From: Rhina ancylostomus | Taxonomy: Eukaryota | NCBI GenBank assembly: GCA_030265395.1 | Contig: JARFYF010000052.1 | Location: 99,063,906-99,127,905, forward strand | DNA length: 64,000 nt | Direction: 5' to 3' | Shown: positions 1 to 64,000 of the stretch, piece by piece | Position numbering within the stretch: position 1 is the first letter of the stretch | Layout: each line of letters starts with the position of its first letter | Notes under the pieces: generated by a model | Seen by the model: the letters and a program-made list of their open reading frames with translations, nothing else | Database searches by the model: none | What the model was told of the DNA's origin: nothing | Program-made: the position numbers and the translations under genes

Positions 1-440
1 CAAGACATAAAAATTACAATAAGTTACAAAAATAAATAAATAGTGCAAAAGAGGAATGAAGAGGTAGTGTTCATGGGTTCATGAACCTTTCAGAAATCTG
101 ATGGCAGAGGGGTAGAAGCTGTTTCTGAAATGTTGAATGTGGGTCTTCAGGCTCCTGTACCTCCTTCCTGATGTAGTAACATGAAGAAGGCATGTCCCAG
201 GTGGTGAGGGTCCTTAATGATGGATGCTGCCTTCTTGAGGCGCTGCCTTTTGAAGATGTCCTCGATGGTGGGGAGTGTTGCGCCCGTGATGGAACTGGCT
301 GAGTCTACAATCCCCTGCAGCCTCTTTCAATCCTGCACATTGGAGCATCCATACCAGGCAGTGAAGTAACCAGGCGGAATGCTCTCCACTGTCCATCTAT
401 AGAAAATTTCAAGAGTCTTTGTTGACAGGTCACATCTGCT
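1..440 (-). mobile_element. Rex1/Babar-like LINE 3' fragment
   Basis: Reverse complement matches the 3' part of the element at 14508-15865 (TVESI...TAWYG, KAASIIKDPHHLGH). Confidence 0.75.
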
Positions 441-499
441 CAAAAATGTGCATGCATGTACTTGTGCATATGACAATAAACTTGACTTTGACTTCTTTG

Positions 500-1483
500 A
501 GCATGTAATAAGGATGGTTAATAGAGGGGATCCTGTAGATGCTGGGTATTTAATTTCCAAAAGGCATTTGATGAACTGCCACATGGGAGGCTGGTGCATA
601 AGTTGAAAGCCAGCCTCAGAGAAAACAGAAAGTTGGAATAATTTGGTTGTTTTCAGACAGGAAGAAGGTAACTAGTGGAGTACCACAGGGATCAGTTCTT
701 GGCCCACATTTGTTTACTATTAACATTAATGTCCTGGAGGAAGAACAATATGTAAGGTTTTCAACTTTGCCAATGATATGAAAATAGGTAGAAGGGCATG
801 TTGTGATAAGGATATTGCGATTCTGCTATGGGATATAGATAGATTGAGTGTATGGGAAAATGACTGGGTGGAATTTGTTGTGGAGAAGTATGAGATCATG
901 TATGAATCACAAAAAAACTAGCAGGCAGGTCCAAGAAGGAGTTAAGAAGGCAAACTGCATTTTGGCCTTCGTTGCAAAGGGGATGGCGTTCTAAAATAAG
1001 TAGAATTTGTTGCAATTGCACAGGGTGTTGGAGAGGCCTTATCTGGAATACTGCATGCAGTTTTGGTCCCCTTACCTAAAAATAAAATATGGTAATTTTG
1101 GAGGCAATACACAGGAGATTCACCAGGCTAATTACAGGGATGAGAGGGCTGTCTACCAAGGGAGACTGAATAGTTTGGGTATATATTCATCGGAGTTCAG
1201 AAGAATGGGGGGTGATTTTTTCCAAACATATAATATCCTAAGGGGATTTGGCAGGGTAGATGTTTTCACAAGTGGTAGAGTTTCAAACAAGAGCTACAAA
1301 ATAAGGGACTGGTCATTTAAGACCAGGGTGCATAAAAACTTCTTCCAGAGAGTGGTGAATCTCTGGAATTCTCTGCCCTGGTGGGTGGTGGGTACTGGAT
1401 CATTAGAAGTATGTAATGTGGAGGTAGGTAATATTTGATAGATAAGGAATAGAGGGGTATGGAGAAATGGCACAGAAGAGGCC
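500..1483 (+). mobile_element. CR1-clade LINE, decayed RT and 3' end
   Basis: RPYLEYCMQFWSPY, RMGGD..QTY.IL, FFQRVVNLWNSLP; frameshifted. Confidence 0.85.
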
Positions 1484-1607
1484 NNNNNNNNNNNNNNNNN
1501 NNNNNNNNNNNNNNNNNNNNNNNNNNNNNNNNNNNNNNNNNNNNNNNNNNNNNNNNNNNNNNNNNNNNNNNNNNNNNNNNNNNNNNNNNNNNNACCAAAT
1601 AAGATAT

Positions 1608-1925
1608 AACAGTAGGATAGCAGTTAATGCTGCAACACATCTCCAGCACCCCCAGCTCAATCCTCACTTAGGTTGCAGTCAGTGTGGAGCCTGCATGTTT
1701 TCTCTGTGACTGCATGGGTTTCCCCACAACTGTGAAAGTTTCCTCCCGCATCACAAAGATGTGCCAGTTCATAGATTAAGCAGCTAATGTAATTTGCCCC
1801 TAGTATTGGTAGAGGCAGAAGAATCAGGGTGGAGTTGGTGGCATGCATGTTACAGGGAAGTAAGTTTGGGAATGACACTTTGAGTTGTTCTGGTAGATGG
1901 ATCAAGTGCCCTCCTTCTATGTCAT
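1608..1925 (+). mobile_element. V-SINE-type tRNA-derived SINE
   Basis: V-domain-like core gtggagcctgcatgttttctctgtgactgcatgggtttcc...tttcctcccgcatcacaaagat. Confidence 0.65.
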
Positions 1926-2739
1926 AAGAAAATATGAGAAATGTGAACCTGTGATTTCTGATCTAACATAATGGATTACTTTAATGTGCTTTATCCATAC
2001 TACTTGCTTCATATTTTATGTAGTATGGTAACATTTCAAAGGATTCAAATAATCTAAGTGTTTTATCATGTCAAAGTATGTTAGACTAAAACAATTATTA
2101 AGATATAGGTAAACTACAGTGTTGAAGCTTCTGTAACCTACCTCATTCTTTATTTTTTAAACTTGGCATCCATCTTCGTGCTGTCTTTTTGTCCTTTAAT
2201 GTAATGTAAATATTTGTGTCATGAGTTACCAAACTGAACATTGTGCCCTAATTGTGATCTGATATCGGAAAGCATGTTTTACCAGTTAGCTCTATATTTG
2301 AACAAGAGAAATCATAGGCTAGATTTATTTACTAACAGTATCACAACAAGATCACCTACAGCAAGCCTAATACAGTAAGATTTGATGCCCTTTTATTCTC
2401 AGGATGCAAGTGATGATTTTGTGTTACTTGAACTGTAGTAGTTTTTGTGTCGATGGTCTTACAAAAAAGGCAATTTAATCTTTCTTGTCACTGCCACCAG
2501 TTACAATGAGATCTCTTCCTACTCCCACACCCAAATTGGAAATCAAACAAAATATATTTTTGCTCCCCTCCTCCACCTTTCCTGTACATGCTATCCATTT
2601 AGAAAACCAGCCGAAAGTACATCAATTTCCATATACACAGTATATCCTGACAATACTCAGTTATAATTCCTTTCTCAATTCCTCTACAGTCTCTTTGGTC
2701 CAAAATGAGTCCAATATTTAAATATTGGGAAAAGCAAAA

Positions 2740-3360
2740 CCATTGTCATTGGCCCCTGTCACAAACTCCATTCCTCTTACAGTCAACCGTCTCTTGGAAG
2801 CGCGTGTCAGGGTAGACATTTAAGCTGATGGCACCCAACTCCTTATCTCTTAACATTTCTGCTGCCACTGCCATCTAATATTGGATGAGCAGAAGTTTTC
2901 TCCAACCAGATGCTGGGAAGACCAAATTCATTGTCTTCACTTCCTGCTAGAAACTAACACCATCCTTTCTTTGGGTACTGAATCTGGAGCTGAATCCATA
3001 TATTCCCAACCTTGATTTCCTATCTGACCCTGAGTTGAAATTTTAACCTCCTATTCCCTCCGTCACGTAGAAAGCCACTTTCACTTGCCTGTCCATGCCT
3101 CAAATCAGCTCGGCTGCTGCTGAAACTTTCTTTAATGTATTTTTACATCCAGTCCTGATTATTCAAATGACTTGCTGAGCAGCCTTCTATTTTCCACAGT
3201 ACTTAAATAAACTTGAGCTCATCCAAAACTCTGCTGCCCACATCTTAACTTGCACTGAATTCCTTTCAGCCACCACTGGCCTGCACTGAAATCATCATCC
3301 TTGCACTCCATAACCTCCTTTTTCTATAATCTCCTCTGACTCCACTATCCTGTGGGATCT
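2740..3360 (+). mobile_element. Old L2-like LINE fragment
   Basis: aaacttgagctcatccaaaactctgctgccc (KLELIQNSAA) and cctgattattcaaatg (LDYSN-like); heavily decayed. Confidence 0.5.
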
Positions 3361-3797
3361 TAGTGATTTTGGGGCCTCACTTTTCCACAGCAAATATCCC
3401 AACTGTTGCCATAGGATGACCCAGCCTTTCCCACTCTCCTCCAGCAGCACAAGAACCAAGATATTTGATCACTTCAGTTTATAAGTTCATATATCCACCA
3501 TTCACATTCCTTATCAGAATTGATTATTAAACTACAGAAATTAGAACTTGTAAGGAGATCCATTACCTCACCTATTAAAGACTGCTCAAGTCATCACTTA
3601 AGTAGATTTGTCAACTTACATTGTTCCAGAGAGCTCATGGGTGTGTCTGTGAAATCATCAAAGTAATTTGCAAAAATACTTGTTGCCCTGATTATTTATA
3701 ATTTTAAGTATTTCATGAGGTGTTATTTATTTTGATTTCATGCACTTTGGCTCTGTGAGCACATTTCAAATTAAATATCATGTTTTTATCAATTTCT

Positions 3798-3831
3798 TCT
3801 CTCTCTCTCTCTCTCACTCTCTCTCTCTCTC
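3798..3831. repeat. (CT)n microsatellite
   Basis: Read directly from sequence. Confidence 0.9.
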
Positions 3832-5889
3832 AACATTTGAAATATCTGGATTATGTCATCACACATCCTCTTAAAGATCTCTGCCCTGATACTTTGCACC
3901 CATAGTGATTATGTCTTAGAAGTGTACTATTTTCTTTGAAGAGCTACAATTCTTAATGTTTTCTTCCTGTATGTATCTGATGACAATGCAAACTTGCATT
4001 TATCATGTAAAGTAATGGTCCACAGTGTTTTAGAGATGCAGTTGAAATAAAAATAGACACCAGACCAAAGGAGATGATATTCTCCTTAGTGGTGATCAAC
4101 ACCTTAGCCACATAGGTGGGCTCTAAGGAGGGCCCTAAGGGAAGAAAGAAAGGTGGAAAAGCAGAGGGGTGCCTCAAGAGAATTCCAAAGCATTGAAAGG
4201 CACAGTTGCCACGAGTGAGGTGAAGGCATGAAATATACAGGAAATCACTGCCGTGATGGTTATGTAACTTAATATTGCAAAGGCAGCTTCCAGTGAATTT
4301 AGCATTACTAATCCATTTCTATATATTAACTGAAGAGCTGTGCAAGAGCTTACAGCAAGGAAAGGACATGGCATGAAAGAGCTAACTCTTTTGTTGCCCA
4401 ATCTTCACAGGAGTCAAGAAAGTCAACCATGTACAATTATTTATTGACAATGAGATCATATGAATCATATGCAACAAATATACAAATGAGTAACATATGG
4501 AGATTGAAGAAGCTGTCAAGACAGGTCAGTGCATTATTATATTTCCACAATATATTATTGGCTGTTAACTTGTAATTGACATCAATGCCTGTGTCCACTG
4601 TAAACCGACTAATCTAAGAAGTTGTGTCCTTTCAGTGCTGGCATACCTTGTCCCATTACTCCCCAAACCTCTCAGCCTTCCTCAGATCTTGCACAAGACC
4701 AGATAATGTATTACATGTTCTTGTTCCACTCACAAACAATTCCATTGTTTGCTTTTTAATACGAGCCAATTTTTGTAGGTGAAGAATGCACTTTTTAAAT
4801 AAGTGTTTTCATGGTCGTAAGTACTATTCTATTTATCTACTCTCCATTCTGAGATCCACTCTGCACCCAGTTTAAGATGATATTTCAGGCAATTTACAGT
4901 GCATTTCCCAACATCAAACCAGGTGAATGAGTAGAGCAGCTGTGAGCCAACAGCTCAGTTGACGGATTAGTTAGTGCAGTCTGGGCTTATCTTTCTGGTG
5001 GAATAGTGCAGAAATAATTTCCTGCATGGAGGTATCATTAATTTCCTATTTTTAGATTCCCTATTAATGGCTCTGGCGCAGGAGAGTTTGATCCTTTGTT
5101 GACCCTGGTAGATGGCTACACATTGAATGCTTATCATTTAATGATTCATCTATATAAATTCCATTCTTGTTGATAACAAGGTGTAGTTACAATTTCAACC
5201 ACAGTACTGTTTGACAACCTTGATGGTGGTACTGTATTTTCTCATCAGATTAATACTTTGATATCCCTTTATCAAATTCCAGACTCAACAATGAGCTCAG
5301 CAATTTCATTTGATAACCTTGTTTCTATTTTTTTGTATAGCAGCTGTTGGTAATGATTCTGCCACTGTCATTTACAGCTTCTCTAGATTCGTCTTTTGTT
5401 TCTTGTCGCATTATCATCATCCTTCTAACTTCCACTTTCATCCCCATTGTCATTTAATCTTTCATCCCTTGCTCACTTCCTAACCTCCGTACTTGTTTAT
5501 GAACTACTATATCTTTAACCTTTTCTATTTCTAACAAAAATACTTTAAGTATTAATTCTCTTCTTGTTTTTCTCACCACAGATGCTGCACAACCTGCTCA
5601 ATATTTTAGCACTTTTGGTGCACTTTTCCAGCATCTGTGGTATCTTATTTTAGAACTGTTTAGGACAAAGCTAAATGTGCACAGGGCCAGGACTATCTAC
5701 TAAATATCATGGCTTGCTAAATCAATTAGCAACATGAATTTGCTGAGACTGAGTAAGTGGTCCTTAGTGCAACATTATCAAACTGAAGTTTGAGATCATG
5801 CTCTTACTTCAAAATTCCAAAAGGCAGTTAACAGTTAATCAGTAACGGACCAGATATAAACTGTGGCTGAATGTTGACTGGTTTGTTGA

Positions 5890-6018
5890 CAAGTCACGGC
5901 AGATGCTGGCATCTGGAGCAACAGACAATCTCCTGGAGGAATTCAGCAAGTAAAGGCAGCACCAGTGGAAGGAAATGGACAGTCTACATTGTGGGTCAGG
6001 ACCCTTCAGTTGGACTGC
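5890..6018 (-). mobile_element. Penelope-type terminal repeat copy
   Basis: cagatgctggcatctggagcaac...ggaaatggacagtc...gacccttcagttggactg; shared with the copies at 17461, 23701, 41322 and 53722. Confidence 0.6.
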
Positions 6019-7469
6019 TAGGGTCTCGAGCAGCAAATCGGATAACCCAAGCTGACTGTCAAAAGAGCTCGAAATGACATAAGTAAATATTTCAGGGTTG
6101 TTGGACTAATTGGATGGTTTACAAAAGAGTTGGTGCTGGGATAACAATCCAAATGTCTTGCTTCAGTCTTGATTATTTTCAGTTTTGAGATTGCTAAACC
6201 CTCCAGCAGTCAATGAAGAATTTTGGTACATACGCAGGGCAGGGAACACGCCTGCTATTTGATAAGTTTGAAGTGGATCAGTGGAATGGGCAATATGGAA
6301 TATAAAATTAACAATCACCAACCAGTGATTTACAAGACTGAAGACTGCATGGTGCTTGTTTAAGCTGGATTGTGATTCAGGGATATTTAAACACACGAAT
6401 CAAGAGTAAAGAGAGTTATTCTTGAGCCATCAATTTGAAAGAATGTAATCGGTGCAGCATCCTTTATCAGGCAATATAAGGTTACTGAGCCACACAGCCT
6501 GTGATAGTTTGACTGATAATCCTCTGGAATTTTGCCCTGATAAGCCTTGGATCTGAATTCCACATTCCACATTCTGCAACAACAAGACATGCTGCTCAAG
6601 AAACTGAAATAGGGATGTAATTACCAAGCAAAAATAGGAGGGTTAGTGGTATATAACAGCCTGTGGGTATATTAAATCATTTTTACATAAATTAAGATAA
6701 AATGAGAATTTGCTCTTAATCACCTTATTAGGGCCCTTGAATCAGATCTGGGTAATTTGTGGATTGATACCAGGTGAATGGATTGCTCTCACTTCACTCC
6801 TTTCTACCAAATAACATCTTGTAATCATCATTAGAATTCAACTGACTACTGCAGCATGGATAAATGTAACAATTCATGTTTCCCACGAGTATAAATTTCC
6901 CTTAATAGGTGATACTTCAAACAGGTTTATGTAATGCATAGTTCCATTAATGAAAGATGACATATACAAAGTTAAAATAAAGATAATCTATTTTCCTAGA
7001 TTACACCAGTAACCACACTTTAGAGGTACTTCACTGACTGTAAAGCACCACAGCTATCCTGTGTTTGTGAAATATATAATTGCAAATCTTACTTTCCTTT
7101 TGATTAAGTCTGTTTATCACGTGCTTCTGATATATGCAAATATCATAAAGGTTCCACATTGGGCACAATTGCTAATTGTAGTGCAAATATACACAGTCTG
7201 AAAAGTGAATTGTTTTCTCCTTGCTTATCTCAAACTTATACACTTAATACCGAAAACAAAATCTGCAATGAATCATTGCAATCAAGCAGAGTTTTCAAGC
7301 ATAATTTAAAAAGTGAATAGCTTCAAAAAATACTCCATGACAATTACAATGGTAAATAGGTAAAACATTGATTAATTTAGTTGAAAATTTGTTTATCACT
7401 ATAAATAAATATTTCAAGTTAAGGAGCCATCTCAGTATTTACTTATTTATTACAACAGAGGAGAAAGCT

Positions 7470-7810
7470 CCTCAGCCCATTTAATCCATACTGGTTCCCA
7501 GCAGAACAATTTCATTAGTCACATTCTCCTTATTTCCCTGCAACCTAGCAACTTATTTCACCTCACATGCCCTTAGGTTCTTCAGCTACTGCCCTACACC
7601 AGGAGTAATTTACAGTAGCTAATTAACCCACAAACATCTTTGGGATGTGATTGGAAACTTGAGAACACAAGGGAAACCCACATGATCATGGGGGGTGGCT
7701 GGGGGGGGGGATTGAGGAGGGAGTGCAAACTCCACACAGACAGCAGCACCCATGGTCAGGACTAAACCCAGCTCACTGCAACTGTGAGGTAGTAGCACAA
7801 ACTGTAGCAT
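7470..7810 (-). mobile_element. V-SINE-type SINE
   Basis: catctttgggatgtg...ggaaacccacatg...tgcaaactccacacagacagc. Confidence 0.7.
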
Positions 7811-7980
7811 TAATCCAAACATGAATTAGAAAATAAACAAATTATTTTCTAGTGTGATTGATGGTCGGTTGCTTAGAAAACATTAAAATATTGTCCAAAA
7901 CATTTCAAAATAAACTAGTTGGTCTCCATGCAGCCAGAAGAGTCAATTTAAATGTGTGGAGTTTACCCTAGGTTGTGCTC

Positions 7981-7997
7981 TAGCACCCTCTGGTGTT
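7981..7997 (-). promoter_or_regulatory. CTCF-like motif
   Basis: Minus strand reads ACACCAGAGGGTGCTA, close to the CTCF core CCACCAGAGGGCGC; motif match only. Confidence 0.35.
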
Positions 7998-8189
7998 CAT
8001 TTACAGCTTTTCCACTGGAGAAAGATGTACACACAGTGAGATAGAAACTTGATCAAAAAAGATTCAGAACTTTTCTTGTAGCTGCTGTGGTATTGAACTT
8101 CCACCACACTGGCATTAGAGTAAACTCCGTGCTAAAAGTAGAGCAAAATAAATTTGCTTTCAATATCTAAATATAAAAAAGGACCCTCA

Positions 8190-8760
8190 AGCAGTTCCAC
8201 CATTTGATGTTCATGGCTGGTCTGACTGCAGTTTAAACTCTGCATTCCCATCCACCCACAGTGACTTTTCACCCCCTCAGTTATCACTTCTCTGACTCTG
8301 CCTTAAAAATATTCAAAGACTGCTTCCACTTCAATTTGAGGAAGAGAGTTCCAAAGACTCATTATCCTCTGAGAGAAAAACTGACTTGCAATGCCTTCAT
8401 ATTAGCCTTCATCATGCATTAGAACACTGAGAACTCAGCAGTCTTTCACCATTTAGATAATATGTTTCTATTTTTCATTCTTCCTGTCAAAATAGATAAT
8501 TTCACATTTTCCCACATTATTTGCCAAATCTTTTCCCATTTATTTAATGTATCTATATCTCAGTGCAGCCTCCTTATGTTCCTTTCACAACCTACTTTAC
8601 TATTTGCCTTTGTGTCATCAGCAAATGTAGTAAGTGTACCTTAATACTTCCCTTCAAGTCATTATTTTAAATCGTAAAAAGTGGCCCTAGCACCAACTCC
8701 AGTGGTACATCATTCATTGCATCTTGCCATCCAGAAAAATACACGTTTATGCCCACTGTC
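8190..8760 (-). mobile_element. Decayed CR1 LINE
   Basis: tttgtgtcatcagcaaat (FADDTK on the minus strand); gagttccaaagactc 3' segment. Confidence 0.6.
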
Positions 8761-9086
8761 TGGTTTGGATATTAAGCTGGCTAGAATATATGGGTGGGGT
8801 TCAGAGTTTCCTCTGGGGTTCTAACTCTACAATGTATTCCTCATCTGGAAATCAGCTCGATTCCAGTCAGGAGAGGAGGCGGCCTGACCAAGTTGGAGAC
8901 TGGTCTTATTGACCTTGGGGAAGGAGGAAGGGAGTGGAAGGATGCTAACCACCATTCCAGGCATTTTTTTGTTGGGGTAGAAGGGTCTTGTAGTGAGGAG
9001 GACTTCTGGTGTCTGGAGAGAAATATTGCTGCTACTCTTGGATTGCAAGAATTGATACTAATACATTTACTTTCTATTCTATTGGC

Positions 9087-9383
9087 AGGCACGGTAGTGC
9101 AGCAGTTAGTGTAATGCTTTACCGTGCCAGCGATCCAGGTTCAATTCTGGCTGCTGTCTGTAAGGAGTTTGTACATTCCCCCTGTGTCTGTGTGGGTTTC
9201 CGCTGGATGCTCCAGTTTTCTCCCACATTCCAAAGACATACGGGTTAGGAAGTTGTGGGCATGCTATGTTGGCACTGGAAGCATGGTGACACTTGCAGAC
9301 TGCCCGCAGAACACTCTACGCAAAAGATGCATTTCACTGTGTTTTTCAATGTACACATGACTAATAAAGATACCTTATATCTT
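9087..9383 (+). mobile_element. Young V-SINE-type SINE
   Basis: tRNA-like head with B-box ggttcaattc, V core, aataaaga tail; near-identical inverted copy at 53861-54124. Confidence 0.8.
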
Positions 9384-12300
9384 AAGCTTCTTTTCACTTC
9401 TTTCCAACTGCTGTGTTTCCTGAACGTAGCAAACACAAAGGGCACTATAAACAGGTTAGGTCAATCGGTCTCCTAATAGTTAAATTGCCAACCCATCTTT
9501 TGGGCACATTCATTACCTGCCCCTTATGCATCCTCTATTAAGCCCAAAAGTGAGCAGACTGGAAGTGGATTCAAGGTTAAAATTTGTTTATAATTCTAAC
9601 CCCTGACCCAACTCCAATTTGCTCCATCTCTCCAAATACAGTATCTTCTAGAAATCTTAGCACATTCTTAAATGCACAATCAAACATTCTCTGCCAATTC
9701 ATATTGATACATATTTGTGGAACAGATATGTTTGCAGTGATTGTGATTACATGGATTAACATGCTAAGAAATTATCCCTGATCAATAGCACAATAAAGTA
9801 TAATATTGTAGAGGCTTCCTCCAAAGTCTGATTCATTGAACATAATGGACTACAATTTCAAAAGCAGAGGAAAATATCAAATACTACTATACACTGACAG
9901 TGGAATGTAAAGGACAGAAACAGGCTAAACAATCTGTCATGCTGGTATTTATGCTCCACGAAAACCTCACCCCTCTGCTCTCTTCTCACTTGTCCCAACC
10001 ACCTGTATTGTGCTATTCATTTCTACTTCATGTATTCACAAAATTTGCTGTGCAACTATATCTTGACCTAAATCGTTTTCTGAATTTTATATCCTACTCT
10101 CTGAGAATATTATACATTTGATATTACACCACCGTCAAATTTTATTCCATTTCTGACCTGAGAGATCCAAGCAATTTTGCATTTCACTATATGTATTGCC
10201 ATAAATTGTCTTATATGTTCATAAGAATGATATTAAGATTGCCAGCAGATACTGTATTTGAATAATTCAACACGATGGAAACATGGGCCAGGCTGAGTAG
10301 TTCCTGCTTTTATTTCAGATTTCCAGGAGTTTGCTTTCTTGGCATATGTTAGATTGCTCGATTTTAAAAAAAAGATTGCACAAGAGAATATATCCTGATG
10401 TTCTGCTTAAGTGCCTGCTCACCTAGATGTGTGATAGATGATCCCTGGGTGGTGCTTTTAGTGCATCTGGCAATAATTACAGCTACAGATTTACTAAAGT
10501 TTAAACCCCCACTGTTTATTAAATTCTTCCCTGTGAAAACATGTTATGTAGATCCAAATTAAAAAAAAGATCCTTTGCTATAACTTAATGCCATTTCTAC
10601 TTAAAGGATTTCATGCTTTTTAAACTCTCTTGTGGTCTGAATTTTCAGGGCCTTTGCCAGAGGGCAATATACTAAAGCTCTTGCCATGTGGTGCATGACC
10701 TAAGACCCTATTATAGCTGTGGATGTGGTAATGAACCCTTGAGCTTATTGCTAAGTGCCCTGAACAGTCTTCAACCAGGAAGTTGATCAAATCAATGGAC
10801 GTATGTAGTCATTTTTGGTCCAAAAAGTCTGTTGTGTGCACCATTCAAACATCAACCATGCATGTCCTTAAAGAATCCCAGTGATACATTCCTCTTCATT
10901 TTCTTGTACTGAGAGGAGCACAAGTAAGACTTCTGTAAAGTAACTAATGTAATTAACTTTTAAAATTATACACCTCTGTATAATCTGATTTTTTTTTTAT
11001 TTGCCATCTTTACTTACAAAAGTACAATCTCAGACTATGAGTAGAATCTGCCCATGTGTACTTGTAAGGATATGGTTCATGTTCATACATTCTGCCTGTC
11101 GACCTGGCTTTATAGGGCTAAAACATGTGCAACCACTTTTCCCTTTCATTGTTAGGCCTGGTCAATGATCGAAAAAGAACACTGATTCCCTACAGATGCT
11201 GTAGATACAGTATGAAATTACACACAATTGCTGGTTCAAGAGGCCTGCTTCTTCTAACTACCTTAGTACTGGTCTGAACCAGGAGTGGTGAATCTATATT
11301 GCTATAAAATCTATCAATCATTTTGAAATTGTAAATTACACCACATTGATCAAAGGAGGTCACAACCGGGCTGATGGATGTGGGAGTGCTTTAAGTATAA
11401 AGGCATGAGGCTAGGGTTTTTGTAAATTGTGGTGTTTTCTTTTCAGTACAATTTTTCAAGAAGTACTTTGGCCAAACAGTACAAATGATTAAGGTATTTC
11501 AAGCATAAATTACATTCCCTGCAATTCAATCAAGCATTTTTTTGGTAATGGTTTAAAAATTACTGTACTAAGCCACCCCACAAGAAAGGCTAAACTGCCA
11601 AATTACATGGATTATTTTCAATGTGATTTAGTTATTTTGATTTTGAATGATTTATATGGTACCTGTAGACACAGTCAAACTCTTTACAATTTTAGATGAC
11701 TTATTTATACAGCAGTTTTATTGCATATATTTTCTTTTCATCTAAATATATGGGAAACGACTTATCTATTTCATTTTGGATATTTAGTTGAACTATAATC
11801 AAAGCAAAAACTGCTTTTCTTTCTCCATTTTCAGCTTGGATTGAGAAATGCTTCACTCTTGAATGAGTTATTTGAATTATAGTGGAAGGTCGCTGTTCTA
11901 TATATCATGATGATTCAAATATCAAAATTAGCTAATGGCTATGCTTTTCAAAACAGTTATGTAGATTGCATGTAGATGTGGCGGGTTAATGCTGCTTTTG
12001 TAACTTCAGTTTTCTAAGTGACATTTTCTGACTGGCTTTGGGTATTAATAGGAATATAGTGCAGCTCTTTGACAGGACACCCCATTCCTGTTGCTTAGAA
12101 TTATTTATGACTATAACATTTCAATCAAAGAGAATGAAAAAGTGAGAACCATCTCTTAATCCTTTACTTATCAACAGGGAAGTAATTTAATTGGAGAAAA
12201 CGTGTGTTAGCCCATTGCCTGCAGTGAGGAAAGGTAGGAGACAGCATTTAGAAGAAAACTTGTCACACACAACACAGGATGGAGGCTATGCAGGGGACTG

Positions 12301-12513
12301 GAAAACAAAGATACACTTAGTTCACCAGCAAATTCTCTACTATCACTGTATGTATCAAGAGAACAATAACACATAATTGATAGAAAGAGGTTTTCTTCAT
12401 TTATATTGCTGTGAAAATATTTGACTTCTCTTCAGTTATCTGGAACAGCAGAATAGAGTACCTATGTTTCAGTTACACCATGTAAGAGGTCCAGGACAGG
12501 GTGTTAAAATATT

Positions 12514-13165
12514 GGATGATCTGTCCTGGGCCCAGCACATAGATGCAATCACAAGGAAAGAACACCAGCGTCTTTAGTCTCTTAGGAGGTTAAGGACATT
12601 TGGCATGTAACTGAACACTCTAACAAACTCCTGCAGAGGTGCTGTTGAAACTATCCTGAATGGTTGCATCATGGTCTGGTATGGCAATTCGAATGCACAG
12701 GAATGTAAAAATCTGCAGAGTAGTGGATTCAGCTCAATACATCATGGGCACATTCTTCCCCACAGTCAAAAGTATCTACATAAGGTGATGCCTCAAGAAG
12801 GCAACATTTATCATCAAAGATCCCCACCATCTGGGCCATGCCATTGGGCAGGAGGTACAGAAGCCTGAAGTCCCACACCACCCTGTTCCAGAACCGCTAC
12901 TTCCCTTCATTCATTTGATTCTTGAGCCAACCTGTGCAACCCTAATCACTACCTCAGTATAGGAATACTATGACCACTTTGCACTACAGTGGACTTTTTA
13001 TTGTTCTAATTGTGTTTGTTCTTGTATAATTTTGTATAATTTATGTTTAATTTATGTTTTCTTGTGAACATTGTTTCTCTAATGCTATGTGCCTGTGATG
13101 CTGCTGCAAGTAAATTTTTCATTGCACCTGTGCATACATGTACTTATGCATATTATGACAAACTT
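12514..13165 (+). mobile_element. Rex1/Babar-like LINE 3' fragment
   Basis: DDLSWAQHIDAI, ILNGCIMVWYGN; homologous to 15290-15720. Confidence 0.75.
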
Positions 13166-14507
13166 TTCTTTTCGAGGACATTCCAGGAGCAGATCTTCCA
13201 AATGAGAAGTCGCATGAGTTCCTTGCTTCTTTCATGTCTTGCTTTATTTTGCTGTTTTTCTAACTTCCTAAAGTAAATATAAAATATATAGTCAGACAAT
13301 GTATTAAGTTATGGAATTATATATTCAGAAGTTCAAAATTTTAGGATTTCTTTGAAATAAGAACATCCATTGTAAATGCTTCCATGTATTGTAATTAGAG
13401 AACAAGTTATAGTTTTATTTAATAGTATTCAGTAGTACTTTGGAGTGTAAATCGGATCAATGTGGGTTTATAGTGTACCTTTCAGGTCTGGGACCTTTCA
13501 TCAGAACTGGTCTGGACTTAAAAGGTTAACTGTTAATCTTCCCACAGCTGCTGCCTGTCCTGCAGTGTTTCCACATTTTCTGCTTTTATTTTAGTTTTCC
13601 AATATCTACTCTACTTTTTTTTGTATTATCACTTGGATTTGTATTCCTCTGTGTTATTGTTTTTATTTTATCTGAGTCAAGAGCAGTTAAAGGTTTGCAT
13701 GATTTGTATACTTTTATGTTTCTTTTGAGGATTTACCTAAATTGAGCATTTAAGATCCTAATGAAGCTACTATATTAGGTCTTATCAATGATTGTTAAAT
13801 TCACTGAACACATTAATTTTCCATTAAATTAATCGTCAACATGATTTGGAATTTCTTAATGCTGAAATAAAACCTTTCCCATCTGCCCAAACCATCAGAT
13901 TAATGTATCATTATATAACACATGTTACCAATTTTGTTTTCTTTTTCAAAAAGAACTGGTGACAGTAAAATTAAGGATATCTGGTTGCGGTTACTTAAGC
14001 AGCAACATGTTTAGATTTTCACACCCATTTGTCACTTATCACTGCAATCACTTATGTTTTAGATAGTCAAAAATCACAGATCATTCACTGAAAAGGTTTG
14101 TTTGAAGATATAATCAATTGAAAACAATTTAGTCAAAGACTTCATGCAATTGAGTCAGGTGAAGAATTCCAGGGATAAATAGCTATGGAGTTAATATTGT
14201 CAAGTTAATCTTGCAATTCCCTTCCAAATAGTCACCTGGAAATGCTGCATGATTTTTATTTCTGCTCTTCAACCATAACTTAACCTGAAGTTTGGGAAAA
14301 TCTTTTCCCATCATGCTCATCTCAAGGCAAATTGTAGTTAACATTAAATGTTATAAACAATCCTTTATATCCTTTTTATCTTATTACAATATATTACAAT
14401 CAAAGTCATTAATTGGATTTTAAGCAATCCTATTTATATTGCTCACACAACTTTGTAAGAGTGCTGGATATCCTAAAGTATAGTTTGTCCCCAAAGTGTG
14501 TCTGAAA

Positions 14508-15865
14508 ATGCGGTCTGAGGTTCCCACCTACTTCAAAAGGGCATCAAACATACTAGTGCCCAAGAAGAGAAGGGTGAGCTGCCTCAATGACTATTGCCCT
14601 CATATCTGCTGTGATGGTGCTATGAAAGGTTGGTCATGGCTAGAATTAACTCCTGCTTGAGCAAGGACCTGGACCCACTACAATTTGCCTACCACCACAA
14701 CAGGTCTCCAGCGGACACAATCCCACTGGTTCTGCACTCAGCTCTGGAGCACCTAGTCGACAGCAAAACATACATCAGGCTGCTGTTTATCGATTACAGC
14801 CTAGCATTCAACACCATCAACCCCTTGGTACTAATCAACAAGCTTCAGACCCTGGGCCTCTGTACCTATCTCTGCAACAGGATCCTTGACTTCCTCTTCG
14901 GGAGACCACAGTGAGTGCGGAACGGTAATAACATCTCCTCTCCACTAACAATCAACACAGGTGCACCTCATGGATGTGTACTTAGCCCACTGCTCCACTC
15001 TCCTTACACTCATGACTGTGTGGCTAGGCACATCTCAAACACTATCTATAAGTTCACTGATGACACGACTGTTGTTGGCAGGATCTCAGATGGTGATGAG
15101 GAGGCATTCAGGAGTGAGATAGATTGGCTGGTGAATGGTGTCCCAACAACAACCTTGCACTCAACATCAGCAAGACCAAGGAATTTATTATGGACTTCAG
15201 GAAGGGGAAATTGGGAGAACACACACCAGTCCTCATTGAGGGGTCAGTGGTGGAAAGGGTGAGCAACTTCAAGTTCCTGAGTATCAACATCTCAGAGGAT
15301 CTATCTTGGACCCAACACATTGATGTAATCATGAAAAGGCATGCCAGCAGCTCTACTTCATTAGGGGTATGAGGAGATTTGATCTGTCACCAAAAAGTCT
15401 TGCAAATATCTATAGATGTACAGTGGAGAGCATTCTGACTGGTTGCATCACTGCCTGGTATGGAGGATCTGATGCACAGGATCGTAAGAGGCTGCAGAGG
15501 GTTGTAGACTCAGTCAGCTCCATCACGGGCACAACCCTCCCCACCATCGAGGACATTTTCAAGAGGCAGTGCCTCAAGAAGGCGGCATCCGTCACTAAGG
15601 ACCCTCACCATCTAGGACATGGTCTCTTTGCATTACTACCACTGGGGAGGAGGTAGAGGAGCCTGAAGATCCACACCCAACATTTCAGGAACAGCTTCTT
15701 CCCTTCTACCATCAGATTTCTTAACAGTCCATGAACACTACCTCATTTTTCCTCGTGTGCACTATTTATTAATTTTGTAACATAATTTTTATGCCTTGCA
15801 CTATACTGCTGCCGCAAAACAAGTTTTACGACATATGTCAATGATAATAAACCTGATTCTGATTA
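14508..15865 (+). mobile_element. Rex1/Babar-like LINE, 5'-truncated RT plus 3' end (disrupted)
   Basis: LDPLQFAY, LFIDYSLAFNTI, GAPHGCVLSPLL, KFTDDTTVVG, ESILTGCITAWYG; ends aataaacctgattctgatt; several stops and frameshifts. Confidence 0.9.
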
Positions 15866-17151
15866 TGAACTTGTGCTAAGTATTTAAACTTTGCACTAAA
15901 ATTGGTTTGCAAATAATCACAAATATAAATTGATAAATAAAAAGCATGAACAGGCAAAGTAATAAAGCATAACTGATTTTTTCCCACTTTTTATTAATAA
16001 ATATTCAGACCGGTTACCTTGTGCAGTTTTGTTAAACTCATCATAAACACCAACAAAATATATAGATAGTACTAATAATGTAGATTGAGGTTTAATGGCA
16101 ATACTCTCACTAGCATTATGAAATAAAGAATACCACTGAGGCATTTAGATTTTAGGACAAATGTCCAAAAGCTTGGTCAAAAGAAGATGCTTTAAGAAGC
16201 ATCCCAAAGGTGCTAAGAATTAGAGTGATGGACTGGATGGCTGCCAAGTTAGTGAAAAAGAAATCCATGACTTCCTTCTTTGTGTATTGGAGATAAGGAT
16301 GGAGAAGGGACTGGTTTAAAACGATTAATTGCATGAGAGAAAAGCTAGAGGTTTCTGCTCTGTTAAAAAAGGACGTTTTTNNNNNNNNNNNNNNNNNNNN
16401 NNNNNNNNNNNNNNNNNNNNNNNNNNNNNNNNNNNNNNNNNNNNNNNNNNNNNNNNNNNNNNNNNNNNNNNNNNNNNNNNTGAATGCTTCCTGTCCTTCA
16501 TTTACAGCTCAATTTAAAAACCATTGAAAATTTACATCATGAGAAAATCTACATACAATGTTTCATGGGTTTACATTAGTTGGTTTTTGAGTAAATTAAA
16601 TATTTGTCAAATTTTTAAAAAACTTTAAGTCGCTATGCAACTAAGAAAATGAGTGAAATTTGTTTCCCCAACCAAATAAATTTCACAGATGGGGAGTATG
16701 ACAAGTTTGGGCAAATTTAATCTAGAAACAGTGCAAAAGATCATGCAAAACATGACCATGGGTGATTTTGCCTTCAACTCATTTCTGTTTTAAAATTCCC
16801 CAGGCATTTGCACTGGTTTAATCATGTAGAGTGTGCTGATAGAATCAGTCAATCCTGTGAATAAGCATCATCACCAATTTTGATTATTTGTTTGCAATAC
16901 ATCTAAAGCATACCAACACAAACGGAGAGGGAAGTAAACCAGTTCTAGGAGCTCTGAGCCATTTTCAGTTATTTTTCTCCAAAAATTTAATTATTCATAA
17001 AATTTTGCACAAACATAATACAGTATATTAATAGGTCATAATTCACAGTACAAAACTGGTGGGGCAAAAGGTATGGACCAAGGGAATTCTATCCCAGTTC
17101 TGTCTGGGGTGAGAGAAGTACAGGAGATGTGGGAGATGGCTCAACCAACCA

Positions 17152-17153
<2 letters not shown>

Positions 17154-17214
<61 letters not shown>

Positions 17215-17227
17215 CGCGCGCGCATGT
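17154..17227. repeat. (GT)n microsatellite continuing into (GC)n
   Basis: Uninterrupted purine-pyrimidine alternation, read directly. Confidence 0.9.
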
Positions 17228-17229
17228 TA

Positions 17230-17600
17230 CCTGTTTCCTGAAAAAGGAGAACATCTTCACTGGGCCCCCTTACCCCACTGCTCCTATCTGCCCTCCCCAC
17301 TTCCCTTGTTTGGTTCCATGCTCACCCATCATCTACAGCCCTTTGTTGCCTTCACCTCTCCCCTGCTATAACGTTTTCCTCTTCCATCTGCCTATCACCC
17401 CTCCTCACCTGGATCCACCTATTTGCTCGCCTCTTTATACTGGCTATCTCCTGTTTACTCTTTCAGTCCAGATGAAGGGTCTCAACATGAACCAGTGACT
17501 GTCCATTTCCCTCTACAGACGCTGCCTGACCCAAGTTCCTCCAGAAATTTGTTTTTTTTTTGCTCCTGATTCCAGCATCTGCAGTCTCCTGTGTCTCCTT
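17230..17600 (+). mobile_element. Penelope-like element 3' tail and terminal repeat
   Basis: C-rich tail, then cagtccagatgaagggtctc...gctgcctgacc...ccagcatctgcagtctcctgtgtctcc; a related tail lies at ~17930-18280. Confidence 0.6.
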
Positions 17601-19668
17601 AAAATTATGTTTATCTGCCTGACTATTTCTGAGGTCTCTTAGTTGTTTCCTTTGTGTAGTTGAACAAGTAGCCTGTCCACTTGAAACGTTCAGGAGGCCG
17701 CAAAAATATGCAGTATACATTGGTTGATTGTAATGCCCAGATGCAGTTTGCAGATACAAAGGACAGCTTATATGGCCAATGTAGGCTTTTGGAGATTTAA
17801 TCCAAGATTACTTAAGGAATAGGAGTCTGACATTTAACTTTTAATGTTTTGGCAGTAGTAGAGTAAAACCTATCCAAAAACCCCACCTAAAACCAATGGA
17901 CCACTATACTGCATTAATGGCAACCTGCTTGCCCTCCGTCACCTTCTCTCTCTTCCTGGTCTACCCCTAATTAGCACCCCCCACCCTCAATTCCTTTTCT
18001 CTCCACCAGTGACTCCATCTGCCCATCATTGACACACTCCTCCCACTGTTCCCATCTGCACACCCTACTTGATACTTATTTGGTTCCATGCTCCACATTC
18101 CTTTCTTATTAGATTCCATCAGCTGTAGCCCTTTGCTGCCTCCACCTATTACCAGTCAGTCTCTGTTGCTATTCCCACACTTCCCTCCATCTGTCAATCA
18201 CCCCTCTTCACCTGGATCCATCTAATACTTGCCAGCTCTGGCACCACCACTTCCCCCCCACATCTTTATACTAGCTACCTTCAACAATTTGTTTTTTGCA
18301 ACATAGTTTTAAACTGGCAAAATGCAAATATAAGCCTGATGCAAGGAATTTCTTTGCACGTTGTGAAATTTTCAGTATGGTAGCAGAGGCAAAAAAAGCT
18401 TAAGAACTATACTTAGACGCTCAGATGGGTACAGGCATTTTTATCTGCATTGATGAGCTAAGAATTTTGCACCCTGAAAAGTACAGCCTCTTCAATAGAA
18501 ATATGGTGCGATAAATCCAATATAAAAGCAAACATCATTCTCTCAAGAACTCCTTATTTCTTGAAGAGGTGAGATTTTAATTATTTTAAAATGTGAAATA
18601 TTCATGATTAATTAACAGCAATTAAAATTAAGTGGATGGTATGCCACGAGATGTATTTGTTCATAATTGACGATACTAGAAGTAAAAGGCAGCTGAATAT
18701 TTTAAAATGTAGAACTTTTAAACAATGATTATTGCTGTATGTTGGTGTGTATAAAAGGCCTACTTATAAACAAATACAACAATGAACAGGAAATTTCATT
18801 GAATAAAATTCAACTTAAATTGTTTTAATAATAGGATAAAATACAATAGACATCTAAAACACATACATTTTTAAATTTTTATTTACTAAGTTTTCAAATT
18901 ATAAATACAAGATATAACTGTTCTGAAAAACTTAGGGGATTTAAACAAACTGTGCCAGATTTTCTCAAACAGGTGAGATTAATCATACTCATTATTTACA
19001 CAATGATGCAACAACCTCCAGTGAAGTTAAACACAGATATCCAAAGGTTGCCCCAAGAATTACGTTACTGTTACTAACATAAAAAAAAGCACCAAGCTGT
19101 AGGTCTTGCCAGTGCATGCATTGCATGTCATATTGCCTTACAGCAGATTCAAACTTGTCACGGATTTTCCGGAAATTCTGGCTAAATACCCTTTTTTTAA
19201 AGCAACGATCAGTAATGACTACCATTCAACCTCACCCATATTGGAAATGAACTATTATAAATATGAATCACATTATGTCAGGTGTTAAGAATTACTGAAA
19301 TTCAAAAAAATGAAAACTACAATAACACTTCCAATCTCTCAACCAACTTTTCCCTCTTCATTTTTCTTTCTGTATCTAATTGAATTTACCAACATTAATT
19401 TACACTGACTTCTTAATCCTTGTGCTAATTAGTTCATAAAATTTCAGTCTGATGTGTTAAGGAGGCACACTGTTGCTTGACCCGTTCACTCAGTTCCAGA
19501 GGTCCGGTTTCATTCACTGCACTATTTTCAGCTGGCACATTCAGTAGCTTGCAATACAAGAAACTAAAAATCTAAACATGAGGGGAAATCTAGCCAACAG
19601 CAAACAGCCCTGCAATACGGCTCATGAATTAACAGAAAGGAAAACGTATTTTGTATAAAATGACATTC

Positions 19669-19674
19669 TTTATT
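19669..19674 (-). terminator. Candidate polyadenylation signal (AATAAA) for TRMT44
   Basis: First AATAAA on the minus strand, ~55 nt after the stop; another lies at 18878-18883. Which one is used cannot be told from sequence. Confidence 0.35.
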
Positions 19675-19729
19675 CTTGATTGCTATATTTCATTCTAATT
19701 TCCCAAGAGAACAAACCATGGTCAATAAT

Positions 19730-19944
19730 TTACTTTCTTCTTGTAGTTCGAGGTCGCAGTTCCTCTGATCCATGTGCAAATGGGCACTTTTCTGCACTTC
19801 GAGGGCATCCATTGGGATGATTTACAAAGAACCAGCAAAGACGTGTCTTACATGTGTCTAATGGCATTTTCCTTGTACCTGATGTCTGCTTCCTGGTTTG
19901 CTCCTCCTTTGTCCAATCTCGAATCTGAACCTGGCCATGGACAA
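19730..19944 (-). CDS. TRMT44: TRMT44 last coding exon with C3H1 zinc finger ([28 protein letters not shown])
   Basis: Acceptor tgttag|; stop TAA at 19730-19732; matches the human C-terminus [13 protein letters not shown]...CPFAHG. Confidence 0.95.
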
Positions 19945-22900
19945 CTAACATATTGGAGAAAGAATAAAAGTATTTTACTACATTTTCAAGCATTTACCTA
20001 TATATTTTGTGTTCCAGATAATATGGTGAATACAGTCTTACATCGATACATCAAAGTTATGTGTGTTGGGTTCAAAAGAACTAAATATAACATATTTAAG
20101 AAACCAAGCAATTGAGATTGAAGGAACTTAACCAAAGTTATCACCGACACTAGGTCCCCCAGCATCTTTACCCAGGGAGTCTAGAGACTCCACTGGAACT
20201 GGTATTAACAGGAAGACAAAATTCTGGGCCATTGATAGAGAATAATCCATATTTATCTTAGTTATCGATTACTAAGATAAGAAAAAACATATGCAAATAA
20301 AAGCAACAAATAGAGTTGCAGAAGACTTGACATAGGGAAATCCAACTTTACGCAAATTCTCCCAGAATGCTCGAATCTCTTCACCAGGAAACAATACAGA
20401 GACTATCCATAGAGAAAAGTAATGCAGTCTCCGAACTCTTCTTCAGGTAAAGTCAAATGTTACAAACCCTCAGCCACCACTTAATAGTGCACACTTTCTT
20501 TTATTAAACTGCTAATAGTTTTCTTGCTGATTAGCAGATCAGCACCCACCTTCACTCCACCCAGGTTGCATTCAAACATTTGTCACAGTTCACTTGCTGG
20601 TAATAACACCTATCACCTACACTGACCCTCCCCAGTCTACTCTTTGCAAATCAGTTGCTTAGGTCTGTTGAAGCTAAAGATTTCACATTACTATTTAGGG
20701 AGAAAATGTTCATTTCTGACTTACGGAAAATTCAATTTACATAGAACATTACAGCACAGTACAGGCCCTTTGGCCCCCAATATTGTACTGACCTTTTAAC
20801 CTACTCTAAGATCCATCTAACCATTCCCTCCCACGTACTCCTCCATTTTTCTATCATCCATGTACCTAAGAGTTTCTTAAATGTCCCTAATGTACCTGCC
20901 TCTACCAGCACCCCAGCAGCACGTTCCATGCACCCAATCACTCTGTGTAAAAAAAAGAAAACCTACCTCTAATATCCCCCTTCCAATGACCTTAAAATTA
21001 TGCCCCCTCGTGTTAGCCATTTCTGCCCTAGGAAAAAGTCTCAGGCTGTCCACTCCATCAATGCCTCTTATCATCTTGTACACCTCTATGAGGTCACCTC
21101 TCATCCTCCTTCACTCCAGAGAGAAAAGACCTAGCTCACTCAACCTATCTTCATAAGACGTGCTCTCCAATCCAGGTAGCATCCTGGTAAATCTCCTCTG
21201 CACCCTATCTAAAGTTTCCACATCCTTCCTATAGTGAGGCAACCAGAACTGAACACAATATTCTTAAGTGTGGTCTAACCAGGGTTTTATAGAACTGCAA
21301 CATTACCTCGCGGCTTCTGAACTCAATTCCCCAACTAATGAAGGCCAACATGCCATATGCCTTCTTAACAACCCTATCAACTTGTGCAGCAACTCTGAGG
21401 GATCTATGGACTTGGACCCCAAGATCCCTCTGTTCCTTCACACTTAAGAATCCTGCCATTAACCCTGTATTCTGCATTCAAATTCGACCTTTCAAAGTGA
21501 ATCACTTCACACCTTTCAGGGTGGAACTCCATCTGCCCCTTCTCAGCCCAGCTTTGCATCCTTATCAATGTCCTGCTGTAACCCTCGACAACCTTCTACA
21601 CTATCCACCACACCACCAACCTTTGTATCATCAGCAAACTTACTAATCCACCCTACCACTTCCTCATCCTCATCCAAGTCATTTGTAAAAATTACAAAAA
21701 GCAGGCTTCCCAGAACAGATCCCTGCAGAACACCACTGGTCACCGACCTCCAGGTAGAATAGGTCCATCTACAACCACCCTCTGTCTTCTATGGACAGCC
21801 AGTTCCAAATCCACACAGCCAAGTTTCCCTGGTTCCCATGCCTCCCGACCTTCTGAATGAGCCTATCATGGGGAACCATATCAAACGCCTTAGTAAAGTC
21901 CATATGCACAATATCCATTGCCCTACCTTCAATGTGTTTTGTCACATCCTCAAAGAATACAGTGTAATCAATGTGTTTTGTCACAAACGTTTCACAGGAA
22001 TGGAATCGTTATTTAACCTGGGGACCCCTTGTAGAGAATTGCTGTTAGTGACTCGGAGGGGGGAAATGGGATTGTTCTGGGAGCTAGTGAAGATTCAATG
22101 GCATCCTTTTATTGCATATAAGATTCTGTAGAGGTTAGGAAGAGAATTAATAAAAGCTGCAAACCATACCTTCAAATACCTGACAATTATTTCTTAAGAG
22201 AGTCTTCAAACCACCACACTCATTTTTTAATTTCTGTAATGCACTGCTGCCTAGAAAAGCTGCTACATTCTTCAGTGGCAGGCTTCCTGCGGTAAAACAC
22301 ATTGGGGTAGAAATTGAGAGAATGCGTAAAAATTCATGACTTTATATGGTATACATCATGACTTTAAGTCACTGCAGTAAGTGAAGTATTGAAGTACAGT
22401 CATTGAAGGAATCTGGTGGCATTAATAATGGAAAGGACACAAAGAACTGCCCAGCTCTTCTTCAAACGGGAAGATGGGAATACATTTATTCAACTGAATA
22501 ATAAATATTGTTGTTTAGTATCTCATCCAAAAGACAGTACATCCAACAGTGCAGCACCTTGTACCACAAAATATACATCTCTGGAGTGGGACTTTTGTGA
22601 TAATCAAAATGCAATTAGCTTTCTCAGCTTGAGTAGGCTGCCAAATGAGCTGGCAAGATTCCATCCCAAAAAACTATTAACAGGAAACTGGGAAAGCCAG
22701 TTTAAGTTTGTTAAGCAGATAATNNNNNNNNNNNNNNNNNNNNNNNNNNNNNNNNNNNNNNNNNNNNNNNNNNNNNNNNNNNNNNNNNNNNNNNNNNNNN
22801 NNNNNNNNNNNNNNNNNNNNNNNTAGAAAGAAGTCTGGTCTGCAAAAGTAATATTGCTGTTACATTGGCTGTAGTTATTCAGATAGCCCAAAGAACAATA

Positions 22901-25900
22901 GCACCATCCACATTTAACATGGATTAACTAATGTCATTTTAATGCAGGTATGGAACAGCTCCTCTGGAACACATCTCATTGAGTAGACTGACTGTTCTGC
23001 GAAAGAGATACAGGTATCTCTTACATATTTGTACATTAAATATTAACTACCATTTAAATGCATATGAAAATTCCCTGATTCTGGACATTCTTCTGATTTA
23101 TTTAATCATTTCAATGTTTCTTCAGTTATTACCCATTCTTGTATTTACAGGAATGGTTTGGGACCTGTGAAGGAAGGAGAGTCACAGTACTCAGTGGTTC
23201 ATTGCACTGGATATATCAAGGCTTGGCCACCAGCAGGTAATTTAATTCAATCAGAAGTGTAATTTAGTTTTTTTTATTTAGCGTAATAGAGTCATACAAC
23301 ATGGAAATTGGCCCTTTGGCTCACTGAGTCCATGTCGACGATCGAACATCTACTACATAATCACATTTCATTTTTCCCACTTTCCTATCAACTCTCTCCA
23401 GATTCTATCACTTAGCTAAATATTAGGGGCAAATGACGGTGGCCAGTTAACCTATAGACCCACATGTCTTTGGTATGTGGGAGGAAACCAAAGCACCCTG
23501 GAGAAAACTCACACAGTTACAGAAAAAACAGGTGAACTCCACACAGACAGCACCCAAGCTCGGGGTTGAACCTGGGTCACTGGATCTGTGAGGTAGCAGC
23601 TTCACTAGCTGTGCAACTGTGTAATAACTTGCAAACTTTCTGCTCTGGGGCTTACTGAGAAGTTCTTGCACCCTCTCATGCTCAACTAACCACAGATACT
23701 GGAGACACAGGAGACTACAGATGCTGGAAGAAAACAGCAGGTCAGGCAGCATCCGTGAAGGAAAATGGACAGTCGATGTTTCAGGTCAAGGTCCTTCATT
23801 GGTCCAAGATGAAGGATCTCGACCCAAAACGTCAACTGTCCATTTCCCTCCATAGATGCAGCCTGACCTGCTGTGTTCCTCCAGCATCTTGTGTGTTGTA
23901 ACCAAAGATACTGGTTGTGGAAAATCTGCTGAGAAAGAAATCTGTCACGATTGTCTTTTTGCCCTTTTCTGTTGTTATTTTCTGTTTCTCTGTTACCTCA
24001 TGGGTTTCAACATTTACATTTCTCTCGGCAGCTGTTTGTGCACTGTTGTTGTGGAAATTGTGTAGGAACTAGAGGTGGGTCAATAGTTATATCACTTCCA
24101 AAGTTCCTGCCATCTGTCTCACCATTTGAAAACCATTCCTATAGTACACGAATGATAGATAAAATATTTGTATTTAACTGTTATATTTGTATATATCTAC
24201 AGTGAGAGAATGGAATAACAATAATGTTTAGAATTCCTAGTTAATCTGGAACTCTCTGTAGTTTAACTGATCACGTACTTTAACCTGCTCTCTGACATTG
24301 GCTGAGGGGAGTGTTATCGATCTCCCCATCATAGTTTCGACCTTGTGTGAATAACATGTCAGATTACTTCACCTTGTATTGATTATGAGCAGTTTTGCAT
24401 ACAGGATCATGATTTACTTTATGCTGAAGCAATCTGGAAAGTTATTTGAGGAAATATCAGAATAAATTACTTGCTGTGTTCAGAGACTCTGCATAAACGC
24501 CACACTCCTCATAGAATTGAGCCTGAGCAATTAATACTTTTTTTTTAGTGTCTACAAAAGGTTCCCCTAGTTTCACTCATCCTTGGCAGTGTTGGTCCCA
24601 GGCTAGCTAACACACTATTTTTGTTTTTTTTTACTTCTATATTGTTACTGATTCTAAGGAAAAAGGCACTTTGTGGCTCTCATGCTCTGGCCTTCAGTAC
24701 TTGTATTCTTAAGATATAACAATCTTCCAGCTTTCAGTTATGAGGTTTTATAAGTATCCTCGGTTCAGATCTAAGGGACTGCTAAACAAATGGAAATGCC
24801 ATCCTTAGAATGGGATGTTACTTATTACAGTGGTTGAGTTACTAGATGAGTAATCCAGAGACCTGGGCAAATTATGTGAAGATGTGACATTTATTGGAGC
24901 TTAGGAGGTTGGGGGGGGGGGGGTGGGAAACATACTGAGCTGTACAAAATACCATTTCACTCTTCTATAAAATCTGAGTTATTAATACAGTGAAAAGCTG
25001 ATGGCATGGGAGAAATCCCTGTGGCATCCTATTGGTAGCTGTATGTCAACCTGAACATTGTCTGTTTGTGGTACTATCTTTTTTCTGTCTATGAATCAAT
25101 AATAATCGTGCTAATATGTTACTGACAAAACTGTGAGCTCTTGTTTTATGTAACAACCTTCAAAGAAAGTATCTTATTAATGCTTTCTGAAAATTTGCAA
25201 TATTCTATCCACTGGCTCCCCTTTGTCCACTTTACTAATTACATCTTCAAAAAACTTCCATTGGATTTATTTAACACAATTTTCCCTTCATAAAACTGTC
25301 TAATCAAATTAGGCTGATCTTTGTGATGGAAGCCAGACCTGTCTCAGTTTTTCCCTCTGAGATACTGGAAAAATATTTAGAATTCAAGCAACAAGGGTAC
25401 TTTATTAAATAAACAGTCACTGGGTTAGGGAGAACTCATATTATCACTTTCTTCCACGGAGGCAAGCAGACTCTAATGTTCTGTATCACCATCTAACTGG
25501 TTAACAATGTTGCAATGAGAGAGAGAGGGAGCACTTGGTTACATGAATCAATTCTTAAAGTGGCACCAGCCAATACTATGTAATCCATATGTGGTACATT
25601 CTCCTTTTAATAATGAAAAAACAAAAGAAGGAAGAAAAAAATATGTTCAAAATAACCATGTAGCATCCATTGGCTCCACTTTAGCACAAAGCTGTCGAGG
25701 TACTTGGGTCGATGGACTATCCGTCCAGATCTAGTTCTCACTGTTTACAGTTCTCCCACTGCCTTTAGCTGTGCTGTGGTATCCACATGTTGCAGGGTTA
25801 GGGATGTACCCTGCAGTATCTCCACAAATGCTTTTGTCTTGGGTGTCTTCCTGAGGTGGAGCCTAATTTGTGGGTGCTATCCCCCACTGTGACGTGCAGT

Positions 25901-28900
25901 GTGGTGGATGTCGAGTCACTACTGCCTTCTGCTATGTTTGGTGTTGGTCTGATCTGAACTTCATTATAGCTGTCTCCAGTTCCAAATGGCAGTGGGCTTC
26001 TTAAACCTGTTGTAATAGCATGCTTTCTTCTTTTGCTTCCCCCTAGTTGTCTTTCTCTGCTTCTTTAAACTTATGACTCTAACAATGGGTATGGCGGTAA
26101 TGCAGCAGTTAAATTATAGGACCAGTAATCCAGATGCCTAGAGTTAAGAGAGATAGAATTTCAAACTCCACTATGGAAACTGTGTATTTTAAACATAATT
26201 AGTAATCTTGAATTTGGGAAACAACTGGTATTAATAATGGTGCCCACAAAAACCATCAGATTGTCATAATAACCCATCCAGTTCATTAATATCCTTTAGG
26301 AAAGGAAATGTGCCATCCTAATTATGTGCAACTCCAGGCCTACAGGGTTAACTGTTAAATTCCTTAGGAAATGGCTGTGCAAGCTACTCAGTTGTACTAT
26401 TACTGGTACATTCAAAGAGAGGAAAAGAAAACCAGATGGACCACTCAGCACTAACCCAGGCTCTGAATTTGGATATCACAGACCCTTCATCATGGCTGGA
26501 GCTAAATCCTGGAACTCCCGATACAACAGCTCTTTAGAGTACCTTCATCAGAAGGACTGCTGTGGTTCAAAGTGGCAGTTCACCACTACCCTCTCAAGGG
26601 CAATTAGGAATGGACAATAAATGCTGACCTTGCCAGTGATGCCCAGATCCAAACAAAATGACTGTGGCATGTGGCCAGTTGCAGGTCAAATCAAACTGGA
26701 GAAGATATTTGTGAGAGATTAACAAACTTTGAATGTCTGCCAAACATGTACAGACTAAGCAGAGCACACTGATCACAAGGTCAACTAGCACTTCGTGCTA
26801 ATTTAATGCCAGTTGTGACATTCTGGTCTTCAGTGTTCCTTTTATTTGCTAAAGATTTCCTGCAGAGCTATTTAGAGTGATTATCAACCTTTTTCAGATT
26901 AGGTTCTGATTTCTTTTGGTACAGTGTAGTTATACATCTTTGATGCTTTTTTTTAAGCTATTTCTAGCCTGAAAAGCCCACAGGAAATATTGTACCATGT
27001 CCATAGGAAGTAATGTGCTGACTTAAGGATGCTGCACAAACCATTTGCTTTTAGATATGGTTCCTCATGTGGTACAATATGGCTGGGTCATGCAGACCAG
27101 GTCAAAAAACTGAAAGACAGAAGTAGTCAAATGCAGAAGCAACTCCTTTGCCTACCAAGGCCGCACCAACATTTTACACTAATTTTACATTATTTTTACC
27201 ACATTCAGATCAACTTACACCAGATTCTACCACTCACCTGCACACTATTGGCAATTTACAGTGGCCAATTAACCTACCACACTTTTGGAATGTGGGAGAA
27301 AACTGGTACACCTGGAGTATACCTATGCAGTCACAGGGAAAAGTCCAAATTCTTCACAAACAGACCGGAAATCAGGATTGAATCTCCAGGTCATCTGAGC
27401 TGTGATGAAGCAGTTCTTCTAACTGAGGTACAGTGCTGCCAAGATTTTACGTAATTACTTGAATCTTAATTCTCTCACTGTCATGTTCGGATTTGAACAC
27501 AGGTCTCCACCTCAATAGACAAGGCCTCTGGATACCAGCATAGTAACTTAACCACTGTACTACTGTACCAGTGGAGAAGCAGTAGGATGAGAAAGAGGGA
27601 AGAGGTACTCAGCTCGAGGAAATATCCATCCAGAAGCTCATATCTACCCAGATGCTCAGGGAGCTTTTCTCTTACATCATCCACAGCAAGAACAACATAC
27701 TGTCTTTTTCCATTTGTTAGCATAATACCTGCATTGTCAACATGACCATGGCAATGAACTTGTGCATTAATCACAATCTCGCAGAAGCCAAGATATTAAA
27801 GATCATAGAAATTTATGGCATGGAAAGAAGGCCGAAAGAGAGCTGTTTCTGTAAATCCCACTTCTTAGCTCTTGATCTGTAGACTTGTAGTTCACAGCTC
27901 AAGTGCTTGTCCTGAGGGCTTTTTGTTACATTACCATTTCTGATGGTGAGCTCCAGATCCCTGCTCCTTACCCTACTGCACATTTTCCTCAAATCCCCTT
28001 TGATTCTATTTAAATTAAATCTAAGTTCATACATAATAACATTGTGGCCTAAGGAAATAAGTCCTCTTGGTTGCCCTGTTTAGGCCTCAAACTTCTATAA
28101 GTTTTAAATACACCTTCTCTCAATCTCCTTTGTTCCAAAAAAAACAACCCAAATCCAAGGGTTAGATGAAAGGGGTTGAAAAAAGTCAGATAGCTAAATG
28201 GCCTATTCTGGATTGTAAAATTGATGTAAATCAATCAAAGATTTGGAGGTTGGATATAATTTTTAAAATTATGAAGAGTTTAAAACAGTAGATTTGGAGA
28301 CCATTCGTGGCCAAGCTTAGTATATAGGTACGCAAGTAGAGAACAGCTGCCACTGATCAAATGGACAGGAATTAATTTTGTAAGAACTTGGAACTTACTT
28401 CCTTGGATCCTTGGATGCATTTAATGGGATGTTTAATGGTTATAATAAAGAGAGCAGCATGGAAGAGCTACTAAGAATTGAAGGAATGACCTGTTTTTGT
28501 AGTGTGGGTTATAAGTAAACTAAACCAAATTATTTTCTGAAACTTCACAAAAATGATCATTTAGCTGAACATATCTTGCTCCTTTCCACCCCTAATTATC
28601 ATTTCACATCTATAAAATAGATATCAGAATTATAATTTGTGTTAAACATTGATTATCTTCAAAAATTAAGAAATTACCTATCACTTTATAATCTGAAAAG
28701 TCTGTTGTCAAAATTGGAACTATTTCCCTGAAAATGAGTTAGTGGTGTCTTCAGATTAATAGCGTTTGTTCTTTTGCTCTTCGCACTTTTAGAGTCAGAA
28801 AAATTAGTCGCCATAACATGTTACCATCTTTTAAAAAAACTTATGTAGCCCATATGAGGAAATCGATATTTTAAATACTACTTTCAATTAAAAGTTCTTC

Positions 28901-31900
28901 CCATCTCAACCACACCTTTCAAACATAACCGACTACTTTTATGAGACAATATACTGGCCTTTCAGAAAGACAATTTCCAACTTCTACAGCAGCTACCACA
29001 ATGGCTGATGAATGAATTAAAGCAATAAAAAAAGAATTTCTGATATAACCAACATTGGAATCCCTGTCATTTCAACAAAATTTGTGCCCTTCAGCCAGAA
29101 AATCAAGAAGAATCAATGTAAATACAAAACAGAATGATATGGATAACTTATTGCTTTAGAACACAAAGTCCTACCTCCCTTGTTCCAATATCTTGTGTTG
29201 TCTTCATCATTATTGTTTTTACAGGGGTCCTGATTTGCCTTCAAAAGTGCTTTAGCTACTTGAAGCACAACACGATCAGTGAAATCCCTAGGCAAAGTAG
29301 CACAGTTCCTAATTTTTTGTGCTTTCTCTCTAGGTTGGAAACCAGCCAACCATACGCTGGATACAACTGAATCTACTTCAGCAGAGGTTCCTTGCACCAT
29401 AGAATGTTCAACACTGGAACAATGTGTCATATCATGAGCGAACAGTGAAGAAGTAATCGTTTCACTAAAATGATTAGTTTCTGTCCTCAGAGTAAAAGAA
29501 CATCTTTGTCTAATATACTGTGTTCGTTCTTTATCCAATCTTTCTTCATTAAACACAGGATATGTTCTTTGATTACCAATCAAGCAAACCTACAAGAACA
29601 AGAAAATGCAAATAAAGTAAATTTATCATAATATTACTGATTTTCCACCATGAAAGGCAGAATAAACAAGCTGCTTTTAAATCAATGGAGCCCAAAATGT
29701 TTAGAATAGAAATATTTATTCCTAGTGCAAATCTGTTGATTGCACCCATTTCAAGATTGTATAAAAAATGTAAAATGTTTAAGGCAATATATTCTTGCCT
29801 TAACATGTCATTGCAATGTATCCCAGCATATGGTGATTATCCATATACAAAAATCTGCCCTGTAGAACATATTGAACAACGTTAAGATGCNNNNNNNNNN
29901 CCATGAGGTTCAAAACGTCAGCACTGGCATCAAATTAGCATTTCATGCTGATTGACTTCACGATCAGTGTGCTCTGCTTAGTTTGCACACTTTTGGCAGA
30001 CATTCAAAGTGTGTTAATGGCCTCACAATTATCTTGCCTGATGTGATTTTCAATGTGTACATGCCGTTTTTTTTATTTTTACTTCATTGTTATGCTTTCA
30101 ACTGTCGAGGCCCTGAGCTCCAGAATTCTTTTCTTAAGCTTCTTCACTTCTCTAACTCTCCTTCCTCCCTTGTTACTCTTTAAAGACAACTTATTTGGTC
30201 AAGTCTTCCCTAAATCTTTTGTTACATCCTAAGAAGTGCCTTGGGATATTCCTGCTGTAATAAATAAATTATATAAATAGATGGTGCTGTGGTTGTAATG
30301 TGATTCTGTAAAGGCATGCTGGAAACTTTCATAGAACAAAGAATGCAACACTACTATTGACTGAAATTCAAGAATTCTGTGAATAATTCCAATGAAGGAA
30401 TACAGCACAAAACATTTTTACTGTTTTTACATCAAACACAAATACATGAAATTTACAAGGCAGCAATAATATTTCTCCATAAATAATTCAGCCTGTTCGA
30501 TAAATTTGTTTGGTATTTTCAGATTTTAATGCATTTGTAATAAAAAATTTGGATAACAAGAGCATTATAAAAGCACTGTATGGCATCTTAACAGTTAATT
30601 ACTGGAAGATTTGGATTATGAACACAAGAAACAAACATAAGCCACCTGGCCTCTCCTACCATTCAATATGATCATGGCTGATCTCCTCTTCTGCCCCAGT
30701 TCCGCATAGCCTTCAATTCCCAGATCTTTCAAAAATTTATCTACTTCCTCTTTAAATGCCTCCAGTGATATAGCTCTCACAACCCTCAAGAGATTCACCA
30801 CCCTCAGTAAGAAAGAAATTCCTATGCAGCTCAGTTTTAAATGATCACCCCCTTATCTTGTAACAAGGTACCCTCCATTGGAGACTCTCTCACTAGTGGA
30901 AACACTCAACATTTATCCTGCAATGCCCCTTTGAATCATATGTTTCTGATCACCCCTCATTCTTCGAGATTCCAAAGAGTACAGACCTAACATTTTTAGC
31001 CATCATGACATGCTTTGACTGTCAATATCTCCACCAACCGTATTCAAAGTTAGAAAGAGGGACGAGCCCATGAAAAAAATTAAGCACAATAAGAATTTTA
31101 AATATACCATTAGAAACTATTATTGCCAAGCAATGTCCTTTAAGCTATTCAAATATATTGGTATTCTACTATTGATTAAAAGTGTGATTAAAATCAGGCT
31201 TTTTTTTAAATTTCACAAATAATCCTAAAATATTTAACTATTGTTCCTGAAGAGCAAATAAAATTAATAAGAAACTCACCACAGATGTTTATAGTATTAA
31301 CGTAATTTTGAAATTTTGAAGTCAATATTGTAAAGTTCATGAAAAATCTATGATAAAAGACAAACACAGAATATATTTACTGCAGAAAAAAATCATTTTC
31401 ATACTTACCCGTTTTGTAGATGGAATTCGAAGGCAGTCTTCCTCAACTTTAAAACCACATACAGAGCCCACTTCTGTAATGAAATTCAGGTATGCCCTAT
31501 ACTGTGTGTTTGTGGTTTCCCTTCGACAGTATTTTCCATGGAAATCATAGAAGCAACAAGGCAAGACAAAGTAGCGACATGAATAAGATGACCTGAGGCG
31601 TAAAATTAAATAAATTCCTCTGAGCCTTTTACCTTTGCAAATGTTTTGAAATCGTATCATGTATACTACCAATTAAGCTCGTCACAACCAAATGATTGAA
31701 CTGTTCAGTACTTATTTGCAATTAAGCCTGTATCATTAACTTATTTTGTTACAACATGGATATTAAAGCATCAGAGCTGAAGCTTGGGTGATGAATCAAT
31801 ACACTTGCATCTGTGCTGGTAATCTAGTTCTGTAAAAATTTCTTCACATTGGAAAAATGAAGATTATTGATATAAAGAGAAAGATTGGAACTTTAAAAAT

Positions 31901-34900
31901 AACACTGCTTTTAGTACATCTTTTTAATTATTTGTTTAAAAAGATATACCAAATGCAGTCTTATTTGCAGTACAAGATACTGCAAATTGAACTTAATGTA
32001 TGCATATTTACTAATATGTACAGGGGAAGAAAAACCATAAAAGAAACCAACTTTATTGGGTTAATCAAAATTTTTGAAATAAAATATCTGATTACCTTGC
32101 TGCAACAACAGGAATCCATGGTGTAAGCTCATCTGAATGGTTGCCAATTAGCCAATCCACATCAGGAAAAAGGAAATCATCACTTGGAGTAATGGTACAT
32201 TCCTATTAAAATAGCAGTTTATTATATTTTGATCTTTTTTCAGCAACTTCAATTGTCTACCAAGTTTTACATTGTTATGTGATGATGGAGTACTGTCTGC
32301 TATCAAGGTGCAATTCTAACATCTGCTGGTTTTTCAAGATCAGGATCACTCAGTTTTGGGGACTACTCCAACCACTGATATTAAGCCACTAGGAATAGGT
32401 GAAATAGAAATTAGTTGCAGCAGACATAAAGCCTGAGAGTCGTTGGAGCTGCACTCATTCAGACAATTGGATAGTATTCTGTTACATTCTCAATTTGTAG
32501 ATGAGGAGATGGCTTCAGGACATCAAGTGGATCAGTTTCCACAAGATGCAGAGCTTCTGACCTACCCTTGCAACCACAAAATCTACGAGGTCACTCTAGG
32601 TGAGTTTCTGATCAGTGTTGACCCCCAGGATCTAGATAGTGGGGGATCTGGCAATAATAATGTCACTTAACATCCAGGTAGTTGAATAAAATCTCTCTTG
32701 TTAGAGATTGTCATTACCTGGCACGTTCATGGTACAAATGTATTTGGCATTTATCCACCCATGCCTAAATTTTATCTAGGTGTTCTCCATTAAAGTACGG
32801 ACAAGTTTGGCTGCTTAAGAGTTGCAAATGTGCTGTCATCAATGAACATCCCCATTTCTGGTACTGCTATGGAAAGTCATTGATTAAGCAGCTGAAGGTA
32901 GTTGGGCCTAGGATTCTGCCCTGAGGAAACCCTGCAGTGATATCCTGTGGCGAGGATGATTGACCTCCAACAACCATAACCATTTGCCTTTATGTGAGGT
33001 ATGACCCAATCATTGAAGTGTTTTCCCTTTGATGCCCAATTACTTTTTTTTAGAAAAGGTGTCTTGATGCTTCTTCTCTTATTTAAATATTGCTTTGATA
33101 TTAGAGGCAGTCACTCTCAACTCACCTCTGGGATTCAGCCCTTTGGTTCAAGTTTGATCTAATTGACTATGGACTGAAAGTTGGAAAGTGGGATTAACCT
33201 GAAGCTCAATTTTGCTTGGCATTGGCTCAATGGCCATTTATAAATTTCTATGATTCTATGAAATTTGAGGATAAGGAACAGGTGGTTCGGTTCATAATAA
33301 AGAGACGTGGCATAACTCTGTCAAATTTAAGTCATCACCATCATATGGATTGTAAACAGCCCACATTGCCTGTTTATCCTCCACAGATTGTTCCAGTGTT
33401 CAATTTTTGCTGACCACACCTACATTCTTTGCACCTGAGAATGATTTGAGTATTTGTGCAGTTTTACATTGTTGGGGTAACCAAGGACTGGATGAAAACT
33501 GCACATTTTACGTTGGACTTCCAGAATTACATAAAATCTACATCCCTTTCTACCATGACACAGAGATCTGTGCTTTGTAAATATTTATTGGAAAAGTTCT
33601 GAGGTCTGTGGTGACCTCTGTATTCCTGCTACTTCAAAGAAGAACTGTTTAGATACTTAAAGTATAATTTTTAAGGATTATCAACACAAAACCTAAAACA
33701 ACTATACTTACTTCATCATTTATCTGACTGAATTAGGCTTTAAGTTTCCACTTATTATTACAGTAGAAAATAACCACTATAGTAATGAATTTAATGTAGA
33801 AGCAGATTTAGCAGCTTTATGGGAAAGGAACATAGAGTAATCAATTTGAGTTTTACCTCAAGGTGCGTCTGTGGACCATACATGTCCCATATCTTCCGCT
33901 TTCTCACATCTATACCTCTGCCAGGGTGCTAAAAGGTGAAATGTGCAATTTTTTATGCAAACATTATTGCCACTAGCTTCTTTGCACAATTAGTTTTTTT
34001 GACGGCAACAATCAAAATCATTCAACCACATTTTATGCATTTCAGACTGCACAACTTTAAAATTTATGACAATGGTATTGCATAGATCAATACTTAGAGC
34101 TTAAAAGTGGCCATTCACCATAATATTTTCAGTCAGTGCAGACTATAAAGCAGATACAGGGAATTCCTATATCTCGTTAAATTTTCAAAACTATGTAGAT
34201 TGTAAAATTCAGTAAAAATTCTAGCCTTAAAGAATTTCAGTTCCATTATTTTTCTTATTAGTAGTCCCCTCAGTCAATGGCATTATACCACTTCCAATAA
34301 TATTCCAAGGCTCACTGGATGTTTGAGACTGGGGTCTTGCTTTAACTTCTCTCAGAAATTTATGAGGCAGTTCCTGTAGACTACTGTTATTCTGGCTGAC
34401 ATTTACTATTTCAGAAAATTCTTACCAGTAGTTTTCTAGTTCTATAGTATAACTTTCAAAGCTGTTACTCTATAGAACTTGTCCATTCACTTTCTTTCAA
34501 TAGGAAGGCATGTGCAAATAAATTGGCCCAGTTTCTTACAAATTTTTAACTAAAATAGTAAGATTAGACAAGTAGTTCTTTTAACTGAAAGAAGCTTGCA
34601 CATGACCTGGAAACATAAATCCTGAATGAGTAAATTTATACCCCAAAAGTTTTAAGCACACCGAAGTTACTAATTCTTATGTTTTATAACAATATTTAAA
34701 AACATTATTTTTGCTTGTCAAGATCACACTTTACTGTTACACTGATTGTTTTTTTTAAAACATACATAACTAAAAAAAGCTGTGGCTTAGCCAGCAGTTT
34801 TGTTTTCAGCTGTCATGGGAGAGTCTTGTTATACCCCTGCTTTCACATGATGACATTTACAAATACAAGGCAATACTATTGCACTCAACCTTACCAATGA

Positions 34901-37900
34901 GGATCAAACCAGCTTGGGAATGCAAGTTGACAATAGCAGATTCGAAAGCAAAAGCTCTTAAAGCTCACTGCTGAGAGGAAATTCAGGCTATTCAGTAGGC
35001 ATAGGAAGGTTACACTGTTCAACTCACTTGTGCAGTGAACTAGATAACAGAGTGAGATTTTCACACATCTTTCAGAAAAGCAGTGTAGCTTGAATTAAGG
35101 AATCCAGATTTTCACATTTAACTATGCTTCCAATTTGTGCATAATCAACAGTGAGCAGTGCTAGCCTACTCACCATCATTTTACAGCAAAATCCAACTCA
35201 TTATATTAATTTTCAGCTGTTGTACCTTTTTTTACTGCTCTCTCAATTTAACAAATCAAGTAGAGATACGTCTTATTAAATGTCCAGGCATCAAGGTGTA
35301 CACAGAAGTTTGTCAATGGACTACAAAATTAATAGCTTAACCCAACACTAAAATTTTCTTAATTGACAAAAATAAAAATAATTTATTCTGAAATGATCTG
35401 CTTACATCATTTTTATGTGAGGAATTTCAAGAACTATAGAATGATAGGATGTTCTATTGTGAGTCTTATATATAGCAGACATCTTTAAGTAACATTCTAT
35501 TACCAAGTATTATTAGCTCAAATTCATTTACCCCTTCATTAGTCAGGATATGAACCAGTAATCTATTTCCACATCCCAAATCTATAAAGGACTGTTTGTC
35601 AGTCAGGCCTTTTTCAACACGCTCATCTTCCCAAAGAATCTGAAACATGATAAAAGACTTTCATTTTTTGCAGGGAAGTGAACTATATTTTAATAGAAAT
35701 AAACCAAAATATTAATGCAACATGTATGCTGCAATCCTATTATATGAGACAGCAGAGAATGTCTTATCATCACTCAATATTGTTCATAAAGTGGCATTTT
35801 TCCATACCCATATTAATCAAATATACTTCAGGATTGGTAAATTAGAGTAACCTAATCATCTTTCAAGCCTGTTTTTCCACTTGATCATAGCACACGTGTA
35901 CCTCATCCACTTAATCATTATTACTCCAAATTCTTGGATGTCCTTAAAAAAATATAAGCTATCACCCAGTCTTGAAAATTTCAGTTGGCTCAGCACTCAC
36001 AGCCTTGAGTGAGTGTTCTTTTTAGGCAGAATTTTTTTCCTAATTTCACTCTTAAATGCAGCAGTTCAAATGTTATTAGGTTCTCTTTGTTCTGGGTTTC
36101 CTACTAGGAGGCACAAACCTTCTGCACCCATATTACTGAATTTATCATTTTAAACATTTTCAACTTTCATCAGACCATTTCTCAACCACCTAAACTTATT
36201 GCAAAATATATTAGTTTATGCAACTTGAGCAACAAACAATCTGCTGGAAGAACTCAGCAGGTCGAGCAGCATTTGTGGGAGGAAAGGAGTTTTCTACATT
36301 TTAGGTCGAAACCCTGTATCAGGATGGATGCAGGGTTTCAACCAACATACTGATTTTTTTTTTGAGGTTGTGCTGTCCAAAAGTGAATACACAATGTAAG
36401 ATAGGAATCTGACCAAGGCTAGCTATGAACAGAAGTATCACATATTCACTTCCATAATTTTATGTTTGCCCTGACAGTGCATTAATGATGCTATTTGAAA
36501 AGGTGTAGAACTGCAAAATGAAGCTTGTAGGATGTGAAATAACTTTAGTCTACGGTGACCCATATGACATTAACGCAGTCAGTTGTAGCACTAATGTCAC
36601 ATTATTTCATTTTTGATTGATGTCATAGGAAACTAAAATCAAGTCTGAGCTAATAGACATTTCCACATGGGCAAGTTGGGTTAATGTTTTTGTGCCAATG
36701 TTTTTCATGATTTTTCACTAAAAAAACAGGAAAATGTGCATTTGCTGATATATCTAAGAGGAAACTAGTATTCCTCCAATGCATTGCTCTAACTGGAGCA
36801 ATAAAAAGGTGAAATAAGCTGAGTTTATTGATACACTGAGAGTTGCACCTATGGGGAACAAAAAATATTTCATGAGAGCAGATCCTTTAACTTACAAACT
36901 TGTATGGTCAGCGGTATAAACATTTATCTGTTAAATTATGTTTAATTTTTCAGTGATTATTGTGTGAAATTTGTAAAGAAAAATCAATTTTGGAGCTTGT
37001 TTTAAATTCAGTGTCATGTGCTATTATTTTTATTAATATAGTTTACACTATTTCCTGACTAGATGCCAAGGCTAGACTTATCACAGCACAGGAACTACTT
37101 CATCCAAATAGGGAGGAATGACTGTGGCACCAACTATTAAGAAATATGGATTTTGAATTAAGTTCAGTAAAATGTTTTTTTACTGAAATGTTTTTTTGAA
37201 GAATTATTCTTTTTANNNNNNNNNNNNNNNNNNNNNNNNNNNNNNNNNNNNNNNNNNNNNNNNNNNNNNNNNNNNNNNNNNNNNNNNNNNNNNNNNNNNN
37301 NNNNNNNNNNNNNNNCAGTAAAATGTTTTTTTACTGAAATGTTTTTTTGAAGAATTATTCTTTTTAGCTTTTTAAAAAAATATTTTAATTACTTATAGAC
37401 CCAAAGCCTAACCACTGTGCAGGGCCTCACTCTTGAGGACCTGCCTCACATTGCAGGAAGTTGACACCAGTGCTGGTGGCTCAGCACTGTCAGGAAGTTC
37501 TGGTCCAATATTTCATTCACGTTAGTGTTCAATTTGGTCAACATAATTTTATGATTGGGAAACAGTATTTGACAAATCAACTTAGCTTTTTTGATAAAGT
37601 GAGTAATTGGTAAGATAGATAACGAGAGTCACTAGCATATTTGGAGTTTGAAAAGCCAAAGGATCACTCACAGCTATTTAGCATCACCATTACTAACTTG
37701 GGGATATTTTCATGTTTTCCCAACAATAGGCCATTTTGGAAAATGATCTGCAAAGATGAAATGACTACCAGTTAAATGACTACACAAAGTGGCAGATAGA
37801 ATATAATGATGAAATTGTGAAATTAGCCATGATAGCAGGAAGAATGGTAAATGTTTTGTTTTAAAGATGAAAGTCTAATAAATATTGGTACTCAGAGCAA

Positions 37901-40900
37901 ACTGACGTCCTCATGGATGAATCAGAAAGAACTGACATTCAGATACAACACAAAAATCAGCAGAACAAGTGCAGCTATTTTGAGGAGAAACCAAGTGTAA
38001 TACACTTGCTGAATTAGAAAAGTTTAGAAGAATTGGTAATGTGATTTCATTGATTTTGTGGAATAGAACAGCATAAAATACAGCAGATACAAAATTTATT
38101 AACTCCTTCACATAAAGAATAACATGACTGCCTATTTGAGGAAAGGACTGAAAATTCTAGAAAAAATGAATTAATTAGAGATATTTGATTCAATGACAAA
38201 GGAATGCAAACACAAAAACATCCACTATGGAATTCCCTATATTTAAGGTAAAATCCCCCAGTTCTATGAAGATACCTCTACAATTACACCTACAGTACTT
38301 GGTTAACACTACATACATGTTCCCCCATCCCTCAAACGTGATCTGAGACTTTCCTTATAGACTTTATATGAAGTCCATCAGTTATGATTAGGCACAGGAT
38401 TTTCTGCCTGACTCATGATCTTGACAAACACTAATCCCCTAGCACATACTAATGTATAAATTATTTTTATAAATGACCACAATCCTCTCCAGGGGCAAGA
38501 TATCTAAATTCATGAAATTCAAAATATTACCCTACCAATAAGTATGTTGCAATGGCGACATCTTCATAGACAAATTTTTCGGGATTTGTAACTTCAGGCC
38601 AAATCTAATTAAAATTGAAAACAAAATACATTAGGCAAGTGCCAATACAAAGCAACTTTAAAACACTTGATAGACACAGGCAAGGAGTTTCCACTGGGGG
38701 TATTTAGATTTTGTGCAAGTTACTTAACTTTGCCCAAATTGCCATAAAGAACTTATTAATACAAGTCAAAACAGAAAATCACCCATGAATCAGCTCAAAT
38801 GAGGAGCTTAAAAGATTCTTGATTGAATAGACCATTCTGCAGGATCACTAAGGAGAGGGATTGCCAAGAAATGAGGCTTTTTTCTCAACTCTGACTTTTT
38901 AGTGTGGTAAGACCACTCTTCGAGTACCGTATTCATTTCTGGTCACCGCATTATAGGAAGGACATGGAGGCGTTAGAGAGGGTGCAAAGGAGATTTACCA
39001 GGATGCTGCCTGGATTAGAGTGTATAAAATATGAGGAGAGGTTTAAGGTGCTAGGGCTTTTCTCACTGGAGAGGAGGAGGATGAGGGGAGACAATGNNNN
39101 NNNNNNNNNNNNNNNNNNNNNNNNNNNNNNNNNNNNNNNNNNNNNNNNNNNNNNNNNNNNNNNNNNNNNNNNNNNNNNNNNNNNNNNNNNNNNNNNAGAT
39201 GGGCGGATGCACCACGGTGGGCTGAAGGGCCTGTATTGTGCTGTATTGTTCTATGGTTAAACCAACTTTGATTCACTGCATGATGCCTAATAATGTGATC
39301 AGCAGTCAAGTGAAGCCACATATTTGTCCCGCTGTGCTTTAATTCTAATATGATATATTTTAACAATAAGTGCTTTGAAAAGGTACTATGCTAATACAAC
39401 ATCTTGCTTTCTCTTATAAAAATCAAAAATGATAATTATAAAGATGCTTTAAATTCATATTTGCTACAAGAAAACAGAGTTTGAAAATTTGAAATCTTCC
39501 CAGGGCAACCTTCACTGCCATTTCCACTGAGGAATGTTCAGGATGAACCTCCATCTATAAACATTTTTATCTGCATCAAACAGAATAGAGATTTCCAGAA
39601 TGGAAGTCTTCTTTATGTTGATCTATGAATTTGATGACATGTTAGTACATCCAGCAAGAGAAGGCCTATAAACTGGCTTAGCTTGAATCACAGAGAAAAA
39701 TAAACATTTGTCTCTATCACAAAGAACTACAAATAAACAAGGATTTGAGAGGTCATTTCTGAAGATATTTGTGCCTGCTTATTTTATGGTCCTTGTTTTG
39801 GGTATAATTTATGTAGCATATCCTATAGGAATAATGTAAAAGTATATACTGCATTTTTATGAAATGAAGTGGCAAATGACAATGTTCCACAAAATTAATT
39901 CAAGTATACACACACCAAGGTTATTATTATTTTCAGTTTTTTCTCAGAATTGTACCTTGACTATTTCTTTGTATTTCGCTTTCAAATTATGGTAATATTC
40001 ACTATATTTTTCCACAGAAATGAGAGAAAGTGTGTTCTTAAAATAACTCTTCTTGCTCTCCGTAGACCATTTCACAATCTTTGTAAGCAAAACATCTGTA
40101 AGCCATGCTGTTTTGGGATACAAAATCCCGTCTGCATCCCATTCTTCAGGGTACAATATGGAAATGGAAATAAACCTTTAACACAGGATTTAAAAACTGT
40201 TAAGCATTACACAAACACTGAAGATAATAGTACTTTTAAGATGAAAACAAGAATTTAAAAAAATCTGCAGATGCTGGAACTCAAACACAGACAAGTGTTA
40301 TGTTGCAGTTAAAGTGGGGCAGGGATAGATATAGGACAAAGGAAATATCTATGATAGATTGAGGCCAGGGCTGCTGAGAGGATGAGTTGATAATGGACCC
40401 AGTTGGAGGGTGTCTAAGAATTGTGATGTGTGGCAAATAGCATACTAATTGATAGAAAAAAACTAAACCAATATGACAGATGGGCAACTGACAGCAGAAA
40501 TGGCCATTTTGATATAGAAAGCACATTTTTGGAAGTTGGAGAGTTCAATATCAAATCTGGAAGGCTGCATCTTACCCAAGTGGAAGATGAGGTGCTGTTC
40601 CTTAAACTTGCAATAGGCCTCATTATAACAGTGCAGGAGGTCACAGGCAGGTAGGTCAGAGTAGATGTGTGGTGGAAAATTAGTGTGGTATACAACAGGA
40701 AGCTCACAATCATACTTATAGTCTGAATGCAGGTTTCTCCGATGCAGAGGATACCACTATAACACCACACAGGAGACCACCATGTTCAGCTTCTTGTTGC
40801 CTGCCACCTTAATTCTTCAACTGACCTCCACTTAAACATCTCCATGCCTGACCTGCAATGCCTCCATTTTCTCTTTTAGTTCAAGATGAAAACAAGTTTG

Positions 40901-43900
40901 TTGCATTACAAAATACACTGTTACGCAGATAACACAGACATTACTTGCACCAAAAATTTCCAGAAGGATTGCTTGTGGAATGTTGCTTACCCAATCTGCT
41001 GCTGAAATCTCAGCATTTCTATCAATCTGCTATTGAAATTTCAGAAGACTGGTCACCCTTCTGGAAGTTCACCTTTCTCTAATAACCATCATACAGTATA
41101 TATTAAAATGTTCGGTTATTAACTAAAACCATGTTACGCAGCCTTCCAATAAAAAGTACAAAATGCAACACTAGTGCAGAACACTCCCCAGATCAGACCA
41201 GCAAATAAAACTCAAAAGTAGGATACTTAAAATTAAGCCAACAGTATATGCAGTGAATTATATTTAGGATATTTCAATGGGGGCTGGTTGTATCTACCAC
41301 AAAGAGCAGATAGTTCTTTATGGAGACACAAGCGAATGCAGATATTGGAATCTGGAGCAACAAACAATCTGCTGGGGGAACTCAGCAGATGAAGCAGCAT
41401 CTGTGGGGAGTGGAGAGGAAGATAGCCAATATAAAGATGAGAGGGGAGTGGTAAGACAGGAGGATGAGGGGAATTGGTGGAGTGAGGAGGGGTGAAAGAC
41501 GACGGGCAGGTTGTGCCAGGTAGGGAAGTGGGGGTGGATTTGGGAGAGAGTGACAAGTGGATGATAGATGGAGGCAGACAAAGAAGGAAAAAATGAGGAA
41601 GATGGAGTGAGTTGGGGCGAGCAGACGGTAAAGGCTGGACACAAATGCTGGAGAATGAAAAGCAGGAACACGAAGGGCTACCAGTGCTGGAATCTGATAA
41701 GTAAAGGAGGTGATAATGAGAACTATTAGAGAAGAGGAACAGGAACTACCAGATGGGGAGGGGTAGGTGGAACCAGCAGGTGAACTGTGTGTGTAATGGG
41801 TGGATGGAACGAGGAGGGGGAAGAAGATGGGTAATGGAGGGGCAGGGCTGGTAAAGGGGGCAAAAATCGTAGGACTAGAGGTGAATCGGGGTGGGGCGAA
41901 GAACCCAGCGAGGAGATGGTTGCCTAAAATCGGTCAATGTTCATGCCATTAGGTTGTAGNNNNNNNNNNAGGTTGTAGACTAACCAAGCAGAAAATCAGG
42001 TGGTGTTCCTCCAGCTTGTGCTGGGCCTCACCCTAGCAATGGAGAAGGCCAAGGTTGGACTGGTCAATGTGGTAATGGGAAGGGGAATTGAAATGGCATG
42101 CAATTAGGAGCTCAGGATGGCCACTGCAGGCAGAACATAGTTGCGCCAATGTAAAGCAGGCCACATCGGGGGCACTAAATTTAGGTGCATGTGGCTCTTT
42201 GCCTCATCTGGAAAGGCTATTTAGATCCCTGGGTGGCAGTAAGGGGACAAGAACAAGGGTGCAAGAACAAATGTTACCGGAGGTAGCTCTTTATGTTTTT
42301 GCCTCAGCTGAAACAAAAAGGCACAATACACAATTATCTAGAATACTAACAAGACAAAATGACTACCAGTGGAGGCATAAGAGATGCTAGAATCTGGAGC
42401 AACAAATGATCTGCTGGAGGAACTCAGTAGATATTTTTCTTACTGAAGAAGCACTGCTGCCAAGAATTTTTCTTTTCAATAAAGGAGTCTTTTTCGCCTT
42501 TAACTTCTTTTTCTTCAGCACTGGTACTGCTGTCCGGCTGAGAACTCACCATGATGATTCATCTCCTTTAACTTGTTGAATTCTGTATATATTGTTCTTC
42601 TTGAATGTACAACTTTCTGCAATCTGCCCATCTACTGGTATAAATGTTGCTGTGTTGTTTAAAAAATCTGCAATGGACAGAAATATACAGATTCTTAAAA
42701 AAAAAGTGGTTCAGGAGCAATAACGTACAACCAATATTAAAAAAAACTTTCAAATTAATTAGGTGGTGCATTTGGTTGGAACACTGTTCTTTTATTTCTA
42801 AGAACTATTTTCTACCAACTATTAAGAATCCTCTATAAAATAATTGAGTCATTTCTGCCCAAGGGACCTAGAGCCATCGAAAAAGAACAACAATTTAAAA
42901 AATTCACTCACACTAACTGAAGTTAATGATAAAACAAATTTTTCTGAGTTGGGGATTAAAATACATTGAGTAATGCGTGGAGCAAAAAGTTGCAGCAATT
43001 CCCCACCACTTATTTTGGAAAATTCACATGAACAATCTGTTCCTGGCCAGGCCTGTGCAAATATATATTTTCCATTGATCTCAATGTGAAGGTATGGTGA
43101 CAAAGAACTAAAACAGGGAATGTGCACAGCTTCTAGTTTCCAACATACAAAAAAAAATTCCAGCTTGTACATCTGACCTCATTCTGATAAGTATTCAGAT
43201 CAAGTTATTGAAAGGCCCCAATGATTGCTAGGTACTTTGCACAGAAATCCACCTAATTTTGCTTATATAGCTGTAAATATGATAACCACCTTTCATTGCA
43301 GGGTCCAGGGAAATGTATAGCTGATTAATGAAAAAGGCAGATGAAATTTAACACAGAAGAGCAAGTTGATAAGATTTTGGAATCAATAATGGGAAAAGGG
43401 AATACAAACTAAATAGTACAATTTTAAAGCTAATGCAGAATCAGATACTATTGGCACTAACAGACAAAAATCTTCAGAAAGAGCAGGTTAAATTGAAGAA
43501 GTTACACAGTATCATTGGGATTGTTAACAAAAGCATAGACTATGTAAAAAAAGAAACTCTGTCAAATCTTACTTAAACACTTGTAAGACCTAAAAAGATA
43601 GCCATATTCAATTCTGGAGACTACATTTCAGAAACCATGTCAAACCTTACCAAGGCTAAGGAATAGCATCAGGAATCAATAATGTCATTTGGGGAAAAGA
43701 TGAGAGAATCTAAGCTCTCATTAAAGCAGAGGCTAACCGTGGATGGTGGTGTTCAAAATTGTGAACAGTTTTAACAAAATAGGCATGGAGAAGCTATTTT
43801 CTATGGCTGAAGAAACAGTAACTAGACTTTTTAGATGACTGGGAAAAGAACCAGAGACATTTGGGGAATTATTATACAGAGAAATAAACACCGATTATGT

Positions 43901-46900
43901 CAGCAACTCCCTGCAAAACTGTTATCAATTTAAAGATTTTTTGCAGGTATGAAGTCGAGAAATTGCAGTTGTTTCTTTCAATGCACTCTAACATTTGTCA
44001 AATATAGAAGCGAGTTACAGCAAGTCCTCACTTATGGTGAAAAATCTGAACCTGTTGGGACAGGGACAGCTTCTAATTCAATGAAGGGGAATGGCTGCCC
44101 TTGTTTTGTTTTTAAATATTATTTAAATTTAAATGTTTCTAAACATTCAACTTCTTTTTCAATTAAAAGATTCAAAGTTAATAGTTTGAACACTTTTTTG
44201 CTGTTGATTGTTGGAAACATTCGGCTCTTGATTGGTTTAACAACTGGCTAAGCTGGGGACATGGAATGGCCAGCTGTCAAAATTATTTTCAGCCCTTTTT
44301 CAGGCAGGACTGTAGCATTATGTTGTAGAAGTCTCTGTTGACAGCAGAGGACTCACTAAAAGGTTCATTCTACTGTGGCTCATAAATTCGGTATGGAGGA
44401 ACCACTCATGTCCAAACTTAATTTGGAAATGATAGCTCAGCAACAACTGCGTACTCCTGATCATAATGAAATGGAACACACTGTGACAGGATTGTGGAGG
44501 ATTAATAACAATTTATAAAATGGAATAGGATAAATAATCGAAGGGGGAAATAACAGGGAATAACAGAAATAAAACTAATTCAACAACTTGATGGCACGAA
44601 AGAATTAATGCTTCCTTCTGTGTTTTATTATTCTATATTTCTGATGCAAAGTTGTGAGATTTTCATGTTACTTGCCTGGATACAATACTTCCAGATCTTA
44701 TTGATTTTCACCTGTGAAATTAGGCTGCTTGCAAGAGAGTCTCAACATTTTTGGTAAATGTGCTTACTCAGAACATGCCAAAGTGATACTTTCAGCTGCA
44801 TCATTTTGTGCCCTTTACTTGCAATGTTCAGAGCTTCTTTTAAAAATACACTGTGCTACATATTGTCTGTTTGAATTCAATTTTATACGTCATAGGTTGG
44901 ACGTAAGGATATTAAGAGAGGTGAAATGAAATGAAGCTAATTTTCATGGGCAAGATTGTTACAGAGATACAGCGCAGAAATAGGTTCTTCAACCCAGAGT
45001 CCCCATTGGCTATCAACCAAAAATTTACATTAATTCCATATTAGTCCCATTTTTGCTCACCATATTCTTATCAACTCCCCCCAGATTCTACCACTCAGCT
45101 ACACAGTAAGGGCAATTTACAGTGGCCAATTAACTTACCAACCTGCATGTCTTTGGTATATAAGAAACTGCACACCTGGAGGAAACCCACATGGTCACAG
45201 GGAGAACATGCAAACTCCACACAAACATTACCAGAAGGTCAAGATTGATTGAACAAACCTAGGTCTCTTGATGCTGTGAGGCAACAGGTCTACTTGCTGT
45301 GCACAATGCCACCCTATTTACATACAATGTATTTAAATTTTCAGCAGATCTTTGACAGAGGCCTGCTGAACACGATATTGAACAAAATTAGAGCACACAG
45401 TACTTTTTTGGGGGAGGTGGAGGTGCCAGGATAATGGAGTAATATATTGGCATCGATTGAGGAGTAGATTACAGACAGAAAACAGTAGGAATAAGTGGGT
45501 CAATTTCGGTTGGGAGGCTATTATGAAAGGTGTGCTGCAGGGATTGATTGTTGCTGGAACCCTAGTTGTTCACAATTTACAATGAATGATTTGGATAAGG
45601 GAATCAAGTGTAAAATAGTGTTTTATAGATGATACCATATTAGATAGTGCGAGCTGTGTGGATGTTGCAAAAAGGCCCTGGGGATCTTAGGCAGGCTAAA
45701 TAAATGGGCAAAGGCATGGCAAATATGATATAATGTGGGAAAAATGTGAAAATATCTATTTTGGTAGAAAACACATTTTTTAAAAAAAAGATTATAAGAC
45801 AATAGAAATGGGAGTTCAGAAAAACCTAGGTATCCTTGTACATGAATTACTGACAATTAACTTGCATTTAAGAACTTTAATACATTGGCCTTTACGCACA
45901 TTGCTTCAATTGTAATAAAAGCACTAGCAAGACCACATATGCAATATTGTATACAGATCTAGCTTCCTTAAGGAGGATAATTTTGTGATTAAAGGAGTGC
46001 AGTGTTGGTTCGCCAGATCGATTCTTGGGATGATAGCTCTATCATGAAGTAGACTTGGTCCATGTGCTCTGAGGTTTAGGACATCATTTCATGGAAATGT
46101 ACAGAAGTATGGTTGAATGAGGAATGTGGAACCAGCGATTGGTATCTCAAAATACAGGGTTGGCCATTCAGGTCAAAGTTGAGAATAAATTTCCTCCCCC
46201 AGGTCTAGAACTAGAGGGCATTCGTTTAAGGGGAGAAAGGGGATCTGAAGGGTGGGTTTTTCCGCACAGAAAGGGTGAATATCTGGAACGAGCTGCCAGA
46301 GATGGTAATGAAGGCAGATACAATTACAATGTTTAAAAGGCATTTGGACAGTTACTTCAGAGGACAGGGATATGTCCTCTAATGCAGGCAAATAGAATTA
46401 GCGTGAATAGGCATCACATTCAGTATGGACAATATGTTTCTATAGTAATAAAAATGGAGTTCTCTTTCCAAAGGATTATGGAAGCTTAGTTACTGAATAC
46501 ATTCAAGACAAAAGACTCAAGGGATATGGGGACTGTGTAGGAAAATGGTGCCAAGGTAAAAGATCGACTGCACTTATTGAACGGCACAGCAGGCATGAGG
46601 TGATTGGCCTACTACTTCTCTTGCTCTCAGGTTGTTTTAGTGAAGATAAATTTGGATAGGCTGAATAAGTGCCTGCATCACAAGTTCAATATATCGAATA
46701 CAGGAACAAGACATGTTGCATCATCTTCACATAATACAAGCATTATTCCAACAGCTGCATAACTTAAAAGAGTAGACATATGTATTCAGAAGCAGAAAGA
46801 GTGTGGGAAAGGGATTCTAGATAGGTAGTCATTCCAAGAAATAAAAAATTGGTGAAGCAGATGGTCAGGATGGGCAAGACAGGAGATCTCAAGAATGAAG

Positions 46901-47689
46901 AGGTTTCTAGCTCATTCTGTGCTTGGGTGGGTACAGAAACTGCTCAAGCTTGTGAAAGATACTGTTTATTATCAAGATACATTGGACGCAGAAGTCCAGA
47001 ATGGATCCAGCAACGGGCCCACTTACTCATTTAACCAAGAGGCTACTTGCAGTCTGACTGCTGATCCTGGTTACGTGTTTATGGTTCAGAAAGTGATAGC
47101 AGGTGGTCACCAATCTTAGTCCCAGATTTTTGTGTTGGTCTCCTTGACTCAGATGAGGCGCGATACCACCTATCTGATGGACATTTAACACTCGAGACCA
47201 ATCTGAGCAGACCCCCCAGTGAGGGTAGACGCCAGGATTAGCACAATTCCACTCTGTCTTGCGCCCACGATGGAGACTGCGAATCAACTGAGCGGCTCAG
47301 AGAGAAGTCCGAAGAGACTGCGCCAGTTCGCTCTCCACAGCCCAGCCCCAGTGCACTCTACCTTGGAGAACTATCTCACTGCCAGTTGCCACCCCGGCTT
47401 TGGGAATCACGGTCCGCAGCACAACCTTGATTCGCTCGGCCCGCCGGGGGATGAGCTCGTCCAGCTCCGGGGCCGTCCCAGCCCTCAACCCCGGCAGCAG
47501 CTCGGCCACCACCAGCCCCAGCCCCAGCCCCGCTGCCGCGCCGCAAAAAACCTCCCGCTCGGCCTCCAACCGACAGCCGCTCAGTCGGCGGTTCGCCACC
47601 TGCGGCTTCAGCGTCCACACGTCGACCGCAGCCCAGAAGCCGAGCGGGGCCGAGGCAACGGCCGGGTCCAGCGGTAACTGACGCTCCAT
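19730..47689 (-). CDS. TRMT44: TRMT44 whole-gene span, 11 coding exons: join(47362-47689, 42550-42667, 39956-40175, 38536-38604, 35532-35639, 33857-33928, 32096-32202, 31409-31592, 29175-29589, 22170-22286, 19730-19944); 1953 nt, 650 aa
   Basis: The hand-spliced exons give one open frame with matching phases and GT-AG introns. Peptides match recalled vertebrate TRMT44: [72 protein letters not shown] and a C-terminal C3H zinc finger. Head-to-head with ACOX3 as in human. Confidence 0.96.
20740..21950 (-). mobile_element. CR1 LINE RT and 3' end
   Basis: [40 protein letters not shown]; frameshifted. Confidence 0.92.
22170..22286 (-). CDS. TRMT44: TRMT44 exon 10 ([39 protein letters not shown])
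   Basis: Acceptor ccgcag|, donor G|gtatgg; 117 nt, phase 1->1; contains ECGGL.TLLRN motif. Confidence 0.93.
22350..22600 (-). mobile_element. Deu-domain SINE (SacSINE1/AmnSINE1-like) relic
   Basis: ctcttcttcaaa...atggga and tctcatccaaaagacagtacatccaacagtgcagcac; related plus-strand copy at 50135-50390. Confidence 0.5.
22948..23013 (+). pseudogene. ARNT2: ARNT2-like exon (66 nt; (R)[22 protein letters not shown]), orphan fragment inside TRMT44 intron 9
   Basis: aatgcag| ... |gtatct, phase 2-2; matches ARNT2 CG.APLDH..LNR...MRKR.R. Confidence 0.8.
23151..23236 (+). pseudogene. ARNT2: ARNT2-like exon (86 nt; [29 protein letters not shown]), end of PAS-A domain
   Basis: tttacag| ... |gtaatt; near-identical to ARNT2 [29 protein letters not shown]; in frame with the previous exon across a 137-nt intron. 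Confidence 0.88.
23288..23620 (-). mobile_element. V-SINE-type SINE
   Basis: gtctttggtatgtgggaggaaacc...actccacacagacagcacc; similar copies at 27170-27440 and 44960-45310. Confidence 0.75.
23701..23898. mobile_element. Palindromic (head-to-head) Penelope-type terminal repeat
   Basis: cagcaggtcaggcagcatc...aaatggacagtcgatgttt / aaacgtcaactgtccattt...gatgcagcctgacctgctg form an inverted pair. Confidence 0.7.
25322..26070 (-). mobile_element. Gypsy-like LTR retrotransposon relic: pol C-terminus, PPT and 3' LTR (25322-25598)
   Basis: Minus-strand peptides [17 protein letters not shown] and [19 protein letters not shown]; PPT AAAAGGAGAA directly before TGT at 25598; LTR ends ..ATCACA at 25322 with an internal AATAAA. 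Confidence 0.6.
26090..26655 (+). mobile_element. Chondrichthyan SINE with LINE-derived 3' tail
   Basis: ccagtaatccaga...gttcattaatatcctttaggaaaggaaat...gggcaattaggaatggacaataaatgctgaccttgccag; related pieces at 24820, 59210-59530 and 61750-62300. Confidence 0.55.
29175..29589 (-). CDS. TRMT44: TRMT44 exon 9 ([11 protein letters not shown]...[21 protein letters not shown]...WNKG)
   Basis: Acceptor ttgtag|, donor G|gtagga; 415 nt, phase 0->1. Confidence 0.94.
30617..31000 (-). mobile_element. CR1 LINE 3' fragment
   Basis: RVVNL...[13 protein letters not shown]; typical CR1 3' UTR. Confidence 0.75.
31409..31592 (-). CDS. TRMT44: TRMT44 exon 8 ([17 protein letters not shown]...[10 protein letters not shown])
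   Basis: Acceptor cctcag|, donor CGG|gtaagt; 184 nt, phase 2->0. Confidence 0.95.
32096..32202 (-). CDS. TRMT44: TRMT44 exon 7 ([36 protein letters not shown])
   Basis: Acceptor taatag|, donor AG|gtaatc; 107 nt, phase 0->2. Confidence 0.95.
32380..33170 (-). mobile_element. Decayed CR1-like LINE RT fragment
   Basis: ctgccctgaggaaaccctgcag ([10 protein letters not shown]), catcaatgaac; same family as 59560-60470. Confidence 0.55.
33857..33928 (-). CDS. TRMT44: TRMT44 exon 6 ([24 protein letters not shown])
   Basis: Acceptor ttttag|, donor GAG|gtaaaa; 72 nt. Confidence 0.95.
35532..35639 (-). CDS. TRMT44: TRMT44 exon 5 ([36 protein letters not shown]), SAM-binding motif I
   Basis: Acceptor tttcag|, donor |gtaaat; 108 nt. 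Confidence 0.95.
37550..38260 (+). mobile_element. Highly decayed CR1 LINE
   Basis: Remnants gacaaatcaacttagctttttttgataaagtg, tggcagatagaatataatg. Confidence 0.4.
38536..38604 (-). CDS. TRMT44: TRMT44 exon 4 ([23 protein letters not shown])
   Basis: Acceptor aattag|, donor |gtaggg; 69 nt; conserved Trm44 motif. Confidence 0.94.
38904..39258 (+). mobile_element. CR1 LINE 3' fragment spanning a gap
   Basis: [37 protein letters not shown]. Confidence 0.88.
39956..40175 (-). CDS. TRMT44: TRMT44 exon 3 ([25 protein letters not shown]...[10 protein letters not shown])
   Basis: Acceptor ttaaag|, donor AAG|gtacaa; 220 nt, phase 2->0. Confidence 0.93.
40260..40860 (-). mobile_element. Penelope-like element, decayed GIY-YIG endonuclease region
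   Basis: ILCIGET (YIGET-like), then [22 protein letters not shown] in another frame. Confidence 0.7.
41322..42240 (-). mobile_element. Penelope-like element 3' end (GIY-YIG C-terminus, tail, terminal repeat)
   Basis: ACHFNSPSH...[30 protein letters not shown] on the minus strand, followed by the C-rich tail and terminal repeat. Confidence 0.8.
42550..42667 (-). CDS. TRMT44: TRMT44 exon 2 ([15 protein letters not shown]...NNIYRIQQ...SSW)
   Basis: Acceptor ttgcag|, donor |gtgagt; 118 nt, phase 1->2; similar to human DVLNGTITFLP...SNVYQIQL. Confidence 0.88.
43300..43900 (+). mobile_element. Highly decayed CR1 LINE
   Basis: ggcagatgaaatttaacacagaa, cttgtaagacct...caattctgg remnants. Confidence 0.45.
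45315..46640 (+). mobile_element. Decayed CR1 LINE RT and 3' end, with a nested CR1 3' piece
   Basis: ggtgtgctgcaggga, aatgatttggataag, gatgatacc, aaggcatttggacag. Confidence 0.7.
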
Positions 47690-47808
47690 CGCCACCGCGG
47701 GAACTCCACACTTCCGCTCGCCTAAACACGTGACATGGGGGGGGGGGGCGAAGGACAGTTGGGGAGAGACGGGTAGATTACGTGGTGTTGTGGGGACGCA
47801 CCGATTGG
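47200..47808. promoter_or_regulatory. CpG island and probable shared TRMT44/ACOX3 promoter
   Basis: The only strongly GC/CpG-rich stretch in the window. Contains ETS/GABP motif ACTTCCG (47710-47716), E-box CACGTGAC (47727-47734), a G-run and an inverted CCAAT (47804-47808). Truncated by the gap at 47809-47908. Confidence 0.75.
47362..47689 (-). CDS. TRMT44: TRMT44 coding exon 1 ([38 protein letters not shown]...EIVLQ)
   Basis: ATG in good Kozak context (GCGATGG), inside the CpG island; donor CAAG|gtagag, phase 1. Confidence 0.92.
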
Positions 47809-48634
47809 NNNNNNNNNNNNNNNNNNNNNNNNNNNNNNNNNNNNNNNNNNNNNNNNNNNNNNNNNNNNNNNNNNNNNNNNNNNNNNNNNNNNNNNNNNNN
47901 NNNNNNNNCCAACCCCTACACCCTTCATCATACACACTGTGGTGGTTTAAGAAACAGTTCACCTGCCCCTGCTCATGGGGAATCAGGGATCAAAAGAAAT
48001 GTTGTCTTTGCTAGCTACTCCCCTAACCTGACAGGATCGAACTGTTTATAGTTAAAGAGGCTGCTATTCACTGTCCAGGCTCTTGAAGGAAGAATAATAA
48101 TGTGGGTGATCTGTCCATGGCCTGGGGAACTGTTATCTAGCAAGAGTTACTGCCTTTGGGCAAGGGTGAAGTGGGAGGGGGATAGTCATCAAGACACAGC
48201 AGATCATTCATCCTGGACAGCCTTGCCGTGTAGGACTCACCAAACACCCACACAAACAAAATCAGCCTACCCGAATGTTCTCAGGGAAACAGCTGGACAC
48301 AGCCCAGCACAAAAGAAAACAGAGAATGACAGAACCGTTGTGCAGTGCCTGATAATAGTAATAATAATGACAAAGTCATTCTGTTATGACATTATTGCTG
48401 CTTCTGGCCCTTAGGGTCTCATCACTGCTTTGTGTTTTGCTTTGGCCCAGGATGGGCATCGTAAGGGCACACACTGATAATCTTAATGCCCTTAAAAAAA
48501 TATAATATTATGCCACAATTCCTTCATGACTAATTGAGCAGTCAACCAAACCGTCACTGGCACATTAACTGAGCTGATGGCTGTCTCCTTCTCTGATGGC
48601 ACAACAGCCTTCAGATGTGTTCAGTTACAGAGCA

Positions 48635-49187
48635 GGGTATTGTATTCAGGTCTGGTCGCCCCATTATGGAAAGGGTGCAGGGGCTATGGAGAAGGTGCGG
48701 AAGAGGTTTACCGGGACGCTGCCCGGATTAGGGGGCATGTACTATAAGGAGAGGTTGGACAAACTTGGGTTGCTTTCTCTGGAGCGGCAGACACTGAGGG
48801 GAGACCTGATAGAAGTTTATAAGATTATGGGAGGCATAGGTAGAGTAGACAGCTGGTATCTTTTTCCCAGGACTGAAATGTCTAATACTAGAGGGCATGC
48901 ATCTAAGGTGAGAGGGGGTAAGTTGAAAGGAGATGTGGGGCAAGTTTTTTATGTGGGAAGTAGTGAGTGCCTGGAATTCACTGCCAGGGGTGCTGGTGGA
49001 GGCAGATACGATAGAGGGGTTCAAGTTGCTCTAAGATAGGCACATGAATATGCAGAGAATGGAGGGATATGGACATGGTGTTGGCAGAAGAGATTAGTTT
49101 AGTTAGGCATTTAATTACCTGTTTAATTAGTCTGGCACAACATTGTGAGTCGAAAGGACTTTTCCTGTACTGTACTGTTCTGTGTTC
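48635..49187 (+). mobile_element. CR1 LINE 3' fragment
   Basis: [36 protein letters not shown]; tail ctgtactgttctgtgttc. Confidence 0.88.
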
Positions 49188-49944
49188 CCTGCTCACCTCC
49201 TGTCCTGTGGTAGAAATGGAAATTAAAGCAAACTTTTGTGCTGAAGATGTCATTGGCCTTGAGTCCAGCAGCAGAATGACTGTGCTCTCCCACCAATTCC
49301 AAGTCATTGGGATGACTTCACTCTGAATCACTGCTAATCACNNNNNNNNNNATTCCATAAGCGATGACTCATGTTATGGTTTATAATTTTAATTTTAGCT
49401 CTTTGATTTCTTGGGTTCTTTCTCTTGGGCCAACTTTCAAGTAGCCAACACATCCTGTCTGAATGTGATCACTTTTCAACACTCCTAGGGCTGAGTTTAG
49501 CAATCCTACCTTCTCCCAAAGTCGTCCTGATCAAGATCACCAATAAATTGCGGTTAGGGTAGACTTAACTATAAGCAAGTACTAGAGTTGCCAGCTGTAG
49601 TTGGTTCCACCCTGTCAGCTTGCTACCTTCACATAATACTTAGAGTTGGGGGTCGGGGGTGGCCTGGTTGATACCCAAGATTTCTGAGGGGTGATGCCTG
49701 AGCTATTTTTCCCCACAGTGAGTGGAGGAAGGAAGTGATGATTGCAGGATGTGGGATATCAGGACAATGTCATGCTTCTCCAGATTCCATGACAACCTTT
49801 AAGCCACAGATCAGTCATCCCAAACCTACCATTCTTGGTGTAGGTATCAGTGGTGTCTTGAGGGACCTCTGGTCAAGCTACATAATGCTTATGGACTAGG
49901 TCCCCTCCGTGTCCTAGGGCCATGAACGATAATAAAGGGGTAGG

Positions 49945-50133
49945 TGAGAAGTGGTAGAGGTGAGTACAATAATGACATTTAAAAGACGTTTGGACAGGTA
50001 CATGGATAGGAAAGGTTTAGAGGGATACGGGCCAAAAGTGGGCAAATGGGACGAGCTCAGGAAGGCACCTTGGTTGGCATGGACAAGTTGGGCCAAAGGG
50101 CCTGTTTCTGCGCTGTATAGCTCTATGATTCTA
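49945..50133 (+). mobile_element. CR1 3'-end fragment
   Basis: TFKRRLDRYMDRKGLEGYG; a similar insert lies at 54943-55095. Confidence 0.8.
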
Positions 50134-50134
50134 G

Positions 50135-50390
50135 GACTGTCAAGTAAAAGATTCCAAGGCACTACTTGAAAATAGGGAATTATCACCAGTGTCCTGGTCA
50201 GCGTCGATCCCTCATTCAATGTTCCTGTAGAGTCATCTGACCATTATCGGATTTCTGCCCTGGTTCCTACATTACAGCCGTGAACTCGCCTCGTGAATTT
50301 GCCTCATGAAGCCTGTCAATGAGTGCAAATGCTTGAGAGTGTTCTGAAAGGGATGTGAAAGGTGTCTCATAAATGCGAGTCTTTCGTTTT
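50135..50390 (+). mobile_element. Deu-domain SINE relic with L2-like tail
   Basis: aaagattccaaggcactact...gtgtcctggtca...ttcctacattacag...gtgaaaggtgtctcataaatgcgagtctttc. Confidence 0.55.
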
Positions 50391-50764
50391 TGCTGGTGGG
50401 AAAGTGTGAGTGCTCTACACCCTGGCTGCACAGTCAGAGAGATGCTGAGCTGGAGATCAGGTTTAGAGTTCTAATCCTGTTATATCCTGACACAAGAAAA
50501 AAGGTATTTAAAAAATATCAATACTACTGTGTAAGTTTATTTATCAGATCGCAAAGGCCAAAACAAATAAGATAAGATATCTTTATTAGTCACATGCACA
50601 TTGAAACACACAATGAAATACATCTTTAGCATGGAGTGGTCTGGGGCAGTCCGCAAGTGTCACCATGCTTCCGGCACCAACATAACATGCCCACAAATCC
50701 TAACCAGTAAGTCATGTAATTAGATTGTTACTGTGCTGTGAATTAACGCACACCCCCCCTCAAC

Positions 50765-51012
50765 ACAGCACCTCCTCCCTACACCAGGTCTTCTCTTCTT
50801 TACAGTCTGCCCCACCTTACACACGGTCGTCCTCCCTACATGGGCTCCTCACCCAACACAAGCTCCTCCTTACACAGGCTCCTCCTTCCTGTACATTTCT
50901 CCTCCCTGTGCCACCCCTCTGCTCCTCCTCCTTACACTGCCCCTCCTCCCCACACAAGGTCCGCCTGCCTACACAGCCTCCTCCCTACACAAGCTCCTCC
51001 CCACTACACAGG
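50765..51012. repeat. Degenerate C-rich minisatellite (~18-20 bp unit, CTCCTCCCTACACAGG-like)
   Basis: About a dozen imperfect units visible by eye. Confidence 0.6.
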
Positions 51013-51873
51013 CTGCTGCAGTGTTACACTGTCCTCTCTGTACAAACAAAGCCCTTTTCAGATCTTGCGATGGATCTGAGGACATACACTCAGCTTTAAA
51101 CATAATACAGGGTAGCAATTGCTGGTAATCTTCAATAAAACCAGAAAAGGCTTGAAACGCACACAGCTGTAAACAGAAAAGACAGATTTAATGTTTTGGT
51201 TATAGCTCTGGGAAGCTGGAAGATAAGTGAACTCTTTTATAGGACTGAACAACGTGAGAGGGTGAAGGAGTGCATTAGATACAAGTGTTTCATAGTCTTT
51301 TTGTTTTTTAGTGCCTTTTCATTGCCTCACTGAGATGGCTGTTATATATCATCCATCAAGTTTCAGTTTTACAACATACTGCACCTGTCGGCTGGTCACT
51401 GAGATTCCTTGTCAGCATTTTATTTACAGACAGAAAAAGCAGCACATAATACAAATTTAAAAAGGACACAGAAAACCCTGGAAATACATAGCAGTCGGTT
51501 AGGGAGAAAGCCAGTTAGCCTTTAGGGCATGGAGCTTTCAGATTGAATGAAAAGGTGGTGTGAATTACGTAGGGATTACTGGGGGAGGACAGTTCCAGCT
51601 CCATCGGGTGCATCTTGCGCTGTGCAGGTATGAAATGGGCATAGGTTGGTCTGTAGCAGACCAGAGTACCAAAGGTGCAACAGCACCATTTCAATCCTAA
51701 TCATCCTGTCATGGCTACCAAATGATTATCACTTTTTAAAATCATTTTCTGTTGTTGGTGGTCCAATTTTACATGTTTTTCCCACCCCCCCACTTACTCT
51801 TTGGCCCACAACAGCTTCCATTGCCTTCTGTATCATCAGCTGCTGGTAAACCAACACCCCCAACAATGACCTC

Positions 51874-51876
<3 letters not shown>

Positions 51877-51912
<36 letters not shown>

Positions 51913-52120
51913 CCTCTCTCTCTGTCTGTCTCTCTCTCTCTCTCTAACTGGCGCCACTGTTGTACACTAACACCATTTACTGTCTTTACTAAACTTTAAG
52001 AGAACAATTTTGTTTGTCCCACGCACTCTCTCTTTCGCTCTCTCTCTCTCCCACTCTCTCTTCCACTCCCTCTCCTTTCTCTATCTCTCTCTCGCTCTCT
52101 CTCCCCTTCCTTTTCTCTCA
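51877..52120. repeat. Two (CT)n-rich tracts (51877-51945 and ~52026-52120)
   Basis: Read directly from sequence. Confidence 0.85.
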
Positions 52121-53629
52121 GCCCTGTTTAGTATTTTTTCCCCAGATAACCGAGAGTAATTTCACTGATGCTCTGGTACGTCTCAATTACTTAATGAGTA
52201 TTGCAGTTCCGCCAGAAATATTCTCCGCCTACAGATCCTCCCCCACACGAACTTCCCAAGTGATTGTTTTCCTCAACAGCTGTGTGCAGGCTCAGCTCTG
52301 TCTGATTTCCTCAAAAATCTTAATGCACAACAGTGCTTGCAGAAGTGATTGCCTCTCAGCGGTTTGTGTTTAATAAAGGTTTGCAGGCCCTCGCCTGATG
52401 GATCTCTCAGGCTTCTTCTGTGTGTAATGTCAGGCTGGTGCTGCAGACAAAGCTCTGCGTGATATCTGGGTGATTTGTAGCATACCTGCCCGAGAGTGGG
52501 CAGAGGTTCATAGTCTGTGTCATGTCTCGGCGAGTCGGAAGCAGATTACATCAATGATACACCTTAGGGGGACTTGCGAGTTATCTGCCAGCTAAAGACT
52601 TCACTTGTGAGGCTAATAATGTGACGTAGGTACCTACAGCCTACACAATCAGCTACATATCTTATAAAGCCTGAGGATATCACAGTGAGTCGATAAATGT
52701 GCATTAGAGGCATACTTTGCATTGGTCCCAGTGCCCGTGAAGTCACAATTTCTTCCGGTGACTGAGTTACCTTCCCATCACTGATTCATCAGCATCTCTG
52801 AAAGATCCATGTGGTTACGTCTGAGATTAATCCTTGAAATGTTAAGATTGCTTTGTTTGTTATACCTCAACCATGTCTGCAATTGGTACTTCACAACCGT
52901 GAGATCCAGGGTCAGTACTTTATTCAAAAATATCCACCACAATCGAGGTCGGTTCATCAACCACCGCTACCAAGTCTGGTGATTTTCTCACTGTCATTAG
53001 TTAGAGTTTGCTGTGCTCAAATTAGTTGCTGTGTTTCTCACATTGTAGAAGTAATTACATTTTGGAGTGTATTTTATTGGTTTCTAAAGTGCTTCAGGAT
53101 TTCCTGAGATCTAAATGGAGATATGCCATGGTTCATTGGCATTATTGCTTCCACGCAATCGCTTCAAATGGGATAATTACAGAGGGGAAGTAGCAAGGGC
53201 CTGATGGGTCCATTGCCTTTACTGTTACTGGCCCCGCACAATCTTGTAGGAGGTCTGGCTGCTACTTTGTTGGCCATGAGATCTTCACCTTCACTTTTTC
53301 AGCCGAGTAAAGGCCACAGTCAGCCTGAAAACCACCTCAATCTTATCCAAGTATTTTTGTTCCACTCCCTCATTTTAACACTTCCCTTCAATCCACCTTA
53401 ACGTTCACCGTTAATTGCATTTTATCCACTTACATAATTGGTGCTACCTGCACCTGTCCAAATTTGTTATATTAAAAAGTCAGCCACATGAAACTTGATG
53501 TAGCAAACATGTTTCACAGCATGTCAACTTAACTAGTCCAGTGACAAGTACACTTGCATTGGTCAATTGAATCTTATATATCATGATATCTCCCCCTAAA
53601 GTTACAAAAGTAGAAGTTACAAAAATAAC

Positions 53630-54124
53630 CAGTCCAGATGAAGGGTCTCAACCTAAAGTATCGACTATCTGTTTATTGGTATTCGTTTATTATTGTTAGA
53701 TGTACATCAAAATACGCATTGACAGAAAGTGCTGGAGGAACTCAGCAGGTCAGGCAGCATCCATGGAGGGAAATAAACACTTCACGTTTCGGGCCGAGAT
53801 CCTTCATCATGACTGTGCTTTGCTCCAGGTTCCAGCATCTGCAGAATTTCTTGTGTCTCCGAAACACACAGTGAAATGCATCTTTTGCGTAGAGTGTTCT
53901 GGGAGCAGCTCGCAAGTGTCACCACGCTTCCGGCGCCAACATAGCATGCCCACAACTTCCTAACTTGTATGTCTTTGGAATGTGGGAGGAAACCAGAGCA
54001 CCCGAAGGATACTCACGGAGACATGCGGAGAATGTACAACCTCTGTACAGACAGCGGCCAGAATTGAACCCAGATCGCTGGCACTGTAAAGCATTATGCT
54101 AACCGCTACGCTACCGTGCTGCCT
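53630..54124 (-). mobile_element. V-SINE (53861-54124 plus tail) interrupted by a Penelope-type terminal repeat (~53722-53860)
   Basis: Inverse of the 9087 SINE; the insert has gctggaggaactcagcaggtcaggcagcatc. Confidence 0.75.
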
Positions 54125-56070
54125 TGGGAATCTGTATACAATTCCCACTAATGTTTTCTGCCCGTTGCTAATTCTTAGCTCTACCCAGAAATATTCCACA
54201 TCATCCAAGCTAATATCCTTGCTTTTATTGTATTAATTTCCTCTTCAACCAGTGACACTGCTCCACTTCTTTTCCTTTTTTTATTGTCCTTCCTAAATAT
54301 TGAATATACTTGAGTGTTCGGCTCCCATCTTTAGTCCTCTTACAGCCTTAACCACACAATCCCAAATATGTCATGTCCATTTGCATGATAAATTCATCCA
54401 TCTTATTGCAAATGCTCCACACATTGATATATGAAACCTTTAATTTTGCCTTTCATTATTCTTAAATCCCTAAGCATGATTTTGCACTGTGGCCCTGTTT
54501 GTTTTGCCCATGATTTCCCTGTCTTTCATCTTTGCTTTTCCACTTCCTGTCTTTTGCTTCTATCCCAGTATCCCCTTCTTCTGTCTTCCCGCAGAGGTTC
54601 CCCTGCTTGTCCATTTTAGTTTAAGTCCCCCCAACAGCATTAACAAAGACTTCTTTGAGGACATCTGTCTCATTCCTGCCCAGGGTCACCCCATTCAGCT
54701 TGTACTGGTCCCACCTCCCCAATGTCCAGGAATTTGAATCCCTCTCTGCTATTCCTCTTGCCATGTACTTATTTGATTTATCCTTCGATTTCTACTCTGA
54801 CCAGCATGTGGTGCTGGCAGCAATCCGAAGATTACTGCCTTTGAAGTTCTTCTGTTTATTTACTTGTAACTCCCTACACTTTAGCTTGTAGGATGTTATC
54901 TGTTATATTTATCCATATTTTTGGTACTGATTTGCATCACAATTTAAAAGACACTTGGACAGGTACATGGATAGGAAAGGTCCAGAAGGATATGGGCCAA
55001 ACACGGGCAAATGGGACTAGCTTAGATGGGCATTTTGGTCAGTGTGGACCAGTTGGGCTGAAAAGCCTGTTTCTGTGCTACATTGCTTGATGACTGTCTG
55101 ACTCTTAACTAGCTCTTCACCCTCCCCCTCCAGAATGCTCTACAGCCACTCCAAGGCAGCCTTTTGATCCTACCATCAGGGAGGCAACATACCAACCTGG
55201 AGTCATGTTGATAGTCACAGAAACAATTGTCTGGTTGCCCTTATAATTAAATCCTTTATCACTTCAGCAACCCTCATGTGCTCTTTTGTCCTCATCCCAC
55301 TCTCTTCCTTCCCTTCATGAGAAGCAGATTCACTTGTGATGCCATGAACCTGGTTGCTGCTGTCTTCCCCTGGAAAGTCATCTCCCCCAATATCCAAAAC
55401 AGTATATCTTTAGGAGAGGGGGATGACAACAGGGAGTTCCTACACTACAAAGCTTCTTCCACTGTGCCTGGCAGTCACCTTTTCCCTTCCTGCCTGTACA
55501 CTCATTACCTGTGGTGTCACTACATCCTTAAATGTGCTATTCATGAACATTTTAGCAGCATGTATACTCCACAATGAATCTATCCATAGTTTTCTAGCTC
55601 CATAATGCATTTAACCAATAGGTGTAAATGATATATTTCCTGTACATGTAGTGGAAGTGTCCCTAATTTCCCAGATAGCAACAGGAGGAGTACAGTATGG
55701 GAGTGAGCTCTCCTGCCATGATTTGCCCTTTAATTACTTTAAATTAAACTAAATTAAAGCCCACTAATTACACTTAGGGCTTATTTTACTCTAATTAGTC
55801 CCCACACCATCATTGGACATTTTTAACTCTCCACGCCATTTTTCTCACTGTGATTAAACTCTCTCAGCCTCTGTTCCAGCTGTTTTTAAACTTAACAAGT
55901 CTCTGTTCCCTCTCCTCCTAAACTCCCTGACCCTCTTTTCCTACTGCTTCCAAATCTCCAATCTTATTTCTGCCTGTTTTAAACTCTCTGTTTCTGCCTC
56001 CACCCTTTTTAATTCTCCTGGTTTATGTTCCCACTATTTTCAAACTCCTCTGTAGCTCCCTAGAATCTGC
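54125..56070 (-). mobile_element. CR1 LINE 5' part (APE endonuclease start, ORF1 esterase-like region, repetitive 5' UTR), decayed
   Basis: VEYFWVELRISNGQKTLVGIVYR; VIKDLIIRAT (GDSIIRG-like); degenerate tttaaactct repeats at 55820-56070. Confidence 0.65.
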
Positions 56071-56229
56071 TTTCAGGCCCTCATTGCTCTTTCTACCTTT
56101 GATGATGGTATCAAACTGAACTATAACATCATTGGAGACACGAGAGACTACAGATGCCAGAATATGGAGCAGCGAACAATCTGGGGGTACTCAGTGGGTC
56201 AAGCAGCATCTGTGGGAGTAAAGGAATTG

Positions 56230-56800
56230 TTGGCACAAGGAGGCAACGATTCATTCTGGAGTCACACCTAGAGCCACGGAAATATTGATCTAACCTCCTA
56301 ACTACTGAAAGCCTTATCCAATTGCTCTCTCATTCCTCTTCCTCCATTCCTGTGCAGCTGAACCACGTATGATGTCACACTTCTAGTTCTGGCTGCGCTC
56401 CCCGAGGAACCATCACCCTCACCTGTATCCAAATGGGATAATCTTTTAGGGAGTGAGATAGACTAAGAAGACACCTGGACTACCTGCCCTGATGCTCCTG
56501 GTATGCCTAGTGGTCATCCATTCTATCTCTCTCTGCACAGTTCTCAAACTTCAATCTGACCATCTCCCAAATGTACTATCCACAAAATTCTCAGTCTTGC
56601 AGATCTTCCACAGTGACTCCAGCTGCTGTTCCTGCTCTGAAAGCCAGAGTTCAAATTGTTGCAGCTTGAGATGCTTCCTACATGTGCAGTTGTCTAAGTT
56701 ACTGGAAGTGTTTACAATTTATCATGTGGGTTACTGGAAGTGTTTACAATTTATCATGTGGCACAGGATGTACATTCTACTTGGCAAAGCTTCTCTGCTG
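56230..56800 (-). mobile_element. CR1 ORF1-like relic containing a perfect 32-bp tandem duplication (56698-56761)
   Basis: Similar to 55370-55720; gttactggaagtgtttacaatttatcatgtgg x2. Confidence 0.5.
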
Positions 56801-59559
56801 TGCCTCATCTTTATTAATAACGTATTAAGTAGAAATTTATTGGAAAAAGCTTTCTGGTTGCTCACCAGTCAGCTACCTGATTGCCAGTGTTACTTTTGAA
56901 TCGATGCCAACATTGAGTTGCTCATAGGAACCTTGATCACTATCATTACTACCTCATCAAAACCCATACTCCAAGGTCCATGAACTCCTATGAGTGCTGT
57001 GCTCAAGTAACCATTTTTCTGATATTACCTATAGACACAAACATTCACACAACTTAAAATGGCTAAAAACTGTAATCAACAACTGCAGTTGTCCATTGTA
57101 CTTGATGTATTATTGTATACCATGAACTCAGTTGCACCATCTCTGCTTTGGTTGTTTCTTGAGACCCTCCATCTTTGTGCCTCTGCATTCACCCTGTATT
57201 TTACCCTGTCTCCCATTCTTCTTCATGCGTTTTTCTGTTTTCTGGCTGTTCCTTTTGAAAGTAGAAAATCCTGCCTCCGACTTTCCCTTTCTGGATTGTC
57301 TCAAAAGCTTTCAATTCTGCAAGACTGTTTTCAGTCTGTCTTGCTGCACTCTCGCAACAACGTACTGGGCTGACATTAATAAATCTATACATACTGTTAC
57401 ATCCCTCTTTGAATCTTCAGAGATTTGGAATTGCCTCCACAGTCCAATGCAGTTTTCTCTTAAATCATCCAACTCAACCTGCACTCGATTCAAACAATCC
57501 AGTTATTCTATTAACGAGTCTTGGTGATGTTGGGCTCTTCCCCAGAACTCTCGCACTCATGTTCTCCATCAATATTCTCCATGCCACTTATTTAAAATGC
57601 TGCATGAGCTTGTATGAACAGAACATGGAAATGTTTTCTGTGAAATAAAGTTTACTTTTAAAAAGAAGATAAAAACAACCACATGAGGGAGCAGCAGACA
57701 ACACCTCGGTTTGTGCCTTGTCTCCATCAAAGTGGAATTCAAACCTACGACCTTTTGAATGCTCCAATATGCCATGGCTGACATCTTTAGGATTCAACTT
57801 TTATCATTGGTAGTCAAGCATAATTAATGGAAATTTCAAGAGAGGGAGGTAGCAAGTTTGGACATATACATGTCTATATTTGATGTTATGTTTAGAGTTT
57901 CTCTAGATCACTACCAGTGATTCTGTCAAGACCAAAAGTTACTAAGAAATCTTACAGGTTCCAGTAGCTCCTAATGTGGTGACTTAACTATCAGTGGATT
58001 GTTTATAATATGTTTTTGAGAAACCTGAAAAAAAATAGAAAGGAAAATGCAGAGCCTGAAAATGATATTGTTCATAGTTCCTGGCAGTCACCCTTTAAAT
58101 TTCTGATTCCAACACCTGTTTTATCTTCCAGATACAGGGTGTATTTGTGCAATTTGTGTTATCTAGCAAGTTGAATAATTTTGGAACAAAATTAAACCTG
58201 CATAATTATTTGCAGTAAACAGCTTTACAGTAAGCTGGGGTACTGCAACAATTGATCTGGCTCCTAATCTAATTTAGGTAAATAGACCTATAACTTGGAT
58301 TAGATATAGATGGGACTGGACATGATGTGTGGATTTGATTTTGGTCAGGTCGAATGTATATTCTAATAAAACCATTGTATTTGGGTGAACCAAGCACTTC
58401 TGGGTTGTGCTGTGTTAGTCTGCTGCAGTATTTTATCCAATTTGGCATTGCAGTATGTGAATAGTATATTTGAGGTTGTATTTGAAATGATAGTTGGGTC
58501 AGGCATGGATAAGTAATTGGGCTCAAATTGGCCTTGGTTAGATTAGGTTTTATTTTTATACCTAGATTAATTAGCGGATAATTTTGAAGCCAGAGCCCTA
58601 ACACGCTCAGTATTTCAGCACGGATAAGTTGCAGAAAATTTACTCTACACTGGCTGACTCTGTGTAATTTTAGTTAAACCCTAGCAATTAGCTGAAATAT
58701 ATTTAGAGATCATGAAACCATGGCTCTTCTGATTTATAGTTGTACTTTTTGGATTAGGATATATGTAATGTCAGCCAAAAGAAAGCAAGAGATACAGATC
58801 CTCCCCAGCTTACTAACACCTGACTTTTGTACAGCCCGCACACATGAACAGGAGTTTGGGAGACCCTGTGAACTCTTCAGGTTATGAACCATTACAGGAA
58901 TGGAACCCTGCTGTAACCTTCCATAAACCTTGATGGCCTGTGGAGTGATATGCATTAATAATATGGCATAACTTTCTAACATTGCCTTCAAGCCAGGGGA
59001 CCAATCTTGATTCAATGAAGAATACAGAGGTGCATGTCAGGAGCAGCACCAGGTTCCTTTACCAGGTTCCATCCTGGTAAAGATCAGGACAGATTATGTG
59101 AGCTGAATAACAGAAGAAGCATGTTATTGACAGAGTAGTCTTACATTAGCAGATTAGATTAGAGCTGTGCAGTCATGCCATACTGTATCAGGTCATGAAA
59201 TATTCGTAACATTGTGGCTATGTTTTTGGACATGCAATGTAAGATCTGGACCATTGATGCAGAAACATGAGTTTGAATCTCATCATGGCAGATGGGAAGC
59301 TTAAATTCAAGTGATAAAGTTTAAAAAAAAAGCACACTAACTGTAAATATACTAGATCATTGTAGACACCAATCTGTTTGGCACGTGACCTCCAGGGAAG
59401 AAAATATATTGAGGTTGTATGTCTGGTCTGTGTGTGATTTCAGACCCAGCAATGTAGTTGATTCTTAATTGCATCCTCAGTTCAGGAACAATTCGAGATA
59501 AGAAATAATTACCAGTACTGACAGTGCGATTAATATACTATAAGCAAAGAAATTTTAAA

Positions 59560-60470
59560 AATTTAAACAACTAATAGGAGGAGTAGGCCTCATAAACATC
59601 CTCATCCCAAACAATGACAGTGCCAGTATGTGGATCTAACAGCTGAGACTGAAGTATTTGCATCAATTTCAGTCAGAAAAGCATATTGCATGATTCACCT
59701 TGACTTCCATCTCTGATCTTTACTGTTACGGAAGCCAGTCTTCAGTCAACTTGTACACTCCACATGATACCGAGAAGGAGCTGAGTGCACTGTATATGGA
59801 AATGTTCCTGAGAACATTCTGGACTTAGTCTTGTATTTCTGCTACACATGTAGCCTGGCCTTCTCTAATGTTTATGCTTGGTCTGATAACTACCAAGTAA
59901 TATTGTACCAGGCAAAAACCCGCCAATGAAAGACAATCCAACTACTTGTCCTTTACTTGCATTATTGATGTCAAATCCTTGACTGAGAGCACACTGAGGA
60001 TTTGTCAGTGGCCAGAAACTTAAGTGAACCACAAACATGAATACTGTGGTTGCAAGAGAGGTCTGGATATTCTGCAGAGAGTAACTCTCCTTCTGACTCC
60101 AAAGCTTTTTGATCGTCCTCAAGGCCCAATCAAGTGTGTAATGAAACCACGTGCTTGGATGGGTGGCTCATCAACAATGCCCAGGAAGCACTGTGCCTTA
60201 AAAGGCAAAGCAGTTGCTTGATCAGTATCCTGTCCAATTGTGGCACACCATCTGTGGTGTGAGGATACACTGCAGAGTCACCAAGGTTTTGTTGATTACA
60301 GTTTCCAAACTTATGCACACAGGAATTACTTTATTGTCAAAATCCTGAAATCCCTGACCTGAAAATGTGACACAACTATTTTCACTACACAGACAGGCAA
60401 CTTACCACCATCCTGTTGGGCAATTGGGGATGGGGCATTAAATGTTTATCTTTTCAGCTATACTCAGGAA
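59560..60470 (+). mobile_element. Decayed CR1-like LINE
   Basis: cataaacatcctcatccc..., gagtaactctccttctgactcc, tail gggcaattggggatggggcattaaatg. Confidence 0.5.
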
Positions 60471-60702
60471 TGCTTTGAAAGGAAAATGTCAAAAGCTAAT
60501 TGACCAGTTCCTTGCTGAGTGCTAACAACTTCCTATGTGCCTGGTAGTAATTTAATGTTTGTGGTTATTAACCATCTTGGCTACATATCAAAGAATGGTG
60601 ATTAATGACTCTTACTGTTATGCAATCATGATGCTGTAGATGTGATGTACCACCAACCATGAAAATACAAAATTTCATTTTCTGTTACAGTGATATTTTT
60701 AT

Positions 60703-60930
60703 AGAAAATGCTGGAAATACTTAGCAGGTCAGGCTGCATCTGCGGGAAGAGAAACAGAGTTAACGTTTCAGGTCTCAGAACCCTTAGTCAGAACTTGAAA
60801 AGGAGCCAAAGGAAGTTCTACAGACTTCTTAAGACGTTGACTCTGTTTCTCTTCCCACAGGTACAGCCTGACCTGCTGAATATTTCCACTATTTTTTTGG
60901 TTTTGTTTTAAATATCCAGCATCCTCATTT
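60703..60930. mobile_element. Palindromic Penelope-type terminal repeat
   Basis: agcaggtcaggctg...gggaagagaaacagagttaacgt / acgttgactctgtttctcttccc...cagcctgacctgct form an inverted pair. Confidence 0.75.
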
Positions 60931-61094
60931 TTTCTGATTTTAAACTTGATATTTTTAGTGTCTTTCAAACTGTGTAATAAGGTTTTGATCTAGCACTGTG
61001 TTTTTTTGTGTAACTCAAACACTCTGTATAGCTCCAATGCTATTATTTACTTCAAAATATTTGTCATTGTAGACTGACACACCTTAAAGCAGAG

Positions 61095-61259
61095 ATGAGC
61101 ACTATCAATCCTCCAGAAAGCAATACTAAGGAAAATATCTTGGATTTTCTGCTGCCGGATTTTCCCAAAGGCCCATTGGATTTATATCGGAAAAAAACTT
61201 CCTTTAATTGGAAGGAATTGGCTCTGTTTTGGGAAGGAGAAGAGATTATCAGAGTGAAG
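61095..61259 (+). CDS. ACOX3: ACOX3 (peroxisomal acyl-CoA oxidase 3) first coding exon; the gene continues beyond the window
   Basis: MSTINPP...[37 protein letters not shown] resembles human [27 protein letters not shown].EGE...RFK. Acceptor ttgtag| at 61072 (exon starts 61073), donor AAG|gtaaga. Synteny with TRMT44. Confidence 0.93.
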
Positions 61260-61323
61260 GTAAGAGGACACCAAATAAAAATTCTTGATCACCCTTCAAT
61301 TATCATGGTGGAGGATCTGTAGA

Positions 61324-62120
61324 CAGAAAACCTGCAGTCTTGACTAAGAAAAAAGATGCAGGGAGGGGGCATGAATTCTGCCCACCTCTGATTATATTTC
61401 AAATCGTAACATTGAATATTTTGGGCAGATGTTTATATCTCTATCTACTCACCCACCCAGTGCAGCAATGTATATTGGAATGATTCAAATTGGGGTGAAA
61501 GCTATAACTTATATATCTCTTTTCAATTCCCTTAACAGTAAAATATAAAATATTTACTGTTTCTGTCTCCTTTAACTTTTCCACGTGATTCACACAATTG
61601 AACATGCAGAGTCTGAGCTTGCATTAAAGATCATATGGCAATGTGAGTGGAATTCTGGAAGATATCCAGAAATTTCATAGCGTCCGAAATGTCTCCCACC
61701 TTCTAGAGCAAAATGACAAGTAGGCAGAAAATCTTTTATCCTGAAGTCAACATGGTGGCTAAGTTAGTGGACTAGTAATTGAAAGGTATCTGGAGAGGAG
61801 AGACCGAATTGCAACTGTGAATTTAAATAAATATGGAATAGAACGTTCTATGCATATCCAATTGTGTGAATCGTGGAATATTTAAAGGAGACAGAAACAG
61901 TAACTATTGTTAAGGGAATTTAAAGAATTATATAAATAATAGCTTTCACCCCAATTTGAATCATTTCAATATACATTGCTGCACTGGGTGGGTGAGTAGA
62001 TAGAGATATAAGCATCTCTCTGAAATGCTCAATGCTACAATATGAGGTGTAATTGAAGGTGGGCAGAATTCATACCCCCTCCCTACATCTTCTCTCTCCA
62101 TCAAGACTGCAGGTTTTCTG
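61324..62120. repeat. Long inverted repeat: arms 61324-61608 and 61851-62120
   Basis: The arms align as reverse complements, including a 44-nt identical core tatatctctatctactcacccacccagtgcagcaatgtatattg. Confidence 0.92.
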
Positions 62121-62329
62121 ATTATTAAATGATAAGTGAAATGACCAGATTGTTGGTTGTATCTATAAATAAAACCTCTACTTCACCTCTACTTGTTCAG
62201 AGGGAAGAAATCTTACATGCTTGTCCATTTTGGCCTATATATGTGACGCCTCGCCATCCAAAATACAGCTGATTCCTGAATGCCATCTGAAAAACCTAGT
62301 GTATAAACTGAGACAAAAAATAATAAAAC

Positions 62330-63340
62330 ATTACAGCCCACGTGGCTTTAATAAAGGAGTGCTCAGTCCAATCAACCTTTCAAAGATTTCCTCATGTATA
62401 TCTAAGAGCTTGTGGCAAAATAGTGAGAGTAACAATACCATAACCTCGCCATTGTCCCCAAGTCCTCCATCACTATTCATTGGCACTTGCTGAATACCAC
62501 TGGCATGTGTACAGTGTTGATGGTATATTGGGAGGGAATGGCATCAGAAGTCTTGAATCTGGATTCCATGAAGTTTAAAGATAGCAGATTAAACATGGTT
62601 AAAGAAACTTGCTGATTGCTACCTATCACCTCTTCATATTGAACATCTTCCAAAAGAAGTACTAAAAGTGGTAAGGGTGTAGAACATACCCTAGATGGGT
62701 CAATGTTATCCATTACCAAGCTAACAAATCCTTTTTCAGCTGGCAAAATGTTGAAGTTATTGGCTATTAGACAGGGTCTGCAGAAGGTGACGATAGAACA
62801 AAAACTAAAAACTCTATTTAAACTTGCCCTTGCCCATATACCTGTCATAGCTGCACCTACCAAAAACAACACTGCCTTCATGTGACAACTTTCATGATGT
62901 TGATTATGCCTTCCATGTTGTATGATACCTCCACTATGTTGTGTGGATTGTTTCAATGATTTACCTGTCAAATACTGGGCATTTATAAGGCATTGCAGAG
63001 CTGGAATATATTCCACCACAACCTGTAACCTNNNNNNNNNNNNNNNNNNNNNNNNNNNNNNNNNNNNNNNNNNNNNNNNNNNNNNNNNNNNNNNNNNNNN
63101 NNNNNNNNNNNNNNNNNNNNNNNNNNNNNNNTGGAATATATTCCACCACAACCTGTAACCTCAAGGGTCAGCAGTTCCCTCACTTTCCCATTTCCATCAT
63201 GCTATGGAAGCAACCATGATCCAGCGAAGAATATAGAAAAGCATGTTAGGAGCAGCAGTAGATATGCCCCAAAACTGAGGGGTTCACCAGACACAGCTAT
63301 GACAAGGGACCATATGTGCTAAACAAATATTTAATGAAGG
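62330..63340 (-). mobile_element. Decayed CR1-like LINE (endonuclease and upstream region)
   Basis: ggtggtggaatatattccagc (GGG...Y), atggcatcagaagtc; the 224-aa track ORF is gap-inflated. Confidence 0.45.
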
Positions 63341-64000
63341 GACCCAGGCCCAAAACATTAACTGTTTCTCTTTCCAAGGTGCCACCTGACCTGCTGAGCA
63401 CTTCCTGTGTTTTCCGTTTTTATTGCAAATAACAAAATAACATATTCAGAAGAAAGTTCTGTAACTTTGCCATATGCGATTGTGATAGGTAGTGGATAAT
63501 AAAGGAGGAGGCTTAATAAATATCCTAAACAGGTAAATGCTGTTAACAATGCTGGATTATTTGAAACTATCTTCAGCAAGTGAAAGTACATTTTATTGAG
63601 TGTAACATAAAAGAGCTCTAATAAAATTTAACTCCGTAAGAATTAGTAACAAAACTTTCTATTGCCTTATGTCAGACTTGCAAAAAATACACAAAAATTG
63701 CTGGCAGTGTTCAGGCAGCATCTGTGGGAAGAGAAACAAAGTTAGCATTTCAAGTCGAAGAATCTTCATCAGAACTGGAAAAGTGAGAAAGCAAGTTAGT
63801 TGCAAGCTGCAGAGAAAGCATTTGACAAGGTGCCATACAAGACCACATTCAGGCAGATGCACAGTTTAAATTGGCATTATGGTCTGCACAGATATCATGG
63901 ACCAAAGGTCTGTTCCTGTGCTGTACTGTTCTATGTCATATGTTATAAGAGCCTGGTGCATATATTAAGAGCCCAGGGTATTGGAGGAAGTGTGTTAGCA

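What the first reader, a model, noticed from the sequence alone, without database searches (positions are those of the whole stretch)
22824..23240. Orphan two-exon ARNT2 (bHLH-PAS) genomic fragment nested antisense inside TRMT44 intron 9
Seen: two plus-strand exons (22948-23013, 66 nt; 23151-23236, 86 nt) with canonical AG/GT sites and a 137-nt intron. They splice in frame to (R)[51 protein letters not shown], and the ORF track shows only part of the first exon. Known: this is the end of the PAS-A domain of ARNT2 rather than ARNT1 (GPVKEGE.QY vs GSVKDGEPHF), and human ARNT2 is not linked to TRMT44/ACOX3. I found no other ARNT2 exon in the 64 kb. Because the intron is retained, this is a genomic copy, not a processed retrocopy. 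It starts right after a 100-N gap, but the same ungapped stretch (22824-29890) also holds TRMT44 exon 9. The normally conserved Cys (RCG) reads Tyr (TAT), hinting at drift. Inference: either a real transposed or duplicated gene fragment, in which case TRMT44 pre-mRNA would carry RNA antisense to ARNT2 mRNA (a possible trans-antisense or endo-siRNA source), or an assembly misjoin.
Basis: partly seen in the sequence, partly recalled or inferred. Interest (0 to 1): 0.8.

Follow-up and report, generated by a model that had tools for sequence, protein, structure and literature searches.

The report
Misplaced ARNT2 exons, likely assembly error
Two intact exons of the ARNT2 gene are missing from that gene's own gapped locus on another scaffold and sit inside a TRMT44 intron instead, most likely because the genome assembly joined them to the wrong place, so this is likely an ordinary assembly error and not new biology.

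Summary
The two exons are real and correctly described, but the nesting is most likely an assembly artefact (about 0.9).

They are the only copy of ARNT2 residues 239-288 found in this assembly. The ARNT2 gene lies on another scaffold (C61, 25.93-26.16 Mb). It lacks exactly these residues and has 10,386 N, including an 8,080-N gap, where they belong. Splice phases fit on both sides.

The peptide is 50/50 identical to 9 of 16 shark and ray ARNT2 entries. The supposedly drifted Tyr is normal there (13 of 16).

The pattern recurs. Another ARNT2 exon lies 17 Mb from its gene beside a 100-N gap, with a 5,047-N gap at home. The paralogue ARNT is spread over 11 contigs.

Strand skew weakly places the false junction near 26.0-27.3 kb. 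Read depth over the exons and reads bridging the junction remain untested, so a young duplicate collapsed by the assembler is not excluded (about 0.06).

The parts
22948..23013 (+). ARNT2 coding exon A (last base of codon 238, residues 239-259 and two bases of codon 260, P0121 numbering)
   Evidence: AG/GT ends; phase fits the C61 upstream exon; spliced peptide 50/50 identical to P0121
23014..23150 (+). 137-nt ARNT2 intron, GT..AG
   Evidence: sequence
23151..23236 (+). ARNT2 coding exon B (to residue 288 plus the first base of codon 289)
   Evidence: 26/28 to 7xi3_A; 28/28 to ray ARNT2; phase fits the C61 downstream exon
22724..22823 (.). 100-N assembly gap at the left end of the foreign piece; its flanks do not overlap
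22824..27250 (+). Widest bounds of the likely ARNT2-derived piece. Its right junction lies somewhere after 23236 and is not located exactly
   Evidence: from 27250 on, one contig of run X4 links the sequence to TRMT44 exon 9 (record 20); T-over-A skew is ARNT2-like up to about 26970 (weak)
23276..23902 (.). two dispersed repeats (23276-23621, 23693-23902); candidate junction sites
26102..27566 (.). repeat clusters (26102-26626, 27164-27566); the candidate junction sites that the skew favours
29173..29589 (-). TRMT44 exon 9 (host gene), in the same ungapped stretch
   Evidence: tblastn of P0135, 92.8%
22171..22287 (-). TRMT44 exon 10 (host gene), on the other side of the gap
   Evidence: tblastn of P0135, 97.4%

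Best explanation
These are the ordinary, intact ARNT2 exons for residues 239-288, absent from the gapped ARNT2 locus on scaffold C61 and likely misjoined by the assembler into TRMT44 intron 9 on C52. Shown: they are the only copy found in the assembly, the parent gene lacks exactly them, has large N gaps there, and its flanking exons fit them in phase. Inferred: a contig holding TRMT44 exon 9 was extended through a dispersed repeat into ARNT2 intron sequence. The contig was placed on C52 by its TRMT44 part, and the foreign end, having nothing to overlap, was left against a 100-N gap, while the ARNT2 locus kept a hole. In the animal the exons would be spliced into normal ARNT2 mRNA, encoding the end of the PAS-A region (domain label recalled), and TRMT44 pre-mRNA would carry no ARNT2 antisense.
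For: (1) DNA search with 22824-23270 gives 2 of 2 candidates: the window and an 80% match on C5105. Protein search with exon B gives the same 2. The C5105 exon belongs to the paralogue: 28/28 to ARNT-like P0179, 24/28 to ray ARNT2. (2) Full-length ARNT2 maps exon by exon to C61:25.93-26.16 Mb from residue 46 to 719, except 239-288 and about 385-434. (3) All 42.6 kb between the flanking exons was fetched and holds no trace of 239-288 at E 10; it has 8 N runs, 10,386 N in all, the largest 8,080 and 1,622. (4) The upstream exon ends after two bases of codon 238, exon A supplies the third; exon B ends after one base of codon 289, the downstream exon supplies two. (5) No decay: 50/50 identical to 9 of 16 shark and ray entries, 48-49/50 to the other 7. 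(6) Recurrence: the exon for about 385-434 lies at C61:9077313-9077474 (minus), 575 bases from a 100-N gap, single in the assembly, with a 5,047-N gap at home. The ARNT bHLH exon is on C69 while its neighbours are 14 kb apart on C73 with a gap of at least 4,476 N between them. (7) Weak: T-over-A skew of 22824-26985 is +0.07 to +0.12, reached (>= 0.08) by 17 of 58 ARNT2 intron windows and 0 of 13 other TRMT44 intron windows, and turns negative after that.
Against: No N separates the exons from TRMT44 exon 9, so the error must lie inside a contig, and I did not locate the junction. No overlap ties the piece to the edges of the C61 gaps. No read-level test of depth or bridging was obtained: one search was swamped by repeats and listed 32 of more than 506,000 pieces. 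TRMT44 itself has all 11 segments in order, so displacement is not universal here. The own-genome searches score only their best candidates, so a hidden copy cannot be wholly ruled out. The skew control is small and in-sample.
Confidence: 0.9

Rival explanations
1. A real, very young duplicate. The exons exist both at ARNT2 (hidden in the gap) and in TRMT44 intron 9; the assembler collapsed the two near-identical copies and kept only the TRMT44 one. TRMT44 pre-mRNA would then carry about 150 nt antisense to ARNT2 mRNA, in two pieces.
For: The stretch 22824-29890 is ungapped. A collapse would also leave a gap at the parent locus and an undecayed sequence.
Against: It needs the same coincidence for the second ARNT2 exon and for the ARNT bHLH exon. 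The left junction is an N gap, not sequence. No second, slightly different copy was found among contigs.
Confidence: 0.06
2. The exons really moved. ARNT2 is split over two chromosomes in this animal and is either broken or put together by trans-splicing.
For: Read literally, the assembly shows this: one copy, on another scaffold, intact and in phase.
Against: The home interval has kilobase gaps exactly there. It would need a second move for another exon. All other exons found are 92-100% identical to ray ARNT2 over the aligned exon (leaving aside one alignment that runs into an intron), which argues against a dead gene. Shark and ray databases hold full-length ARNT2 models.
Confidence: 0.02
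3. An old transposed or duplicated ARNT2 fragment that is decaying as a pseudogene.
For: Tyr in place of the Cys of other vertebrates.
Against: Tyr is in 13 of 16 shark and ray entries and the peptide is 50/50 identical to 9 of them. An old, diverged copy would not collapse with its parent, yet no parent copy is in the assembly.
Confidence: 0.02

Closest known systems
ARNT2 (bHLH-PAS transcription factor) of sharks and rays, e.g. P0121 and P0125
   Same: Identical peptide (50/50), intact splice sites, phases that fit the neighbouring exons of the C61 gene.
   Different: Only the place in the assembly: C52 instead of C61.
False chimeric gain, exons of one gene falsely inserted into another (Ko et al. 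2022, PMC9516828; passages read; example: three ALDH2 exons in ACAD10 beside assembly gaps)
   Same: Foreign exons inside an unrelated gene, next to an assembly gap.
   Different: There the exons are falsely duplicated; here only one copy was found, so it is a misplacement with a false loss at the parent gene. They also lie antisense to the host.
Mis-joins, including chimeric joins, of short-read assemblies (Rhie et al. 2021, PMC8081667; passages read: roughly 5,000-8,000 in short-read hummingbird assemblies) and erroneous sequence flanking gaps (Korlach et al. 2017, PMC5632298; passages read)
   Same: A gap-rich assembly (10 N runs in this 64 kb; 65,984 contigs), repeats at the candidate junctions, wrong sequence beside a gap.
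   Different: Those papers confirmed their errors with long reads; here that confirmation is missing. That this assembly was built from short or linked reads is my inference from its gaps.
Intron-containing duplicated gene fragments (segmental or transposon-borne; recalled, from no call)
   Same: Exons with their intron at an unlinked site.
   Different: Such fragments leave the parent intact and have two sequenced junctions; neither is seen here.

Membership tests
ARNT2 orthologue exons | Closer to ARNT2 than to ARNT | tested here: met
   28/28 to 4 ray ARNT2 against 24-26/28 to 6 ARNT-like proteins; PDB best hit is ARNT2
ARNT2 orthologue exons | Open frame, canonical splice sites, phases that fit the flanking exons of the gene | tested here: met
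Assembly misjoin (misplaced exons) | Parent locus lacks exactly this sequence and is gapped there | tested here: met
   residues 239-288 absent, 10,386 N in the interval
Assembly misjoin (misplaced exons) | Piece abuts an assembly gap and has repeats at its other end | tested here: met
   gap 124 bases before exon A; repeats from 23276 on
Assembly misjoin (misplaced exons) | Same error type elsewhere in the assembly | tested here: met
   second ARNT2 exon; ARNT on 11 contigs; TRMT44, the one other gene mapped in full, is intact
Assembly misjoin (misplaced exons) | Single-copy depth and no read across the junction | tested here: inconclusive
   one search was dominated by repeats; no listed piece covers the exons; only contigs, no raw reads
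Real duplicated gene fragment | Parent keeps its own copy (two copies in the genome) | tested here: inconclusive
   one copy found, none in the sequenced part of the home interval, but the gaps could hide one
Real duplicated gene fragment | Both junctions are sequenced | tested here: not met
   the left end is a 100-N gap without flank overlap
Decaying pseudogene fragment | Divergence or disruption relative to orthologues | tested here: not met
   50/50 identity to 9 of 16 entries; Tyr in 13 of 16
Processed retrocopy | Intron lost | tested here: not met
   137-nt intron present
False duplication (Ko et al. 2022) | Sequence present twice in the assembly | tested here: not met
Trans-antisense or endo-siRNA source | Antisense transcript or small RNAs from the piece | not testable with these tools
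   needs stranded or small-RNA reads of this species

The most novel reading that the evidence does not exclude
The nesting is real: a very young genomic duplicate of two ARNT2 exons sits antisense in TRMT44 intron 9, collapsed with its parent by the assembler, so every TRMT44 pre-mRNA carries RNA complementary to ARNT2 mRNA. A bolder form, ARNT2 split over two chromosomes and trans-spliced, I put near 0.01; it would deserve about 0.9.
Probability: 0.06. Interest if true: 0.45.

Novelty: not a real feature. Interest (0 to 1): 0.07.

Why it matters
As biology it most likely does not matter. As a warning it does: in this assembly ARNT2 would be annotated without three exons and ARNT in pieces, and other 'orphan exon' or 'nested fragment' findings from the same genome should be checked against the parent locus before they are believed. 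If the nesting were real, it would be a newborn antisense copy of part of a conserved transcription-factor gene inside a tRNA-methyltransferase gene, directly testable by PCR and small-RNA sequencing.

Tried and rejected
Drift at the Tyr: rejected.
C5105 as the parent ARNT2 exon: rejected, it is the ARNT paralogue (the PDB search alone was nearly a tie, 50.4 against 49 bits).
First DNA search with 22824-23800: swamped by a repeat. Pfam PAS search of the genome: 3 hits, not specific.
Overlap between the piece and the C61 gap edges: only repeat matches, at most 90% alike, and two short exact 18-mer runs inside repeats. Overlap of the left flank with anything downstream in the intron: none above chance. 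A second copy of 23900-26540: none among 40 of 265 candidates scored.
Sequencing runs: 14 listed, no RNA holder listed. Contigs of 4 of the 14 runs were laid on 16481-36400 at 85% likeness: bins were dominated by repeats and give no copy number. One hint there is inconclusive: X6 record 26 fits 21902-22590 and has 893 letters that were not listed as laid; by my reading of the record coordinates they lie on the gap side, but the table is heavily cut and a lineage-specific insertion would look the same.
Host gene of the second displaced exon: 0 of 74 open frames had a Pfam match. Other genes in the window: 3 of 73 frames had weak Pfam matches, all under the cut-off; I did not verify ACOX3.
Papers: 'ARNT2' with 'TRMT44' gives 2 papers, each naming both once, seen only as search listings; a shark/ray search listed 10 of 490 papers, none with ARNT2. 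No supplements were read. Earlier scan notes on this genome: none.

Full report
Observation. Exon B is 26/28 identical to the solved ARNT2 chain 7xi3_A, E 2.1e-14. The 100-N gap ends at 22823, 124 bases before exon A, and the sequence runs without N to 29890. TRMT44 aligns as 11 minus-strand segments in order, with exon 9 at 29589-29173 and exon 10 at 22287-22171, so the exons lie antisense in intron 9. The closest proteins come from rays.

No decay. The 50-residue peptide is identical to 9 of 16 shark and ray ARNT2 entries and 48-49/50 to the other 7; these entries include isoforms of one species. The Tyr taken as drift is in 13 of the 16, and Cys is in the other 3 and in 7 of 7 other vertebrate entries checked.

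Copy number in the assembly. The window is G000:C52:99063906-99127905. A DNA search with 22824-23270 and a protein search with exon B each return two places: the window and C5105. The C5105 exon is 28/28 identical to an ARNT-like ray protein and 24/28 to ray ARNT2, so it is the paralogue. The window holds the only copy of these ARNT2 exons that was found. These searches score only their best candidates, so this is a strong indication and not a proof.

The parent gene. Full-length ARNT2 (P0007) maps exon by exon to C61:25.93-26.16 Mb, plus strand, from residue 46 to 719, with two holes; residues 1-45 were not found. The first hole is residues 239-288. I fetched the whole 42.6-kb interval between the flanking exons. 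It has no match to these residues at E 10 and holds 8 N runs, 10,386 N in all, among them 8,080 N at 25996734-26004813 and 1,622 N at 25993163. The upstream exon stops after two bases of codon 238 and exon A supplies the third; exon B stops after one base of codon 289 and the downstream exon supplies the other two. The window's exons are the missing piece.

Recurrence. The second hole, residues about 385-434, is filled by an exon at C61:9077313-9077474, minus strand, 17 Mb away and 575 bases from a 100-N gap on its upstream side, as in the window. The home interval has a 5,047-N gap, and the exon was found once. The paralogue ARNT has matches on C73, C69, C66, C63 and seven high-numbered contigs; its bHLH exon is on C69 while the exons before and after it are 14 kb apart on C73, with a gap of at least 4,476 N between them. 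Against a general failure, TRMT44 is complete and in order.

The junction. It must lie inside the ungapped stretch, after 23236. One contig of run X4 covers 27250-29767 and 29806-30631, which ties the sequence from 27250 on to TRMT44 exon 9 in another organism (record 20). Repeats lie at 23276-23621, 23693-23902, 26102-26626 and 27164-27566. With repeats masked, T-over-A skew is +0.041 in ARNT2 introns and -0.046 in the other TRMT44 introns. In intron 9 it is +0.07 to +0.12 up to about 26985 and negative after; 17 of 58 ARNT2 windows and 0 of 13 TRMT44 windows reach 0.08, and the cumulative score peaks at 26970 (16.9, against at most 8.3 in 20 overlapping control stretches; range within 2 units 26034-28790). 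The control is small and was used to build the score, so this is a hint. Together the two lines point to 26.0-27.3 kb, making the foreign piece about 3-4.5 kb, which would fit the 8,080-N gap. No overlap with the C61 gap edges was found.

Mechanism. Shown: one copy, exact complementarity with the gapped parent, phase fit, no decay, recurrence. Inferred: a contig was extended through a repeat from TRMT44 intron into ARNT2 intron, was placed on C52 by its TRMT44 part, and left its foreign end against a gap. Two other 100-N gaps in the window have flanks that overlap by 51 and 30 bases, while this one and the remaining gaps but one (9 bases) have none; that is compatible but not diagnostic.

What stays open. 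laid contigs of 4 of 14 listed runs, was dominated by repeats and showed 32 of more than 506,000 pieces, none over the exons. Depth and bridging are therefore untested, and a very young duplicate collapsed with its parent remains possible (0.06). It would need the same accident for two further exons.

Known kinds. The closest described error is the false chimeric gain of Ko et al. 2022 (PMC9516828, passages), though that involves a duplicated copy. Rhie et al. [quoted passage not shown] 2017 report erroneous sequence flanking gaps (PMC5632298, passages). A search for ARNT2 with TRMT44 listed 2 papers with one mention of each (listing only); the library lacks most subscription papers.

Verdict. 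Observation confirmed; nesting most likely an artefact (0.9); novelty: not a real feature; interest 0.07.

Noticed in passing
G000:C61:9077313-9077474 (L023:4813-4974, minus): A second ARNT2 exon (residues about 385-434) lies 17 Mb from its gene, beside a 100-N gap; the home interval has a 5,047-N gap. No host gene was identified.
   Followed up: yes
G000:C73:2549387-2563896, C69:12451064-12451285, C66:4758497-4762058, C63:10218784-10218876 and seven high-numbered contigs: The paralogue ARNT is spread over 11 contigs; its bHLH exon is on a different scaffold from its two neighbours.
   Followed up: partly
window 37165-37366 and 63002-63161: Two 100-N gaps have exact 51-bp and 30-bp repeats on both flanks, so they are probably false gaps between overlapping contigs.
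   Followed up: partly
ARNT2 residue 239 (P0121 numbering): Tyr in the ray and catshark entries, Cys in the zebra shark and bamboo shark entries, the chimaera and other vertebrates checked; a lineage pattern I did not study.
   Followed up: no
window 14615-15653 (+): Weak reverse-transcriptase and ALKBH8_N Pfam matches under the cut-off, probably a decayed LINE-type element.
   Followed up: no
L013-L021 and L029 (C61 ARNT2 introns): All 10 pieces show a T+G excess of 0.034-0.057 on the sense strand, as expected of a transcribed gene (expectation recalled).
   Followed up: partly
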